Shown here: positions 1-28,361 of the stretch, piece after piece
How positions within the stretch are numbered: the stretch's first letter is position 1
Layout of the letters: every line of letters starts with the position of its first letter
Virus record (IMG/VR): IMGVR_UViG_2698536339_000017
Direction: 5' to 3' (one strand)
Origin: a virus
Lineage: Duplodnaviria > Heunggongvirae > Uroviricota > Caudoviricetes
Length of the DNA stretch: 28,361 nucleotides
Translations under genes and position numbers: made by a program
Notes under the pieces: generated by a model
Databases searched by the model: none
The model's input: only the letters and a program-made list of their open reading frames with translations
What the model was told of the DNA's origin: nothing

Positions 1-12
1 GGTTTGGGAGAA
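1..12 (-). other. Inner half of a Gin/Hin-type crossover site (site A); the window starts at the site centre so the outer half is not visible
   Basis: Bases 1-12 GGTTTGGGAGAA are the exact reverse complement of the half-site TTCTCCCAAACC found at 1890-1901 and 17570-17581. They encode G-L-G-E at the start of the alternative tail-fibre cassette. Confidence 0.6.
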
Positions 13-351
13 GCGGCTAAAAGAAATGTAGGGACAGGGGCGAATCAGATACCTGATATGGGTAGTTTTATGCTTTCTGCTTCAGTTCCTGGATATCAAA
101 AATTGCCATCCGGTTTAATTATTCAATGGGGGCCAATTGATGTTCCGCTGACGTCTCAGGACACAGTAACCTATTTTCCGATTGCATTTCCGAATAGATG
201 TCTGCGGGTATTTGCGACTCAGGATTACACTCCCGGCAGTGCAAATGTTGGCTATATAGCTTGTGCCGGTTATAACCAGGACCCGGTGAAATTTATTTCC
301 AGAGCAGGCGTACCCGGTATCGGTGCTTCATTTTTCGCATTAGGGTGTTAA
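1..351 (+). CDS. Alternative tail-fibre C-terminal cassette (Hv'), 5'-partial and promoterless in this orientation; would be fused to the constant part of H after segment inversion
   Basis: Open frame from base 1 ([13 protein letters not shown]...) to stop at 349-351. It begins with the same GLGE-encoding half-site as the variable part of H and is followed by its own tail-fibre assembly gene, as in Mu G-segment Sv'/U'. Confidence 0.65.
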
Positions 352-377
352 TTTCTTTTAACTTTATGGAGTGAAAA

Positions 378-818
378 ATGAATTACATATATTCCGCGAC
401 TACAAACTCTTTCTATCCCTTGGAGATGAAAGAGGATTACACGCAAGCTGACTCATGGCCAGATGATGCTGTTGAAGTTGATGAGCAAGTGTATATTGAG
501 TTTTCCGGATTACCGCCGAAAGGAAAAATCCGTATCGCTGGAGAAAATGGTTTTCCTGCATGGTCTGAAATTCCACCACCAACACATGAGGAACAGATTG
601 CTGCAGCCGAACTGAAAAAGCAGCAATTGATTAATCAGGCCAACGATTATATGAACAGTAAACAATGGGCTGGTAAAGCGGCTATTGGTCGTCTGAAAGG
701 TGAGGAACTGGCGCAATATAATTTGTGGCTGGATTATCTGGACGCACTGGAACTGGTCGATACTTCCGGTGCGCCAGATATTGAATGGCCTACGCCTCCG
801 GCAGTTCAGGCCAGATGA
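378..818 (+). CDS. Tail fibre assembly protein (Tfa'), partner of the alternative cassette
   Basis: 146 aa with C-terminal ...DIEWPTPPAVQAR motif typical of Tfa/U-type chaperones. Sits directly downstream of Hv'. Confidence 0.75.
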   Translation: MNYIYSATTNSFYPLEMKEDYTQADSWPDDAVEVDEQVYIEFSGLPPKGKIRIAGENGFPAWSEIPPPTHEEQIAAAELKKQQLINQANDYMNSKQWAGKAAIGRLKGEELAQYNLWLDYLDALELVDTSGAPDIEWPTPPAVQAR

Positions 819-1392
819 CATTCGGCGCGGTGCTGGTATCTGTTGCCGTCACCGCGTCAATGTAATCCAGCACAGCGTTAAGCTGGGTTGTTTCTGCCTG
901 CGTCAGTTTCCGTCCGGCCTGTAATTTCAGCTGAATCAGACTGATGGAAGCCATTGCAGCATCAATCAGTGACTGGCGCTGTGCTTCTGCCGCGTCTACT
1001 GCGGCGCTATGCTGTGCCTCAGTATCGGTTACCCATTTCTCACCATCCCATTTATCGTATGGAGATAAAGGGGCGATAGTGGTTGTATTTTCAGGGTAAT
1101 CACCCGGAGCTTTGATTTCTTTTGATTCTCCTGTTTCTGTGCTAAAGACGATTTCACCACGATGGTCTGGCACATATTCCCATGAGTTAAAATCTGCAGA
1201 ACGGCAGATTGCATACCCAGTTTTGTATGAGCCAGGAGCATCTAAACAGGAACATGCCGGAATGCCGACACCCACAGCAAGATATTCAGTTGATGTGAAA
1301 ATATATTCCCGTGTTTCACCATCATAGTTATAAACCGTAATATTTCCTGCTTGGGTGGCGATAAATTCGTTATTTAATACAGCGTAATCCAT
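790..1392 (-). CDS. G: Tail fibre assembly protein (P2 G-like Tfa)
   Basis: 200 aa, C-terminus ...NVIWPELPEA. Start codon overlaps the H stop (TAATG arrangement at 1390-1394). Position matches P2 G downstream of H. Confidence 0.8.
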   Translation of the reverse strand: MDYAVLNNEFIATQAGNITVYNYDGETREYIFTSTEYLAVGVGIPACSCLDAPGSYKTGYAICRSADFNSWEYVPDHRGEIVFSTETGESKEIKAPGDYPENTTTIAPLSPYDKWDGEKWVTDTEAQHSAAVDAAEAQRQSLIDAAMASISLIQLKLQAGRKLTQAETTQLNAVLDYIDAVTATDTSTAPNVIWPELPEA

Positions 1393-2951
1393 TATGCAGC
1401 CCTCACGATATACGCAAATGCCAGGTTCCGTGGTCTGGTTTCTTTAATTAAAGAGGAGGCATCAGGTGAACTCACTGATTCAGCACCATTTCTTCCACCA
1501 GTGGTATAAGTAAAAACTCGCTCACTGTTAGACCAGTAATCCACACCAACTGTTTTTGCTGATGAAAAAATGGTTTCATCAGATATAACCTGTTCTATTC
1601 CATACGGGATATTAGTAACTGACCCCACTTTTGTAGGTATTCCATGATTATGAGAAATTACTGCATGCTCTTGATTCGTTAATAAAGTACGACCGCTATC
1701 CACTCCACGCCCGTCATCCCAGCCACGAATAAACTCACCACGTAAATCAGGCAATTTATTTGTCGGATAAGCCTTTGCCAGCTCCGGGTATTCTTCAGCA
1801 GAAAAAGCGGCACCGTTGCATTTCAGCCAGCCTGTTGGCGGAGTGGCGGAAGGCCACGGAACAGGCACGCCAACGGGTAATGCCGAACCTTCTCCCAAAC
1901 CAAGGTATGCGAGAAGACCAGCTACATCCTTTCCACTCAAATTGGTAAGCGTATTGTCCAGCGGTTGTTTACCTGCCAGCGCATTAAGCATTGTCGTGGC
2001 AAAGTTCGGATCATTCCCCAGTGCCGCCGCCAGTTCGTTCAGTGTATCCAGTGCCGCAGGTGCAGAACCCACCATTGCTGCAATCGCTGATTTCACAAAA
2101 GCTGTAGTGGCAATCTGTGTATTGTTGACCGACTGTGCCGCAGTAGGTGCTGTTGGCGTTCCGGTGAGTGCCGGACTCGACAGTGGCGCTTTCAGTGCCA
2201 GCGCATTGTTAATGGTGGTACTGAATTTCGGATCATTGTTAATGGCTACGGCTATTTCTTTCAGCGTGTCCAGCGTGGCTGGCGCACCATTAATAAGAGC
2301 CGTCAGTGCCGCCTGAACAAACGCGGTGGTCGCAATCTGCGTGGTGTTATTCCCCTCCGCTGGCGTTGGCGCTTTGGGTGTTCCGGTCAATGTCGGGCTT
2401 TCTTTGGGTGCATACTGTGAATGCGGGTCCGGTGCGGCAAGATGTTTTGCCATCTTATCATCCACGAACACCTTCAGCTCCAGTACCTTGTCATCCACAT
2501 ACTTGCGGGTTGCCAGCACGACGGCAGGGTCGATTTTCAGGGTGATATTGTCCGTGCTGCTGGTAATCAGCACCATGCGCACGGTCTGGGTGCGCCCGCT
2601 GCCTTCAGCCAGTTGCGGCTTATAGCTTTCCGGGCAGTTGCCCACGGCAATTAATGCCCCTGACTCATCAAACAGGCCCACTTCACGGATCCACCAACCA
2701 CCCTCATTTTCAGGGATCACCTGTTCAGCAATAATCTGGCTGCTGTTCTGCGGGTCGATATAGAGCATATTCAGCGCAGCCCGGCGTTTCTCATTTACCA
2801 GTGCCGTCTGCTTTGCGTCCGGCGTCGGCAATGCTCCGCCGCCATCGCCCACCGCCATATGGGTAATTTTTAGCGGCACGCCGAGCGCGGCGGCGCTGGC
2901 AAGTTTCGCCGCGCCAATATCCGTCAGCAGGGTATAAAATTTTGTGCTCAT
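1392..2951 (-). CDS. H: Tail fibre protein H (constant N-terminal part plus invertible C-terminal receptor-binding part)
   Basis: 519 aa. N-terminus MSTKFYTLLTDIGAAKLA...MAVGDGGG matches the P2 H N-terminus. C-terminal region has a tail-collar-like motif (PTGWLKCNGAAFS...LPDLRGEFIRGW). Crossover site lies at the YLGLGE junction. Confidence 0.9.
   Translation of the reverse strand: MSTKFYTLLTDIGAAKLASAAALGVPLKITHMAVGDGGGALPTPDAKQTALVNEKRRAALNMLYIDPQNSSQIIAEQVIPENEGGWWIREVGLFDESGALIAVGNCPESYKPQLAEGSGRTQTVRMVLITSSTDNITLKIDPAVVLATRKYVDDKVLELKVFVDDKMAKHLAAPDPHSQYAPKESPTLTGTPKAPTPAEGNNTTQIATTAFVQAALTALINGAPATLDTLKEIAVAINNDPKFSTTINNALALKAPLSSPALTGTPTAPTAAQSVNNTQIATTAFVKSAIAAMVGSAPAALDTLNELAAALGNDPNFATTMLNALAGKQPLDNTLTNLSGKDVAGLLAYLGLGEGSALPVGVPVPWPSATPPTGWLKCNGAAFSAEEYPELAKAYPTNKLPDLRGEFIRGWDDGRGVDSGRTLLTNQEHAVISHNHGIPTKVGSVTNIPYGIEQVISDETIFSSAKTVGVDYWSNSERVFTYTTGGRNGAESVSSPDASSLIKETRPRNLAFAYIVRAA
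1890..1915 (+). other. Gin/Hin-type crossover site inside H (site B) at the constant/variable junction
   Basis: TTCTCCCAAACC-AA-GGTATGCGAGAA. Left half is identical to the half-sites at 1-12 (inverted) and 17570-17581. Fits the TTnTCnnAAACC half-site pattern of hix/gix/cix sites as I recall them. Encodes LLAYLGLGE on the minus strand. Confidence 0.65.
1959..2399 (-). repeat. Diverged tandem duplication inside H (two units of about 72 codons)
   Basis: Protein segments about 185-258 and 259-331 repeat the pattern LTGTP.APT...NNTQIATTAFV...GAPA.LDTL.E.A.A..NDP.F.TT..NALA.K.PL. Matching DNA periodicity is visible. Confidence 0.6.
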
Positions 2952-3553
2952 GGATTCACTCTCATTGTGTCAATAACATGGACCGCCCCGCCTTCATGCG
3001 CGGTGCCGCCGGAAATAATTGTTTCGTTGATATACGGATAGATCGTGATTTCTTCGCCAAGATAACTGGCGGCTCCCACCCAATGCGGGCCGCTGGTCTG
3101 CAGATTGATGGACATGCCGATCATGTGACGGCTACATGGTTTGGCATCGCTTATCAGTCGCTCAAGTTCCAGATAGGTATCTTCAGTGATGCCCTGGTCC
3201 TGCACACCAATGTCCAGACGAAACGTGCCCGGTGTTTCTCCGGTCTGCCACCACTCAATAATGCGGATCAGGAAGCCGAACGGCTCCACCACCCGCCGTA
3301 CGGCACTGGTGGTTCCTTTGTGCTGATGAATATAAAAAGCATCCTTCACTACCTGGCGTTTGACGCTTTCTGTCCAGCCCTCGTCCCAGCGATCCACAGA
3401 GAACGCCCAGGCGAGATAAGGCAGGAAACTGACCGGACAGGTTGCTGGATTCCACAAGTCACGCAGCGGCACCTGCAGATCAGAAATCCCGCTACAGGTC
3501 TGCGCCAGTCGGCGCTCCAGTGAAGTTGAACCCGGTGGCAGCAGACTATTCAT
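2948..3553 (-). CDS. I: Baseplate assembly protein I
   Basis: 201 aa; contains RDLWNPATCP...LPYLAWAFSVDRWDEGW, similar to P2 gpI. Overlaps J stop by 8 bp. Confidence 0.85.
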   Translation of the reverse strand: MNSLLPPGSTSLERRLAQTCSGISDLQVPLRDLWNPATCPVSFLPYLAWAFSVDRWDEGWTESVKRQVVKDAFYIHQHKGTTSAVRRVVEPFGFLIRIIEWWQTGETPGTFRLDIGVQDQGITEDTYLELERLISDAKPCSRHMIGMSINLQTSGPHWVGAASYLGEEITIYPYINETIISGGTAHEGGAVHVIDTMRVNP

Positions 3554-4454
3554 CCGTTCCTCCGTTGGTCACGCTCCACTGCGTACATGATGCCGCCTGC
3601 GTTTTGTTCAGAACCACATCCGCCAGCGGAGAAGCCAGTTCCACACGTTGAACACCCTCAACATGCAGCGCGGCAAAAATAGCACTACGGCGAATATCCC
3701 GACCGAGCCGCGTCTGACTGGCGATGTACCTCTGCAGGCTGACTTTTGCCGCTGCCATTACCGGCTCTGCTTCCGGTCCCGGATAAAGAAAAATGGTGGC
3801 TTCCACACGGTACGGGATGATTTCTGCGCTGCGAACCGTCAGACGGTCAGCCACCGGGCGGACATTCTCACTGTTCAGGGCTTTCTCCACCACATCCAGC
3901 AAATCTTTTTCTGCTGTTCCGTCGCCTTCACGGCTCAGGACAGTCAGCACCACCTCTGCAGGTGCCGGACTGGTTGCACTGGCATCCGCCACCCGACCGT
4001 CGGCGCTTCGGGCATGAAATTCATAAGCGGCAGTTGGCCCCGCAACAGAAAGCCCTTCAAAGGCTGCGGGCACACGCAGGCGTAACGCTTCATCGCTTTC
4101 CATCACAGCCGCAACGGGTGGCACAGCGTCATTATCAGCAGGCGTCACCGTCAGGCGTTTCACGTTGTAGTTGGCAGCGAGCTGGTCAAGATCGCCGCCC
4201 ATCGCGTAAGCCACCATCACCGCCTGCGCGGCTTCGTTAATGCGCTGGCGCAGAAGCAACTCACGGTAAGCGTTCTCCTGCAGCAATTTGGTGACGGGTT
4301 CAGATTCCAGTTCCAGCGTGCGGATCACTGCTTCCTGCTCATCTTTCGGATGAAGCGCCACAAATTCTGCCTTGCGTTCGGCAAGCAGCGTCTCAAAGTC
4401 CGGCACATCCACAATCTGCGGCGCAGGCAACTGCGAAAGGTCAATCACTGCCAT
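3546..4454 (-). CDS. J: Baseplate assembly protein J
   Basis: Similar to P2 gpJ. Start chosen at the internal Met (MAVIDLSQLPAP...) matching the P2 J N-terminus, rather than the longest ORF start at 4493. Confidence 0.8.
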   Translation of the reverse strand: MAVIDLSQLPAPQIVDVPDFETLLAERKAEFVALHPKDEQEAVIRTLELESEPVTKLLQENAYRELLLRQRINEAAQAVMVAYAMGGDLDQLAANYNVKRLTVTPADNDAVPPVAAVMESDEALRLRVPAAFEGLSVAGPTAAYEFHARSADGRVADASATSPAPAEVVLTVLSREGDGTAEKDLLDVVEKALNSENVRPVADRLTVRSAEIIPYRVEATIFLYPGPEAEPVMAAAKVSLQRYIASQTRLGRDIRRSAIFAALHVEGVQRVELASPLADVVLNKTQAASCTQWSVTNGGTDE

Positions 4455-4800
4455 TCTCTGCTCCTGTTGATACGGAAAGGGACACAGGCACACCGTTATT
4501 CCGCCGCCCGGTCAGCTCCACCACCATAGAACCGTCAAAGTTGCTGTTGATGGTGATGGAATCCAGCGTCAGCCGTGGCTCCCAGCGACTCAGCGCCACA
4601 TACACTGCCGACATGACCTGCAGGCGCAATGCCGGATTTTGTGGCTGGTCTATCAGCGCCGACAGCAGGGAACCATATTCCCGACGGGCAATGCGGCTAC
4701 CCTGTGGCGTCAGCAAAATGTCCCGCACCGACTGGCGCAGATGGTCCGTGTCTGTAATAGCTTTTCCGTTGCTCTGACTCATGCCGATATACAGCGTCAT
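4441..4800 (-). CDS. W: Baseplate protein W (gp25-like)
   Basis: 119 aa, MTLYIGMSQSNGKAITDTDHLRQSV..., similar to P2 gpW. Overlaps V stop. Confidence 0.85.
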   Translation of the reverse strand: MTLYIGMSQSNGKAITDTDHLRQSVRDILLTPQGSRIARREYGSLLSALIDQPQNPALRLQVMSAVYVALSRWEPRLTLDSITINSNFDGSMVVELTGRRNNGVPVSLSVSTGAENGSD

Positions 4801-5375
4801 ACCGGGCCTCCGGTTGTATCGCCGCCTTTCAGGACGCCAGTATGCTGATGCGCATCAACCACGATCCCGTTAGAACTCATCGCTCCGCCGCCCTGGGTAA
4901 CGCCACCATTGATCACCACTTCGCTGTTAATGCGCGTGCGGTCAGCCTCCAGTACAAACTCACTGGTTTTCATGGTGATGTTGTCAGCGGCCTCAATGAC
5001 CATTGATTTGATGCCCCTGACATACCAGCGCCCGGTGGCGGGTTCGTATTCAAACCAGCCACCGTCAGGATGTTCTGTCACGCAGGCGTCCGCCGACGTC
5101 GACGGTGGCGCGAACTGATTCGAATAGATGGCGGGTAACGCAAAGGCGGTTTCCAGATTGCCGCCCAGACTCAGCAGCACCACCTGCTCACCTTCCGATG
5201 GTCGCCACCATGTGCGGGCATTCCCGGCACGCAGCGTCAGCCAGCTGATCCAGTTGGTTTCAAGCTCGCCCGTTTTCACCCGGCAAAGCCAGTTTTCCCT
5301 GTCCACTTCGGTGACTACCCCTGTGCGGATCAGGTTGGTGATAAGGCGCATGATTTCGGTTAATTGTGCGTTCAT
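4797..5375 (-). CDS. V: Baseplate spike protein V
   Basis: 192 aa with MNAQLTEIMRL...WLTLRAGNARTWWRPSEGEQ, similar to P2 gpV. Confidence 0.85.
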   Translation of the reverse strand: MNAQLTEIMRLITNLIRTGVVTEVDRENWLCRVKTGELETNWISWLTLRAGNARTWWRPSEGEQVVLLSLGGNLETAFALPAIYSNQFAPPSTSADACVTEHPDGGWFEYEPATGRWYVRGIKSMVIEAADNITMKTSEFVLEADRTRINSEVVINGGVTQGGGAMSSNGIVVDAHQHTGVLKGGDTTGGPV

Positions 5376-5421
5376 AGGGAAAGGTTGCCATCAGGGGAAG
5401 AAAGGCGGCAGTGCTGCAACT

Positions 5422-5439
5422 TGTATCAGTGCTGATACA
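5422..5439 (-). promoter_or_regulatory. Palindromic TGT-N12-ACA element upstream of V (candidate Ogr-type late promoter box)
   Basis: TGTATCAGTGCTGATACA in the 68-bp S-V intergenic region fits the TGT-N12-ACA pattern of P2 late promoters. It lies only about 47 bp from the V start codon, so spacing is atypical. Confidence 0.3.
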
Positions 5440-5443
5440 AAGA

Positions 5444-5890
5444 TCACCCCGCCAGCCATTGCAGAATCATGTCGCGGGTCATTGCCTCAACATCATCATT
5501 TACACCCAGCAGGCGGCGCTCTGCGTAACGGACCTCCGGTCCTTTGCGACTGACGCGATCACGCAGGCCGTAATGGTGAACACGGGCAATACGCTGCACC
5601 TTGCCTTCAAACTGTACACTGGCAGAGTCGGCGCTGGCGGCAGTTTTCAGGTATTTTGTGGTGCGCAGCTTTGCAAACATCTGACGTTTGATGCGCCCTT
5701 TCTTGCTGCGTGCTGTTACCCTGCGCGGTTCATAACTGCTGCCATCTGGATTGCGCTGCATCCTGATATTCTGCTGCTGTGTCCGGCGCAGTTCCTGCGC
5801 CAGCTGGCGCATCATGCGGCTTCTCGTGGCTGGTTCCAGATTCGCCAGCAAGGCACTCAGCCAGTCGTCCACCTTCTGCAGTTCAGCCAC
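5444..5890 (-). CDS. S: Tail completion protein S
   Basis: 148 aa, similar to P2 gpS (virion morphogenesis). Position between R and V. Confidence 0.8.
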   Translation of the reverse strand: MAELQKVDDWLSALLANLEPATRSRMMRQLAQELRRTQQQNIRMQRNPDGSSYEPRRVTARSKKGRIKRQMFAKLRTTKYLKTAASADSASVQFEGKVQRIARVHHYGLRDRVSRKGPEVRYAERRLLGVNDDVEAMTRDMILQWLAG

Positions 5891-6335
5891 GTTTCACCGT
5901 CCACATTTCTTCAGGTTCATCGGGTTCTGCTACAGCTTCAACGCTCGACACACTGCCGTCAGTGCTGACCAGCACACGTTCCGTCAGTTGCAGATTAAGG
6001 CTGATATCACAGACATCGTTGCGCAAAATATCCACCTCAAAGGTGAATAGCTTTTCCCGTAACGCCGGGTTATTGATGGCATCGGGCTGGTTATCCCGAA
6101 GCCACAGTAAAACCGGGGCCATCAGCAGATTCTGGTCGCCGCTGAAATCCTCTATCACCACGTTCAGGGTATAGCGGTACTCCCATGACATGGAGCTGGC
6201 CCCCGTGGCAACCAGCGAACCGTTATCCACAAACAGATGCAGTTTGTCCGGGTTATTGCGGACATAAGGCACCGCTTTATTGAGGGCGTGGCGCAGGGAT
6301 TGTGGTTTGTTCACTGTTTCGCTCCTGACACGCAA
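5883..6335 (-). CDS. R: Tail completion protein R
   Basis: 150 aa with ...HLFVDNGS...EYRYTLNVVIEDFSGD...LLWLRDNQPD, similar to P2 gpR. Confidence 0.8.
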   Translation of the reverse strand: MRVRSETVNKPQSLRHALNKAVPYVRNNPDKLHLFVDNGSLVATGASSMSWEYRYTLNVVIEDFSGDQNLLMAPVLLWLRDNQPDAINNPALREKLFTFEVDILRNDVCDISLNLQLTERVLVSTDGSVSSVEAVAEPDEPEEMWTVKRG

Positions 6336-6567
6336 TAATCATGTCCACTTTGTCTGCACAGACCGCCCAGGCGGCCTCCGTTTCATCCAGCAACGCATTC
6401 AGATCACCGTTAGTGCGCGGTGCTGCCTGCTCCAGCCGACACGGCGTCACTCGCGGACAACCACTGACGGTAAGCTGCACCTCCGGTGAGTGCCGGACGT
6501 TCCCGCAGCCGGATAATGTCAGCAGGCAAAGGAGTATCAGCCCAGTGGCGTAAATCCTCGTTCTCAC
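6277..6567 (-). CDS. lysC: Rz1-like outer-membrane lipoprotein spanin (LysC-like), starting inside lysB in another frame and extending into R
   Basis: N-terminal signal peptide with lipobox (LLCLLTLSGC). Embedded/overlapping arrangement as described for P2 lysC. Confidence 0.55.
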   Translation of the reverse strand: MRTRIYATGLILLCLLTLSGCGNVRHSPEVQLTVSGCPRVTPCRLEQAAPRTNGDLNALLDETEAAWAVCADKVDMIIACQERNSEQTTIPAPRPQ

Positions 6568-6838
6568 GTTTCAGTTCCTCGATCCGGCGTTGTCGTTGTC
6601 TCAGCTGTGCGCTGGTCTGTTCTGCTTCGGCATAGAGCCGCGCCTGCTCCCGGTTATTGGTTTCAGTCAGAATGGACAGGCTGATAAGCTGGCTGTTGCT
6701 CTTTGCCAGTGCCTGGCTTTTGCTCTGCAGCTCGTTTGCCTGCGTGCTGATGGTCTGGCTGGCATCAGCCAGCCGCCACGTCTGCCAGCCCAGCGCCGCC
6801 AGTAATAACGCCAGCACAACCAGCAGCAACCGGTTCAT
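6410..6838 (-). CDS. lysB: Rz-like inner-membrane spanin (LysB)
   Basis: 142 aa with N-terminal TM helix then a coiled-coil-like region (QANELQSKSQALAKSNSQL...RQRQRRIEELKRENEDLRHW). Confidence 0.7.
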   Translation of the reverse strand: MNRLLLVVLALLLAALGWQTWRLADASQTISTQANELQSKSQALAKSNSQLISLSILTETNNREQARLYAEAEQTSAQLRQRQRRIEELKRENEDLRHWADTPLPADIIRLRERPALTGGAAYRQWLSASDAVSAGAGSTAH

Positions 6839-7212
6839 GCGGCTACCTGTTGCGCCATCTGATTACGGGTGATCCAGAAGGCAATAACGGTCAGTAGATA
6901 AAAGACCAGGGTAATAGCCCACCCCGTCCATGCGAGACTTACAACAATCAGCAATCGCATCACCCAACTGATAAATACGTTTTCTTTTCGGGTAATTGTC
7001 TTCAGCAAAGATGCCCTTAACTCCTGCCAGAGCGGGCCATTCTGAATTAACGCAGCCAGTGCTACCGGAATTACCGCCCATGTCAGCAAACAGGCTACCC
7101 AAACGCCGGACGCTGCCAGTACCGGAAAGATCCCCTGCGGATACACCATTGCTGCGATTAACAGCGCCATCCATAACATCAGAAACAGTCCGCTGATTAA
7201 TTTCTTTTTCAT
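6835..7212 (-). CDS. lysA: LysA-like membrane protein (lysis timing)
   Basis: Multi-TM hydrophobic protein. Start set at the MKKKLISG Met, which follows the endolysin stop; the longest ORF starts at 7284. Confidence 0.55.
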   Translation of the reverse strand: MKKKLISGLFLMLWMALLIAAMVYPQGIFPVLAASGVWVACLLTWAVIPVALAALIQNGPLWQELRASLLKTITRKENVFISWVMRLLIVVSLAWTGWAITLVFYLLTVIAFWITRNQMAQQVAA

Positions 7213-7213
7213 T

Positions 7214-7726
7214 TCAGTTTGCTCCCTGTAAACACCAGGCCATCTCCCGCGCACGGCGGTTATCCAGCCCCTGATTAAACACACCTTTCACATAAACCCA
7301 GCGCGGCAACTGTCGGCACGCATCCGCCCAGCGCCGCTGATTGAGTAATTTCACCAGCGTGGAACTGCAGGCATTGCCCGTCCCCACGTTGAAGGCAAAC
7401 GACACCGTAGCGTCATACACCTTCTGCGGCGGCTGTTGCTTCACACACCTTTCCAGCGCCCGCTCCACACGTAGCACGTTGGAGATCAGCCCTTCTGCTG
7501 CCTGTCGTTCCGTAATAGTTTTGCCGGGAATGACGCCCGACGTATTACCAATGCCGTCGGTCCAGACACCCGCGCTGCACTGATACGGCTGCAGACGACA
7601 GCCTTCGTAATCGGCAATCAGTTTCAGCCCCTCCACGGAGGTGTGAAGTTGCTGAAACCCCGGCAGCGTGGCAGCAATAGCCAGCACGGCCCCGACAAGG
7701 CAGCGTTTAACGATTGATGGATTCAT
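7214..7726 (-). CDS. Endolysin, T4-lysozyme-like with an N-terminal signal-anchor-release (SAR) type segment
   Basis: 170 aa. N-terminal weakly hydrophobic Gly/Ala-rich segment (VKRCLVGAVLAIAATLPG) followed by ...LIADYEGCRLQPY...GVWTDGIGNT..., resembling the phage 21 R-type SAR endolysin. Confidence 0.75.
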   Translation of the reverse strand: MNPSIVKRCLVGAVLAIAATLPGFQQLHTSVEGLKLIADYEGCRLQPYQCSAGVWTDGIGNTSGVIPGKTITERQAAEGLISNVLRVERALERCVKQQPPQKVYDATVSFAFNVGTGNACSSTLVKLLNQRRWADACRQLPRWVYVKGVFNQGLDNRRAREMAWCLQGAN

Positions 7727-7922
7727 AGTCCTCCCGCGAGATCTGCCCGTCGCGCAGAAGCTGGTAGGCTTTGTGTTTGTAGTACCAGTTGATAGCCAGC
7801 ATCAGCACACCAATCATCAGGCCACCCAGCGTTGAGGCATCCTTGATGGACAAATCGCCCAGCCAGGCCAGCACAACGGCGATGCAATACGTGATAAAGG
7901 CGCTGATTCGCTCAAGCGTCAT
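7707..7922 (-). CDS. Small two-TM holin (pinholin-like)
   Basis: 71 aa with two hydrophobic segments and a charged C-terminus. Sits immediately upstream of the SAR-type endolysin. Confidence 0.6.
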   Translation of the reverse strand: MTLERISAFITYCIAVVLAWLGDLSIKDASTLGGLMIGVLMLAINWYYKHKAYQLLRDGQISREDYESINR

Positions 7923-7925
7923 AAT

Positions 7926-8129
7926 TCAGTCCCATAGCTGGACGGTCTGCACGGTGGTGGTGGTCGGAATGTCCGGCAGCTCCACCTGCAGCCCGTGAGG
8001 TAAAAAAGGGCCAAATTCGGCAAGCCCCGGATTTGCCTTCAGTACCTGCTCCGTGACACCCTGCGTGCGCCCGTAATGACGCCAGCAAAGCGCGTCCACC
8101 GTGTCATACTGATGCGCACGCACTTTCAT
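7926..8129 (-). CDS. X: Tail protein X
   Basis: 67 aa, MKVRAHQYDTVDALCWRHYGRTQGVTEQVLKANPGLAEFGPFLPHG..., similar to P2 gpX. Confidence 0.85.
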   Translation of the reverse strand: MKVRAHQYDTVDALCWRHYGRTQGVTEQVLKANPGLAEFGPFLPHGLQVELPDIPTTTTVQTVQLWD

Positions 8130-8593
8130 CAGATAAGCTCCACTGTGCAGTGCGGCGCATCCTGTACCCGGCAGATGGCCCAGCGGGCGTCACGCCACAA
8201 ATCACCGCTGGCTTCTGCCAGTTCCTCGCCCCGCTTCACACCGGATGCCGTGGCGTCATAGTCCTGGTAACGTTCGTTGAGCATGGCGCGAGCCCAGCAG
8301 TAAACCGCGTTGAAATAGTGCTGAATTCGCTCGCTTTTCCCGTCCAGCTGTTCCGCCGGAACCTCTGCCAGCGAGGCATATCCCAGCATCTGCTGGCGTC
8401 TGCGAAACTCATACAGCTCTGCGTTGACCTCCGAAATTGCCGACAGCGCAACCTGCTTTAAACGCGGCTGCGTCACCGTGCCGTCAGTGCGCATCACACT
8501 GCGAAACTCCGACAGGTCCACATCAGGCCAGAACGGCGTATTTCTGATGATTTCCGCCTGTTCCGGTGCCTGTTCTGGCGCAACAAACTTCAT
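8129..8593 (-). CDS. L: Head completion/stabilisation protein L
   Basis: Similar to P2 gpL. Start set at MKFVAPEQ (8593), which has an AGGAG-type RBS upstream; the longest ORF extends to 8656. Confidence 0.75.
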   Translation of the reverse strand: MKFVAPEQAPEQAEIIRNTPFWPDVDLSEFRSVMRTDGTVTQPRLKQVALSAISEVNAELYEFRRRQQMLGYASLAEVPAEQLDGKSERIQHYFNAVYCWARAMLNERYQDYDATASGVKRGEELAEASGDLWRDARWAICRVQDAPHCTVELI

Positions 8594-8688
8594 GCTGCTT
8601 TCTCCTGAAATAGAGGGCGGTGGACGGGGTTTTGATGTGGCAGTGCCTTTCGCCACCCCGTGCCGCCCGTGCGCGGGGGCACGTTCTG

Positions 8689-9339
8689 TCAGCGGCTGTC
8701 ATTGCGCAGTCTGCGCTCCAGCTGCTGTTTGTCTTTTTTCACGCCACAGCGGGGATCGAGCTGCAACGCATGGTTGAGATGATTAAGGGCGGAAGCCGGA
8801 TTGCTTTCACTCAGGACAGCGCCAATCGCTTTATGCAGACGCGCCCGTGACTGGTCCGGCATATCCAGACCGTCTGTCAGCTCCAGCGTCTGCAACAACA
8901 GATCGGCATCAAAGCCGGTGGCGGCAAGCATTGCGCTCTGCGCGGCGTCTGACATTTCCTCTGCCAGCACGGTCTGCACATTGCGGTTACCCAGTGGCAT
9001 CACCCAGCCATGACGTAGGGCATGACGCCCGATCTCCAGCGCCCCGGCATAATCTCCGGCATCAATGCGCCACAGCATCACGTACATCAGCACGTCATCC
9101 TGTTGAGTGCCTCCGGCAGCCAGGACACCCTCTGCCCAGGCAGCGTATTTCGGCAGCAGCTCCACCTTGATTTCCGCTTTTTTGACCGTGGACTGAACGC
9201 CCTTGAGACGGCGGCGGTCTTCCGCCAGTTGCAGCAGCATCAGGTCATAGCCCGACGCGTGGCGAACACTGCCGCCCTCGCGGGCGGCCTGTTCAGCCTG
9301 AACGCGCAGGCGATGCTGCCGTGCGGGACTCAGGCTCAT
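8689..9339 (-). CDS. M: Terminase endonuclease (small) subunit M
   Basis: 216 aa with ...DDVLMYVMLWRIDAGDYAGALEIGRHALRHGWVMP..., similar to P2 gpM. Confidence 0.85.
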   Translation of the reverse strand: MSLSPARQHRLRVQAEQAAREGGSVRHASGYDLMLLQLAEDRRRLKGVQSTVKKAEIKVELLPKYAAWAEGVLAAGGTQQDDVLMYVMLWRIDAGDYAGALEIGRHALRHGWVMPLGNRNVQTVLAEEMSDAAQSAMLAATGFDADLLLQTLELTDGLDMPDQSRARLHKAIGAVLSESNPASALNHLNHALQLDPRCGVKKDKQQLERRLRNDSR

Positions 9340-9342
9340 GAA

Positions 9343-10401
9343 TTACGCTCCGGTTTCTGCTGCGGCGGCGCTGAAGTCGCCAATCTGGATGTTTTCCACC
9401 AGTGCGGCACAGCGGTAGTCCTCAACCACATAGGCTTCGTTAACGGATTCAAAGTTTTCAATCCGGTCACGTTTCGGGTTGTCGATAACTGAACGGCGGC
9501 GGGTGTCTTCCTGCCAGTAGATGGACAGGTTATCCAGACGGGTAATCAGCAGTGCATTCGGCGGGAAGAACGGCGCACGCACGGCCTGCAGGCCCCCCAT
9601 GCGTTTCTGGCTGATGATCATATCGGCAGCCAGTTTTTCACTGTTTTCCTGCTCTTTGTTGACCAGCGGGAAATACTTGTCAGACAGCAGTTCACGACCG
9701 CAAATCACCACCAGATCGTCATCGTCCTGGTAGACCACGTCGATAAGCTCATTGACGGCATCCATCACCACGGCGTCCAGGTTGGCATATTCGCCACCTT
9801 TCCCGACTTTCACTGCGCCCGGTGTGGTTTCACCGCCCGTGGTGGTGCTGCCCATGACGTGATCCGGTGCATCCTCACGGATTTTCTGCAGCCAGCCTTT
9901 ATTCACATCCTGCAGTAGCGGGTTTTCGCTACGGTTGGAGGTTTTCGCACGCTTCACGCCGTTAAAGCCGATCATGATGCGGTCCAGTGCCTGACGTTTC
10001 ACGATGGCGTCACGGATACGCACCTGAAAATCCTGAAACTTCGCCCACAGGTCCAGCTTCGCGTAGGTCAGCACCGTGTCAAAGTTGGTCTGCTCGCATT
10101 TATATTCCACATCGACCATCAGCGTCGGATCGACAGGTTCACGCTCTTTCGCGGTGGTATCAGTGGTTCCGGCAATGGTGCTGCCAACTCCCAACCCCAG
10201 CAGCTGACCGGACTGCTCAGTCACTGGCGTGACGTTAATCAGCGTCAGGAAAGCGGCGGACTGCTGGATCTGGTCTTCCAATGTCTGCTGCACGGACGGC
10301 TCTACGGTGAACTTGCTGGACAGTTCTTCAACTGCCACACCGTTCAGACGCGCCAGCTGCTGCAGGTAAGCGTTAAAAGCCAAGCGGGTATTCTTCTTCA
10401 T
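9343..10401 (-). CDS. N: Major capsid protein N
   Basis: 352 aa, similar to P2 gpN across its length. Confidence 0.9.
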   Translation of the reverse strand: MKKNTRLAFNAYLQQLARLNGVAVEELSSKFTVEPSVQQTLEDQIQQSAAFLTLINVTPVTEQSGQLLGLGVGSTIAGTTDTTAKEREPVDPTLMVDVEYKCEQTNFDTVLTYAKLDLWAKFQDFQVRIRDAIVKRQALDRIMIGFNGVKRAKTSNRSENPLLQDVNKGWLQKIREDAPDHVMGSTTTGGETTPGAVKVGKGGEYANLDAVVMDAVNELIDVVYQDDDDLVVICGRELLSDKYFPLVNKEQENSEKLAADMIISQKRMGGLQAVRAPFFPPNALLITRLDNLSIYWQEDTRRRSVIDNPKRDRIENFESVNEAYVVEDYRCAALVENIQIGDFSAAAAETGA

Positions 10402-10417
10402 CGGGTTTTGTGCTCCA

Positions 10418-11251
10418 TCAGCAATTGGTCAGAGTGTCAGCGGGGGCGTTACCGCCTGTTGCACGCTGGCGGTAGTCCTGGCGGCTGTCTTCATGACTCA
10501 GCTTATTCACCAGTTCGTTAAAGGCGGTCTGCTGTGCCTGCAGGGCAGTCTCCAGCTCAGACAGACGTTCTTCCTGCTCAGACAGGGATTTTTCGGTCCG
10601 TGCGCTCAGGTTCTGCTGCTCAGTGGCGACCAGCTCCACGGCCTTATGCACATCAGAGAACCGGGCATCGTCGGACTGCTCTTTTTTGGTGAACAGCGCC
10701 GTGACGCGGGCAAACAGGGACGGCTTGTCCTCCTGGATTTCTTCCAGTTCGATCACCGTTTCCTCTGCGGCGGTAAAGAGATTGGCGGGATTCTGCTTGC
10801 GGTTTGCCAGCGGGTTATGGGCTGCACTGGCGCTGAATGTCAGCATTTCAGTGCCCAGACTGGCAGGGTCATCAGTGGCAGCCAGCCCGACCAGGTAGGC
10901 TTTGCCCGTATCAGCAAACTTTGGGCTGACTTCCATAGAGGTGAATAATTTCTGGCCTTTTTTCACCAGATCCACCAGGGACTCTGTTGGCTCAACGTCG
11001 GCATACAGCGCCATCTTGCCTGCCAGCGGACCTTCCGTGATTTCTTCAGCAAACAGCGCCGTCACCTTGCCGTAGCGGTTAAAGGTGCTGTCCGGCAGAT
11101 AAGACTTGATGTGCTCAAGGTTAATCAGCGCGGTATACACCGCCGGGTTGTAGCTGGCTGCCATCTGTTCCAGCCATTCACGCTGGATTTCGCGTCCGTC
11201 GGTGGTGGCACCTTCCACCCCGATGCGAAAACGCTTTGCTTTCACTGTCAT
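10418..11251 (-). CDS. O: Capsid scaffolding protein O
   Basis: 277 aa; position and composition (acidic coiled-coil C-terminal part) match P2 gpO. Confidence 0.8.
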   Translation of the reverse strand: MTVKAKRFRIGVEGATTDGREIQREWLEQMAASYNPAVYTALINLEHIKSYLPDSTFNRYGKVTALFAEEITEGPLAGKMALYADVEPTESLVDLVKKGQKLFTSMEVSPKFADTGKAYLVGLAATDDPASLGTEMLTFSASAAHNPLANRKQNPANLFTAAEETVIELEEIQEDKPSLFARVTALFTKKEQSDDARFSDVHKAVELVATEQQNLSARTEKSLSEQEERLSELETALQAQQTAFNELVNKLSHEDSRQDYRQRATGGNAPADTLTNC

Positions 11252-11329
11252 GAGCCGTGCTCCGTTAGAAAAAACTTACTGGAGCCTTATGGTTGCGGTG
11301 ATGGGGGCAGTGAAACAATGCGCGGTATT

Positions 11330-11347
11330 TGTACCGACAACCACACA
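11330..11347. promoter_or_regulatory. TGT-N12-ACA Ogr-type late promoter box in the divergent P/O intergenic region
   Basis: TGTACCGACAACCACACA. Centre is about 87 bp from the O start codon, compatible with a -55 activator site plus about 30-nt leader for the O operon. No second clean box for P was found. Confidence 0.45.
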
Positions 11348-11393
11348 AACCGCAGGCGGGGAAAGCCTTCATTCAAGGCTGTAGGTTTGTGCC

Positions 11394-13160
11394 ATGAACA
11401 CCACACTGACACCCGCAGATCTCGATCCCCGTCGGCAGGCCATGCTGCTGTACTTTCAGGGATACCGCGTAGCCCGCATTGCTGAAATGCTGGGCGAGAA
11501 AGTTGCAACCGTTCACAGCTGGAAAAAACGCGACAAGTGGGGTGACTATGGGCCGCTGGATCAGATGCAGCTCACCACCGCCGCACGTTACTGCCAGCTC
11601 ATTATGAAGGAGCACAAAGAAGGGAAAGATTTCAAAGAAATTGATCTGCTGGCGCGCCAGTCGGAGCGCCACGCGCGGATCGGCAAGTTTAACAATGGCG
11701 GCAACGAAGCCGATTTAAACCCTAACGTCGCCAACCGCAACAAAGGCCCGCGCCGTCAGCCTGAAAAGAATGTTTTCACCGATGAACAGATTGAGAAGCT
11801 GGAAGAAATCTTCCATTCCTCCATGTTCAACTACCAGCGTCACTGGTGGGAAGCCGGAAAAACCAACCGCATCCGCAACCTGCTGAAGTCACGCCAGATC
11901 GGCGCGACCTTCTATTTTGCCCGTGAAGCCCTGATTGACGCCCTGCTAACCGGACGTAACCAGATTTTCCTTTCTGCCAGTAAGGCACAGGCGCACGTCT
12001 TTAAGCAGTACATCATCGACTTCGCCAAAGAAGTGGAAGTGGAGCTGAAAGGCGATCCGATGGTGCTTCCCAACGGGGCCACACTGTATTTCCTCGGCAC
12101 CAATGCCCGCACTGCCCAGAGTTACCACGGCAACCTGTATCTGGATGAATATTTCTGGATACCGAAATTCCAGGAGCTGCGCAAAGTGGCTTCCGGTATG
12201 GCTATTCACAAAAAATGGCGACAAACCTATTTTTCCACGCCATCCAGCCTGACCCACAGTGCTTATCCGTTCTGGTCCGGTGCGCTGTTCAACCGTGGAC
12301 GCAACAAAGCCGACAAGGTGGACATCGACCTGTCCCACAGCAATCTGGCCCCCGGCCTGCTGTGCGCAGACGGGCAATACCGCCAGATAGTCACCGTAGA
12401 AGATGCGGTGCGCGGCGGCTGTAACCTGTTCGACCTTGACCAGTTGCGCATGGAATACAGCCCGGACGAATACCAGAACCTGCTGATGTGTGAGTTCGTG
12501 GACGATCTCGCGTCCGTGTTCCCGCTCAGCGAGCTGCAGGCGTGCATGGTGGACAGTTGGGAAGTCTGGACCGACTTTCATGCACTGGCCCTGCGCCCGT
12601 TTGGCTGGCGCGAAGTGTGGATCGGTTATGACCCGGCAAAAGGTACGCAGAACGGCGACAGCGCCGGATGCGTGGTGGTGGCACCGCCAGCCGTGCCGGG
12701 CGGTAAGTTCCGCATTCTTGAGCGTCACCAGTGGCGCGGGATGGACTTCCGCGCCCAGGCTGATGCAATCAAAAAACTGACCGAGCAGTACAACGTGACC
12801 TACATCGGCATCGACTCGACAGGTGTCGGCCACGGGGTTTACGAGAACGTGAAAGCGTTTTTTCCAGCCGTCCGGGAGTTTGTCTACAACCCCAACGTTA
12901 AAAACGCCCTGGTACTCAAGGCCTACGACATTATCAGTCACCGTCGTCTGGAGTTTGACGCCGGACACACCGACATAGCGCAGTCATTTATGGCAATCCG
13001 TCGCGCCACCACCGCCAGCGGCAACCGCCCAACCTATGAAGCCAGCCGCAGCGAAGAAGCCAGCCATGCCGATCTGGCCTGGGCAACAATGCACGCACTG
13101 TTTAACGAACCGCTGCAGGGCGAGTCCGCCAATACCAGCAATATTGTGGAGATTTTTTGA
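11394..13160 (+). CDS. P: Terminase ATPase (large) subunit P
   Basis: 588 aa, similar to P2 gpP. Divergent from O as in P2. Confidence 0.9.
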   Translation: MNTTLTPADLDPRRQAMLLYFQGYRVARIAEMLGEKVATVHSWKKRDKWGDYGPLDQMQLTTAARYCQLIMKEHKEGKDFKEIDLLARQSERHARIGKFNNGGNEADLNPNVANRNKGPRRQPEKNVFTDEQIEKLEEIFHSSMFNYQRHWWEAGKTNRIRNLLKSRQIGATFYFAREALIDALLTGRNQIFLSASKAQAHVFKQYIIDFAKEVEVELKGDPMVLPNGATLYFLGTNARTAQSYHGNLYLDEYFWIPKFQELRKVASGMAIHKKWRQTYFSTPSSLTHSAYPFWSGALFNRGRNKADKVDIDLSHSNLAPGLLCADGQYRQIVTVEDAVRGGCNLFDLDQLRMEYSPDEYQNLLMCEFVDDLASVFPLSELQACMVDSWEVWTDFHALALRPFGWREVWIGYDPAKGTQNGDSAGCVVVAPPAVPGGKFRILERHQWRGMDFRAQADAIKKLTEQYNVTYIGIDSTGVGHGVYENVKAFFPAVREFVYNPNVKNALVLKAYDIISHRRLEFDAGHTDIAQSFMAIRRATTASGNRPTYEASRSEEASHADLAWATMHALFNEPLQGESANTSNIVEIF

Positions 13161-14185
13161 TGGGAAAGAGTAAAAAAAACCGCGTAGCGGCGATGAATCA
13201 GATCCAGCATAAAAGCCAGACTTCAGCCGAAGCATTCAGCTTCGGCGATCCCGTTCCTGTTCTGGACCGCCGTGAACTGCTGGACTATGTGGAATGCGTA
13301 CAGACAGATCGATGGTATGAGCCGCCAGTGAGTTTTGACGGGCTGGCGCGCACCTTTCGCGCCGCCGTGCATCACAGCTCACCGATTGCGGTGAAATGCA
13401 ATATTCTGACCAGTACCTACATCCCTCACCCGCTGCTCAGCCAGCAGGCTTTTTCACGTTTTGTGCAGGACTATCTGGTATTTGGTAACGCCTACCTGGA
13501 GAAACGCACGAACCGCTTCGGTGAAGTTATCGCCCTTGAGCCTGCTCTGGCAAAATACACCCGACGCGGGTTAGACCTGGATACCTACTGGTTTGTGCAA
13601 TACGGTATGACAACCCAGCCGTATCAGTTCACGAAAGGCAGCATTTTTCATCTGATGGAACCGGACATCAACCAGGAGATCTACGGCCTGCCAGGTTATC
13701 TTTCTGCCATTCCGTCAGCCCTGCTCAACGAGTCCGCCACGCTGTTCCGCCGGAAGTATTACATTAACGGCAGTCATGCAGGCTTCATCATGTACATGAC
13801 CGATGCCGCGCAGAACCAGGAGGATGTGAACAACCTCCGCAATGCGATGAAAAGCGCCAAAGGCCCTGGCAACTTCCGCAACCTGTTTATGTACTCGCCT
13901 AACGGCAAAAAGGACGGGCTTCAGATCATCCCGTTGTCAGAAGTCGCGGCGAAGGATGAATTTCTTAACATCAAGAACGTGAGTCGGGATGACATGATGG
14001 CAGCGCATCGTGTGCCGCCACAAATGATGGGGATAATGCCTAATAATGTTGGGGGATTTGGGGATGTAGAAAAAGCTAGTAAGGTATTTGTGAAAAATGA
14101 ATTATTACCATTACAAAAAAGAATGAAAGAATTTAATCATTGGAGCGGTGAAGAAATTATAAAATTCGAGAGATATCAAATTTAG
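13157..14185 (+). CDS. Q: Portal protein Q; last about 50 codons have AT-rich codon usage (recombinant 3' end)
   Basis: 342 aa, similar to P2 gpQ including the C-terminus. Codon composition switches abruptly to AT-rich near 14030. Confidence 0.9.
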   Translation: MMGKSKKNRVAAMNQIQHKSQTSAEAFSFGDPVPVLDRRELLDYVECVQTDRWYEPPVSFDGLARTFRAAVHHSSPIAVKCNILTSTYIPHPLLSQQAFSRFVQDYLVFGNAYLEKRTNRFGEVIALEPALAKYTRRGLDLDTYWFVQYGMTTQPYQFTKGSIFHLMEPDINQEIYGLPGYLSAIPSALLNESATLFRRKYYINGSHAGFIMYMTDAAQNQEDVNNLRNAMKSAKGPGNFRNLFMYSPNGKKDGLQIIPLSEVAAKDEFLNIKNVSRDDMMAAHRVPPQMMGIMPNNVGGFGDVEKASKVFVKNELLPLQKRMKEFNHWSGEEIIKFERYQI

Positions 14186-14191
14186 CAAAGT

Positions 14192-14206
14192 GCCTCTAAA
14201 AGAGGC
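14192..14206. terminator. Short hairpin between convergent Q and DprA-like gene stops (possible bidirectional terminator)
   Basis: GCCTCT-aaa-AGAGGC inverted repeat in the 24-bp gap. Stem is short, so termination efficiency is uncertain. Confidence 0.3.
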
Positions 14207-14209
14207 GCT

Positions 14210-15184
14210 TTAAATCAAGTCTAATGTACTCTGTTTCCCTGGCCATTTTAGCTCTAACAAATACTCCCGGGACTCATTTATGATCATAATCACATCATCA
14301 TAATCCCGTTTTGTTTTTAGCGCTCTAGCCATGTTGCTCTTAACTAAATCAACTGTTCCCTCACAATTAAGATTAAGCGGATTATTAGGTAGGTGAGGTA
14401 CAACCGCAAACACTGGTCTTTTCGCCTTATTTGCAAACTCAGCTTGAGTTATCGTTCCGCTATTTAACGCAGCCTCGATTAAAATTGAACCTGCAGATAA
14501 TCCAACTTGTATCCGATTTCTTTGTACAAATGATTGTTTCTGGGCCGGCCGACCCATAGGATACTCAGAAATCCATGCACCACCTTTATCCAGAATCTCT
14601 TGAGCAAGTCGACTGTTTTGCTTCGGCTTAGCCTCCTCAAGACCATGCGCCAAGACAGCAATGGTTTTTCCTTTTGCCTGTAACGTTGCCTTGTGGGCAT
14701 TCGCATCAGTGCCTATTGCTAACCCACTTACAACAATATACCCAGCAGACACTATCTGATTAGTGATCCGCCTCGTTATTTCTTCCCCTGCAGGGGAGGT
14801 ATCACGGGATCCTACAATTGCGACACCCGGCAATTCTTTGAGTATACTTTTATCCCCTTTTATGTAGAGAATTGATGGTGGATTAGGAGTAAAAGCTAAA
14901 CTAAGAGGATAGAATTCAGACCCATATGGTATTAGCTCCACACCATTAACATGGTGGTTCTCCAATTCAGCGTTCGCTATTAGAAAATCAGTCTCAGATA
15001 TTTTATCTTTTAGAAACCCGTGGCTATTAACCATCTCAGTTAAGTCGCGTATATCACGAATAACATCAAAATCGATAAGCTCAAAGAATTTTAATACACT
15101 TTGATCAGATGCTAGCTTCCCGATTTGAATAGCTAATCCAAGTGTATTTTTTAATTCTTCTGAGTGCACTTTGCTACTCCTCAT
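14210..15184 (-). CDS. DprA/Smf-like Rossmann-fold protein (DNA_processg_A / SLOG-type domain) with about 110-aa N-terminal extension
   Basis: 324 aa with motifs GVAIVGSRDTSPAGEE...GYIVVSGLAIGTDANAHKATLQAKGKTIAVLAHGLE...GGAWISEYPMG...QRNRIQVGLSAGSILIEAALNSGT, matching the conserved DprA core. AT-rich codon usage. Overlaps the upstream gene by 11 bp. Confidence 0.8.
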   Translation of the reverse strand: MRSSKVHSEELKNTLGLAIQIGKLASDQSVLKFFELIDFDVIRDIRDLTEMVNSHGFLKDKISETDFLIANAELENHHVNGVELIPYGSEFYPLSLAFTPNPPSILYIKGDKSILKELPGVAIVGSRDTSPAGEEITRRITNQIVSAGYIVVSGLAIGTDANAHKATLQAKGKTIAVLAHGLEEAKPKQNSRLAQEILDKGGAWISEYPMGRPAQKQSFVQRNRIQVGLSAGSILIEAALNSGTITQAEFANKAKRPVFAVVPHLPNNPLNLNCEGTVDLVKSNMARALKTKRDYDDVIMIINESREYLLELKWPGKQSTLDLI

Positions 15185-15749
15185 AGTTTGCAGTTTCTAG
15201 CAGAGCTAATGGCATTATAACTCCAGCTCCTGCAGACTCCAGTAAATAAAAACACGCAGACAAACTACCGCCTGTTGTTTTAACATCATCTAGTAGTAAC
15301 ACATTTCGCCCCATGAGGTTACCACCCCTAACTCTGATACTAGACATGTGACCAGTAATTGAGCGATCTCCTCCTTCACGATGTGCGCTAGGAACAGTGC
15401 GTGTTCTTTCCAAACAGCAATCAACAATGCCCCGACGGTGAACATTTACGATTCGCTCGGCGACCTCAATCAAAGCCGGTGAAATTCTGCCTTCAGTGTG
15501 AGACGGGACAACTGCTATCGAAAAAGGAGACTCAACAAAACGCCCACCGCCACCTCTGATTACTAACCGCCCAACCTTATCTATAGCTAATCGAGAAAAA
15601 CGGTTAATGGCCCTTTGATGATTACGATTATTTTCATCCTTAAAATCCATCATCTGCCTTGATAGTTCATCGCTATGAGGGTTGCGCTCTCCCAAATGCC
15701 AGTAGGGGTGATACAAGCCACACGATGTAATACTTACGGGTAAAAGCAT
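15174..15749 (-). CDS. ComF-like phosphoribosyltransferase-domain protein
   Basis: 191 aa with a PRPP-binding-type motif NVLLLDDVKTTGGSL near the C-terminus. No obvious N-terminal four-Cys zinc finger. Weak RBS, so the exact start is uncertain. First gene of a two-gene operon with the DprA-like gene. Confidence 0.7.
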   Translation of the reverse strand: MLLPVSITSCGLYHPYWHLGERNPHSDELSRQMMDFKDENNRNHQRAINRFSRLAIDKVGRLVIRGGGGRFVESPFSIAVVPSHTEGRISPALIEVAERIVNVHRRGIVDCCLERTRTVPSAHREGGDRSITGHMSSIRVRGGNLMGRNVLLLDDVKTTGGSLSACFYLLESAGAGVIMPLALLETANYEE

Positions 15750-15879
15750 TCTTTATTCTCATGTAGTCCTAACTCAAACAATGTTAAGCGAAATGATATT
15801 TCATAGACAAACACAAATTTAAGAATAATCTCAATGATCACATTTTTGATTATGAAACAAAGCCAAGAGTTAGCGCGCG

Positions 15880-15898
15880 CTCGTATCCCCGCCACGCC
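15880..15898 (-). other. Candidate cos (cohesive end) core inside a GC-rich island
   Basis: Minus strand reads GGCGTGGCGGGGATACGAG followed by CGCGCGCTAAC. The first 13 nt match the P2/186-family cohesive-end sequence GGCG(A/T)GGCGGGGA as I recall it, and the following GCGCGCT(A/G)AC resembles the sequence next to P2 cos. The island is GC-rich within AT-rich surroundings. Memory-based, not aligned. Confidence 0.35.
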
Positions 15899-16277
15899 TG
15901 CCCGCTTTATGCAGTGGTTTTCATGCACATGCATGACATGAGCAAAAGCCCGCCAGTTCTGGCGGATCTGAGCAAAGACGATCCTCAATCGATCATGCGA
16001 TTTCATGCAGCATAGTCATGCACTGTCAAGGAAGTGAAAATCCGTATCTGAATGGCCACTTGAAAAACGGATCATACGGGTTTACAAAGATGAATGTTCG
16101 CTGTGAACGGGAAGCGGAAGTTAACTTTCAGATAACATAATCCATATGCACGAGAACCTCTAAAATAGAATGGGACACCTAAGCGGGGTACTTACAACGA
16201 TTCTTTCCATATTCACAGTTAACACTCTGTTTGGCGTATTTTTATTCAAATAGCAAACACCAATAAAAGGAGTTTCC

Positions 16278-16559
16278 ATGAACAATATTCCCCCTATACC
16301 ACAGTTAGGAATTTATGTCTCAAAAATCGATCCCACCCTACGTATCACTGTAACCGATGTTGATATTGTTGATGGTGAGGATGATTCTCCTGATGATGAA
16401 TTGTTTTATTTAGTCCACTGGATCGAGGGGGAAGATGAAAGTGATATGACAGCAATGGGATTTGAGCTAGACCCAGTAGAGTGGCAGGCTTTCGTTGAAT
16501 CTGAGCAATTAGTGTTTGAGCGTGATGATCCTACCCACGTAATATGGACACAGGCCTAA
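16278..16559 (+). CDS. Small, very acidic protein of unknown function; native 3' end replaced by IS3 terminal sequence
   Basis: Good RBS (AAAAGGAG) 6 bp upstream of ATG. About 82 native codons with roughly 29 percent Asp/Glu. The last 11 codons (PTHVIWTQA and stop) are encoded by the IS3 terminal inverted repeat starting at 16526. Confidence 0.5.
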
Positions 16560-17422
16560 GCGAGGTTCTTGTTTTCAAATTGTTCCGGACTGAGGCCGCC
16601 ACACCAACTGTGCCGCCGCCACCGATTGTAATCACATTCGATATAATTAAACACCGTTGCCCGCATTATTTCCCGGCTGATAAAGTGTTCTCCATGGATA
16701 CATTCCACTTTCAGCGAATGAAAGAAGCTTTCCACGCAGGCATTATCGTAGCAGCAACCTTTTGCGCTCATACTTCCACGCAGATTATGCCGCTTCAGTT
16801 GCGCCTGATAATCTGCTGAACAGTACTGGCCTCCACGGTCCGTGTGAACGATAACGTTCCGGGGCCTCTTACGCCGCCACAGCGCCATCTGCAGGGCATC
16901 GCAGGCCAGTTGCGCCGTCATGCGTGGCGACATTGACCAGCCAATAACGGCACGTGACCACAGGTCAATGACCACTGCCAGATACAGCCAGCCTTCATCT
17001 GTACGTAAGTACGTGATGTCTCCTGCCCACTTCTGGTTCGGGCCACTGGCGTAAAAATCCTGCTCCAACAGATTTTCTGACACAGGCAGGCCGTGTGCGC
17101 GGTAGCTGACCGGGCTGAACTTCCGGGAGGCCTTTGCCCTCAGTCCCTGACGGCGCAGGCTTGCCGCCACGGTTTTTACGTTAAAGGGGTAACCCTGAGC
17201 ACGCAGTTCATCCGTCAGGCGTGGGGCACCGTAACGCTGTTTTGACCGGGTAAAAGCCGCGAGGACAACGCTGTCGCAGTGTTGGCGGAACTGCTGACGC
17301 GTGCTTATCCTTGTCCGCCGCTGACACCACGTATACCAGCCGCTGCGGGCCACCCGGAGCACGCGGCACATTGCTTTGATGCTGAACTCAGCCTGATGTT
17401 TTTCAATAAAGACATACTTCAT
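16556..17422 (-). CDS. insF: IS3 transposase orfB (InsF-type, DDE integrase domain)
   Basis: 288 aa; sequence recognised as IS3 orfB. Normally expressed as an OrfAB frameshift fusion, which the truncated orfA here cannot provide. Confidence 0.85.
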
Positions 17423-17567
17423 TTCAGGCGCTTCGCGAAGTATGTCGCGGCCTTTTGGAGGATAGCCAGCTCTTCATCCCGTTCTGCCAGCTGGCGTTTG
17501 AGACGTGCAATCTCGGTAGACATCTCCAGTTCACGTTCAGAAGACGTCTGCTGATTTTGCTGTTTAC
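17419..17567 (-). pseudogene. insE: IS3 orfA (InsE-type) remnant, N-terminally truncated
   Basis: Encodes only the C-terminal part ...[48 protein letters not shown]; HTH-containing N-terminus and promoter absent. Confidence 0.75.
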
Positions 17568-17569
17568 AC

Positions 17570-17595
17570 TTCTCCCAAACCAACGTTTATGAAAA
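17570..17595 (+). other. Gin/Hin-type crossover site adjacent to the invertase gene (site C)
   Basis: TTCTCCCAAACC-AA-CGTTTATGAAAA; about 20 of 26 positions match hixL (TTCTTGAAAACCAAGGTTTTTGATAA) as I recall it. Left half identical to the tail-fibre half-sites. Lies 55 bp upstream of the invertase start. Confidence 0.65.
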
Positions 17596-17650
17596 TGCAG
17601 AGATAACGGCTAACTGGCATCATCTCCGGTTTTTATTCAGGAGGATGATC

Positions 17651-18217
17651 ATGCTTATTGGCTATGTACGCGTGTCAACAAATGACCAGAACACCGATTT
17701 GCAACGCAATGCACTGAACTGTGCGGGATGTGAGCGGATTTTTGAGGATAAAATCAGTGGCACCAAGTCCGACAGACCGGGGCTGAAAAAGCTGCTCAGG
17801 ACACTATCGGCAGGAGACACGCTGGTTGTCTGGAAGCTGGACAGACTGGGGCGCAGTATGCGGCATCTTGTTACGCTGATAGAAGAGCTGCGCCAGCGTG
17901 GCGTGAATTTCCGAAGCCTGACTGACAGTATTGATACCAGCACCCCAATGGGCCGTTTCTTTTTTCATGTCATGGGTGCCCTGGCTGAAATGGAACGCGA
18001 ACTGATAGTTGAACGTACCAGGGCGGGGCTGGCTGCAGCTCGTGCTAAAGGCAGAGTAGGTGGACGCCGTCCTAAGTTGACCAGCGAACAGTGGGCACAG
18101 ATTGGGCGTTTACTCGAGGCCGGAGAATCAAGACAGCGTATTGCACTGATTTTTGATGTAGGCGTTTCTACCATTTATCGAAAATTTCCGGCAAATAAGA
18201 ACAATAAATCTCCCTGA
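17651..18217 (+). CDS. Serine recombinase DNA invertase, Gin/Pin/Cin/Hin family
   Basis: MLIGYVRVSTNDQNTDLQRNAL... with catalytic Ser in VRVST and a C-terminal HTH (GVSTIYRKF). Near-identical in motif content to Mu Gin as I recall it. RBS AGGAGG upstream; an in-frame ATG at 17645 is an alternative start. Confidence 0.9.
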   Translation: MLIGYVRVSTNDQNTDLQRNALNCAGCERIFEDKISGTKSDRPGLKKLLRTLSAGDTLVVWKLDRLGRSMRHLVTLIEELRQRGVNFRSLTDSIDTSTPMGRFFFHVMGALAEMERELIVERTRAGLAAARAKGRVGGRRPKLTSEQWAQIGRLLEAGESRQRIALIFDVGVSTIYRKFPANKNNKSP

Positions 18218-18265
18218 ATCAGCTTTATTTTGATTATCCCTGAAAGCAGACAAATACCGTCATTT

Positions 18266-18283
18266 TGTGTGAATAACGGTACA
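18266..18283 (+). promoter_or_regulatory. TGT-N12-ACA Ogr-type late promoter box for the FI operon
   Basis: TGTGTGAATAACGGTACA centred about 85 bp upstream of the FI start codon, the expected -55 position with about 30-nt leader. Confidence 0.5.
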
Positions 18284-18359
18284 ACTGCGCTTAGCTGTTT
18301 GTCAGGCACAATCACTTCAACATAGGGCGAAGCCTAATCCAATCAGGAGGTTCGCCACT

Positions 18360-19532
18360 ATGGCTCAGGATTACCACCACGGGGTGCGCGTTGTTGAAGT
18401 CAACGAAGGCACCCGATCCATTACCACGGTGAGCACCGCCATCGTGGGTATGGTCTGCACGGGCGATGATGCCGATGCAAAAATGTTTCCTCTTAATAAA
18501 CCCGTGCTGATCACTGATGTGCTGACTGCCAGCGGTAAAGCGGGTGAGTCAGGCACGCTGGCTCGTTCGCTGGATGCCATCGCTGACCAGGCAAAACCCG
18601 TGACCGTTGTTGTGCGTGTGCCGCAGGGTGAAACGGAAGAAGAAACCACGACCAATATCATCGGAGCAGTGACCGCTGAAGGTAAAAAAACAGGCATGAA
18701 AGCCCTGTTATCTGCCCAGTCACAGCTCGGCGTTAAACCGCGCATTCTCGGCGTGCCAGGTCACGACACGAAGGCGGTAGCTACTGAGTTGCTGAGCGTG
18801 GCGCAAAGCCTGCGTGGATTTGCTTACCTGTCAGCGTATGGTTGCAAGACAGTGCAGGAAGCAATCACTTACCGTGAAAACTTCAGTCAGCGTGAAGGAA
18901 TGCTGATCTGGCCCGACTTTACTGGCTGGGACACGGTGCTGAATGCCGAAGCAACGGCTTATGCCACCGCCCGTGCGCTTGGTCTGCGCGCCAAAATTGA
19001 CGAGCAGACCGGATGGCACAAAAGCCTGTCCAACGTGGGCGTTAACGGTGTCACCGGAATTTCTGCTGATGTGTTCTGGGATCTGCAGGACCCGGCAACC
19101 GATGCGGGACTGCTGAACCAGAACGACGTCACCACCCTTATCCGCAAAGACGGTTTTCGCTTCTGGGGTTCCCGCTGCCTGAGTGATGACCCGCTCTTTG
19201 CCTTCGAAAACTACACCCGCACGGCGCAGGTGCTGACGGACACGATGGCAGAAGCGCACATGTGGGCGGTGGATAAACCGCTGAATCCGTCGCTGGCCCG
19301 CGACATTATCGAGGGTATCCGCGCCAAAATGCGCAGCCTGGTCAGTCAGGGCTATCTCATTGGTGGTGATTGCTGGCTGGATGAGTCGGTGAACGACAAA
19401 GACACGCTGAAAGCCGGAAAACTCACCATCGACTACGACTACACGCCAGTGCCGCCACTTGAAAACCTGATGCTGCGTCAGCGCATCACCGATCAGTACC
19501 TGGTGAATTTCTCCAGCCAGGTCAGCGCGTAA
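18360..19532 (+). CDS. FI: Tail sheath protein FI
   Basis: 390 aa, similar to P2 gpFI. Confidence 0.9.
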
Positions 19533-19541
19533 GGGGACAAC

Positions 19542-20057
19542 ATGGCTTTACCACGCAAATTAAAACACCTGAACCTGTTTAATGACGGGAACAACTGGCA
19601 GGGGATCGTTGAGTCGCTGACGCTGCCGAAATTTACCCGCAAATATGAGAAGTATCGCGGTGGCGGAATGCCGGGTGCAGTGGATGTGGATCTGGGGCTG
19701 GATGACGGCGCACTGGATACGGAATTTTCCATTGGTGGTACTGAACTGCTGCTGTTTAAGCAGATGGGCAAAGCCACGGTGGATGGTATCCAGTTGCGCT
19801 TTACCGGCTCTATCCAGCGTGACGATACCGGGGAAGTGCAGGCCGTGGAGCTTGTGGTGCGTGGACGTCACAAAGAAGTGGATTCCGGCGAGTGGAAGAC
19901 GGGCGAAAGCAACACCACCAAAGTGACCAGTACCAACAGCTACGCGAAGCTGACTATAAATGGTGAGGTGCTCTATGAAGTGGACCTTATCAACATGGTG
20001 GAAATTGTGGACGGTGTGGACCTGATGGAAGCGCACCGCAACGCCCTCGGCCTCTGA
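19542..20057 (+). CDS. FII: Tail tube protein FII
   Basis: 171 aa, similar to P2 gpFII. Confidence 0.9.
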   Translation: MALPRKLKHLNLFNDGNNWQGIVESLTLPKFTRKYEKYRGGGMPGAVDVDLGLDDGALDTEFSIGGTELLLFKQMGKATVDGIQLRFTGSIQRDDTGEVQAVELVVRGRHKEVDSGEWKTGESNTTKVTSTNSYAKLTINGEVLYEVDLINMVEIVDGVDLMEAHRNALGL

Positions 20058-20111
20058 TGTATCTGAACGGCGCGGGATACCGCGCCAGAACCCAATTTAC
20101 AGGACAGCAAA

Positions 20112-20414
20112 ATGAGCGATAAGCAGACTGAAAAGACCATTCAACTGGATACCCCCATCAAGCGCGGTAAAACAGAAATCACCGAAATTGTGCTGCGTAA
20201 ACCGCAGTCCGGTGCGCTGCGCGGTACACGCCTGCAGGCCATTATGGATATGGATGTAAACGCGATGATGACCGTGATCCCCCGCATCTCCAGTCCGGCA
20301 CTGACTGCACAGGAAATTGCAGAGATGGACCCGGCAGATCTCACTGCCATGTCGGTTGAGGTTGTCACTTTTTTGTTGAAGAAGTCGGTGCTTGCCGGTT
20401 TACCGACAGCCTGA
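20112..20414 (+). CDS. E: Tail assembly chaperone E
   Basis: 100 aa; position between FII and T. Contains the slippery heptamer near its 3' end. Confidence 0.8.
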   Translation: MSDKQTEKTIQLDTPIKRGKTEITEIVLRKPQSGALRGTRLQAIMDMDVNAMMTVIPRISSPALTAQEIAEMDPADLTAMSVEVVTFLLKKSVLAGLPTA

Positions 20415-20548
20415 CGGTTGACGATCTGGTGGCAGATATCGCCACCATTTTTCACTGGCCGCCATCCGTTACTGACGTTATGCCGCTGACCGAAGTGCTG
20501 GAATGGCGGTATAAAGCGATTCAGAGAAGCGGGGCCAACGATGAGTGA
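20112..20548 (+). CDS. E+E': E+E' fusion product made by programmed -1 ribosomal frameshift at T-TTT-TTG (20369-20375)
   Basis: Slippery sequence TTTTTTG sits in the zero frame as acT TTT TTG. The -1 frame stays open from 20375 to a stop at 20546-20548, overlapping the T start, giving about 145 aa as in P2 E+E'. Confidence 0.7.
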
Positions 20549-23500
20549 TAACAACCTGCGTCTGCAGGTCATTCTTAATGCGGTTGACAAGCTCACCCGC
20601 CCATTTCGATCTGCGCAGGCCAGTTCAAGAGAACTGGCTGCTGCTGTCAAAAAATCCCGCGATGCAATAAAGCAGCTTGATCAGGCCGGGAGCAGTCTGG
20701 ACAGCTTCCGAAAGCTGCAGGCAGAAAATCAGAAATTAGGCGACAGGCTGAACTATGCCCGCCAGCGTGCAAATTTGCTCAGTCAGGAACTGGGAGCGAT
20801 GGGGCCGCCTTCGCAACGTCAGGTTGTTGCTCTGGGCCGTCAACGGCTGGCTGTTCAGCGCCTGGAAGAACGCCAGAAAAAGCTGCAGCAGCAGACGGCG
20901 CTTGTGCGTGCTGAACTGTACCGGGCGGGAATTTCTGCGAAAGACGATGCGGGAGCAACTGCCCGTTTAGCCCGTGAAACATCACGTTATAACCAGGAAC
21001 TTTCGAAACAGGAGGCGCGGCTGAAGCGACTGGGGGAAGCTCAGCGCAGGATGAATGCAGCGCGTGCCAGTTATGCCCGTTCGCTGGAGGTGCGTGATCG
21101 TATTGCAGGTGCCGGAGCCACCACCACGGCTGCAGGGCTGGCAATGGGTGCGCCAGTGATGGCGGCAGTAAAAAGCTATACCAGCATGGAAGATGCCATG
21201 AAAGGTGTGGCAAAGCAGGTCAATGGTCTGCGTGACGATAATGGCAACCGCACTGCACGTTTTTATGAAATGCAGGATGCCATCAAGGCTGCCAGCGAAC
21301 AGTTGCCGATGGAAAACGGTGCGGTGGACTTCGCTGCACTGGTTGAAGGTGGTGCGCGCATGAACGTCGCAAACCCTCACGACAGCTGGGAAGATCAGAA
21401 ACGTGACCTGCTGGCCTTCGCCAGTACGGCAGCAAAGGCGGCAACAGCCTTTGAGCTGCCAGCGGATGAACTGTCAGAAAGTCTGGGGAAAATCGCCCAG
21501 CTCTACAAAATCCCCACCCGCAATATTGAACAGCTCGGTGATGCGCTGAACTATCTGGATGATAACGCCATGTCGAAAGGGGCAGACATCATTGATGTGA
21601 TGCAACGTCTGGGCGGTGTGGCTGACCGTCTGGATTATCGTAAAGCGGCGGCGCTGGGTTCCACCTTCCTGACACTGGGCGCTGCGCCAGAGGTTGCAGC
21701 CAGTGCAGCAAACGCGATGGTGCGTGAATTGTCCATTGCCACCATGCAAAGCAAGAGTTTCTTTGAAGGGATGGATCTGCTGAAACTCAATCCTGAAGTG
21801 ATTGAAAAGCAGATGACGAAGGATGCGATGGGAACCATCCAGCGCGTGCTGGAGAAGGTAAACGCGCTGCCGCAGGACAAGCGCCTGTCTGCCATGACTA
21901 TGTTGTTTGGTAAAGAGTTTGGCGATGACGCGGCGAAACTGGCAAACAACCTGCCGGAACTGCAGCGTCAGTTAAAACTGACAGCGGGCAATGATGCGCT
22001 CGGCTCCATGCAGAAAGAATCCGACATTAACAAGGATTCACTTTCTGCGCAGTGGTTGCTGGTCAAAACCGGAGCGCAGAACACCTTCAGCAGCCTGGGC
22101 GAAACGCTGCGCCAGCCGCTGATGGATATTCTGTACACGGTGAAAAGCGTCACGGGGGCGTTGCGTCGCTGGGTGGAAGCTAACCCGGAACTGACAGGCA
22201 CACTGATGAAAGCATCGGCTGTTGTGGCTGCGGTTACCGTCGGCCTCGGCACCTTAGCGGTGGCGCTGGCTGCAGTGCTGGGGCCGCTGGCAGTGATCCG
22301 TCTGGGATTCTCTGTGTTGGGTATCAAAACGTTATCTTCCGTTACGGCAGCAGTAACTCGAACCAGCAGCGCGTTGTCCTGGCTGGCTGGCGCGCCACTG
22401 GCACTGCTGCGACGCGGGCTTGCTTCATCGGGCAACGCCGCAGGTTTACTTACTGCGCTGTTGTCGTCTTTGCGCCGCACGGCATCACTGACGGGAAATG
22501 TCCTGAAAACTGTAGCAGGTGCGCCGGTTGCACTTTTGCGGTCTGGATTATCCGGTTTACGTGCTGTTGCTGTGATGTTTATGAATCCTCTGGCGGTACT
22601 GCGCGGTGGACTGGCCGCCGCAGGCACGGTGCTGCGAGTACTGGCATCTGGTCCACTGGCGATGCTGCGCGTTGCCCTGTATGCCATATCTGGTCTGTTA
22701 GGTGCTCTGCTCAGTCCGATAGGTCTTGTGGTTACTGCACTGGCGGGCGTGGCGCTGGTTGTCTGGAAATACTGGCAACCCATCACCGCATTTCTCGGTG
22801 GCGTGGTGGAAGGATTCAAAGCGGCGGCAGGTCCCATCAGTGCAGCGTTCGAACCGCTTAAGCCCGTGTTCCAGTGGATTGGCGACAAAGTGCAGGCGCT
22901 GTGGGGCTGGTTTACTGATCTGCTGACGCCCGTTAAGTCGACCTCTGCCGAACTGCAGAGCGCAGCGGCCATGGGGCGACGATTCGGGGAGGCACTGGCA
23001 GAAGGGCTGAATATGGTCATGCATCCGCTGGACTCCCTGAAATCCGGCGTTTCCTGGTTGCTGGAGAAACTCGGCATTGTCAGTAAAGAGGCTGCAAAGG
23101 CGAAACTGCCGGAAAGCGTGACGCGTCAGCAACCTGCGACGGTGAAGGCAGACGGTAAAGTGATGATGCCATCGGGTGATTTTCCGTCATGGGGATATGG
23201 CTTTGCGGGGATGTATGACAGCGGCGGCTATATCCCGCGCGGGCAGTTTGGCATCGTCGGTGAAAACGGGCCGGAAATTGTTAACGGCCCGGCAAACGTG
23301 ACCAGCCGGAGAAATACAGCTGCACTGGCTGCCGTTGTCGCCGGAATGATGGGTGTTGCTGCCGCGCCAGCAGAGCTTCCACCGTTGCATCCTTTGGCGC
23401 TTCCCGCAAAAGGCGGTGAAGCGATGGTGAGTCGTGCAGCTAGTGTGCCGCCCATTTACCGGATTGAAGCACCGACGCAGATCATCATCCAGACACAGCC

Positions 23501-23618
23501 AGGACAAAGTGCGCAGGATATTGCGCGGGAGGTGGCCCGCCAGCTTGATGAACGTGAACGCAGGCTGAAGGCAAAAGCCAGGAGTAACTACAGCGATCAG
23601 GGGGGATACGACGCATGA
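20541..23618 (+). CDS. T: Tail tape measure protein T
   Basis: 1025 aa with N-terminal coiled-coil region, a central hydrophobic Gly/Ala/Leu-rich repeat region and C-terminal domain; position between E and U. Confidence 0.9.
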   Translation: MSDNNLRLQVILNAVDKLTRPFRSAQASSRELAAAVKKSRDAIKQLDQAGSSLDSFRKLQAENQKLGDRLNYARQRANLLSQELGAMGPPSQRQVVALGRQRLAVQRLEERQKKLQQQTALVRAELYRAGISAKDDAGATARLARETSRYNQELSKQEARLKRLGEAQRRMNAARASYARSLEVRDRIAGAGATTTAAGLAMGAPVMAAVKSYTSMEDAMKGVAKQVNGLRDDNGNRTARFYEMQDAIKAASEQLPMENGAVDFAALVEGGARMNVANPHDSWEDQKRDLLAFASTAAKAATAFELPADELSESLGKIAQLYKIPTRNIEQLGDALNYLDDNAMSKGADIIDVMQRLGGVADRLDYRKAAALGSTFLTLGAAPEVAASAANAMVRELSIATMQSKSFFEGMDLLKLNPEVIEKQMTKDAMGTIQRVLEKVNALPQDKRLSAMTMLFGKEFGDDAAKLANNLPELQRQLKLTAGNDALGSMQKESDINKDSLSAQWLLVKTGAQNTFSSLGETLRQPLMDILYTVKSVTGALRRWVEANPELTGTLMKASAVVAAVTVGLGTLAVALAAVLGPLAVIRLGFSVLGIKTLSSVTAAVTRTSSALSWLAGAPLALLRRGLASSGNAAGLLTALLSSLRRTASLTGNVLKTVAGAPVALLRSGLSGLRAVAVMFMNPLAVLRGGLAAAGTVLRVLASGPLAMLRVALYAISGLLGALLSPIGLVVTALAGVALVVWKYWQPITAFLGGVVEGFKAAAGPISAAFEPLKPVFQWIGDKVQALWGWFTDLLTPVKSTSAELQSAAAMGRRFGEALAEGLNMVMHPLDSLKSGVSWLLEKLGIVSKEAAKAKLPESVTRQQPATVKADGKVMMPSGDFPSWGYGFAGMYDSGGYIPRGQFGIVGENGPEIVNGPANVTSRRNTAALAAVVAGMMGVAAAPAELPPLHPLALPAKGGEAMVSRAASVPPIYRIEAPTQIIIQTQPGQSAQDIAREVARQLDERERRLKAKARSNYSDQGGYDA

Positions 23619-24100
23619 TGATGGTGCTGGGATTGTACGTGTTTATGCTGCGCACCGTGCCATATCAGGAGCTGCAGTATCAACGCAGCTGGCGACATGC
23701 GGCAAACAGCCGGGTAAACCGACGTCCGTCCACGCAGTTTCTGGGACCGGACAACGACATGCTGACGCTTTCCGGTGTTCTTATGCCGGAGATAACAGGT
23801 GGCAGGCTGTCGTTGCTGGCACTGGAGCAGATGGCAGAACAGGGGAAAGCATGGCCCCTGATTGAAGGCAGTGGCACGATTTATGGCATGTATGTGATTG
23901 AGGGACTGAATCAGACTAAAACGGAGTTTTTCCGCGACGGTATGCCGCGCCGGATTGAGTTCACCCTGTCGCTCAAACGGGTGGATGAATCCCTGTCCGA
24001 TATATTCGGTGATCTCAGTGCGCAACTGAATAATCTGCAGGACACAGCAACGTCTGCCTTAAGCGATATCAGTAAAGCGGTGGGAGGGCTGCTGTCATGA
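23615..24100 (+). CDS. U: Tail protein U
   Basis: 161 aa; position and similarity to P2 gpU. Confidence 0.85.
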   Translation: MMMVLGLYVFMLRTVPYQELQYQRSWRHAANSRVNRRPSTQFLGPDNDMLTLSGVLMPEITGGRLSLLALEQMAEQGKAWPLIEGSGTIYGMYVIEGLNQTKTEFFRDGMPRRIEFTLSLKRVDESLSDIFGDLSAQLNNLQDTATSALSDISKAVGGLLS

Positions 24101-25197
24101 ATTTCAGCTCTGAACTGCTTAACAAAGGCAACAAAACTCCCGCATTCAGCATCAGTATTGAGGGCAGGGATATCACCACTGTGCTGGATAACCGCCTGAT
24201 GAGTTTGACGCTGACGGACAATCGGGGCTTTGAAGCGGACCAGCTTGATCTGGAGCTGGACGACGCCGACGGAAAAATCGTGCTGCCGCGCCGTGGTGCG
24301 GTTATTACGCTGGCGCTGGGCTGGAAGGGGCAGCCGCTTTTCCCGAAAGGGGCATTCACGGTGGACGAGATTGAACACACTGGCGCACCGGACCGCCTGA
24401 CTATCCGGGCGCGAAGTGCTGATTTTCGTGAAACGCTGAATACCCGCCGTGAAAAGTCGTGGCACAAGACCACCGTCGGGGAAGTGGTGAAGGAAATAGC
24501 TGTGCGGCACAAACTGAAGATGGCATTGGGTAAAGACCTGTCAGATAAACCCGTGGAACATATAGACCAGACCAATGAGAGTGACGGCAGTTTTCTGATG
24601 CGGCTGGCGCGCCAGTACGGTGCTATTGCGTCGGTGAAAAATGGCAATCTGTTATTCATCCGGCAGGGACAGGGTAAAAGCGCCAGCGGTAAACCACTAC
24701 CGGTTATCACTATCACACGTAAGGACGGCGACAGTCACCGCTTTACCCTGGCAGATCGCGGAGCCTACACGGGCGTAATTGCCAGCTGGTTGCATACCCG
24801 CGAACCCGCGAAGAATGAAAGCACCACGGTGAAGCGTAAGCGCAGGACTAAGAAGCAGAAGAAAGAGCCGGAAGCGAAGCAGGGCGATTACCTGGTGGGT
24901 ACAGATGAAAACGTGCTGGTACTTAATCGCACCTATGCCAACCGGAGCAACGCCGAACGGGCGGCGAAAATGCAGTGGGAACGCCTGCAACGCGGCGTTG
25001 CGTCATTCTCGCTACAACTGGCAGAAGGTCGGGCAGATCTCTACACGGAAATGCCAGTGAAAGTCAGTGGCTTTAAACAGCCGATAGATGATGCGGAATG
25101 GACCATTACAACTCTGACGCATACCGTCGGCCCCGATAACGGTTTTACAACCAGTCTGGAGCTTGAAGTGAGGATTGATGATTTCGAAATGGAATGA
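24097..25197 (+). CDS. D: Tail protein D (late gene D)
   Basis: 366 aa, similar to P2 gpD. Confidence 0.85.
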   Translation: MNFSSELLNKGNKTPAFSISIEGRDITTVLDNRLMSLTLTDNRGFEADQLDLELDDADGKIVLPRRGAVITLALGWKGQPLFPKGAFTVDEIEHTGAPDRLTIRARSADFRETLNTRREKSWHKTTVGEVVKEIAVRHKLKMALGKDLSDKPVEHIDQTNESDGSFLMRLARQYGAIASVKNGNLLFIRQGQGKSASGKPLPVITITRKDGDSHRFTLADRGAYTGVIASWLHTREPAKNESTTVKRKRRTKKQKKEPEAKQGDYLVGTDENVLVLNRTYANRSNAERAAKMQWERLQRGVASFSLQLAEGRADLYTEMPVKVSGFKQPIDDAEWTITTLTHTVGPDNGFTTSLELEVRIDDFEME

Positions 25198-25287
25198 TTC
25201 TTCGCAATGGAGAACTTTTAAGTTTGCAAAATGGAATAATGCGGTATCATTATTGTGAATTTAGCAAAAATGGGGAGAACTCGAAAA

Positions 25288-25506
25288 ATGATGATTTGCC
25301 CACTGTGTGGAAGTGCCGCCCATACTCGCAGCAGTTTTCAGGTATCTTCATTGACCAAAGAGCGTTACAACCAGTGCCAGAACATTAACTGCAGCCATAC
25401 TTTTGTTACCCATGAAACTTTTGTTCGTTCGATTGCAACGCCAAAAGAGTCAAATCCGGTTCAGCCGCATCCAATGAAATCAGGACAGGTGGCGCTCTCT
25501 CTTTGA
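25288..25506 (+). CDS. ogr: Ogr/Delta-type zinc-finger late transcription activator
   Basis: MMICPLCGSAAHTRSSFQVSSLTKERYNQCQNINCSHTF... has the Cys4 pattern and strong similarity to P2 Ogr. Start set at the MMICPLC Met rather than the longest ORF start at 25255. Confidence 0.85.
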   Translation: MMICPLCGSAAHTRSSFQVSSLTKERYNQCQNINCSHTFVTHETFVRSIATPKESNPVQPHPMKSGQVALSL

Positions 25507-25586
25507 CGCTGCCGCCATTTTGTCGCCATCGTTAAAAAACAGTGTTTCTAACATCATGATTTTAAACAGCTTAAATTTCAGGCAAC

Positions 25587-25629
25587 AAAAAACCCATCAA
25601 CCTTGAACCGAAATGGCGGGGTTGATGGG
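25587..25629 (-). terminator. Rho-independent terminator of ybjL
   Basis: 10-bp perfect inverted repeat CCCATCAACC / GGTTGATGGG (25593-25602 and 25620-25629), followed on the minus strand by TTTTTTGTT. Confidence 0.6.
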
Positions 25630-25741
25630 CTCCACAAAATGGGGACATCAAAGAAAAGCAGTGGCACTAATTAAGACTGATGCCCTGCGGAAAAGTTCTG
25701 CGGTTGTGCAAAAAAATTTCATTTTCAGGGCAACTTCAGTT

Positions 25742-27427
25742 TTATCCTAATCCAGGCCATACCATGACGATGATTGTCCCTGCCAGCGTCAGCAGGACGT
25801 TGGCGATTGCGTAGGTGCCCGCATAGCCCAGCGCAGGGATGTTACTGCGAGCTGTATCACTGATGATCTCCATTGCCGGCGCGCAGGTGCGTGCGCCCAT
25901 CATTGCGCCGAACAACAGTGCGCGGTTCATTCGCAATACATAAGCACCGAACAAGAAACAGATAACCACGGGCACAAGACTGACAATTAATCCGGCAATC
26001 AACATCTGACCGCCAATCGCGCCCAGGCCGTTATTAATACCGCTACCGGCGCTCAGACCAACGCCTGCCATAAACACCATCAAGCCGAACTCTTTCACCA
26101 TGCTTAATGCACCTTGCGGAATGTAACCGAAGGTCGGGTGGTTAGCACGCATAAAGCCCAGCATAATTCCGGCGAATAACAACCCGGCAGCGTTCCCCAT
26201 GCCGAAACTGAATGTGCTGAACTGGAAGGTGATCATCCCGATCATCAGCCCAATAACAAAGAAGGCGCAAAATGCCAGCAGGTCAGTGACCTGGCTGTGA
26301 ATCGAGATAAAGCCGATGCGATCGGCGATGGTTTTTACGCGACGGGCATCACCGCTGACTTGTAAAACGTCACCTTTGTTAAGCACGACGTTGTCATCTA
26401 TCGGCATCTCAATCTGGCTACGAATGACGCGGTTAAGGAAGCAACCGTGATCGGTCAACTTCAGTTGTGCGAGACGTTTACCTACAGCGTTATGGTTTTT
26501 AACGACCACTTCTTCAGTGACGATACGCATGTCGAGAAGGTCACGATCGAAAACTTCTTTACCGTTACGGAAGCTGGGATCGAGTCGGGCATGGGCGTCG
26601 GGATAGCCTACCAACGCTATTTCATCGCCCATTTGTAGCACGGCATCACCGTCTGGATTTGCAAGAATCCCGTTACGTCGAATACGTTCAATGTAGCAGC
26701 CGGTTTGTCGATAAATACCCAGTTCACGCAGATTTTTGCCGTCGGTCCAGGCCACGAGCTCCGGGCCGACGCGATAGGCGCGGATCACCGGTAAATAAAC
26801 CTTACGGTTGGCATCAGTGTCCAGGCCACGTTCGCGGGCGATTTGCTGGGCGCTGGTCTGTAAGTCCTGATGCTGCAATTTCGGCAAGTAACGCGCACCA
26901 ACAATCAAACTCACCAGACCGATTAAATAGGTTAAGGCATACCCGAGGCTCAGATTATCCAGTGCCAGTGAGAGCTGCCTGCTTTCCATGCCGGAATGAC
27001 GCAGTGTATCGCCAGCACCGACCAGAACCGGTGTCGACGTCATAGAGCCTGCTAACATACCGGCCGTCAGGCCAATATCCCAGCCAAACAGCTTACCTAA
27101 CCCTAAGGCGATCACCAGCGCACTGCCAACCATCACCAGTGCTAACATTAGGTAATTTTTCCCATCGCGAAAAAAAATGGAAAAAAAGTTCGGTCCGGCT
27201 TCGACCCCGACGCAGAAAATAAACAGCATAAAGCCAAGATTAAGCGCATCGGTGTTAATGCTGAAATGTTGTTGGCCTAATAACAGCGATACGACTAAAA
27301 CGCCAATGGAATTACCCAGTTGGATCGAACCAAGTCGTAACTTTCCGAGACATAGCCCAAGCGCGAGGACCACAAATAATAACAGAATGTAATTCCCATT
27401 TAACAATTCGGCGACGTTTATATTCAC
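25742..27427 (-). CDS. ybjL: Putative transporter YbjL (AAE-family, two TrkA-C domains)
   Basis: 561 aa multi-TM protein recognised as E. coli YbjL. Normal host codon usage. Confidence 0.85.
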
Positions 27428-27696
27428 GGAGGCTAACTTCTTGTTTACTAGTAAGCTGTTGAAAGAAATGGTAATTTACGATAATGTTTTTTACCAGAAT
27501 TCAGGGCGCAGATTCATTCAGCGCACCTAAACGATAGTAAAGTAACAATATATTTTACTAGTGTAATCACATTAGGTATCAACGGCTATATGAATTGCGT
27601 TGGCCTATATTAGCATGGAATGCGAAGCGGCTTTATCTTACTGAACGCCACACTGGCGAAAAATGTGTTCGATAGACGCAGTGTCAGGAGGAACGA

Positions 27697-28074
27697 GTGA
27701 AACATAAACAACGTTGGGCGGGGGCAATCTGCTGTTTTGTCCTCTTCATTGTGGTGTGCCTTTTTCTGGCGACGCACATGAAAGGCGCTTTTCGGGCTGC
27801 CGGGCATCCTGAAATCGGCTTGCTATTTTTCATTCTTCCTGGAGCAGTCGCCAGCTTCTTTTCACAGCGTAGAGAAGTCCTGAAACCTCTGTTTGGCGCA
27901 ATGCTGGCGGCACCCTGTTCGATGCTCATTATGCGGCTGTTTTTTTCACCGACGCGCTCATTCTGGCAAGAGCTGGCATGGTTACTAAGCGCGGTGTTCT
28001 GGTGTGCGCTGGGGGCACTGTGTTTCTTATTTATCAGTAGTTTGTTTAAACCACAGCACAGAAAAAATCAGTAA
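27697..28074 (+). CDS. ybjM: Inner membrane protein YbjM
   Basis: 125 aa hydrophobic protein, GTG start with AGGAGG RBS; recognised as YbjM by sequence and by position between ybjL and grxA. Confidence 0.8.
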   Translation: MKHKQRWAGAICCFVLFIVVCLFLATHMKGAFRAAGHPEIGLLFFILPGAVASFFSQRREVLKPLFGAMLAAPCSMLIMRLFFSPTRSFWQELAWLLSAVFWCALGALCFLFISSLFKPQHRKNQ

Positions 28075-28094
28075 AGCCCTCAACGCGAGGGCTT
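28074..28094. terminator. Bidirectional intrinsic terminator between convergent ybjM and grxA
   Basis: AAGCCCTC-aacgc-GAGGGCTT hairpin; U-rich tract on the minus strand side (TTTACTGATTTTTT). Confidence 0.5.
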
Positions 28095-28103
28095 GTCAGA
28101 CGA

Positions 28104-28361
28104 TCAGGCGTCCAGATTTTCTTTCACCCATGCAGCAAAATCGGTATAGCCGCCGATATGTTGCTGATCGACAAAAATCTGCGGCACGGTTTCTACGGGT
28201 TTACCTGCCTTTTGTTGTAGATCTTCTTTAGTGATCCCTTCCGCACGAATATCTACATACTGATACTGAAAATCATCGCGTTCATTGCTCAATTTCTCAG
28301 CCAGATCTTTTGCACGCACACAGTAAGGGCAACCCGAACGACCAAAAATAACGGTTTGCAT
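28104..28361 (-). CDS. grxA: Glutaredoxin 1
   Basis: 85 aa, MQTVIFGRSGCPYCVRAKDLAEKL... with CPYC active site. Start codon is the last three bases of the window. Confidence 0.9.
   Translation of the reverse strand: MQTVIFGRSGCPYCVRAKDLAEKLSNERDDFQYQYVDIRAEGITKEDLQQKAGKPVETVPQIFVDQQHIGGYTDFAAWVKENLDA

Follow-up and report, generated by a model that had tools for sequence, protein, structure and literature searches.

Tail-fibre inversion of the Pin, Gin and Cin type is textbook knowledge. The Din-family enzymes are small serine recombinases of ~185-195 aa with an active-site Ser9/10 and a C-terminal HTH, and their 26-bp sites pair two 12-bp half-sites of imperfect symmetry across a 2-bp core, with partner sites having the same core. 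In the usual layout two inverted sites bound the segment and the invertase gene lies just outside it, while a recombinational enhancer bound by Fis is usually located in the 5' part of the invertase gene. Sites in direct repeat are normally not used by the wild-type invertases.

In the e14 P segment of E. coli K-12 (invertase PinE), inversion between the repeats TTGGTTTGGGAGAAGG has been shown experimentally (PMC12529663). Phase variation by inversion has also been shown experimentally in the P2-like prophages of EPEC E2348/69, where coexisting orientations were found by sequencing and PCR (Goldberg et al. 2014, PMC4272514). We propose that positions 1-1915 of the window, by which we mean the whole stretch of DNA analysed (28,361 nucleotides, bases 3-28363 of NCBI contig CYEZ01000004.1, assembly GCA_001285445.1), are very probably a Pin (Din-family) invertible tail-fibre switch of a P2/186-like E. 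coli prophage, judging from the sequence features listed below. In E. coli the prophage sits between rcdA and ybjL, and judged by the genes and Pfam domains present in the contig and in identical complete genomes it has the P2 late-gene set (Q, P, O, N, M, L, X, lysis genes, R, S, V, W, J, I, H, G, FI, FII, E, T, U, D and ogr) that marks the P2-like phages (Peduoviridae). The late-gene order is rearranged in the contig.

1..13, no strand: second crossover site, inner half only (GGTTTGGGAGAA plus G; the TT core precedes it in the contig)
1..351, plus strand: Hv' cassette, the silent alternative C-terminus of H (116 codons from GLGE; Gp53-like_C domain)
378..818, plus strand: Tfa', the tail-fibre assembly chaperone going with Hv' (Caudo_TAP domain)
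790..1392, minus strand: Tfa, the tail-fibre assembly chaperone going with Hv and equivalent to P2 G (Caudo_TAP domain; in the expressed orientation here)
1392..1889, minus strand: Hv, the variable C-terminal part of H now fused to the constant part (Collar domain)
1890..1915, no strand: pixL-type 26-bp crossover site (TTCTCCCAAACC AA GGTATGCGAGAA), inside H at the YLGLGE codons
1916..2951, minus strand: constant N-terminal part of H (Phage_tail_fib N-terminal domain)
16526..17567, minus strand: truncated IS3 with an anomalous junction; it retains the right inverted repeat, stops inside orfA and lacks ~217 bp at the left end
17570..17595, no strand: complete crossover site identical to e14 pixR (TTCTCCCAAACC AA CGTTTATGAAAA), in direct orientation relative to 1890-1915 as deposited
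17651..18217, plus strand: Pin-like small serine DNA invertase, 188 aa (Resolvase and HTH_7 domains, Ser9)

The e14 P segment and the present locus have in common an identical pixR, an identical inner half-site and AA core, the inverted repeat TTGGTTTGGGAGAAG and a segment of ~1.8-1.9 kb with two opposed tail-fibre C-termini and a tfa gene for each, and the present invertase is 87% identical to the annotated PinE. They differ in that the host element here, a P2/186-like prophage, has its late region intact, whereas e14 is defective, in that the constant part here is P2 H-like, and in that the outer half of the H-internal site departs from that of e14 pixL at 3/12 positions (GGTTTTCGAGAG in e14, GGTATGCGAGAA here). 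The architecture Sc, Sv-U / U'-S'v, invertase is that of Mu (G, Gin) and P1 (C, Cin), as are the 26-bp site design and the enzyme family (75% identity to Mu Gin), but in Mu the gix core is GA instead of AA, the segment is about 3 kb and the cassette sequences are different. The EPEC loci belong to the same phage family and use the same mechanism, although one of them has three repeats and four variants, against two sites and two variants for the present locus in its canonical form. The Min multiple-inversion system of plasmid p15B is also of the Din family and has related sites (mix, TTCCCCCAAACC AA ...) in its tail-fibre genes, but it has six sites and many cassettes, compared with only two cassettes here. 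In the R64-type shufflon (Rci), too, DNA inversion changes the C-terminus that an adhesin-like protein carries, but it does so with a tyrosine recombinase and 19-bp sfx sites; since the present locus has 26-bp sites of the Din type and a small serine invertase, it falls outside the shufflon family. The switch is already known and of an ordinary, well-described kind, with nothing biologically new: the present segment is already annotated in complete genomes and inversion has already been shown in P2-like E. coli prophages.

Crossover sites, invertase and fibre fusions

The sites can be read directly from the DNA. Window 1-13 (GGTTTGGGAGAAG) is 100% complementary to 1889-1901, giving an exact 13-nt inverted repeat that the leading TT core of the contig extends to a 15-nt perfect inverted repeat against 1889-1903. 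The 12-mer TTCTCCCAAACC occurs exactly three times in the 28,361 bases (1-12 on the minus strand, 1890-1901 and 17570-17581), compared with a chance expectation for exact matches of about 0.003 by simple arithmetic. When the whole window was scanned with the published Din (dix) consensus, which has 15 specified positions, at least 13/15 were matched at two sites only, 1890 and 17570, each of which scored 14/15; shuffling the bases produced 0.38 sites on average even with the threshold relaxed to 12. Site 17570-17595 has exactly the published pixR sequence, and 1890-1915 has an inner half and an AA core identical to those of both pixL and pixR (Table 3 of PMC3241671). The core dinucleotide is common to the partners, being AA at 1902-1903 and 17582-17583 and its complement, TT, at the start of the contig. 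The site at 1890-1915 lies within the 519-aa ORF of H (1392..2951, minus strand), at the boundary between ...AYLGLGE and GSALP. The initial annotation had placed a crossover site inside H at YLGLGE and the inner half of a second one at the window start, and both assignments agree with these data. It had expected the outer half of the second site upstream of base 1. The contig supplies the TT core there, but as deposited it has the outer half-site and the invertase at 17584-18217, a non-canonical place, instead of upstream. The left end of the segment is represented in the contig by half-site and core only. The complete third site (17570-17595) and the invertase gene (17651-18217) had not been part of that annotation.

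The family of the enzyme is equally a matter of direct observation, as it is a small serine recombinase with an N-terminal catalytic domain and a C-terminal HTH. Its residues 1-183 align with the Gin structures 3UJ3 (E = 1e-92) and 4M6F, and Ser9 is conserved.

The cassettes, assigned by their Pfam domains, have the arrangement that had been described for them, with Hv-Tfa on the minus strand and Tfa'-Hv' on the plus strand as in the Mu G segment, so that the two Caudo_TAP genes are opposed within the segment. The two variable C-termini had been called unrelated, and indeed no similarity between Hv and Hv' was found by BLASTP (E = 0.98). Tfa and Tfa' have only the C-terminal ~70 residues in common, at 38% identity. 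H is open in both states, with 519 aa as found and a computed 466 aa in frame after a flip. The locus therefore has what defines a host-range cassette of the Mu S/U type, namely a crossover inside the fibre ORF, alternative C-termini in frame and a chaperone for each.

Both fusion states were observed directly in complete E. coli genomes with the same constant H, the unflipped Hv fusion being contiguous in 14 and the flipped junction, Hconst-TT-Hv', in 34, with the junctions at the core. In strain TO6 the flipped fusion is annotated as a 466-aa H, with Hv adjoining the invertase. Together with the pix-matching sites, the invertase and the in-frame flip, this bears out the earlier reading of the region as a Mu-G-like invertible segment with two alternative cassettes. 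The canonical arrangement, with inverted sites and an adjacent invertase, is found in complete genomes that match at 100% identity throughout the stretches compared; in AMSHJX01 and AR_0017, both 100% identical to window 1-2000, the genes D..FI, invertase, pixR, Hv', Tfa', Tfa and H follow in direct succession.

In the mechanism we propose, the 188-aa serine invertase would bind the two inverted 26-bp pix sites and both would be cut at the AA core with a 2-nt stagger, after which one pair of half-sites would be rotated by 180 degrees and religated. Since one site lies inside H at the YLGLGE codons, each flip would exchange the receptor-binding C-terminus of H, a 165-residue collar-domain end replacing a 112-residue gp53-like end or the reverse, and would simultaneously put the matching chaperone gene (Tfa or Tfa') into the transcribed orientation. 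Switching would presumably change the host range. We infer the recombination chemistry and the dependence on Fis and an enhancer from what is established for Gin, Hin and Pin.

The contig edge and the IS3 junction

The window starts at the crossover because its source contig, CYEZ01000004.1, begins with TT followed by GGTTTGGGAGAAG, the TT being the crossover core. It had been suggested that the contig was broken here, and this is indeed a real contig edge; a contig edge or an N-gap occurs at the same base in 9/9 of the other public places returned. Furthermore, in 345/375 index blocks holding the edge-truncated product, no carrier contig exceeds 2 kb. The contig begins at the outer edge of the 15-nt perfect inverted repeat, the point at which two upstream contexts for the segment would make a de Bruijn graph branch. 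The practical value of these observations is methodological: such switches have a reproducible signature in assemblies, namely contigs that start or stop exactly at TTGGTTTGGGAGAAG, and since draft contigs near the switches can contain wrong joins, prophage gene order taken from drafts needs care.

The second irregularity of the contig is the placement of the invertase. The truncated IS3 sits in a hypothetical gene, at an insertion point that is found nowhere else, and abuts the pixR site via one extra A. Joined to this IS3, the invertase and pixR lie 17.6 kb from the segment and are inverted relative to the two complete genomes whose compared stretches are 100% identical. In the deposited sequence 15.7 kb separate pixL (1890) from pixR (17570), and the two are direct repeats. 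A correct assembly would mean a disabled switch, barring a further outer half-site upstream of where the contig begins. Recombination by Pin with a quasi-site in IS3 was considered as the origin of the 17568/17569 junction and rejected, as 13 nt lie between the junction and the core, native IS3 shows complete divergence at the junction and no position in IS3 reaches 10/15 on the Din consensus. Homologous inversion between two IS3 copies is insufficient, since it would leave complete IS3 copies and the copy here ends inside orfA. An adjacency of IS3 and pinE in other genomes proved on inspection to be an unrelated arrangement.

That the inverted repeat arose by chance, with the opposed cassettes a non-switching fossil of an old duplication, is extremely improbable: the short length of the repeat would fit such an origin and nothing else would, whereas the exact identity to published pix sites, the cognate invertase encoded in the window and the occurrence of both recombinant states in complete genomes, joined precisely at the core, all stand against it, and the comparative data refute it. 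A far more serious alternative, although still an unlikely one, concerns the contig edge, which could stem from a second near-identical Hv'-Tfa' copy in another prophage of the genome instead of a mixture of orientations. Such copies do occur, since the cassette pair is found in strain 11PC at 99.8% identity, in a prophage that is of another type and has another constant part, and at 93% on a 102-kb plasmid, and two places in AMSHJX01 match window 1-2000. The contig also passes pixL unbroken, and pure mixing of orientations should cause a branch at both ends. However, the 345/375 blocks with the product solely on contigs of <2 kb are what would be expected of a 1.9-kb segment bounded by branches at both sites, and inversion mixtures have been documented experimentally for such loci.

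For the invertase and pixR behind IS3, we think that a mis-join during scaffolding or gap closing is the rather likelier explanation than a real rearrangement. If the deposited order were nevertheless real, which seems doubtful, a 17.6-kb block (window 1-17568) comprising the invertible segment, H, the baseplate, lysis and head genes, ShosTA and part of IS3 would have been inverted relative to the block of invertase, FI and D, with breakpoints at the pixR site and inside IS3. Nearly the whole late region would then be inverted, pixL and pixR would be left as direct repeats and the tail fibre would probably be locked in the H-Hv form. This would be either a natural case of an IS-associated illegitimate rearrangement that has disabled or rewired a tail-fibre switch or, given a further site upstream of the contig, a much larger invertible unit. 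Consistent with a real inversion, the contig reads continuously through IS3'-A-pixR, both flanks are 99.99-100% identical to AMSHJX01 with their relative order inverted, and most assemblers do not make junctions without some read support. Against it, the junction lies at the inner edge of the 13-nt repeat with a stray A, off the AA core, and is therefore not a product of Pin, nor does IS3 contain a Din-like quasi-site. A 13-15-nt repeat is present at both ends (1-13 and 17569-17581), which a conservative inversion cannot yield, and both ends coincide exactly with branch points of the assembly graph. No match spanning the IS3'-pixR junction was found among 5,426 complete E. coli genomes, GTDB genome contigs and metagenome contigs. 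Finally, IS3 occurs in seven places in the near-identical AMSHJX01, so that a short-read contig running across 1 kb of IS3 implies gap filling.

Fibre cassettes and their crossover sites

Four genes and one gene fragment lie within positions 1-2951 of the window, including the following:

1..351, plus strand: open frame of 116 codons entering at base 1 (Hv'), with a Gp53-like_C domain
378..818, plus strand: chaperone of 146 aa (Tfa'), Caudo_TAP
790..1392, minus strand: assembly chaperone of 200 aa (Tfa) following H, Caudo_TAP
1392..2951, minus strand: tail-fibre gene H, 519 aa, with Phage_tail_fib N-terminal and Collar domains

The open frames and domains bear out the opposed layout described in the initial annotation, with Hv-Tfa on the minus strand and Tfa'-Hv' on the plus strand. 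The variable ends Hv and Hv' were, as also claimed there, without relationship (BLASTP E = 0.98), and the 38% identity between Tfa and Tfa' is confined to the C-terminal ~70 residues.

The crossover site proposed at 1890-1915, within H at the codons for ...AYLGLGE, reads TTCTCCCAAACC AA GGTATGCGAGAA. When the window was scanned with the published Din consensus, two full sites only were returned, this one and a complete site at 17570-17595, each matching 14 of the 15 specified positions; base shuffles averaged 0.38 sites when the threshold was relaxed to 12. The window start is indeed the inner half-site of the second site, positions 1-13 being the exact reverse complement of 1889-1901, and core plus 13 nt make up a perfect inverted repeat of 15 nt. 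Exactly three copies of the 12-mer TTCTCCCAAACC occur in the window, at 1-12 (minus strand), 1890 and 17570, and the chance expectation for exact matches is, by arithmetic, ~0.003. The observation of an invertible fibre segment was thus correct in every detail and its interpretation is supported; what it missed were the complete 17570-17595 site and a 188-aa invertase, both inside the window:

17570-17595: complete site TTCTCCCAAACC AA CGTTTATGAAAA, from the Din consensus scan
17651..18217: small serine recombinase of 188 aa with Resolvase and HTH_7 domains, starting 55 bp downstream of that site

The invertase and the two orientations of the segment

The invertase aligned end to end with the structures of Mu Gin (3UJ3, E = 1e-92, 75% identity, Ser9 conserved) and is 87% identical to an annotated PinE. 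Since the 17570 site is identical to pixR (TTCTCCCAAACC AA CGTTTATGAAAA; Table 3, PMC3241671) and the site in H has the inner half and core of pixL (TTCTCCCAAACC AA GGTTTTCGAGAG; Table 3, PMC3241671), differing from it at 3 of 12 outer-half positions, the system belongs to the Din family and is of the Pin type. It is of a known kind, in a known phage family, and complete genomes already carry annotations of this very sequence.

Two complete genomes, AMSHJX01 (NZ_CP030939.1) and AR_0017 (NZ_CP024886.1), match window 1-2000 at 100% identity and have the uninterrupted order ogr, D..FI, invertase, pixR, Hv', Tfa', Tfa, H, I. The unflipped junction, which is the state of the window, is unbroken in 14 complete genomes. 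The modelled post-flip junction (constant H, TT, Hv') predicts an in-frame H of 466 aa, and this junction is unbroken in 34 complete E. coli genomes, the top matches having 96-98% identity. The annotation of strain TO6 shows the flipped H as a tail protein of 466 aa with Tfa' after it; on the opposite strand Tfa and Hv adjoin the invertase, the junctions being exactly b_out-TT-GGTTTGGGAGAAG, where b_out is the outer half of the in-H site, and ...CCAAACC-AA-CGTTTATGAAAA. Hv also adjoins the invertase in four draft contigs (L009, L010, L012 and L018). Inversion has been demonstrated experimentally in EPEC P2-like prophages, with coexisting orientations (PMC4272514), and in the e14 P segment, between repeats TTGGTTTGGGAGAAGG (PMC12529663).

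The invertase-side inner half-site of the flipped TO6 prophage (5860-5885) has, in place of TTCTCCCAAACC, the ..TCCCCCAAACC of the p15B mix sites, which means that partner sites need not match in the inner half. The Hv'/Tfa'/Tfa/Hv pair was also found at 3501-5414 of a locus in strain 11PC (NZ_CM137005.1), in a prophage with a Mu/e14-like baseplate and a differing constant fibre part, and at 93% identity on a 102-kb plasmid (NZ_CP127299.1), which carries Hv' as a fusion to a long fibre gene. The cassette module evidently moves between phage families via exchange at crossover sites.

Contig start and deposited gene order

Base 1 of the window is base 3 of CYEZ01000004.1 (231 kb; NCBI assembly GCA_001285445.1), whose opening bases, TTGGTTTGGGAGAAG, start with the TT core; the first gene of the window is edge-truncated. 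With two upstream contexts at the Hv' end, k-mers from the outer base of the repeat would be shared and those reaching one base further out would not, and the segment contig would then begin exactly at TT. Given two such contexts, we infer that branching of the de Bruijn graph would explain the contig start. The 116-aa product of the truncated gene was returned from ten places, each in a different assembly, and in all ten a contig edge or N-gap directly precedes TTGGTTTGGGAGAAG. It is present in 375 index blocks, in 345 of which the longest carrying contig is <2 kb, about the size of the invertible segment. This recurrent pattern supports, for such loci in general, the assembly break that the initial annotation had envisaged. 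The same break would result from a second cassette copy in another prophage of the genome, and a pair 99.8% identical does occur in a different prophage type in strain 11PC.

Against the canonical AMSHJX01 sequence, window 1-16526 aligns as the reverse complement (99.994% identity) and 17569-28361 in forward orientation (100%). Between them lies one element:

~16526 (right inverted repeat) to 17567 (inside orfA): truncated IS3, lacking ~217 bp at its left end

Its right inverted repeat is inserted in a hypothetical gene of the prophage, labelled DUF8087 in the precomputed annotation of the contig, and the 93-aa ORF at 16278-16559 is this gene with its 3' end replaced by the IS3 right end, a fusion protein found in one public contig only, CYEZ01000004.1. 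Position 17567 is followed by a single extra A and then by the complete pixR, CTTCTCCCAAACC AA CGTTTATGAAAA; the 13-nt repeat has its inner edge precisely at this join. As deposited, the 17.6-kb block at 1-17568 is therefore inverted relative to the invertase-FI-FII-E-T-U-D-ogr part, and the pixL-type site and pixR are direct repeats.

A product of Pin was rejected as the origin of this junction, since the join misses the core and coincides instead with the repeat's inner edge, the 13-nt repeat occurs at both block ends, and IS3 is without a Din-like site. The IS3-pixR junction was not found in 5,426 complete genomes, metagenome contigs or GTDB contigs, and both block ends fall on assembly-graph branch points. 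Furthermore, IS3 is multi-copy in the near-identical strain AMSHJX01, so that a short-read contig crossing 1 kb of IS3 was probably gap-filled. For these reasons we favour a mis-join as the probable, though by no means certain, source of the odd order; that the block was really turned around by an illegitimate inversion appears rather unlikely.

Cargo genes and host flank

On the minus strand at 14210-15749, two cargo genes adjoin the portal gene. One encodes a DprA-like protein with a DNA_processg_A domain (PADLOC ShosA, E = 3e-70) and the other a protein of 191 aa with a match to ShosT (E = 4e-14); judged by these matches, the pair forms an anti-phage toxin-antitoxin system of the ShosTA type, located in the variable hotspot usual for P2. 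The host genes ybjL, ybjM and grxA occupy 25742-28361 on the ogr side of the prophage, which in AMSHJX01 lies between rcdA and ybjL. The window ends at the ATG of grxA, which indicates that it was cut at gene boundaries.

What the first reader, a model, noticed from the sequence alone, without database searches (positions are those of the whole stretch)
6277..7922. Lysis cassette appears to be pinholin plus SAR-type endolysin rather than the canonical P2 holin/endolysin, with an embedded spanin pair
A 71-aa two-TM holin precedes an endolysin whose N-terminus is a weakly hydrophobic Gly/Ala-rich segment, and the catalytic region resembles phage 21 R-type lysozymes. Downstream are LysA-like and Rz-like genes, with a lipoprotein ORF starting inside lysB in another frame and running 59 bp into R. 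This points to modular replacement of lysis genes within a P2 backbone.
Basis: partly seen in the sequence, partly recalled or inferred. Interest (0 to 1): 0.4.

Follow-up and report, generated by a model that had tools for sequence, protein, structure and literature searches.

The report
P2-like prophage lysis cassette, known type
This is the ordinary lysis gene set of a common P2-like E. coli/Klebsiella prophage: a small two-helix holin, a membrane-tethered (SAR) lysozyme of the phage P1 type, and the standard P2 LysA/LysB/LysC genes, an arrangement already annotated and described in near-identical phages.

Summary

- **Replaced genes.** Only the holin and endolysin are unrelated to P2 Y and K.
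- **Retained genes.** lysA, lysB and lysC are P2 orthologues. lysC starting inside lysB and ending inside R is the canonical P2 "overlapped" spanin layout, not an "embedded" pair and not a replacement.
- **Endolysin.** It is a GH24 lysozyme closest to P1 Lyz, not to phage 21 R. It has the E41/C50/T56 triad, a caging Cys43 and a Cys9 in the N-terminal weakly hydrophobic segment. All seven cysteines match P1 Lyz and HP1 Lys. A disulfide-caged SAR endolysin is the best reading.
- **Holin.** It belongs to the HP1 holin family, whose prototype behaves as a pinholin in experiments. Its first helix is strongly hydrophobic and there is no dual start, so "pinholin" is plausible but unproven.
- **Prior knowledge.** The cassette is 96-98% identical in many Klebsiella/Escherichia P2-like phages. 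NCBI's pipeline names the parts, and the near-identical KP12 cassette was described in 2023.

Low interest; already known.

The parts
7707..7922 (-). Class II (two-TMD) holin of the HP1 holin family, 71 aa; probable pinholin
   Evidence: PF16080 at 36.7 bits (cut-off 28.8); PF04971 (phage 21 S) at 23.2 bits, below its cut-off of 26. PHROG 20 at E=1.9e-26, the same PHROG that phage 21 S matches at 1.1e-32. Hydrophobic segments at residues 6-22 and 30-47. hhalign of the family against S21 gives probability 59%, E=9e-5. NCBI names the homologues 'HP1 family phage holin'.
7214..7726 (-). GH24 endolysin of P1 Lyz type with an N-terminal SAR-like segment, 170 aa; overlaps the holin gene by 20 nt
   Evidence: PF00959 at E=4.4e-40. 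Best solved structures are P1 Lyz 1XJT (2e-26) and 1XJU (5e-25); R21 3HDE scores 1e-17. 37% identity to P1 Lyz and 34% to HP1 Lys. Seven Cys at positions equivalent to P1 Lyz and HP1 Lys.
7655..7702 (-). Codons 9-24 of the endolysin: an uncharged, weakly hydrophobic segment (CLVGAVLAIAATLPGF) preceded by K7-R8; putative SAR domain containing Cys9
   Evidence: Best 15-mer has Kyte-Doolittle 2.08, summed biological-scale dG +1.5, and 47% G/A/S/T. This is comparable to or weaker than the SAR domains of P1 Lyz and R21. Of 22 homologues (below 80% identity) with an N-terminal hydrophobic segment and the E-C-C-T motif, 20 keep a Cys in that segment.
7559..7606 (-). Codons 41-56 of the endolysin: catalytic motif E41-G-C43-x6-C50-x5-T56
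   Evidence: Aligns residue for residue with P1 Lyz E42/C44/C51/T57 and HP1 Lys E47/C49/C56/T62. R21 has D at the C50 position and V at the C43 position.
6835..7212 (-). lysA homologue, 125 aa, four TMDs; putative antiholin or lysis-timing protein
   Evidence: PHROG 162 at E=1e-43, the same PHROG as P2 LysA at 1.8e-67. NF038378 at 122.9 bits. Four hydrophobic segments as in P2 LysA. AGGGAG Shine-Dalgarno before the ATG at 7212. Same position as in P2.
6410..6838 (-). lysB, i-spanin (Rz equivalent), 142 aa, N-terminal TMD
   Evidence: TIGR03495 phage_LysB at 174 bits (cut-off 92.75). PHROG 89 at 5.6e-46. 33% identical to P2 LysB. TMD at residues 4-20.
6277..6567 (-). lysC, o-spanin (Rz1 equivalent), 96 aa precursor, GTG start, +1 frame inside lysB, ends inside R (overlapped architecture)
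   Evidence: NF038368 P2_Rz1 at 124.2 bits (cut-off 27). PF23793 at 57.3 bits. 41% identical to P2 LysC, same length, and five mature-protein Cys in each at corresponding positions. GAGGA Shine-Dalgarno; overlaps are 158 nt with lysB and 38 nt with R.
6505..6516 (-). Lipobox L18-S-G-C21 of LysC
   Evidence: Read directly from the translation; P2 LysC has C-A-G-C21 at the same place.
7926..8129 (-). Tail gene X (upstream boundary of the cassette)
   Evidence: PF05489 at E=4.9e-34; 61% identical to P2 X.
5883..6314 (-). Tail completion gene R (downstream boundary; its first 38 nt are shared with lysC)
   Evidence: PF06891 at E=4.2e-47; 54% identical to P2 R. The GTG at 6314 has an AGGAG Shine-Dalgarno and is the start annotated in relatives.

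Best explanation
This is the late-operon lysis module of an intact-looking P2-like (Peduoviridae, Wadgaonvirus-like) prophage of E. coli. It combines a class II HP1-family holin and a P1 Lyz-type SAR endolysin with the P2-type LysA/LysB/LysC genes.

Inferred mechanism:
1. The endolysin is exported by Sec and stays tethered to the inner membrane by its uncleaved, weakly hydrophobic N-terminal segment. It is held enzymatically inactive because the catalytic Cys50 is disulfide-bonded to Cys43.
2. The two-TMD holin accumulates in the inner membrane. At a programmed time it depolarises the membrane, most likely through small holes as shown for the family prototype HP1 Hol.
3. Depolarisation releases the SAR segment. 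The thiol of Cys9 attacks the Cys43-Cys50 bond, freeing Cys50 and activating the muramidase.
4. LysA, with four TMDs, modulates timing as in P2.
5. The LysB (inner-membrane) and LysC (outer-membrane lipoprotein) spanin complex then disrupts the outer membrane.

Shown here: gene presence, family membership, motif and cysteine conservation, gene layout, and non-orthology to P2 Y and K. Inferred by homology to P1 Lyz, HP1 Hol/Lys, and P2 LysA/B/C: export, tethering, disulfide isomerisation, hole size and timing.
For: - **Family matches.** All five genes have family hits above curated cut-offs.
- **Endolysin relatives.** The closest solved structure is P1 Lyz. The triad E41/C50/T56 and caging C43 are identical in register to P1 Lyz.
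- **Cysteine pattern.** The window protein, P1 Lyz and HP1 Lys each have seven Cys at equivalent positions, including one in the N-terminal segment. R21 lacks these.
- **Conservation of the N-terminal Cys.** It is kept in 20 of 22 diverse homologues that have an N-terminal hydrophobic segment plus E-C-C-T. The two exceptions look N-terminally truncated.
- **SAR-like composition.** The N-terminal segment is as weakly hydrophobic as known SAR domains.
- **Holin relatives.** The holin passes the HP1 holin model and shares PHROG 20 with the phage 21 pinholin.
- **Experimental precedent.** HP1 Hol and Lys, from a P2-like phage, behave as a pinholin and a SAR endolysin (PMC7312051).
- **Spanin layout.** The lysB/lysC/R layout is identical to P2.
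[quoted passage not shown] Its AlphaFold model gave TM-align 0.83 to 1XJT, and the purified protein cleared K. pneumoniae lawns (PMC9902359).
- **Intactness.** All ORFs are intact, and the prophage segments are 99.99-100% identical to the one in E. coli AMSHJX01.
Against: - **No experiment.** Nothing has been tested on this protein set.
- **Signal peptide not excluded.** The N-terminal segment contains A-x-A-like motifs (A16-I-A18, I17-A-A19) after a short h-region, so a cleavable signal peptide cannot be ruled out from sequence.
- **Caging pair not SAR-specific.** The C43/C50 pair also occurs in 28 homologues without any N-terminal hydrophobic segment.
- **TMD1 unlike S21.** The holin TMD1 is strongly hydrophobic (Kyte-Doolittle 2.18), against below 1.0 for S21 and 1.61 for HP1 Hol.
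- **Weak similarity to pinholins.** There is no dual-start antiholin and no BLASTP similarity to S21 or HP1 Hol. hhalign probability is only 59%.
- **SAR does not imply pinholin.** SAR endolysins can work with large-hole holins; P1 Lyz works with LydA (PMC9025707 abstract).
- **No usable model.** My AlphaFold run on a shallow alignment failed (pLDDT 59).
Confidence: 0.75

Rival explanations
1. The holin is an ordinary large-hole class II holin with a stable N-in/C-in topology, not a pinholin. It would still trigger the SAR endolysin by collapsing the membrane potential.
For: TMD1 is strongly hydrophobic (Kyte-Doolittle 2.18, summed dG -0.8). It lacks the Gly/Ser/Ala-rich stretch that lets S21 TMD1 leave the membrane. 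The phage 21 S Pfam model scores below its cut-off. There is no dual start. P1 pairs a SAR endolysin with the holin LydA (PMC9025707 abstract). Kim et al. obtained only pLDDT 50.8 for a heptamer model of the identical KP12.peg.320.
Against: It belongs to the HP1 holin family and shares PHROG 20 with S21. HP1 Hol kills without releasing beta-galactosidase. In the phage collection, every listed homologue of this holin whose record is annotated sits next to a lysozyme/endolysin gene or beside tail gene X.
Confidence: 0.35
2. The endolysin N-terminus is a cleavable Sec signal peptide, making it a secreted endolysin like Oenococcus fOg44 Lys44 rather than an uncleaved SAR anchor.
For: The h-region is short, about 8-10 residues after K7-R8, and is followed by small residues at positions -3/-1 (A16-I-A18, I17-A-A19) and a Pro/Gly turn. 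Prediction tools also call a signal peptide for the homologous HP1 Lys.
Against: The same prediction is made for SAR endolysins whose behaviour is supported experimentally, so it does not discriminate. A Cys in this segment is conserved in 20 of 22 diverse relatives and in P1 Lyz and HP1 Lys. Such conservation is unexpected for a discarded leader, and P1 Lyz needs that Cys for activation (PMC3556154; the mechanism of Xu et al. 2005 is from my own knowledge).
Confidence: 0.1
3. The endolysin is regulated like phage 21 R, by refolding of the released SAR helix into the catalytic cleft without disulfide chemistry.
For: Both are GH24 SAR-type lysozymes. R21 structures are significant hits at 1e-17 with 37% identity over the catalytic domain.
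Against: The catalytic position holds Cys rather than Asp. The caging Cys and the SAR Cys are present and conserved, and the full seven-Cys pattern matches P1 Lyz and HP1 Lys, not R21. P1 Lyz is the better hit by nine orders of magnitude.
Confidence: 0.1

Closest known systems
Lysis cassette of Klebsiella phage KP12 (peg.316-320), Escherichia phage 500465-1 (gp20-24) and the E. coli AMSHJX01 prophage
   Same: The cassette region (window 5800-8200) is 97.6-97.9% identical at DNA level in KP12 and 500465-1. The prophage segments are 99.99-100% identical in AMSHJX01. Gene order and overlaps are the same. [quoted passage not shown]
   Different: Essentially nothing in the cassette differs. Public annotations differ in quality: lysA is labelled 'endolysin' or 'membrane protein', and lysC is given truncated starts.
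Haemophilus phage HP1 hol/lys (P2-like; experimentally a pinholin plus a SAR endolysin, PMC7312051)
   Same: The holin belongs to the same Pfam family (PF16080) and also has no dual start. The endolysin has the same seven-Cys, E-C-C-T, N-terminal-Cys design and is 34% identical. The holin and endolysin genes overlap in both, and both sit in a P2-like late operon.
   Different: The holins show no BLASTP-level similarity. HP1 Hol TMD1 is less hydrophobic (Kyte-Doolittle 1.61 against 2.18). HP1 has no lysA or lysC homologue annotated, and its cassette sits after the tail tube gene rather than after X.
Phage P1 Lyz (PDB 1XJT/1XJU), the disulfide-caged SAR endolysin
   Same: It is the best structural relative (E=2e-26, 37% identity). 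The triad E/C/T, the caging Cys and the SAR Cys all match, and the seven cysteines are equivalent.
   Different: The window SAR segment is shorter, at about 16 uncharged residues, and its Cys lies at the cytoplasmic edge (position 9) rather than mid-helix. The window protein lacks the 11-residue insertion of P1 and HP1 after the NVG motif. P1 uses the holin LydA and antiholin LydB rather than an HP1-family holin.
Phage 21 S21 pinholin and R21 SAR endolysin
   Same: It follows the same two-component logic of a small two-TMD holin followed by a GH24 SAR lysozyme. The holin shares PHROG 20 with S21.
   Different: S21 has a weakly hydrophobic SAR-like TMD1 and a dual start. R21 has a catalytic Asp and no regulatory cysteines. 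PF04971 scores below its cut-off and BLASTP finds nothing.
Canonical phage P2 lysis module Y-K-lysA-lysB-lysC
   Same: The location between X and R is the same. lysA, lysB and lysC are homologous (PHROG 162; 33% identity for LysB; 41% for LysC). lysC is in the +1 frame, overlapped, with the same 38-nt run into R.
   Different: Y (three TMDs, PHROG 175) and K (soluble, PHROG 90) are replaced by unrelated genes. Among phage records both holin types are common, with 129 records for the Y type and 83 for this type.

Membership tests
SAR endolysin, P1 Lyz (disulfide-caged) type | GH24 / T4-lysozyme-like catalytic domain | tested here: met
   PF00959 at 137 bits; 1XJT at E=2e-26.
SAR endolysin, P1 Lyz (disulfide-caged) type | Catalytic triad Glu-x8-Cys-x5-Thr with Cys at the middle position | tested here: met
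   E41, C50 and T56 align with P1 Lyz E42/C51/T57. The motif definition is from PMC3556154.
SAR endolysin, P1 Lyz (disulfide-caged) type | Caging Cys two residues after the Glu, plus a Cys inside the N-terminal SAR segment | tested here: met
   C43 and C9 are present. The pattern is shared with P1 Lyz (C44, C13) and HP1 Lys (C49, C11). The N-terminal Cys is kept in 20 of 22 diverse TM-bearing E-C-C-T homologues.
SAR endolysin, P1 Lyz (disulfide-caged) type | N-terminal, weakly hydrophobic, Gly/Ala/Ser/Thr-rich TMD following basic residues | tested here: met
   K7-R8 is followed by 16 uncharged residues, 44-47% G/A/S/T, with summed dG +1.5. P1 Lyz gives -1.0 and R21 gives +0.35. Composition only; TMHMM was not available.
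SAR endolysin, P1 Lyz (disulfide-caged) type | Segment not cleaved by leader peptidase; released from the membrane on depolarisation | not testable with these tools
   This needs fractionation and N-terminal analysis. Sequence-based predictors do not discriminate.
Phage 21 R-type SAR endolysin | Catalytic Asp at the middle triad position; no regulatory cysteines; activation by refolding | tested here: not met
   The window has Cys50 where R21 has Asp, and carries C9 and C43, which are absent in R21. The PDB score is weaker, at 1e-17.
HP1 holin family (PF16080; TCDB 1.E.7 as cited in PMC7312051) | Match to the family model above the curated cut-off | tested here: met
   36.7 bits against a cut-off of 28.8. 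Homologues are named 'HP1 family phage holin' by NCBI.
Pinholin (prototype S21 68) | Small protein with two TMDs encoded next to a SAR endolysin | tested here: met
   71 aa with two hydrophobic segments, overlapping the SAR-type endolysin gene by 20 nt.
Pinholin (prototype S21 68) | Sequence membership of the phage 21 S family | tested here: inconclusive
   PF04971 at 23.2 bits, below its cut-off of 26. BLASTP finds no alignment. hhalign probability is 59%, E=9e-5. Both fall in PHROG 20.
Pinholin (prototype S21 68) | TMD1 is itself a weakly hydrophobic SAR domain able to leave the bilayer | tested here: not met
   The best 15-mer of the window TMD1 has Kyte-Doolittle 2.18 and summed dG -0.8. 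S21 TMD1 never reaches 1.0, and HP1 Hol reaches 1.61. Composition-based only.
Pinholin (prototype S21 68) | Dual-start motif giving an antiholin isoform | tested here: not met
   There is a single start, and the ORF has no upstream in-frame start. HP1 Hol also lacks one.
Pinholin (prototype S21 68) | Forms nanometre-scale holes that depolarise but do not pass proteins | not testable with these tools
   This needs a beta-galactosidase or GFP release assay. It has been shown only for HP1 Hol and S21.
P2 LysA | Homology to P2 LysA, four TMDs, and a position between the endolysin gene and lysB | tested here: met
   Both are in PHROG 162, at 1e-43 and 1.8e-67. Four hydrophobic segments each. Same position. 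Pairwise BLASTP is only marginal at E=0.019.
Two-component spanin, overlapped architecture (P2 LysB/LysC) | i-spanin with an N-terminal TMD; o-spanin with a lipobox; o-spanin gene starting inside the i-spanin gene and extending beyond it | tested here: met
   TIGR03495 at 174 bits and NF038368 at 124 bits. TMD at residues 4-20. L-S-G-C21 lipobox, +1 frame, 158-nt overlap, ending 133 nt past the lysB stop. Architecture definitions from PMC6139136.
Canonical P2 holin Y / endolysin K | Sequence homology to Y (three TMDs) and K (soluble) | tested here: not met
   BLASTP gives E=0.002 and E=0.1 in a nine-sequence database. The PHROGs differ and the TMD counts differ.

The most novel reading that the evidence does not exclude
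LysA is retained next to two unrelated holin/endolysin pairs: Y/K in P2, and the HP1-type holin with a SAR lysozyme here. It is also the fastest-diverging gene of the cassette, at about 50% nucleotide identity where its neighbours are 70-85%. It may therefore not be a Y-specific antiholin. It could be a holin-independent membrane regulator, for example of SAR-endolysin release or of membrane energisation, loosely analogous to the Mu 'releasin' idea. Nothing here tests this.
Probability: 0.08. Interest if true: 0.45.

Novelty: already known. Interest (0 to 1): 0.1.

Why it matters
It matters little beyond correct annotation.

- **Evolutionary point.** Within P2-like phages the holin-endolysin pair is exchangeable, while LysA and the overlapped LysB/LysC spanins stay with the backbone. 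That mosaicism is already documented for other P2-like phages (PMC3091744; HP1, PMC7312051).
- **Practical point.** The endolysin of this very common E. coli/Klebsiella prophage family should be treated as a P1 Lyz-type, disulfide-regulated, membrane-tethered enzyme when it is cloned. N-terminal truncation or Cys changes will alter its activity.
- **Annotation point.** Public records often mislabel lysA as an endolysin and truncate lysC.

Tried and rejected
- **AlphaFold on the endolysin.** The 15-sequence alignment was shallow (79% identity or more) and gave mean pLDDT 59, with residues 1-74 below 50. I did not use the model or run a fold search on it. I relied on the sequence match to 1XJT and on the published KP12 model instead.
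- **BLASTP of the holin.** No alignment was found against S21 or against HP1 Hol.
- **Recent swap within close relatives.** I asked whether the holin/endolysin pair looks recently exchanged. Against Kapieceevirus ST11-OXA48phi15.3, identity decays gradually from 95-100% in the head genes to 80-85% in X, holin and endolysin. It drops to about 50% in lysA and recovers to 70-85% in lysB-S, with the same gene types throughout. There is no recent Y/K-type replacement among close relatives.
- **Endolysin-LysA fusions.** I considered that the many 277-296-aa fusion proteins in the database reflect programmed frameshifting. I rejected this because the junctions differ between entries and nearly all are singletons, whereas intact clusters hold hundreds to thousands of members.
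- **The 16.5-kb inversion.** I looked for the window's inversion junction in complete E. coli genomes and found none. The apparent hit in strain APEC20/16 has a different gene order. I also tested whether the truncated IS3 carries a pseudo-gix site at the breakpoint; it does not.


Full report
**Observation**

The flagged span holds five overlapping or abutting minus-strand genes between tail gene X (7926-8129) and tail completion gene R (5883-6314).

- A 71-aa holin at 7707-7922.
- A 170-aa endolysin at 7214-7726, sharing 20 nt with the holin gene.
- A 125-aa four-TMD protein at 6835-7212. Its ATG lies one base after the endolysin stop and has an AGGGAG Shine-Dalgarno sequence.
- lysB at 6410-6838.
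- lysC at 6277-6567, with a GTG start and a GAGGA Shine-Dalgarno sequence.

Every gene has a family hit well above chance.

| Gene | Family hits |
|---|---|
| Holin | PF16080 (HP1 holin) 36.7 bits vs cut-off 28.8 |
| Endolysin | PF00959, E=4e-40 |
| lysA homologue | NF038378, 123 bits; PHROG 162, 1e-43 |
| lysB | TIGR03495 LysB, 174 bits vs 92.75 |
| lysC | NF038368 LysC, 124 bits vs 27; PF23793 |

The flanking genes are clear P2 orthologues: X 61%, R 54%, S 39% and L 41% identical. One correction applies. The 59-nt overlap of lysC with R holds only for the longest R ORF. With the Shine-Dalgarno-supported GTG at 6314, which relatives annotate, the overlap is 38 nt.

**Which genes are P2-like and which are not**

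I compared the window proteins with P2 itself (NC_001895).

- LysC is 41% identical to P2 LysC and the same length (96 aa). The lipobox Cys is at position 21 in both, and each mature protein has five Cys at corresponding positions.
- LysB is 33% identical.
- The four-TMD protein is barely detectable by BLASTP but falls in the same PHROG (162) as P2 LysA and has the same four-TMD plan.
- P2 lysC (8202-8492) starts in the +1 frame inside lysB and runs 38 nt into R (start 8455). The window does exactly the same.

In spanin nomenclature this is the "overlapped" architecture, with P2 as its type example. "Embedded" refers to lambda Rz/Rz1 (PMC6139136; PMC3091744). This part of the finding is therefore canonical P2, not a replacement.

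The holin and endolysin, by contrast, have no significant similarity to P2 Y and K. They sit in PHROG 20 and 7, against 175 and 90 for Y and K. The topology differs as well. P2 Y has three hydrophobic segments where this holin has two. P2 K has no N-terminal hydrophobic segment where this endolysin has one. Non-orthologous replacement of just the Y-K pair is supported.

**The endolysin**

The best solved relatives are P1 Lyz (1XJT at 2e-26, 1XJU at 5e-25). Phage 21 R (3HDE/3HDF) scores 1e-17. Identity is 37% to P1 Lyz and 34% to HP1 Lys.

The motif E41-G-C43-x6-C50-x5-T56 is in exact register with P1 Lyz E42/C44/C51/T57. In P1 Lyz the catalytic Cys is held in a disulfide until activation (PMC3556154). 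The isomerisation by the SAR-domain Cys13 (Xu et al. 2005) is from my own knowledge.

The window protein has Cys9 at the start of its only hydrophobic stretch, K7-R8-CLVGAVLAIAATLPGF. A four-way alignment shows that the window protein, P1 Lyz and HP1 Lys each have seven cysteines at equivalent positions (9/13/11, 43/44/49, 50/51/56 and four more). R21 lacks the first two and has Asp at the third.

I also examined 113 representatives below 80% identity from a 1.8-billion-protein library.

- 22 have an N-terminal hydrophobic segment plus the E-C-C-T motif.
- 20 of those 22 keep a Cys in that segment, typically just after the basic residues. The two exceptions look N-terminally truncated.
- As a caveat, 28 homologues without any N-terminal segment also carry the C43/C50 pair. 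That pair alone is not diagnostic.

The segment is as weakly hydrophobic as known SAR domains. Its best 15-mer has a summed biological-scale dG of +1.5, against -1.0 for P1 Lyz and +0.35 for R21, and it is 47% G/A/S/T.

The protein is therefore best filed as a P1 Lyz-type, disulfide-caged SAR endolysin. It is not phage 21 R-type. A cleavable signal peptide cannot be excluded by sequence, because A-x-A-like motifs are present.

**The holin**

- It has two hydrophobic segments and a basic C-terminus.
- It passes the HP1 holin model but scores below the cut-off for the phage 21 S model (23.2 bits against 26).
- It shares PHROG 20 with S21, whose remembered sequence I verified as 100% identical to phage 21.
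- A profile of 15 family members aligns to S21 across both TMDs with hhalign probability 59% and E=9e-5. The alignment shows that the window family lacks the Gly/Ser/Ala-rich insert of S21 TMD1.
- TMD1 here is strongly hydrophobic (Kyte-Doolittle 2.18). S21 stays below 1.0 and HP1 Hol reaches 1.61.
- There is no dual start.

The family prototype, HP1 Hol, comes from a P2-like phage. It kills without releasing beta-galactosidase and is required for lysis with the HP1 SAR endolysin (PMC7312051). "Pinholin" is the best guess by family membership at about 0.6. One defining feature of the S21 prototype was tested here and not met, and hole size cannot be computed.

**How common and how known**

The 2.4-kb region is 96-98% identical in Escherichia phage 500465-1 (Wadgaonvirus), Klebsiella phages KP12 and 4LV2017, and the Kp48xx series. 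It is 80-90% identical in Salmonella RE2010/SEN8 and other P2-like phages.

The holin family occurs in 83 phage records, nearly all P2-like. The P2 Y type occurs in 129. Intact endolysin clusters hold hundreds to thousands of member sequences from Escherichia, Klebsiella, Salmonella and Citrobacter.

NCBI's pipeline names the five genes in the 99.99-100% identical E. coli AMSHJX01 prophage as follows:
- HP1 family phage holin
- lysozyme
- DNZ54_00345 family protein
- LysB
- LysC

Kim et al. [quoted passage not shown] They reported pLDDT 93.9 and TM-align 0.83 to 1XJT. They also reported lytic spots on a K. pneumoniae lawn from the purified protein. Exchange of holin, endolysin and antiholin genes among P2-like phages with retention of LysB/LysC was noted in 2010.

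Against a related Klebsiella phage, identity decays smoothly across the cassette, with lysA the most divergent gene at about 50%. This is ordinary mosaicism, not a recent event.

**Mechanism (inferred)**

1. The endolysin is exported by Sec and tethered inactive in the membrane, with Cys43 bonded to Cys50.
2. The holin triggers and depolarises the membrane.
3. The SAR segment is released, and Cys9 resolves the caging disulfide.
4. Murein is degraded.
5. LysA tunes the timing.
6. LysB-LysC disrupt the outer membrane.

Only gene content, motifs and homology are shown here. Every dynamic step rests on P1 Lyz, HP1 and P2 precedents.

**Verdict**

It is wrong or imprecise on three details, namely R21-type versus P1-type, embedded versus overlapped, and the spanins and LysA being canonical P2 genes. 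The feature is already known and annotated, and interest is low.

**Side observations**

- The window equals the AMSHJX01 prophage, except that 1-16526 is inverted relative to 17569-28361. A 1,042-bp 5'-truncated IS3 (16527-17568) sits at the junction. The 13-bp half of a Hin/Gin-type crossover site appears in inverted copies at 1-13 and 17569-17581. No complete E. coli genome in the collection shares this junction.
- A ShosTA defence pair sits in the low-GC island after portal gene Q.

Noticed in passing
window 1-16526 versus 17569-28361; junction 16527-17568: Relative to the otherwise 99.99-100% identical prophage in E. coli AMSHJX01, the 16.5-kb block carrying G-H-...-lysis-...-O, P, Q and the accessory island is inverted. 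The junction holds a 1,042-bp IS3 copy with a genuine terminal repeat at 16527, truncated internally at 17568 with about 216 bp missing. No complete E. coli genome in the collection has this junction. It could be a real rearrangement or an assembly artefact.
   Followed up: partly
window 1-13 and 17569-17594; invertase gene 17645-18217 (+): The window begins exactly at a half-site of a Hin/Gin/Cin-type crossover site (TTCTCCCAAACC AA CGTTTATGAAAA, upstream of the serine invertase). The 13-bp half-site is present as inverted copies at both ends of the inverted block. The IS3 sequence at the breakpoint has no resemblance to such a site.
   Followed up: partly
window 4-351 (+), 378-818 (+), 790-1392 (-), 1392-2951 (-): This is an invertible tail-fibre cassette. 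It holds an alternative fibre tip (Gp53-like_C) and a second tail-fibre assembly gene facing the H/G genes, as in Mu, P1 and e14. Its similarity to tail-fibre genes of lambdoid phages (HK97, SfIV) is a sign of host-range module exchange.
   Followed up: no
window 14210-15749 (-), GC 41-45%: The low-GC accessory island after portal gene Q encodes a ShosTA anti-phage toxin-antitoxin pair. ShosA is DprA-like (PDLC03961 at 2.8e-70; PF02481 at 1.4e-60) and ShosT scores 3.7e-14. It sits at a P2-type variable hotspot, and relatives carry other cargo there, such as SEFIR, AIPR, Abi and TIR proteins.
   Followed up: partly
window 7214-7284 (endolysin 3' end and the upstream extension of the lysA ORF): About 45 of the 120 best database hits to the endolysin are 277-296-aa endolysin-LysA fusions. 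They arise from single-base deletions near the endolysin 3' end that shift reading into the lysA frame. The junctions differ (for example after R159 or after A163) and almost all are singletons, several from complete genomes. They are most likely sequencing or assembly indels or sporadic pseudogenes, not programmed frameshifting.
   Followed up: partly
L001 1978-2094, L002 1978-2151, L004 2362-2508, L006 22278-22526 (lysC); L001 2536-2913 and L003 2010-2435 (lysA): There are annotation errors in public relatives. lysC is given starts that remove the signal peptide and lipobox (117, 174, 147 and 249 nt instead of 291 nt; the 249-nt call starts at a CTG). lysA is labelled 'endolysin' in RefSeq phage records, including P2 itself, and in PHROG 162.
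   Followed up: yes
window 6850-7200 versus L004: lysA is by far the most divergent gene of the cassette between this prophage and Kapieceevirus ST11-OXA48phi15.3, at about 45-58% nucleotide identity. The neighbouring holin and endolysin are 73-86% identical and lysB/lysC are 68-86%.
   Followed up: no
window 25742-28361: The host flank is ybjL (aspartate:alanine antiporter), ybjM and grxA, and is 100% identical to E. coli AMSHJX01. The prophage right end (D, ogr) abuts ybjL. This places the source in E. coli, although most phage-database relatives are labelled Klebsiella.
   Followed up: yes

Follow-up and report, generated by a model that had tools for sequence, protein, structure and literature searches.

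Linkage patterns at a cos-proximal ShosTA cassette of a P2-family prophage are consistent with exchange from within the portal gene to the cohesive end

The stretch of DNA analysed here (the window, 28,361 nt) carries a 186/Fels-2-like prophage of the Peduoviridae; its integration site in E. coli lies between rcdA and ybjL. From the stop codon of the portal gene Q, the order is 25 bp, shosA, shosT and cos, with shosTA convergent to Q and the shosT start located 131 bp from the predicted cohesive end (Table 1). Intact relatives (L001 and L002) continue past cos with a DUF8087 gene, DinI and the replication endonuclease gene A; in the window, an IS3 junction takes the place of the gpA side. The hairpin between Q and shosA (MFE -15.5 kcal/mol, z = -5.3, equal stability in 0 of 200 shuffles) is presumed to serve as a bidirectional terminator. 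In the annotations of P2 and 186, tQ and tW occupy the corresponding position, making the hairpin their positional analogue. It differs by cassette type, and every type has its own.

Table 1 Coordinates of features between the portal gene and the IS3 copy, in window positions.
Feature	Position	Strand	Basis or remark
Portal gene Q, whole	13157-14185	+	Pfam Phage_portal 4.7e-17
Q backbone part, codons 1-289	13157-14023	+	GC 0.53, GC3 0.65
AT-rich tail of Q linked to the cassette, ~54 final codons and stop	14024-14185	+	Change point, identity, dS
Hairpin, 11-bp stem, between convergent Q and shosA	14187-14211	.	Folding versus shuffles
shosA, putative DprA-like antitoxin, 324 aa	14210-15184	-	PADLOC, Pfam
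shosT, putative short PRTase-like toxin, 191 aa	15174-15749	-	PADLOC ShosT
shosTA leader/promoter region, cassette-specific	15750-15871	-	Promoter inferred only
cos island	15872-16024	-	Aligns with P2 and 186 cos junctions
Predicted 19-nt cohesive end GGCGTGGCGGGGATACGAG	15880-15898	-	Alignment to 186 and P2
Second variable locus, P2 old/tin side of cos	16025-16526	+	DUF8087 gene, IS3-cut
DUF8087 gene, 3'-truncated by IS3	16278-16526	+	
IS3 copy, ~216 bp missing at orfA end	16526-17567	-	Outside cassette

The two genes downstream of Q, both on the minus strand, are the DprA-like and PRTase-like genes reported there by the first-pass annotation, and profile matches suggest that 14210-15749 encodes a toxin-antitoxin defence pair of the ShosTA family. 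The ShosA protein is identical to WP_001324531 and matched the PADLOC ShosA profile (2.8e-70), Pfam DNA_processg_A (PF02481, 1.4e-60) and the solved ShosA chains 8zva and 9vzo (~1.7e-29). ShosT matched PADLOC ShosT (3.7e-14) and Pfam Pribosyltran (1.2e-3; 18.6 bits, under the family cut-off of 26.3). These matches were confined to the C-terminal PRTase-like part of its 191 aa, and the translation contains the PRPP-loop motif VLLLDDVKTTGGS; a search up to E <= 10 detected no sequence match between the window ShosT and solved ShosT. The genes form one operon in which the toxin gene comes first and overlaps shosA by 11 nt. In the RefSeq records L001 and L002, shosA is labelled DprA and shosT is unannotated. 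The region 15750-15871 belongs to the cassette: other ShosTA loci share it at 99% identity, and loci with different cargo lack it. Upstream of shosT, the minus strand showed no strong or convincing sigma-70 consensus.

In other ShosTA systems, ShosT is a PRPP-binding toxin that poisons purine/nucleotide metabolism, and ShosA binds ssDNA and RecA and neutralises ShosT without binding it directly; the toxin is released by phage-induced shut-off or by phage DNA, which results in abortive infection (PMC11961720, PMC12961424). The characterised ShosT couples pyrophosphatase and PRTase activities (PMC11961720). Toxicity, neutralisation and phage protection have been published only for the APEC O1 ShosTA (PMC11961720, PMC12961424), and 'DprA + PRTase' was validated as a defence system (PMC9122126). 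The window pair resembles that of APEC O1 in combining a DprA-like antitoxin with a putative PRTase-type toxin, in the toxin gene coming first and in the overlap of the genes, and PADLOC ShosA and ShosT were its best matches. The APEC O1 toxin, however, is listed as HAD/PRTase_3, whereas the window ShosT has no HAD-type domain and only 191 aa. That the published mechanism would hold for this short-ShosT variant is therefore an assumption.

Sliding-window GC fell from ~0.52-0.55 to 0.33-0.36 between 13900 and 14200, and segmentation of 11394-17700 returned a single low-GC segment (13956-16583, GC 0.415) with neighbours of 0.555 and 0.537. The maximum-likelihood change point in third-position GC of Q was codon 295 (position 14039), with GC3 of 0.646 before and 0.188 after it (LLR 18.3 versus a maximum of 7.5 among 500 shuffles). 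The last 50 codons of Q favour AAT/AAA/TTA/GAA/ATT-type codons and still encode a portal C-terminus (...MMGIMPNNVGGFGDVEKASKVFVKNELLPLQKRMKEFNHWSGEEIIKFERYQI) that can be aligned to the tails of P2 Q and 186 W. The amino acids of this tail are AT-shifted as well, with K in place of the R of other tails, including those of P2 and 186. These results confirmed the shift in codon usage and GC that had been described in Q near 14030, and the AT-rich character was likewise found to extend to the IS3 end at 16526.

The same ShosTA cassette occurs in seven other loci, whose Q bodies are 5.5% diverged from that of the window (47-59 differing sites). In these loci the last Q mismatch lies at 14023 and the next at 14270, the sole exception being 14086 in L086, and mismatches reappear at 15904-15912, just to the right of the cohesive end. 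With the same cargo on a different backbone, the Q body is 94-95% identical, the tail 100% and shosTA 98.5-99.3%. Content of the region varies between near-identical prophages: L003 and L004, which share both flanks of the window and carry a P-loop NTPase and a PIN gene, respectively, match the window with decaying identity to ~14143-14176 and again from 15872 at 99.7-100%. Tail identity was 0.99 in same-cargo pairs versus 0.645 in different-cargo pairs on close backbones, and no different-cargo pair shared a tail at an identity of at least 95%. Synonymous divergence of the tail followed the cargo and not the Q body. Between the window and L085, dS was 0.26 in the Q body, 0 in the tail and 0.07 in shosA; the corresponding values for L194 were 0.385 and 1.17, with a saturated cargo, and those for L152 were 0.356 and 1.70 in Q body and tail. 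The AT-rich Q 3' end of the window is not universal: its motif was found in IMG/VR only on 10 contigs, all of them ShosTA-bearing, and the Q tails of P2, 186 and empty sites are GC-normal (0.51-0.58). The end of mismatches at 14023 in same-cassette loci supports the earlier proposal of a left junction inside the portal gene, with conserved Q as the homologous arm.

The cos island is conserved in 77 of the 81 E. coli-lineage loci (median identity 90%) and also in SopEPhi and in Yersinia and Klebsiella phages. Of its 19 positions, the predicted cohesive end shares 14 with the 186 end, beginning with an unbroken run of 13. To its right, 16025-16526 is 99.7-100% identical in L003 and L004, whose Q-side cargo is unrelated, and this locus was found in only 6 of the 81 E. 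coli-lineage loci. Right loci differed in 33 of 42 pairs with the same left cassette, and cos-island identity went with the right locus (0.98 versus 0.89). Linkage breaks at cos, with 16025-16526 assorting almost independently of the left cassette. Judged from these sequence comparisons, the right end of the cassette is the cohesive end at 15880-15898 and not IS3, and the AT-rich stretch is three parts (cassette, cos island and second variable locus) where the first-pass annotation had drawn one module up to 16525. P2 old/tin and 186 orf97 are AT-rich lysogenic-conversion/exclusion genes beside cos in the same phage family, but they occupy the right end of virion DNA, across cos, which corresponds to 16025 onwards. 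The Q-to-cos interval of P2 and 186 is empty (~170-190 bp, terminator only) and follows a GC-normal Q tail. The DUF8087 gene is intact (336 nt) in L001-L004, from which IS3 is absent at the corresponding position. E. coli IS3 copies match the window over 16526-17567, and orfB (288 aa) contains the Pfam rve and HTH_21 domains.

The AT-rich stretch lies between gpQ and gpA, the latter seen in L001 and L002, and is adjacent to cos. It is very probably the cos-proximal defence hotspot of a P2-family prophage, with a ShosTA left cassette that moves by crossover and cos. From the linkage patterns we infer an exchange in which 14024-15871, comprising the last ~54 codons of Q, the terminator hairpin and shosTA transcribed from near cos toward Q, would form an exchangeable left-end cassette. 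This cassette would spread among P2-like backbones by a single homologous crossover in the conserved Q body, for which the last usable homology would be the block coding AHRVPPQMMG (14003-14032). The second junction would be supplied by cos cutting or by annealing at the cohesive end, because the cassette makes up the leftmost end of the chromosome as packaged. Past codon ~290, Q alleles would be too diverged for recombination, and the tail would therefore be locked to its cargo, sharing its age and AT-rich composition.

The gpA-gpQ hotspot next to cos in E. coli P2-like prophages was catalogued by Rousset et al. in 2022 (PMC9122126) and revisited in PMC13586616. The 2022 catalogue concerns the same phage family, cos-side slot and kind of cargo; its table lists the locus of the window (NZ_CP030939 with WP_001324531), and an exchange by cos ends and one homologous crossover was put forward there as speculation. 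Hotspot, locus and exchange model were thus already published, the cargo is an ordinary, catalogued ShosTA-type pair, and our boundary mapping is an incremental refinement. What is added is a mapping of the exchange unit to the base pair, from the last conserved portal-gene block to the cohesive end. At the level of sequence, these boundaries support a recombination route that was only speculated before. The catalogue delimits the hotspot by the whole genes gpQ and gpA, whereas the variable region identified here begins inside gpQ, ~54 codons from its end; the catalogue treats as one hotspot what appear to be two independently assorting loci that flank the cohesive end. Catalogues delimited by genes would merge these loci and leave out the gpQ segment that moves with the cargo. 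The PRTase-like gene of the window variant is missing from the 2022 entry.

The association of tail and cargo extends to other cassettes. Across 108 cassette clusters, obtained by dereplicating and clustering ~140 loci that are not phylogenetically independent samples, tail GC correlated with downstream GC (r = 0.74, compared to r = 0.22 for the Q-body control), and the Q tail tracked the cargo in identity, dS and GC. The divergence change point fell within 13894-14120 (median 14077) in all 53 E. coli-lineage cassettes, and tail GC was depressed in all 80 cargo-bearing cassette types and not at empty sites. Diverged ShosTA of the same subtype (49-88% aa identity) occupy the same Q-to-cos slot in SopEPhi (Salmonella) and in IMG/VR loci L152, L157, L161, L174 and L178. 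Their Q tails are AT-rich and correspondingly diverged, and their backbones differ from that of the window (85-87% nucleotide identity in pre-tail Q). The shosA gene of L178 appears to be frameshifted.

No low-GC donor backbone was found by motif searches and top matches in the phage collection, IMG/VR, JGI metagenomes and GTDB species representatives. All 80 GTDB species matches had a Q-body GC of at least 0.50, and the tail-motif matches in IMG/VR and metagenomes were all on backbones of GC 0.50-0.60. The window tail falls in the enterobacterial Fels-2/186-like portal subclade, and its closest relatives in the phage collection belong to Escherichia, Salmonella, Klebsiella and Yersinia phages (69-81% aa identity). 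Close ShosA relatives (60-100% aa identity) were confined to enterobacterial P2-like phages, where they occupied the Q-to-cos slot. Even at dS of 1.8 to >2, ShosTA variants on GC-normal backbones retained a GC3 of 0.27-0.39, with tails at 0.22-0.37, and therefore gave no sign of amelioration. The AT-richness looks like a stationary state rather than the fading signal of a recent import.

These patterns suggest, at somewhat short of an even chance, that in the P2/186/Fels-2 family each Q-to-cos cassette has its own ancient AT-shifted portal C-terminus and ends at the cohesive end, so that the unit of swapping is the left end of the virion and AT-richness is stationary. If so, defence swapping would take a single portal-gene crossover and cos cutting, as Rousset et al. 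speculated, and the portal tail would be a ready genealogical tag for the history of defence cassettes. The AT-richness of the cargo would then be a stationary property of non-recombining DNA and no mark of foreign origin. The analysis also warns against taking AT-rich defence cargo as a sign of a low-GC donor.

A related account, which we consider possible if somewhat doubtful, retains the exchange as proposed and holds that the AT-richness, including that of the tail, originated in situ and is kept up there. The non-recombining cassette would sit at an AT-biased mutational equilibrium, deprived of GC-biased gene conversion, or be under selection for H-NS binding, and the freely recombining Q body would remain GC-normal. 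In bacteria, AT-biased mutation and GC-biased conversion are both established concepts. The low GC3 of synonymously saturated ShosTA variants on GC-normal backbones agrees with this account, as does the depression of tail GC in every cargo-bearing type. Nucleotide diversity, moreover, climbs gradually toward the cargo, from 0.06 to 0.37, and the tail is under purifying selection (dN/dS 0.08-0.16) and is therefore a working portal segment and not a foreign relic. However, GC3 in the window drops abruptly, from 0.6-0.7 to 0.2-0.3 over ~10 codons, a step that looks more like a junction than a gradient, and the first entry of cargo into the slot is left unexplained.

The origin offered by the first-pass annotation, in which 14030-16525 was imported as one module from a P2-like phage with a lower-GC host by way of the Q 3' arm and is AT-rich as a signature of that donor, is unlikely. 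The sharp GC3 step, the AT-shifted amino acids of the tail (K for R), the correlation of tail and cargo GC and the demonstrated junction in Q would all fit such an import. Yet the module is composite, with a cassette that ends at cos and a locus beyond it that assorts independently, and none of the four collections yielded a low-GC backbone with the tail of the window or a closer one. The nearest tails and the slot-restricted ShosA relatives are enterobacterial, and the saturated variants remain AT-rich.

It is very unlikely that the portal tail is co-adapted with its cargo, for instance by not triggering the resident defence or by evading portal-sensing defences, so that the two are selected together and not simply linked. 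Some defence systems are known to be triggered by portal proteins, tail-cargo linkage is near-perfect, and the last ~20 residues of Q are highly variable in sequence and length. The dN/dS of the tail, however, carries no signal of adaptive diversification, divergence declines smoothly with distance from the cargo, and the pattern occurs in every cargo type whatever its mechanism, as physical linkage beside non-homologous DNA predicts. Delivery of the cargo by composite or one-ended transposition of the adjacent IS3, which abuts the AT-rich stretch at 16526, can practically be dismissed, as it is contradicted by IS-free relatives with the same cassette (E2348/69, AMSHJX01 and others, 99.8-100% identical over cassette and flanks), and the copy is truncated, sits at a rearrangement junction and breaks a DUF8087 gene that is intact elsewhere.

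The table lists the main features of the window, a prophage of the P2 family that belongs to the 186/Fels-2 type. The right end carries the host genes ybjL and ybjM in addition to ogr. Over positions 13000-16526, identity was 100% to E. coli AMSHJX01 (NZ_CP030939) and 99.8% to E. coli E2348/69, and the matches to both strains extended only up to 16526. The AMSHJX01 and E2348/69 prophages lie between ybjL and rcdA and continue beyond this point into DUF8087, DinI and replication gene A.

Features of the prophage in window coordinates
Feature	Position	Strand	Evidence or remark
Late genes H to O	1392-11251	minus	
Terminase gene P	11394-13160	plus	
Portal gene Q	13157-14185	plus	
Strong hairpin	14187-14211		Between convergent Q and shosA; -15.5 kcal/mol, z = -5.3
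DprA-like ORF (shosA)	14210-15184	minus	PADLOC ShosA 2.8e-70; Pfam PF02481 1.4e-60; solved ShosA structure 1.7e-29
Short PRTase-like ORF (shosT)	15174-15749	minus	PADLOC ShosT 3.7e-14; PRPP-loop motif VLLLDDVKTTGGS
Predicted cohesive end GGCGTGGCGGGGATACGAG	15880-15898	minus	Alignment to 186/P2 ends
26-bp crossover-like site TTCTCCCAAACCAACGTTTATGAAAA	17570-17595		Just upstream of invertase
Hin/Gin/Cin-type serine invertase	17645-18217		Pfam Resolvase 2.3e-53
ogr	25255-25506		Right end of window

The first-pass annotation had described an abrupt change in composition near 14030, and the GC profile bore this out, with a fall from ~0.53 to ~0.33 between 13900 and 14200. The best GC3 change point within Q was codon 295 (14039), with GC3 of 0.646 before and 0.188 after it (LLR 18.3, compared to at most 7.5 over 500 shuffles). 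The low-GC segment spanned 13956-16583 at a GC of 0.415. As had also been proposed, the AT-rich tail of Q (the last ~54 codons, 14024-14185) still encodes a portal C-terminus, which could be aligned to the tails of P2 Q and 186 W.

Convergent to Q are shosA and shosT, which overlap by 11 nt. The match of ShosT to Pfam Pribosyltran was under the family cut-off, and a sequence search of the solved ShosT with the ShosT of the window gave no detectable match. In the APEC O1 system, the 'DprA + PRTase' pair that has been validated by experiment, the toxin is listed as HAD/PRTase_3 (PMC9122126), suggesting that the pair in the window is a short-toxin variant of ShosTA. PsyrTA was rejected as the cargo family, as it scored below ShosTA. 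The hairpin between Q and shosA occupies the same relative position as the tQ (P2) and tW (186) terminators. In RefSeq, shosT is unannotated in both E2348/69 (L001 17278-17850) and AMSHJX01 (L002 16278-16850), where the DprA gene alone is listed; likewise, the table entry of Rousset et al. for NZ_CP030939 contains the DprA gene only and no PRTase (PMC9122126). The shosA homologue of a diverged ShosTA locus in an IMG/VR prophage (L178 4001-4941) aligned in two reading frames (residues 11-202 and 200-324), and is either a frameshifted pseudogene or the product of a sequencing error.

The P2 cos 19-mer was absent from the window, allowing up to 3 mismatches, and cos was located solely by alignment of the circularised P2 and 186 ends. 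Their alignment covers 15873-15937 and is oriented towards Q. With cos at the predicted cohesive end, ShosTA lies in the interval from Q to cos. This interval in P2 and 186, by contrast, is only ~170-190 bp and contains only a terminator, and the accessory genes (old/tin, orf97) are on the other side of cos. A 90-aa ORF (15734-16006, minus strand) is almost certainly no gene; it extends uninterrupted across cos-island sequence, cohesive end included, and matched no family.

Published work already covers the hotspot, the family of the cargo and even this particular locus (PMC9122126), and what the present analysis adds is the mapping of the boundaries and the linkage of the Q tail to the cargo. 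Two loci with a close backbone share the Q sequence of the window and carry unrelated cargo, a P-loop NTPase (L003) or a PIN protein (L004). Their identity to the window decayed over the final ~150 nt of Q and was regained from 15872 onwards, at 99.7-100%. Conversely, the same cassette sits in different backbones in seven loci from IMG/VR or metagenomes, with identities of 94-95% in the Q body, 100% in the tail (99.4% in one) and 98.5-99.3% in shosTA. Per-site comparison of these loci showed 47-59 mismatches in Q, the last at 14023 and the next at 14270, except for a single mismatch at 14086 in one locus (L086). On the right side there were no mismatches across 15819-15903, and they became dense from 15904-15912, just beyond the cohesive end. 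These limits place the putative exchanged unit at approximately 14024-15898. The first-pass annotation, which had drawn a single module of 14030-16525 ending at the IS3, was therefore correct in placing the left junction inside Q and wrong on extent, since the right junction is cos.

The junctions of other cassettes were also recorded. The P-loop NTPase locus was identical to the window into the AT-rich tail, over its initial ~35 nt (14030-14066), and diverged only after ~14066, and divergence of the PIN locus began at ~13960; the junctions are therefore nested, with some crossovers falling inside the tail. In a metagenome contig (Ga0157369_10007322), the portal ORF ends right after ...PLQKRMKEIND, ~15-20 codons shorter than other tails, with AT-rich cargo directly after the early stop. 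Joining to cargo can thus shorten the portal protein at its C-terminus as well.

The association between tail and cargo was assessed in 160 loci containing Q, drawn from IMG/VR and from GTDB species representatives. Tail GC was 0.51-0.58 in empty Q-to-cos sites (154-167 bp), P2 and 186, compared to 0.30-0.54 in cargo-bearing sites, and the tail of the window was the most AT-rich of 80 cargo-bearing types. Across 108 cassette types, tail GC correlated with downstream GC (r = 0.74; Q-body control, r = 0.22). Close-backbone pairs had a tail identity of 0.993 with the same cargo versus 0.645 with different cargo, and none of the latter reached 0.95. A rise in divergence was found in 53/53 E. coli-lineage cassette types (change point 13894-14120, median 14077), and nucleotide diversity increased from 0.06 to 0.37 approaching the Q stop codon. 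Within IMG/VR, the tail-specific motif VKNELLPLQKRMKE occurred only on ten contigs, all with the ShosA of the window. Diverged ShosTA occupies the same slot at 85-88% amino-acid identity in L174, L178 and L194 and at 49-62% in L152 and SopEPhi, and the tails of the diverged loci differed to a degree matching that of their cargo. Between the window and the same-cassette locus L085, dS was 0.26 in the Q body, 0 in the tail and 0.02-0.07 in the cargo; the corresponding Q-body and tail values were 0.385 and 1.17 for L194 and 0.356 and 1.70 for L152, with the cargo saturated in both. By these measures the tail co-diverges with the cargo. The dN/dS of the tail (0.08-0.16; Q body, 0.03-0.05) shows that it is under purifying selection, and gave no signal of diversification by adaptation.

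The cos island (15872-16024) was kept in 77/81 E. coli-lineage loci, and the right locus beyond it (16025-16526, DUF8087) was present in only 6/81. Among 77 unique loci, the right locus differed in 33 of the 42 pairs that share a left cassette, and cos-island identity tracked the right locus (0.98 versus 0.89). Linkage is thus broken at the cohesive end, where the virion DNA physically ends. We infer that a single crossover together with cos cutting or annealing would yield such a break; Rousset et al. put forward the same crossover-plus-cos model as speculation (PMC9122126).

The proposal that the cassette came from a P2-like phage of a lower-GC host was unsupported. No low-GC backbone was recovered by tblastn of the tail against phages, by searching IMG/VR and metagenomes with back-translated motifs of the tail, or by searches of ShosA against phages and plasmids. 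A shorter tail motif had three metagenome matches, which proved to belong to different cassettes whose tails share 45-74% identity with that of the window. Q-body GC was at least 0.50 in 80/80 species-level relatives, and backbone GC was 0.50-0.60 in every IMG/VR and metagenome carrier. The nearest tail relatives were in Escherichia, Salmonella, Klebsiella and Yersinia phages (69-81% amino-acid identity), and plasmid homologues of ShosA were at most 48% identical. A recent import from a low-GC genome is unlikely. All ShosTA variants with saturated synonymous sites keep a GC3 of ~0.3, so the AT-rich composition looks stationary; the cassette may have an ancient low-GC origin.

Carriage of the cargo by IS3 was rejected because the relatives are IS-free. 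Compared to the AMSHJX01 prophage (L002), window 1-16526, a 16.5-kb block that begins with the tail-fibre invertible segment and ends with DUF8087, is inverted relative to invertase-FI...D-ogr (17569-25506), and the window lacks the early region (DinI, A, cI, int). The rearrangement junction (16526-17595) is a 5'-truncated IS3. Window 1-600 corresponds to L002 1102-1701, and 17569-18400 to the reverse complement of L002 283-1114; the same 13 bp (GGTTTGGGAGAAG) are therefore found at both places, inverted. The IS3-invertase junction was in none of the complete E. coli genomes of the collection searched, and may reflect either a genuine rearrangement associated with the IS, which would have left the prophage defective, or sequence joined at repeats during assembly. 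Window 4-1392 contains alternative C-termini of the tail fibre along with assembly genes, oppositely oriented (gp53-like_C and two Caudo_TAP), which together with the invertase and the crossover-like site indicate an invertible host-range segment. The first base of the window falls within the partner half-site. The cI-int interval, missing from the window, is a further variable accessory locus in the related prophages, and contains a KAP P-loop NTPase in E2348/69 (L001 26258-27775) and an AAA ATPase with a DUF4276 protein in AMSHJX01 (L002 25138-26885). It matches the minor integrase-proximal hotspot in PMC13586616.

What the first reader, a model, noticed from the sequence alone, without database searches (positions are those of the whole stretch)
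14210..15749. Two-gene PRTase + DprA-like operon in an AT-rich cargo module next to the portal gene: candidate anti-phage defence system
Two overlapping (11 bp) minus-strand genes encode a ComF-like phosphoribosyltransferase (PRPP-binding motif VLLLDDVKTTGGSL) followed by a DprA/Smf-like Rossmann protein (IVGSR and GLAIGTDANAH motifs). Neither belongs to P2 structural or lysis functions, and their codon usage is far more AT-rich than the flanking phage genes. They sit in the variable region beside portal gene Q and cos, the kind of place where P2-like prophages carry defence cargo. DprA- and SLOG-type Rossmann domains and PRTase domains recur in nucleotide-signalling or DNA-sensing immune systems. 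From memory, a DprA-like/PRTase pair has been reported among P2-hotspot defence systems; I cannot confirm from sequence whether this is the same family or a divergent one. Mechanism is unknown.
Basis: partly seen in the sequence, partly recalled or inferred. Interest (0 to 1): 0.85.

Follow-up and report, generated by a model that had tools for sequence, protein, structure and literature searches.

The report
Short ShosTA-type prophage defence gene pair
The two genes are real and form a toxin-antitoxin style anti-phage module of the known ShosTA kind (PRTase toxin plus DprA-like antitoxin), carried by a P2-like E. coli prophage between its portal gene and cos. It is an untested short-toxin subtype, not a new kind of system.

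Summary
Two intact minus-strand genes lie in a low-GC island (0.42 against about 0.56) between portal gene Q and the cos core at 15880-15898: a PRTase (15174-15749, 191 aa) and a DprA-like protein (14210-15184, 324 aa).

Both hit PADLOC ShosTA models (ShosA 2.8e-70, ShosT 3.7e-14). Predicted structures match solved ShosA (8zva, E 8.6e-21) and ShosT (8zvc/8zvd, E about 1e-5) best.

ShosTA is a validated anti-phage toxin-antitoxin system, and Rousset 2022 tested a P2-hotspot example. That paper's hotspot table lists this pair's DprA accession (WP_001324531) next to a Pribosyltran protein.

This pair differs from the characterised APEC O1/KTE181 system:
- The toxin lacks the N-terminal HAD/pyrophosphatase domain, and its sequence resembles ShosT only around the PRPP loop.
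- Gene order is toxin then antitoxin.
- The pair sits on the Q side of cos.

The pair is adjacent in 29 of 29 informative viral contigs. It also occurs in phage SopEPhi, a P4-like satellite and Mu-like prophages, never in the sampled loci in a competence locus.

Key residues are conserved: PRPP-loop D154/D155, ssDNA-binding R127/R222, RecA-contact K188.

Verdict: an uncharacterised minimal variant of a known system. Interest is modest.

The parts
15174..15749 (-). Candidate toxin: a stand-alone 191-aa PRTase (short ShosT-like). The PRPP loop is L151-S162 (LLLDDVKTTGGS). G127-D128-R129-S130 and H134 are invariant.
   Evidence: ORF. PADLOC ShosT PDLC03962 3.7e-14 and PsyrT 4.9e-6. Pfam Pribosyltran 1.2e-3, below threshold. 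AF2 pLDDT 90.8. Foldseek PDB top hits are ShosT 8zvc/8zvd/8zvb, then H. pylori ComF 7p0h. Residue conservation.
14210..15184 (-). Candidate antitoxin: a DprA-like protein (ShosA-like), 324 aa, or 319 aa if it starts at GTG 15169. Predicted layout: N-terminal helical SAM-like domain (about 4-79), Rossmann DprA core (82-289), C-terminal helix (292-310) and a disordered tail (311-324).
   Evidence: Pfam DNA_processg_A 1.4e-60. PADLOC ShosA PDLC03961 2.8e-70. 36% identity over 198 aa to APEC O1 ShosA. AF2 pLDDT 91.8. Foldseek top hit is ShosA 8zva, E 8.6e-21, TMq 0.71 over 310 columns. R127 and R222 invariant, K188 in 23 of 30.
15177..15182 (-). GAGGAG Shine-Dalgarno-like hexamer inside the 3' end of the PRTase gene, 7 nt upstream of the in-frame GTG at 15169. 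It suggests translational coupling of the two genes.
   Evidence: Read directly from the sequence. Homologue lengths of 319-320 aa.
14186..14209 (.). 24-bp spacer between the convergent Q and DprA-like stops. It holds the hairpin GCCTCT-AAAA-GAGGC and is a possible bidirectional terminator.
   Evidence: Sequence. The consensus terminator scan did not call it, so this is inference only.
15750..15879 (-). AT-rich 130-bp leader between the cos core and the PRTase start. The operon's promoter is presumed to lie here.
   Evidence: No sigma-70 consensus match on the minus strand. Inferred from position only. In relatives the cos-to-PRTase stretch aligns only loosely.
15880..15898 (.). cos core. The plus strand reads CTCGTATCCCCGCCACGCC, which aligns with the P2-type GTGCTTTCCCCGCCTCGCC of APEC O1.
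   Evidence: Alignment A3. The core is identical in SopEPhi and the Citrobacter prophage. The exact P2 19-mer is absent at up to 3 mismatches.
13157..14185 (+). P2-type portal gene Q. It is the conserved anchor that converges on the module.
   Evidence: A convergent portal follows the pair in most of the viral loci (26 have a portal match).

Best explanation
The pair is a ShosTA-type toxin-antitoxin / abortive-infection anti-phage module carried as cargo by a P2-like prophage.

Proposed mechanism, inferred from canonical ShosTA:
1. The 191-aa PRTase binds PRPP through its DD loop. It transfers or consumes phosphoribosyl groups, which disturbs nucleotide metabolism and causes replication-linked DNA damage.
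2. The co-translated DprA-like protein does not bind the toxin. It offsets the damage by binding ssDNA and recruiting RecA.
3. Infection removes that protection, either because host shut-off stops resupply of a labile antitoxin or because phage ssDNA or replication proteins divert it. The pre-made toxin then kills or arrests the cell before phage release.

Shown here: gene integrity, family relationships, conserved key residues, strict pairing, and mobile-element context.

Inferred: toxicity, antitoxin action, the trigger and the phage-defence phenotype.

This subtype lacks the HAD/pyrophosphatase domain of characterised ShosT, so the PRTase would act without built-in removal of pyrophosphate.
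For: Family assignment:
- PADLOC ShosA 2.8e-70 and ShosT 3.7e-14.
- Fold matches are best to solved ShosA and ShosT.
- ShosT D331/D332, which are essential for toxicity, align with D154/D155. D155 is invariant and D154 is present in 21 of 22 (PMC11961720, PMC12961424).
- ShosA R139 and R234 (ssDNA binding, essential) align with R127 and R222, both invariant in 30 of 30. ShosA K200 (RecA contact) aligns with K188, present in 23 of 30 (PMC12961424).
- A disordered C-terminal tail is predicted, as in ShosA.

HAD domain is accessory:
- In the same PRTase subfamily the HAD domain is variously fused at the N-terminus, fused at the C-terminus, or absent. In Alteromonas a separate, only weakly ShosT-like HAD gene sits just upstream. 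All ten members scanned hit PADLOC ShosT best.

Pairing and context:
- PRTase is followed directly by the DprA-like gene in 29 of 29 informative IMG/VR loci.
- The pair also occurs in phage SopEPhi (orf14/orf15), Citrobacter and Pectobacterium P2-like prophages, a Hafnia P4-like satellite, and Shewanella and Aeromonas Mu-like prophages.
- Low GC marks it as cargo.
- A P2-hotspot ShosTA was experimentally protective.
Against: - No experiment exists for this short subtype in the papers I could search.
- Sequence similarity to characterised ShosT is limited to about 45 residues around the PRPP loop. At profile level ShosT scores no better than housekeeping PRTases.
- The narrow PADLOC ShosT model PDLC03012 is not hit.
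- The fold match to ShosT (TMq 0.52-0.56) is only slightly better than the match to ComF (0.51).
- The ShosA dimer-interface residues L181/F182 and the RecA contact R206 are not conserved.
- No promoter was recognised upstream.
- The acceptor substrate is unknown even for ShosT (PMC12961424).
Confidence: 0.75

Rival explanations
1. The pair is a prophage addiction or stabilisation module only. It is a genuine toxin-antitoxin pair whose selected role is to penalise loss of the prophage or satellite, with no useful phage exclusion.
For: It has TA-like architecture and sits on mobile elements. ShosTA was first described as a TA system (cited).
Against: It occupies the same hotspots that hold validated defence systems. 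In the Alteromonas locus it lies next to an AAA_15/AAA_21 gene pair. Canonical ShosTA gives about a 10^6-fold drop in T7 plating.
Confidence: 0.1
2. The pair is a phage-beneficial DNA-processing pair modelled on the competence proteins ComF(C) and DprA. The two proteins would handle ssDNA and load RecA to aid phage recombination, replication or lysogeny, and the PRTase would not be a toxin.
For: H. pylori ComF is the third-best fold hit, close behind ShosT. NCBIfam comF matches weakly at 1e-5. The DprA-like protein is about as similar to true DprA (3maj, E 2.2e-31) as to ShosA.
Against: The comF score of 25.5 bits is far below the 233-bit cut-off. There is no ComF-type four-Cys zinc finger: only C10 is conserved at the N-terminus. 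The best defence-model hits are ShosA/ShosT. The module is variable cargo with foreign GC, not core phage machinery.
Confidence: 0.07
3. The pair is a decayed or silent remnant with no current function in this rearranged prophage.
For: The prophage copy in the window is rearranged next to a partial IS3. No promoter was recognised. RefSeq does not annotate the PRTase ORF.
Against: Both ORFs are intact and 100% identical to those in un-rearranged prophages. The breakpoint at 16526 lies outside the module and beyond cos. The exact PRTase protein is recorded on at least 1000 contigs. Conservation across genera is strong.
Confidence: 0.04

Closest known systems
ShosTA of E. coli APEC O1 / KTE181 (Rousset 2022 'DprA+PRTase', Millman 2022; structures 8zva-8zvd, 9vzo, 9w2p)
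   Same: It pairs a PRTase-domain toxin with a DprA-like protein built from a SAM-like domain, a Rossmann core and a C-terminal helix. It is a two-gene operon in the gpA-Q hotspot of P2-like prophages. The PRPP-loop DD pair, the two essential ssDNA arginines and the K200-equivalent lysine are conserved. The best fold matches are to this system.
   Different: The toxin is 191 aa rather than 424 aa and has no N-terminal HAD/PPase domain. Sequence similarity is confined to the PRPP loop. Gene order is toxin then antitoxin here, versus shosA then shosT in APEC O1. The pair lies between Q and cos rather than between cos and gpA. ShosA identity is only 36%. Dimer residues L181/F182 and the RecA contact R206 are not conserved.
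PsyrTA / RqlHI
   Same: It has a DprA-like antitoxin and a toxin ending in a PRTase domain. Both window proteins hit the models weakly (PsyrA 1e-30, PsyrT 4.9e-6, matching only the C-terminal PRTase part of the PsyrT model).
   Different: The PADLOC PsyrT model is 689 positions long with the PRTase part at its C-terminal end; from memory the upstream part is a RecQ-like helicase region. The window toxin has no such part. The ShosA/ShosT models score higher.
ComF(C)-DprA competence proteins
   Same: They combine a PRTase-fold protein with a DprA-fold protein. ComF 7p0h is a close fold neighbour.
   Different: They are not orthologues: comF and dprA equivalog scores are below cut-off. There is no zinc-finger N-terminus. 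The genes are adjacent on mobile elements rather than in competence regulons.
SLOG (LDcluster4/DprA-like, about 186 aa) + PRTase pair listed as P2-hotspot system 98 in Rousset 2022 supplements
   Same: It is another small PRTase paired with a DprA/SLOG-fold protein in the same hotspot.
   Different: The partner is much shorter and its order is SLOG then PRTase. Its PRTase aligns only weakly with this family (hhalign probability 74%).
Retron-associated PRTase effectors and Ophion OpnC
   Same: These are defence-associated PRTases reported to fall in one clade with the ShosT and PsyrT PRTases (10.1101/2025.09.30.679545).
   Different: Their partners differ (reverse transcriptase with msDNA, or rSAM with PHP). 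They have no DprA-like antitoxin.

Membership tests
ShosTA, broad sense (PRTase toxin + DprA-like antitoxin, as in PADLOC models) | Both proteins match the family's profile HMMs | tested here: met
   ShosA PDLC03961 2.8e-70 and ShosT PDLC03962 3.7e-14, covering profile positions 62-211 of 237.
ShosTA, broad sense | The two genes are adjacent, co-oriented and conserved as a pair | tested here: met
   29 of 29 informative viral loci, plus P2-like, P4-like and Mu-like contexts.
ShosTA, broad sense | PRPP-binding acidic pair needed for toxicity (ShosT D331/D332) | tested here: met
   D154/D155 align with D331/D332. D155 is in 22 of 22 and D154 in 21 of 22.
ShosTA, broad sense | Antitoxin ssDNA-binding arginines (ShosA R139, R234) and RecA-contact lysine (K200) | tested here: met
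   R127 and R222 are in 30 of 30. K188 is in 23 of 30, with R in 3 more. R206 and L181/F182 are not conserved.
ShosTA, broad sense | The toxin is toxic, and the antitoxin neutralises it without binding it (type IV) | not testable with these tools
   This needs expression and pull-down experiments.
ShosTA, broad sense | Anti-phage phenotype | not testable with these tools
   Only the APEC O1/KTE181 type has been tested.
ShosTA, narrow sense (APEC O1/KTE181 type) | Two-domain ShosT: N-terminal HAD/PPase (1-164) plus PRTase (165-424) | tested here: not met
   The ORF cannot exceed 191 aa because a TAA lies two codons upstream of the ATG. There is no HAD hit and no hit to PDLC03012.
ShosTA, narrow sense (APEC O1/KTE181 type) | Clear sequence homology of the toxin to ShosT beyond the PRPP loop | tested here: not met
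   BLASTP gives 16 of 44 identities only. hhalign covers 47 columns. PDB phmmer finds nothing at E<=0.01.
ShosTA, narrow sense (APEC O1/KTE181 type) | Same fold for toxin and antitoxin | tested here: met
   ShosT 8zvc/8zvd are the top hits (E about 1e-5, TMq 0.52-0.56). ShosA 8zva is the top hit (E 8.6e-21, TMq 0.71).
PsyrTA/RqlHI | Long multi-domain toxin (689-position PADLOC PsyrT model; helicase part recalled from memory) with a C-terminal PRTase | tested here: not met
   The toxin is 191 aa. The PsyrT model matches only its positions 577-686 of 689.
ComF / DprA competence orthologues | Scores above the NCBIfam equivalog/subfamily cut-offs (comF, GntX, dprA) | tested here: not met
   comF 25.5 bits against a 233.55 cut-off. 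GntX 13 against 304. dprA TIGR00732 186.4 against 191.15. PRK10736 168.6 against 495.
ComF / DprA competence orthologues | Conserved chromosomal competence context | tested here: not met
   In every pair-bearing locus sampled the pair lies in a prophage, a satellite or a region with defence-type ATPase neighbours.

The most novel reading that the evidence does not exclude
The HAD-less, stand-alone PRTases paired with DprA-like proteins could be a mechanistically distinct branch. Like ComF they may act on nucleic acid, for example by binding or phosphoribosylating ssDNA or replication intermediates, rather than on free purines. The DprA-like partner would then repair or shield that specific lesion. 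This would also explain why no base acceptor has been found for ShosT.
Probability: 0.1. Interest if true: 0.7.

Novelty: new variant of a known kind. Interest (0 to 1): 0.28.

Why it matters
All current ShosTA mechanism work rests on the two-domain toxin. A natural PRTase-only version tests whether the pyrophosphatase domain is dispensable. It is also a smaller toxin in which to look for the unknown acceptor substrate.

The short form is widespread. The profile search found 1044 cluster representatives at E<=1e-10.

There is also a practical point. RefSeq leaves the toxin ORF unannotated in E2348/69, AMSHJX01 and NCTC9041. Protein-based defence finders run on those annotations would therefore see only a lone 'DprA' and miss the system.

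Tried and rejected
- Exact P2 cos 19-mer: no match at up to 3 mismatches in the window or in AMSHJX01. The cos core was found instead by alignment with the APEC O1, SopEPhi, Citrobacter and Pectobacterium regions.
- Sequence search of the PRTase against PDB: nothing at E<=0.01. The family profile found only generic PRPP-loop matches.
- Promoter scan: no minus-strand promoter upstream of the PRTase.
- ORF 15734..16006 (90 aa) as a third gene or an N-terminal toxin fragment: rejected. It spans cos, is in another frame, and has no family hit.
- Search for the window's protein strings in the Rousset supplements: not found, because the files are truncated. The link came from accession WP_001324531 instead.
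- Kimelman 2012 and Sberro 2013 could not be read. I could not check whether the original Shewanella ShosT is a short form.
- The 226-aa and 208-aa members listed in the PRTase cluster are unrelated sequences and were ignored.
- Rfam found no RNA family in the module.
- I did not run the costly genome contigs or metagenome scans, because the viral contigs and look-ups were sufficient.

Full report
**1. Observation**

The window has two minus-strand ORFs exactly as described: 15174..15749 (191 aa) and 14210..15184 (324 aa). All quoted motifs are present.

The 11-bp overlap applies to the longest ORFs. An in-frame GTG at 15169 follows a GAGGAG hexamer at ideal spacing, and most homologues are 319-320 aa. 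The real junction may therefore be a 4-nt gap. Either way the genes form one tightly coupled operon.

The module is compositionally foreign. GC is 0.41-0.45 and GC3 0.33-0.36, against GC 0.56 and GC3 0.68-0.69 for the terminase and capsid genes.

**2. Source and setting**

The region is 100% identical to P2-like prophages of E. coli AMSHJX01 and EPEC E2348/69. These are integrated between rcdA and ybjL. 22 of 5426 complete E. coli genomes carry at least 80% of 14100-16300.

Portal gene Q ends 24 bp from the DprA-like stop. Alignment with APEC O1, phage SopEPhi, and Citrobacter and Pectobacterium prophages places the cos core at 15880-15898. The exact P2 19-mer is not present. The pair therefore lies between Q and cos, with about 130 bp of AT-rich leader between cos and the PRTase start. 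No consensus promoter was recognised there.

**3. Identity**

*DprA-like protein*
- Pfam DNA_processg_A scores 1.4e-60. PADLOC ShosA PDLC03961 scores 2.8e-70.
- It is 36% identical to APEC O1 ShosA over 198 residues.
- Its AF2 model (pLDDT 91.8) matches solved ShosA 8zva best (E 8.6e-21, TMq 0.71, 310 columns). True DprA structures follow.
- The model has the same layout as ShosA: an N-terminal helical SAM-like domain, a Rossmann core, an extra C-terminal helix and a disordered tail.

*PRTase*
- It is only weakly recognised by Pfam (1.2e-3, below threshold). It hits PADLOC ShosT PDLC03962 at 3.7e-14 and PsyrT at 4.9e-6.
- Its model (pLDDT 90.8) matches ShosT 8zvc/8zvd/8zvb best (E about 1e-5, TMq 0.52-0.56). 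H. pylori ComF comes next (0.51), then housekeeping PRTases (0.40-0.48).

**4. What is known about the family**

ShosTA was first described as a toxin-antitoxin pair. It was then shown to protect against phages by Millman et al. and by Rousset et al., who cloned a 'DprA+PRTase' pair from the P2 hotspot of APEC O1 and saw protection against T7 and lambda.

Two structural studies give the following picture (PMC11961720, PMC12961424):
- ShosT has an N-terminal HAD-like pyrophosphatase domain and a PRTase domain.
- PRPP binding (D331/D332, R285) is essential for toxicity. The pyrophosphatase mutant R56A only marginally reduces toxicity.
- ShosT disturbs purine metabolism and causes DNA duplications and filamentation.
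- ShosA does not bind ShosT. It binds ssDNA (R139, R234) and RecA (K200, R206), and it is intrinsically unstable.
- Triggers include T7 Gp0.7-mediated host shut-off and probably phage ssDNA.

Rousset's hotspot table lists a locus with 'DNA_processg_A + Pribosyltran' as WP_001324531 + WP_001324530. WP_001324531 is the DprA accession annotated in E2348/69, AMSHJX01 and NCTC9041. This very pair was therefore catalogued, but not tested.

**5. How this pair differs from characterised ShosTA**

In APEC O1 the order is Q, cos, shosA (327 aa), shosT (424 aa), then gpA. The window differs as follows:
- The toxin is 191 aa and cannot be longer, because a stop lies two codons upstream of the ATG. It has no HAD domain.
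- It does not hit the narrow ShosT model PDLC03012.
- It resembles ShosT in sequence only over about 45 residues around the PRPP loop. At profile level ShosT scores no better than APRT or PRPP synthetase.
- Gene order is toxin then antitoxin.
- The pair sits on the Q side of cos.

The functionally tested residues mostly survive:
- ShosT D331/D332 correspond to D154/D155.
- ShosA R139 and R234 correspond to R127 and R222, both invariant in 30 homologues.
- ShosA K200 corresponds to K188, present in 23 of 30.
- L181/F182 and R206 are not conserved.

**6. Is the HAD-less form a real family?**

A profile search of 1.84 billion representatives found 1044 proteins at E<=1e-10. Most are stand-alone proteins of 175-200 aa. 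Among close relatives:
- Some carry a HAD domain at the N-terminus, like ShosT (P0279).
- Some carry it at the C-terminus (P0287).
- P0198 matches the PRTase models in two stretches, suggesting a duplicated PRTase.
- All ten relatives scanned hit PADLOC ShosT best.

In Alteromonas a separate HAD gene sits immediately upstream of a PRTase/DprA-like pair. The HAD module thus looks like an optional accessory of one PRTase clade.

**7. Pairing and context**

The PRTase is directly followed by the DprA-like gene in 29 of 29 informative IMG/VR loci. 26 of those loci also have a P2 portal match, in most cases convergent just downstream.

The pair also occurs in:
- the sequenced P2-like phage SopEPhi (orf14/orf15, both annotated 'unknown');
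- Citrobacter and Pectobacterium P2-like prophages;
- a Hafnia P4-like satellite beside the Ogr/Delta gene;
- Shewanella and Aeromonas Mu-like prophages;
- a Vibrio element.

No locus that carried the pair was a competence locus. PHROGs holds both families as 'unknown function'.

**8. Interpretation**

The best reading (about 0.75) is a ShosTA-type abortive-infection module with a minimal toxin. The rivals are an addiction-only TA pair, a phage-beneficial ComF/DprA-like DNA-processing pair, and a silent remnant. Each is less well supported, as set out in their entries.

The mechanism steps are inferred from the canonical system. No experiment on the short form was found.

**9. Novelty**

The kind is known, the locus type is known, and the pair is listed in a published supplement. 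What is new is modest: an uncharacterised domain-minimal subtype with reversed gene order and a different position relative to cos.

I could not read Kimelman 2012. If the original Shewanella ShosT is also short, even this novelty shrinks.

Noticed in passing
window 16527-17568, with junctions at 16526 and 17569: A partial IS3 (about 1040 bp; orfB intact, orfA truncated) joins two prophage segments in inverted relative order. Window 1-16526 equals AMSHJX01 locus L003 5902-22427. Window 17569-23482 equals L003 5914-1 reversed. No complete E. coli genome in the collection has this junction. The window's first base coincides with the other breakpoint, so the source may be a contig that starts at a second IS3 copy.
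   Followed up: partly
L001 19086-20178, L003 21086-22178, L002 13086-14243 (equivalent to window 15174-15749): Current RefSeq/PGAP annotation has no CDS for the PRTase ORF in E2348/69, AMSHJX01 or NCTC9041. Only 'DprA' is annotated. The exact protein does exist in older GenBank and UniRef records. Protein-based defence finders run on these annotations would miss the toxin.
   Followed up: partly
window 16278-16559 (+): This is a very acidic small protein (23 Asp/Glu and 3 Lys/Arg in 93 aa), phrog_17127, unknown function. It is annotated as a 111-aa hypothetical or DUF8087 protein in intact prophages, and here it is cut by the IS3 junction at 16526. It recurs next to DinI in many P2 hotspot listings. 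Its charge suggests a possible DNA mimic.
   Followed up: no
window 25584-25662 (-): The RybB sRNA gene (Rfam 105 bits) lies just past the prophage late control gene D (ends 25197), on the ybjL side. The prophage attachment site is therefore at or beside rybB, with rcdA on the integrase side in intact copies.
   Followed up: no
window 17645-18217 (+) and 4-818 (+): A Hin/Pin-type DNA invertase (phrog_125, 2e-101) is present. In AMSHJX01 it sits next to alternative tail-fibre C-terminus and tail-fibre assembly genes, a host-range switching segment. In E2348/69 the baseplate-to-tail-fibre block (V, W, J, I, H) is inverted relative to this window and AMSHJX01.
   Followed up: no
L020 3823-8801 (Alteromonas macleodii): A separate HAD-hydrolase gene lies directly upstream of a short PRTase plus DprA-like pair. 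It is followed by an AAA_15/AAA_21 ATPase and a partner gene. It looks like a 'split ShosT' inside a defence island. The HAD similarity to the ShosT N-terminal domain is weak (33% over 39 aa).
   Followed up: partly
L002 14244-16364 (NCTC9041) and L001 28058-29575 (E2348/69): KAP-family P-loop NTPase genes occur as further variable cargo in these prophages. One lies just beyond cos from the PRTase/DprA pair, and the other lies next to the CI repressor genes.
   Followed up: no
window 15734-16006 (-): A 90-aa ORF overlaps the PRTase start and spans the cos core. It has no family hit in Pfam, PADLOC or NCBIfam. It is most likely not a gene.
   Followed up: partly
protein cluster look-up: The 90%-identity cluster returned for the PRTase also lists unrelated 208-226-aa proteins (sequences). 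This appears to be a quirk of the clustering, not biology.
   Followed up: yes

Follow-up and report, generated by a model that had tools for sequence, protein, structure and literature searches.

The window analysed here, i.e., the whole 28,361-nucleotide stretch of the IMG/VR record IMGVR_UViG_2698536339_000017, contains genes for homologues of the P2 portal protein and of both terminase subunits, a ShosTA operon, a conserved block of sequence, a small acidic ORF and an IS3 fragment (Table 1). Specifically, the gpP-type and gpM-type terminase subunits are encoded by the same element as the block, which we predict to be the cos site, and the order in the window is cos, ShosTA, Q, P and O, N, M, L, with Q-P divergent from O-N-M-L. 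The same prophage is present between rcdA and ybjL in E. coli AMSHJX01 (NZ_CP030939.1), where the near-identical sequence has the canonical order A, DinI, ORF, cos, ShosTA, Q. On the right-hand side of the window the prophage ends just past ogr (25194-25388), as in P2 lysogens, and the host flank comprises ybjL, ybjM and grxA (25742-28361), the edge of the window being the grxA start codon.

Table 1. Features of the window that bear on the predicted cos site and its neighbours (positions in the window).
Feature	Position	Strand	Evidence or remark
Invertase crossover sites	1891-1916 (gene H) and 17570-17595		
Small terminase, P2 gpM homologue, expected cos recogniser	8689-9339	-	PF05944 Phage_term_smal; phrog_74 5.2e-88
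Large terminase, P2 gpP homologue, expected cos cutter	11394-13160	+	Pfam Terminase_5, Terminase_6N, Terminase_6C (source contig annotation)
Portal gene, P2 gpQ homologue	13157-14185	+	Pfam Phage_portal; stop 1694 bp from the 19-mer
shosA, DprA-like antitoxin	14210-15184	-	PADLOC ShosA 2.8e-70; Pfam DNA_processg_A 1.4e-60
shosT, PRTase-type toxin of ShosTA	15174-15749	-	PADLOC ShosT 3.7e-14; phrog_7188 4.5e-83
AT-rich spacer, cos to shosT, presumed cargo promoter region	15750-15871	-	28% GC
Whole conserved block, predicted cos	15872-16024	-	~126 bp right-end side + 19-mer + ~7 bp left-end side
Predicted cos core, ~56 nt (GTGCATGAAAACCACTGCATAAAGCGGGCA + 19-mer + CGCGCGC)	15873-15928	-	Counterpart of the P2-family/P4 55-bp core
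Predicted 19-nt cohesive end, GGCGTGGCGGGGATACGAG	15880-15898	-	Homology to the mapped 186 and P2/P4 ends
Predicted nick, minus strand	between 15899 and 15898	-	5' overhang
Predicted nick, plus strand	between 15879 and 15880	+	5' overhang
Six GCATG/TGCAT motifs, two clusters	starts 15922, 15928, 15931, 15994, 16004, 16017 (15922-16021)	-	
Conserved palindrome, TCCGCCAG-AA-CTGGCGGG, then CTTTTG	15949-15966	-	Terminator scan
Small acidic ORF, DUF8087 (PF26332)	16278-16559	+	phrog_17127 2e-70; right-end side of cos
IS3 fragment, 1042 bp	16526-17567	-	100% identical to E. coli A28 IS3; rve/HTH_21 transposase

The first-pass annotation had pointed to a GC-rich island with a cos-like core in otherwise AT-rich sequence. 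The stretch 15871-15970 indeed has 59% GC, compared with 28% in 15750-15871 and 39% in 16025-16277 on its two sides. The conserved block (15872-16024) has 54% GC, which matches the phage core, i.e., 54% for the P-Q genes and 53% for the whole window. Hence, the contrast to the AT-rich flanks stands, but the cos block is no unusually GC-rich element; the "island" is core DNA lying between two low-GC accessory regions.

Both strings that had been noticed are present on the minus strand: the predicted cohesive-end 19-mer GGCGTGGCGGGGATACGAG is read from 15898 to 15880 and is directly followed by CGCGCGCTAAC from 15879 to 15869. For comparison, the circular junctions of P2 (NC_001895), 186 (NC_001317) and the satellite P4 (NC_001609) were rebuilt from the annotated ends of the records. 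The window aligns with the P2, P4 and 186 termini on both sides of the cut. Before the cut it reads ...GCATGAAAACCACTGCATAAAGCGGGCA where 186 reads ...GCATTAAAACCGACCCATAAAGTGGGCA, and both continue with GGCGTGGCGGGGA; across the whole junction (slashes mark the limits of the overhang) 186 has ...GCATTAAAACCGACCCATAAAGTGGGCA/GGCGTGGCGGGGAAAGCAT/TGCGCGC and the window ...GCATGAAAACCACTGCATAAAGCGGGCA/GGCGTGGCGGGGATACGAG/CGCGCGC. The 19-mer is identical to the mapped 186 end at 15 of 19 positions, with the first 13 nt being the same, and to the P2/P4 end at 14 of 19, while its final six nucleotides, TACGAG, correspond to AAGCAT in 186 and AAGCAC in P2. It is a GC-rich predicted 19-nt end homologous to the P2-family form GGCG(A/T)GGCGGGGAAAGCA(C/T). 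Over both strands of the window, 15880-15898 is the unique best match to the 186 and P2 19-mers, and the next-best sites reach 13-14 of 19 positions of the P2-family 19-mers.

The similarity extends beyond the overhang into a core of about 55 bp across the cut, and the invariant positions flank the 19-mer on both sides, with the pattern shared with P2/P4 being GCAT.AAAACC...AAG.GGGC./GGCG.GGCGGGGA.A..A./.GCGCGC. Over the 56-nt core (-30 to +26) the identity is 43/56 to P2, 43/56 to P4, 44/56 to 186 and 54/56 to SEN8. A 55-bp core common to P2 and P4 is attributed to Ziermann & Calendar 1990 in passages of PMC5694545, PMC9594776 and PMC3931495. The resemblance to the P2/186 cohesive end that had been pointed out in the first-pass annotation is therefore borne out, and the alignment with the termini of P2, 186 and relatives shows that the island matches P2-family cos regions.

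The closest counterparts are SEN8, Fels-2 and Cartapus, in which the 19-mer is identical at all 19 positions and the 26-mer GGCGTGGCGGGGATACGAGCGCGCGC is likewise the same. Their right arm is also that of the window, including the GCATG repeats and the dyad, CCGCCAG/CTGGCGG, and so is the order DinI side, cos, cargo and portal Q; the only difference lies in the flanking cargo on either side of cos, which here includes ShosTA. With 186 the window shares the conserved flanks ...CATAAAG(C/T)GGGCA before and ...GCGCGC after the overhang as well as a similar dyad, CGCCAGAGCTGGCG, whereas in 186 the final six nucleotides of the overhang differ and about 176 bp without cargo separate cos from the portal gene W. 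P2 and P4 have in common with the window a GC-rich 19-nt 5' cohesive end; P2 differs in its short cos-Q interval and in that its accessory genes, old and tin, lie towards the right end from cos.

Among deposited phage records, only that of SEN8 starts at the site, together with that of Cartapus at a 32-nt offset, and both starts were set by homology. The SEN8 record begins at the 19-mer, its final base aligns to window position 15899, and positions 1..19 are labelled "putative cos site"; the SEN8 paper gives the same 19-mer, the cos having been found "by annotation". The label in the Cartapus record is "putative cos site, homologous to the cos of P2 phage". To set ends by analogy to P2 is usual practice in the field, e.g. 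for Smp131, and the exact nick positions at 15880-15898 are here likewise predicted by homology.

In blastn searches the block (15868-16024) was found in 85-89 P2-like phage records with 84-91% identity and E-values down to 1e-53. The exact 19-mer occurs in at least 120 IMG/VR contigs, and since it is internal in all of these carriers, the contigs give no independent evidence on the physical ends. Among 114 distinct relatives bearing the 19-mer, the identity to the window per alignment column amounts to 0.65-1.0 within 16024..15872 and to 0.12-0.41 beyond these limits, with the similarity dropping to near-random at 15871 and at 16025. The unit so delimited consists of a right arm of about 126 bp, the 19-mer and about 7 bp on the left-end side. 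Conservation bounded by variable sequence is the pattern to be anticipated where a cis-acting site is set amid variable cargo. In Fels-2, 500465-1, SEN8, Cartapus, E. coli A28 and AMSHJX01 the block has the A/DinI end on one side and cargo plus portal Q on the other, and all of the 85 IMG/VR loci have the portal gene downstream of it on the other strand. One metagenomic locus (IMGVR_UViG_3300011853_000021) carries the cos block twice, at 3447-3465 and 6704-6722, the copies being 3.2 kb apart and oppositely oriented. Both are embedded in inverted repeats that have diverged (81-97%), and sheath-gene sequence directly adjoins the terminase region; most likely, two related phages were joined in assembly to give this chimeric two-cos locus.

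Taken together, the block at 15872-16024 is very probably the cos site of a 186/Fels-2-type P2-family (Peduoviridae) prophage of E. coli, integrated beside ybjL. Two other assignments of the block were considered. One is that it codes for protein, as an ATG-initiated ORF of 90 aa (15734-16006, minus strand) spans it and a "hypothetical protein" is annotated over the homologous block in some phage records. This ORF has no match to a Pfam family, the substitutions show no codon-position bias (0.108/0.097/0.104), in-frame stops are present in 54 of the 114 relatives, and the conservation limits (16024..15872) do not coincide with the ends of the ORF; it was consequently rejected as a gene, and we regard a coding block as exceedingly improbable. 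The other is that the block represents the cos of a P4-like satellite and not that of a helper-type phage. P4 does have the same type of core (43/56, as above), but the flanks here consist of P2-family structural genes and ShosTA and not of psu, delta, sid and alpha, and the region is collinear with the complete P2-like prophage in AMSHJX01, which leaves next to no likelihood for a satellite origin.

The right arm of the predicted cos contains two kinds of repeated or symmetrical elements. The six GCATG/TGCAT motifs compare with 0.24 expected in shuffled sequences, where six were reached in 1 of 2000 shuffles, and TGCAT motifs are also present in the right arms of P2, P4 and 186. The dyad is conserved and on the plus strand reads CCGCCAG-TT-CTGGCGG at 15950-15965 within an 18-nt element at 15949-15966. 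The hairpin given in the first-pass annotation is thus there, but its loop is not "ttc"; it is TT, or GTTC with a 6-bp stem. The commonest form of the dyad among the relatives is a 9-bp stem, GCCCGCCAG/CTGGCGGGC. A terminator scan picks up the dyad on the minus strand, oriented so that it would end transcripts coming from the early genes and approaching cos, and we infer such a stop as its role; alternatively, it may be a protein-binding site. As a strong structure it was discarded: the predicted RNA hairpin has a free energy of -13.3 kcal/mol with a z-score of only -0.98, and the stem variants in the relatives lack convincing compensatory changes. Moreover, an Rfam search of 15600-16400 at E≤1 found no structured-RNA family. 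The GCATG motifs and the dyad are candidates for cosB-like elements recognised by the small terminase subunit.

The hairpin together with its T-run (minus strand, 15966..15949) and the annotated terminator t95b in the right arm of 186 also allow for the block to be only a terminator or regulatory region that ends the early operon, with the packaging site being located elsewhere. This would leave the 19-mer and the core homology to mapped cohesive ends unexplained, the hairpin fold is unexceptional, and the window has no other P2-family cos-like site; we therefore consider it very unlikely, and continue with the block as the predicted cos.

The cargo between the predicted cos and the portal gene had been described as a PRTase/DprA-like operon, and with PADLOC it could be identified as ShosTA. 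The DprA-like shosA is preceded immediately upstream, in the same operon, by the PRTase-domain shosT; the two genes overlap by 11 nt and shosA is convergent with portal Q. The match of shosT to Pfam Pribosyltran (1.2e-3) is under the curated cutoff. ShosTA is a characterised type IV toxin-antitoxin defence system (Millman 2022; PMC11961720; PMC12961424), and neutralisation of the toxicity by the antitoxin as well as protection against phage have been shown for homologues (PMC9122126, PMC11961720). The operon in the window resembles these in that its two genes overlap and code for a predicted PRTase toxin and a predicted DprA-like antitoxin; it differs in ShosT, which is 191 aa long and aligns to positions 62-211 of a PADLOC profile of 237 positions. 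A promoter scan of the AT-rich spacer gave no minus-strand match to the sigma-70 consensus for shosTA. In the RefSeq annotations of AMSHJX01 and E2348/69 the DprA-like gene is called while shosT is left unannotated (17526-18618 of the AMSHJX01 locus, corresponding to 15185-16277 of the window), so that the toxin half of ShosTA is absent from both annotations. Both strains have a cos-ShosTA region identical to that of the window. The AMSHJX01 prophage (NZ_CP030939.1) also has genes for a DUF4276 protein and an AAA ATPase between the integrase and CI genes (18019-19766), and this pair looks like another defence-type cargo, in an int-proximal slot.

The first-pass annotation had taken the cos-to-Q interval to be normally short. 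This applies only to P2 and 186 (~170-180 bp): over 85 IMG/VR loci of the lineage the distance from cos to the portal stop ranges between 163 and 3535 bp with a median of 1657 bp, and the 1694 bp of the window are in keeping with this. Variable, non-homologous cargo directly flanks the conserved cos between gpA and gpQ, and the slot occupied here by ShosTA holds a TIR-domain gene in phage 500465-1, a 1.7-kb hypothetical gene in Fels-2, a hypothetical and an HNH gene in SEN8, and a DUF4145 gene in Cartapus and E. coli A28. PMC5694545 credits Dodd & Egan 1996 and Nakayama 1999 with the proposal that the cosL-Q slot is a hotspot of foreign genes. The gpA-cos-gpQ region was later mapped as a defence hotspot of P2-like phages by Rousset et al. 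2022 (PMC9122126), where a DprA+PRTase system from the cos-proximal hotspot was found to protect against T7 and lambda, and a 2026 NAR survey confirms this hotspot (PMC13586616). The arrangement in the window has no substantive difference from that described by Rousset et al., with the cargo adjoining cos between the end of the replication genes and the portal gene.

On the opposite side of cos, as had been noted, is the small acidic ORF. It has 23 D+E and three K+R among its 93 aa and is transcribed away from cos, like old and tin of P2. IS3 cuts it at 16526, and the 93 aa compare with 111 aa in AMSHJX01. The IS3 fragment has an intact terminal inverted repeat at 16526 and lacks 216 bp on the orfA side, and the single base that follows it (17568, "A") belongs neither to IS3 nor to the prophage.

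Comparison with the AMSHJX01 prophage revealed a further rearrangement. Window 1-16526 is its reverse complement, with one mismatch, while 17569-28361 is collinear with it and 100% identical. Consequently, about 17.5 kb (window 1-17568, with breakpoints at the window start and at 17567/17569) are inverted relative to the part with the invertase, sheath and ogr genes, and the inverted piece comprises the invertible tail-fibre segment and the baseplate, lysis, head, terminase and portal genes, ShosTA, cos and the acidic ORF. Each edge of the inversion has the 13-nt inner half-site of the tail-fibre invertase crossover sites, CTTCTCCCAAACC, at 1-13 (as reverse complement) and at 17569-17581. Of the complete crossover sites, one, TTCTCCCAAACC-AA-GGTATGCGAGAA, is within the tail-fibre gene H, and the other, TTCTCCCAAACC-AA-CGTTTATGAAAA, precedes the serine invertase gene (17645-18217); because of the rearrangement they are direct and not inverted repeats in the window.

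The source of the window is the draft contig CYEZ01000004.1 (GCA_001285445.1), in which window position 1 is contig position 3, i.e., the contig begins midway through a Gin/Pin-type crossover site, with 2 nt preceding the window. Since the contig starts at such a site, the inversion might have arisen in assembly. Many unrelated draft assemblies break at this very crossover site and have the same partial tail-fibre product at position 3 from a contig end, and 345 of 375 index blocks represent contigs under 2 kb; short-read assemblies are therefore split systematically at the invertible segment. The junction between the IS3 end and the crossover site is absent from all 5426 complete E. coli genomes searched. 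A clean origin by invertase, with recombination between the crossover site and a pseudo-site in IS3, was rejected on two grounds: the native inner half-site persists at 17570-17581, and beyond the breakpoint IS3 (TGCGCCAGTTG...) bears no similarity to the crossover site. The inversion is thus either a strain-specific event or an assembly artefact, and the identity of cos and its local neighbours are unaffected either way. That it is real, with the cos, ShosTA and the head, lysis and baseplate genes residing on a segment bounded by invertase crossover half-sites, appears doubtful to us; if so, the Gin/Pin-type invertase of the phage or an IS3-linked event would have flipped half of the genome, and in virions from this strain the genes would be in a permuted order, the sheath operon then lying beside cos at the right end.

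The IS3 insertion and the inversion relative to an otherwise identical prophage (window 1-16526) also bear on whether the site is still in use. It might be a genuine cos by descent that is now silent and never cut here, the prophage being defective or rearranged: only 628 bp separate the cut from the IS3 fragment, by which the DUF8087 ORF is truncated, and the early region (int, CI and A) is outside the window. Against this, the structural, lysis and terminase ORFs in the window are all intact and 99.99-100% identical to those of the AMSHJX01 prophage, the breakpoints affect non-essential DNA, inverting part of a circular replicon is not in itself enough to stop cutting at cos, and the inversion may be an artefact of assembly. 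We consider a silent cos unlikely.

If the site is in use, the terminase formed by the gpM and gpP homologues would, after excision and replication of the prophage, bind the right arm of about 126 bp (15899-16024) with its GCATG motifs and dyad. It would then introduce staggered nicks on either side of GGCGTGGCGGGGATACGAG (15898→15880), and the virion DNA would thereby receive 5' cohesive ends of 19 nt. From its left end this DNA would read 19-mer, AT-rich spacer, shosT, shosA and portal Q. The two low-GC slots on either side of the core block make up the known cos-proximal hotspot, with one slot holding ShosTA and the other the DUF8087 ORF, here disrupted by IS3.

The cos core, the cargo slot between cos and Q, and the presence of a DprA+PRTase pair (ShosTA) in this slot have all been published already and, judged by its sequence, the feature described here is a typical P2-family cos in the published arrangement. 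Its location explains the contrast in GC content, as core DNA placed between low-GC cargo. Moreover, it fixes the predicted ends of the virion DNA. Finally, the predicted cos splits the gpA-gpQ hotspot into two slots, one at the left end with ShosTA and one at the right end with the DUF8087 ORF.

Follow-up and report, generated by a model that had tools for sequence, protein, structure and literature searches.

In a 28,361-nt stretch of P2-like prophage DNA (IMG/VR record IMGVR_UViG_2698536339_000017), herein called the window, a short open reading frame at 16278..16559 on the plus strand encodes a very acidic protein between the cos site and an IS3 element. The original prediction took this protein for a candidate DNA mimic with an anti-restriction or anti-defence role, and its C-terminus was thought to be lost to IS3. 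The locus raises two questions. The first is which gene this reading frame belongs to and how it was interrupted. The second is what such an acidic protein would do beside cos in a P2-like prophage.

Gene identity and disruption by IS3

The reading frame of 93 aa was confirmed in the window sequence, and the strong ribosome-binding site predicted for it was verified (Table 1). The AAAGG of this site is kept in six of the seven aligned genera, and Morganella has AAGGA. When complete E. coli genomes were aligned to the window by megablast, the uninterrupted copies all ceased to align at 16526, where the IS3 terminal repeat starts (TGATCCTACCC...). The intact allele of strain E2348/69 (L001:6529-6864) translates to 111 aa and is the same protein as WP_001059831.

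Comparison with the uninterrupted copies gives 83 native codons, where about 82 had been estimated. The IS3 origin of the ending was also verified, and its length was corrected from 11 codons to 10 codons plus the TAA stop. The native 28 C-terminal residues (PYMDSIPENSNLAKIRDFLMKTKQNDHS) are swapped for this IS3-derived ending. The native C-terminus is lost as predicted, but the loss is confined to a subfamily-specific tail of 28 aa, and the conserved core of residues 1-82 is intact. No difference from the intact allele was seen in the core or the upstream region, and one mismatch in 16.5 kb was found against the prophage of E. coli AMSHJX01. The reading frame very probably represents a conserved accessory ('moron') gene of P2-like prophages that encodes a DUF8087 protein, in a copy truncated by IS3.

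Table 1 Coordinates of the features around the acidic gene within the window.
Feature	Position	Strand	Remarks
ShosTA defence cargo	14210..15749	-	Between portal gene Q and cos
ShosA (DprA-like)	14210-15184	-	PADLOC E=2.8e-70; Pfam DNA_processg_A
ShosT (PRTase)	15174-15749	-	PADLOC E=3.7e-14
Conserved cos region	15868..16024		~90% in P2-like phages of Escherichia, Klebsiella, Yersinia and Salmonella
cos cohesive end, 19 nt, GGCGTGGCGGGGATACGAG	15880..15898	-	Plus-strand reading CTCGTATCCCCGCCACGCC
Upstream part of the cassette	16099..16277	+	~180 bp; ~85% nucleotide identity across genera; sharp left boundary
Hydrophobic 27-codon mini-ORF, MGHLSGVLTTILSIFTVNTLFGVFLFK	16170-16253	+	Kept in most genera; ATG lost in Morganella
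Shine-Dalgarno AAGGAG	16267..16272	+	5 nt before the ATG; visible in the sequence itself
Native codons 1-83 (M1-D83) of the DUF8087 gene	16278..16526	+	Identical to WP_001059831 residues 1-83; 100% to E. coli AMSHJX01
IS3, 1042 bp	16526..17567	-	Terminal repeat abuts the acidic gene; cut internally at 17567
IS3-derived ending, 10 codons and TAA stop	16527..16559	+	Read from the IS3 terminal inverted repeat
Complete Pin/Gin-type crossover site, 26-bp, CTTCTCCCAAACCAACGTTTATGAAAA	17569-17595	+	1 nt beyond the IS3 end
Serine invertase gene	17645-18217	+	With the crossover site, right junction of the apparent 16.5-kb inversion

IS3 and the rearranged prophage

The IS3 orfB is intact (16556-17422, minus strand), orfA is truncated, and the element is 99.4-99.6% identical to IS3 copies. 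A full IS3 measures about 1258 bp; the element in the window ends at 17567 and is not full length, with its other junction outside the window. The missing 3' end of the acidic gene was not found on the other side of IS3, where the invertase crossover site adjoins.

The arrangement was clarified by comparison with the AMSHJX01 prophage (L021, NZ_CP030939.1 1906000-1945000). Window 1-16526 is, in the inverted direction, the part of the AMSHJX01 prophage that extends back from the tail-fibre invertible segment as far as DUF8087 codon 83. This 16.5-kb block runs from the tail-fibre genes through O, P, Q, ShosTA and cos to DUF8087 codons 1-83. Window 17569-28361 is colinear with AMSHJX01 and contains the crossover site, the invertase gene, FI...D and ogr, up to ybjL. 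The two prophages are otherwise 99.99-100% identical. The 13-bp half-site CTTCTCCCAAACC occurs twice, at window 1-13 (inverted) and at 17569-17581. The window contains neither the 3' end of the acidic gene nor the DinI-like gene, gene A, the repressor or the integrase.

The rearrangement may be a real inversion or an assembly chimera. Two routes to the junction were rejected. Pin crossover at the site centre does not agree with the complete 26-bp site retained beside the truncated IS3, nor with a native IS3 that has no half-site. Recombination between two IS3 copies does not agree with the internal truncation of IS3.

In E. coli NH-21 (L028, NZ_CP148034.1 3433306-3442739), an independent full-length IS3 was found in another P2-like prophage. 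It separates the tail-fibre genes from the tail sheath gene FI and has the orientation of the window IS3. This independent insertion indicates that IS3 repeatedly targets the tail accessory locus.

Family, distribution and selection

The family has already been catalogued. PHROG 17127 (function unknown) matches the intact homologue over residues 1-111 (E=2e-70), all 61 homologue clusters from a search of 5.8 billion proteins have a precomputed hit to PF26332 (DUF8087), and RefSeq annotates WP_001059831 as DUF8087. The window reading frame belongs to the same family, with 83 identical residues that span the family core. No Pfam family was matched by the intact protein at E<=0.01 in a Pfam copy that predates PF26332, and neither NCBIfam nor PADLOC-DB 2.0 gave a match. 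A PDB profile search with DUF8087 returned nothing. A literature search found no paper on DUF8087, PF26332, PHROG 17127 or WP_001059831, and no functional study of the family. The sole trace is WP_001059831 listed as 'hypothetical' in the available part of Table S5A of Rousset et al. (PMC9122126). The family is thus present in Pfam as a DUF, in PHROG and in RefSeq, and unnamed in the published hotspot table; the window instance is an IS-truncated member.

Homologues were found in more than 12 enterobacterial genera, including Escherichia, Klebsiella, Raoultella, Citrobacter, Enterobacter, Serratia, Providencia, Morganella, Edwardsiella, Pectobacterium, Xenorhabdus and others. The gene is present in 214 of 5426 complete E. 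coli genomes (~4%), and all 214 copies are full length. The carriers include BL21(DE3), E. coli B, E. coli W and the EPEC strain E2348/69. The original prediction would have failed if uninterrupted homologues were not conserved as a reading frame. They are conserved, mostly at 108-111 aa, and pairwise dN/dS between copies from six genera is 0.07-0.23, which indicates purifying selection. A decaying pseudogene family was rejected by the same dN/dS values and the full-length copies in E. coli.

By tblastn, no match was found in 50,697 phage-isolate records and one in 72,556 plasmids, and that one is probably a prophage-like replicon. A scan of genome contigs gave five loci only.

Composition, core and predicted structure

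The native 83 codons contain 26.5% Asp/Glu with a net charge of -19. The extreme acidity claimed from the sequence is therefore verified, with values slightly different from the claimed 29% and about -20. The intact 111-aa protein has 23% Asp/Glu, a net charge of -19 and a pI of 4.05. The acidic gene ranks highest among 30 window genes in Asp/Glu content (next 15.5%, median 11.5%). Its 22 Asp/Glu residues were reached by none of 20000 nucleotide shuffles, with a shuffle mean of 5.7. The acidity of this DUF8087 reading frame is far beyond chance. The GC content of the gene is 41%, compared with 53% for the window.

An exhaustive HMM search of 1.84 billion representatives gave 34 proteins. The 28 distant representatives that were retrieved have 68-127 aa, most of them fewer than 107, and match profile positions 1-82 only. 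Residues P8, G11 and W69 are invariant across the family, and Y13, S15, D56 and E63 are nearly so. The C-terminal residues P84, Y85, I98, R99, D100, L102 and K106 are conserved in the enterobacterial subfamily only. Many distant relatives end naturally near residue 82, the point where IS3 cuts the window gene. This indicates that the cut removes only the subfamily-specific C-terminal helix. With this conserved helix gone, the activity of the window copy may be reduced or lost.

AlphaFold2 was used to predict the structure. Strands were modelled at residues 11-15, 22-31, 43-50, 61-64 and 78-82, with a helix at 66-76 before the last strand. A further helix, at 94-108, is present in the full-length model, which has a mean pLDDT of 74. 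The truncated window protein, modelled with a deeper alignment, has a mean pLDDT of 78, with 43 core residues above 90. Most positions from 11 to 81 score above 90, and pLDDT falls below 50 in the IS-derived tail, which is predicted to be disordered. Two acidic runs, at residues 31-41 and 50-57, were modelled as loops, one of which reads EGEDESD. The family core is predicted to be a module of about 80 residues with the order beta1-beta2-acidic loop-beta3-acidic loop-beta4-helix-beta5. The closest resemblance of this small predicted barrel is a weak one to SH3-like or Tudor-like barrels, such as DUF1653 (3be3), FeoA (6e55) and the N-terminal RNAP-interacting domain of CarD/CdnL. The barrel has no clear resemblance to a known DNA mimic.

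These results bear on the DNA-mimic proposal, in which a counter-defence (e.g. anti-restriction) protein would shield the P2-like phage or prophage by blocking the site where a host or rival nuclease binds DNA. In favour of the proposal, the protein is small and its acidity extreme, and its gene is a mobile-element gene conserved under selection in accessory hotspots beside defence genes. Small size, very low pI and mobile-element location are shared with T7 Ocr and ArdA. However, DUF8087 has neither an HMM match nor a clear structural match to these proteins. Ocr is all-helical, and the prediction for DUF8087 is a barrel of five strands plus one helix. In contrast to Ocr and ArdA, DUF8087 is not encoded in a leading region with early expression, and it is essentially missing from plasmids. 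Membership of the Ocr, ArdA or ArdB/KlcA families was not detected in Pfam (E<=0.01), NCBIfam and PDB profile searches, and the Pfam scan matched no known anti-defence family. The virtual absence from plasmids and phage isolates also counts against a mimic. The acidic composition that had suggested a DNA mimic was confirmed, while the searches of Pfam, NCBIfam and PDB profiles gave no match and the comparison with known mimic structures gave no clear one; the idea is unproven and somewhat weakened. Structure prediction had been named as a check on the idea, and by that check as well it loses ground. Since DNA mimics share no common fold, the missing fold match still leaves room for such a reading. 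Overall, the DNA-mimic explanation appears rather unlikely, and an anti-restriction role is possible but unsupported.

Acidic nuclease inhibitors, namely barstar, colicin immunity proteins, CdiI and VapX-type antitoxins, were also compared, and they have no sequence homology with DUF8087. A toxin-antitoxin or immunity pair was not found in E. coli P2-like contexts, where the neighbours are cos and the convergent DinI-like gene, with no adjacent cognate toxin.

Position beside cos in P2-like prophages

The first 12 nt of the window cos (Table 1) match the PSP3 cos (ggcgtggcggggaaagcat), and the SEN4/SEN5 cohesive end finishes with the same 5 nt (ACGAG) as the window cos (PMC5261728). The window cos is a close variant of the published P2-family cos ends (PMC5261728). 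It separates the acidic gene from ShosTA, in agreement with the predicted location on the far side of cos from the cargo operon. A DprA-plus-PRTase system protects against T7 and lambda (Rousset et al. 2022, PMC9122126). The window ShosTA has the same composition as that validated system, and the same proteins are found in E2348/69.

Transcription of the acidic gene leads away from cos towards the convergent DinI-like gene, beyond which lie a 62-aa reading frame and the replication gene A. The order Q-cargo-cos-DUF8087-DinI-hyp-gpA was found in 27 of 36 IMG/VR loci, with DUF8087 at least 95% identical among them and a Q-to-cos spacing of about 0.2 to 2.5 kb. The cargos opposite the same DUF8087 gene are ShosTA, retron Ec67, retron Eco1, AAA_15/21 genes, or cargo of no recognised kind. 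Similarly, the available part of Table S5A (PMC9122126) mentions WP_001059831 at least 50 times, beside RVT_1 and AAA_15/21 cargos; it occurs in only a subset of the loci there, and many other P2 loci are listed without it.

The gene had been assigned to a variable region. Its presence does vary across P2-like prophages; however, where present, it is a constant flank of at least 95% identity to changing cargos. The gene belongs to the P2 cos-proximal hotspot, lying between gene A and portal gene Q, beside cos and variably present. Since the same gene flanks many cargos, it is an optional accessory gene, independent of any particular neighbouring defence system. A joint function of the gene with its cargo was rejected for the same reason.

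The gene lies about 380 bp from the cos-defined genome end. If that end enters first, the gene would be among the first genes to enter, as might be expected of a DNA mimic. The gpA side of cos, where DUF8087 sits, is the slot of old and tin in P2. Old is a large ATPase/Toprim nuclease and Tin has about 250 aa, and both genes, which serve exclusion by lysogenic conversion, lie at the right end of P2 between gene A and cos. DUF8087 has no sequence or fold relationship to either of them; it is an acidic protein of 111 aa with no enzymatic domain or demonstrated exclusion phenotype. What is common to them is the accessory, lineage-variable character and the slot on the gpA side of cos, contained in the gpA-gpQ hotspot defined by Rousset et al. 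(PMC9122126). For P2-like prophages, AntiDefenseFinder finds very few anti-defence genes (PMC13586616), which further argues against the DNA mimic.

Relatives in the repressor-integrase operon

In Klebsiella, Buttiauxella and other P2-like prophages, an operon was found in the order repressor, Flk_N-like protein, DUF8087 and integrase. The Flk_N-like protein has about 210 aa with a transmembrane segment as C-terminal membrane anchor, and no toxin domain was recognised in it. The DUF8087 stop overlaps the integrase start by 4 nt in this lineage. In another lineage, the integrase is followed by DUF8087 with an 8-nt overlap at the prophage end. In a third (L019), the integrase C-terminus, a 15-nt gap, DUF8087 and an AlpA-like gene follow each other. 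The P2 repressor-integrase operon is the operon transcribed in lysogens. The presence of relatives in this operon, and not in an early lytic operon, is a further point against the DNA mimic.

The operon suggests another explanation, a Tin-like exclusion factor. Lysogenic cells would produce such a factor, and it would bind and poison a basic protein with DNA- or ssDNA-binding activity from a superinfecting phage; in its ancestral form, it would have acted jointly with the Flk_N-like membrane protein. The occupation of the old/tin slot, with transcription from the cos side inward towards the DinI-like gene, is consistent with this, as is the operon of Klebsiella and Buttiauxella. In AMSHJX01, an AAA ATPase and DUF4276 pair, which is putatively defence-like, lies between the repressor and the integrase (L021:2019-3766, outside the window). 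The pair occupies the slot held by the Flk_N-like and DUF8087 genes in Klebsiella, which fits a cargo-hotspot role of the slot. Rousset et al. also list the gene among the hotspot contents in the available part of their table (PMC9122126). Against a Tin-like factor, no PADLOC match was obtained, no phenotype has been reported, and the product is a single cytosolic acidic protein of 111 aa with no effector domain. The orphan E. coli copies, which have no Flk_N-like partner, also stay under selection. A Tin-like function is judged unlikely, slightly more so than the DNA mimic.

A portable cassette in prophages and islands

Copies of the 111-aa subfamily travel as a cassette of about 550 bp, made up of a conserved upstream stretch of about 180 bp, the gene and a 5' integrase remnant. 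P2-like prophages and unrelated genomic islands share the cassette at about 85-90% nucleotide identity, and it usually lies beside defence genes. Its upstream part presumably carries the gene's own expression signals. A promoter scan found no consensus sigma-70 promoter upstream of the gene, and inspection by eye found no LexA box there. The hydrophobic mini-ORF within this part may be what remains of an ancestral Flk_N-like protein's C-terminal membrane anchor, rather than a gene of its own. A detectable Flk_N-like gene upstream of the E. coli copy was rejected by a negative tblastn search, and the speculative 27-codon hydrophobic relic is all that was seen.

In most of the orphan copies examined, a 5' remnant of a P2-type integrase gene of 12-62 codons directly follows the stop. 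The remnant has 12 codons in the cos-adjacent E. coli copies and up to 62 codons in islands and some P2-like loci (remnant loci: L001:6865-6900, L015:7323-7463 and L052:6323-6920). The P2-like loci with a long remnant also carry a 127-aa transmembrane reading frame (PHROG 26730). The remnants show that the cassette escaped from the repressor-Flk_N-DUF8087-integrase operon.

The repeated linkage also suggests an accessory role in integration or lysogeny, in which the protein would bind, for example, the basic arm-binding N-terminal domain of the P2-type integrase or the repressor, with the orphan copies as relics. In several lineages, the gene directly adjoins a tyrosine integrase gene, either before or after it, with the 4-nt and 8-nt overlaps and the L019 arrangement described above, and the remnants follow most orphan copies. 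However, orphans beside a destroyed integrase still have dN/dS of 0.07-0.23 and are intact in 214 of 214 E. coli genomes, and this continued selection disfavours an integrase modulator. The regions next to integrases are moreover generic cargo hotspots, so that position rather than function may account for the linkage; two such intervals, integrase-att and integrase-gpA, are minor P2 defence hotspots (PMC13586616). A role in integration or lysogeny is therefore considered very improbable.

The genomic islands carry the cassette next to various genes. In a Morganella island, it lies directly downstream of a Mokosh type II gene (MkoC, E=0; L015:3242-6751), and an Antirestrict gene of the ArdB/KlcA type is located about 4 kb from DUF8087, a neighbour that would suit a DNA mimic. 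In Proteus, the cassette is about 0.9 kb upstream of PD-T7-1 (E=1e-168; L009:8265-9626). It lies beside a DUF4365-TPR gene both in Lonsdalea and in a Salmonella-looking locus with SPI-1 genes nearby. In 80 E. coli genomes (e.g. ECONIH1, L027), a copy of about 90% identity is found beside a 1589-aa DEAD-box helicase. Taken together, the relatives occupy three P2 accessory hotspots, namely the repressor-integrase operon, integrase-att and gpA-cos, as well as defence-rich islands.

A distant member (P0067, 97 aa, L023:5001-5294) stands alone next to pgsA-uvrC, outside any prophage, and appears to be what is left of an integrase-DUF8087-att arrangement.

Function of the DUF8087 protein

The explanation we prefer, tentatively and with slightly less than even confidence, is an acidic decoy acting in conflicts between phages or between phage and host. 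The DUF8087 protein would be a stoichiometric decoy, in which the two conserved acidic loops on the small barrel would occupy a basic, probably nucleic-acid-binding, surface of a partner. It would be made from the prophage and used against other phages, mobile elements or host nucleases. Several features suggest this mechanism: the acidity lies in conserved loops on a tiny barrel, no catalytic motif is present, the gene is encoded by integrated elements in conflict hotspots, and it is under purifying selection. The family has no homology to any characterised protein, and the proposed mechanism draws on composition and context.

The island copies beside Mokosh II and PD-T7-1 and the relatives in P2 defence hotspots count for a role in conflict. 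The absence from phage isolates and near-absence from plasmids count against a decoy, because typical anti-restriction genes are broadly spread. A further point against it is that the promoter scan recognised no sigma-70 promoter upstream of the gene. The tight and repeated integrase linkage, with stop/start overlaps in both gene orders, also counts against it and could mean a role in lysogeny or integration.

A bolder version of the decoy explanation is doubtful, about as unlikely as the Tin-like factor. DUF8087 would be a new family of acidic decoy inhibitors, with a counter-defence or anti-phage function and a fold unrelated to known DNA mimics, and the cassette of about 550 bp could also serve as a portable homology patch for swapping defence cargos. 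The mechanism of cargo exchange was left open in PMC13586616. Movement of defence cargos between P2-like phages and genomic islands might be explained in part by the portable cassette.

Though uncharacterised, the family is common, and it is found beside the well-studied defence systems retron Eco1, retron Ec67 and ShosTA in BL21(DE3), E. coli B and E2348/69. If the protein modulates defence or counter-defence, it could be an unnoticed variable in experiments with the carrier strains and would represent a new inhibitor fold. The window copy, truncated and located in a rearranged prophage, is a poor starting point, and the intact alleles of BL21(DE3) and E2348/69 make the family easily testable. 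In BL21(DE3) (L026, NC_012892.2 870075-884410) and E. coli B, the intact gene (B21_RS04420) lies in a defective P2-like prophage, across cos from retron Eco1 (Ec86).
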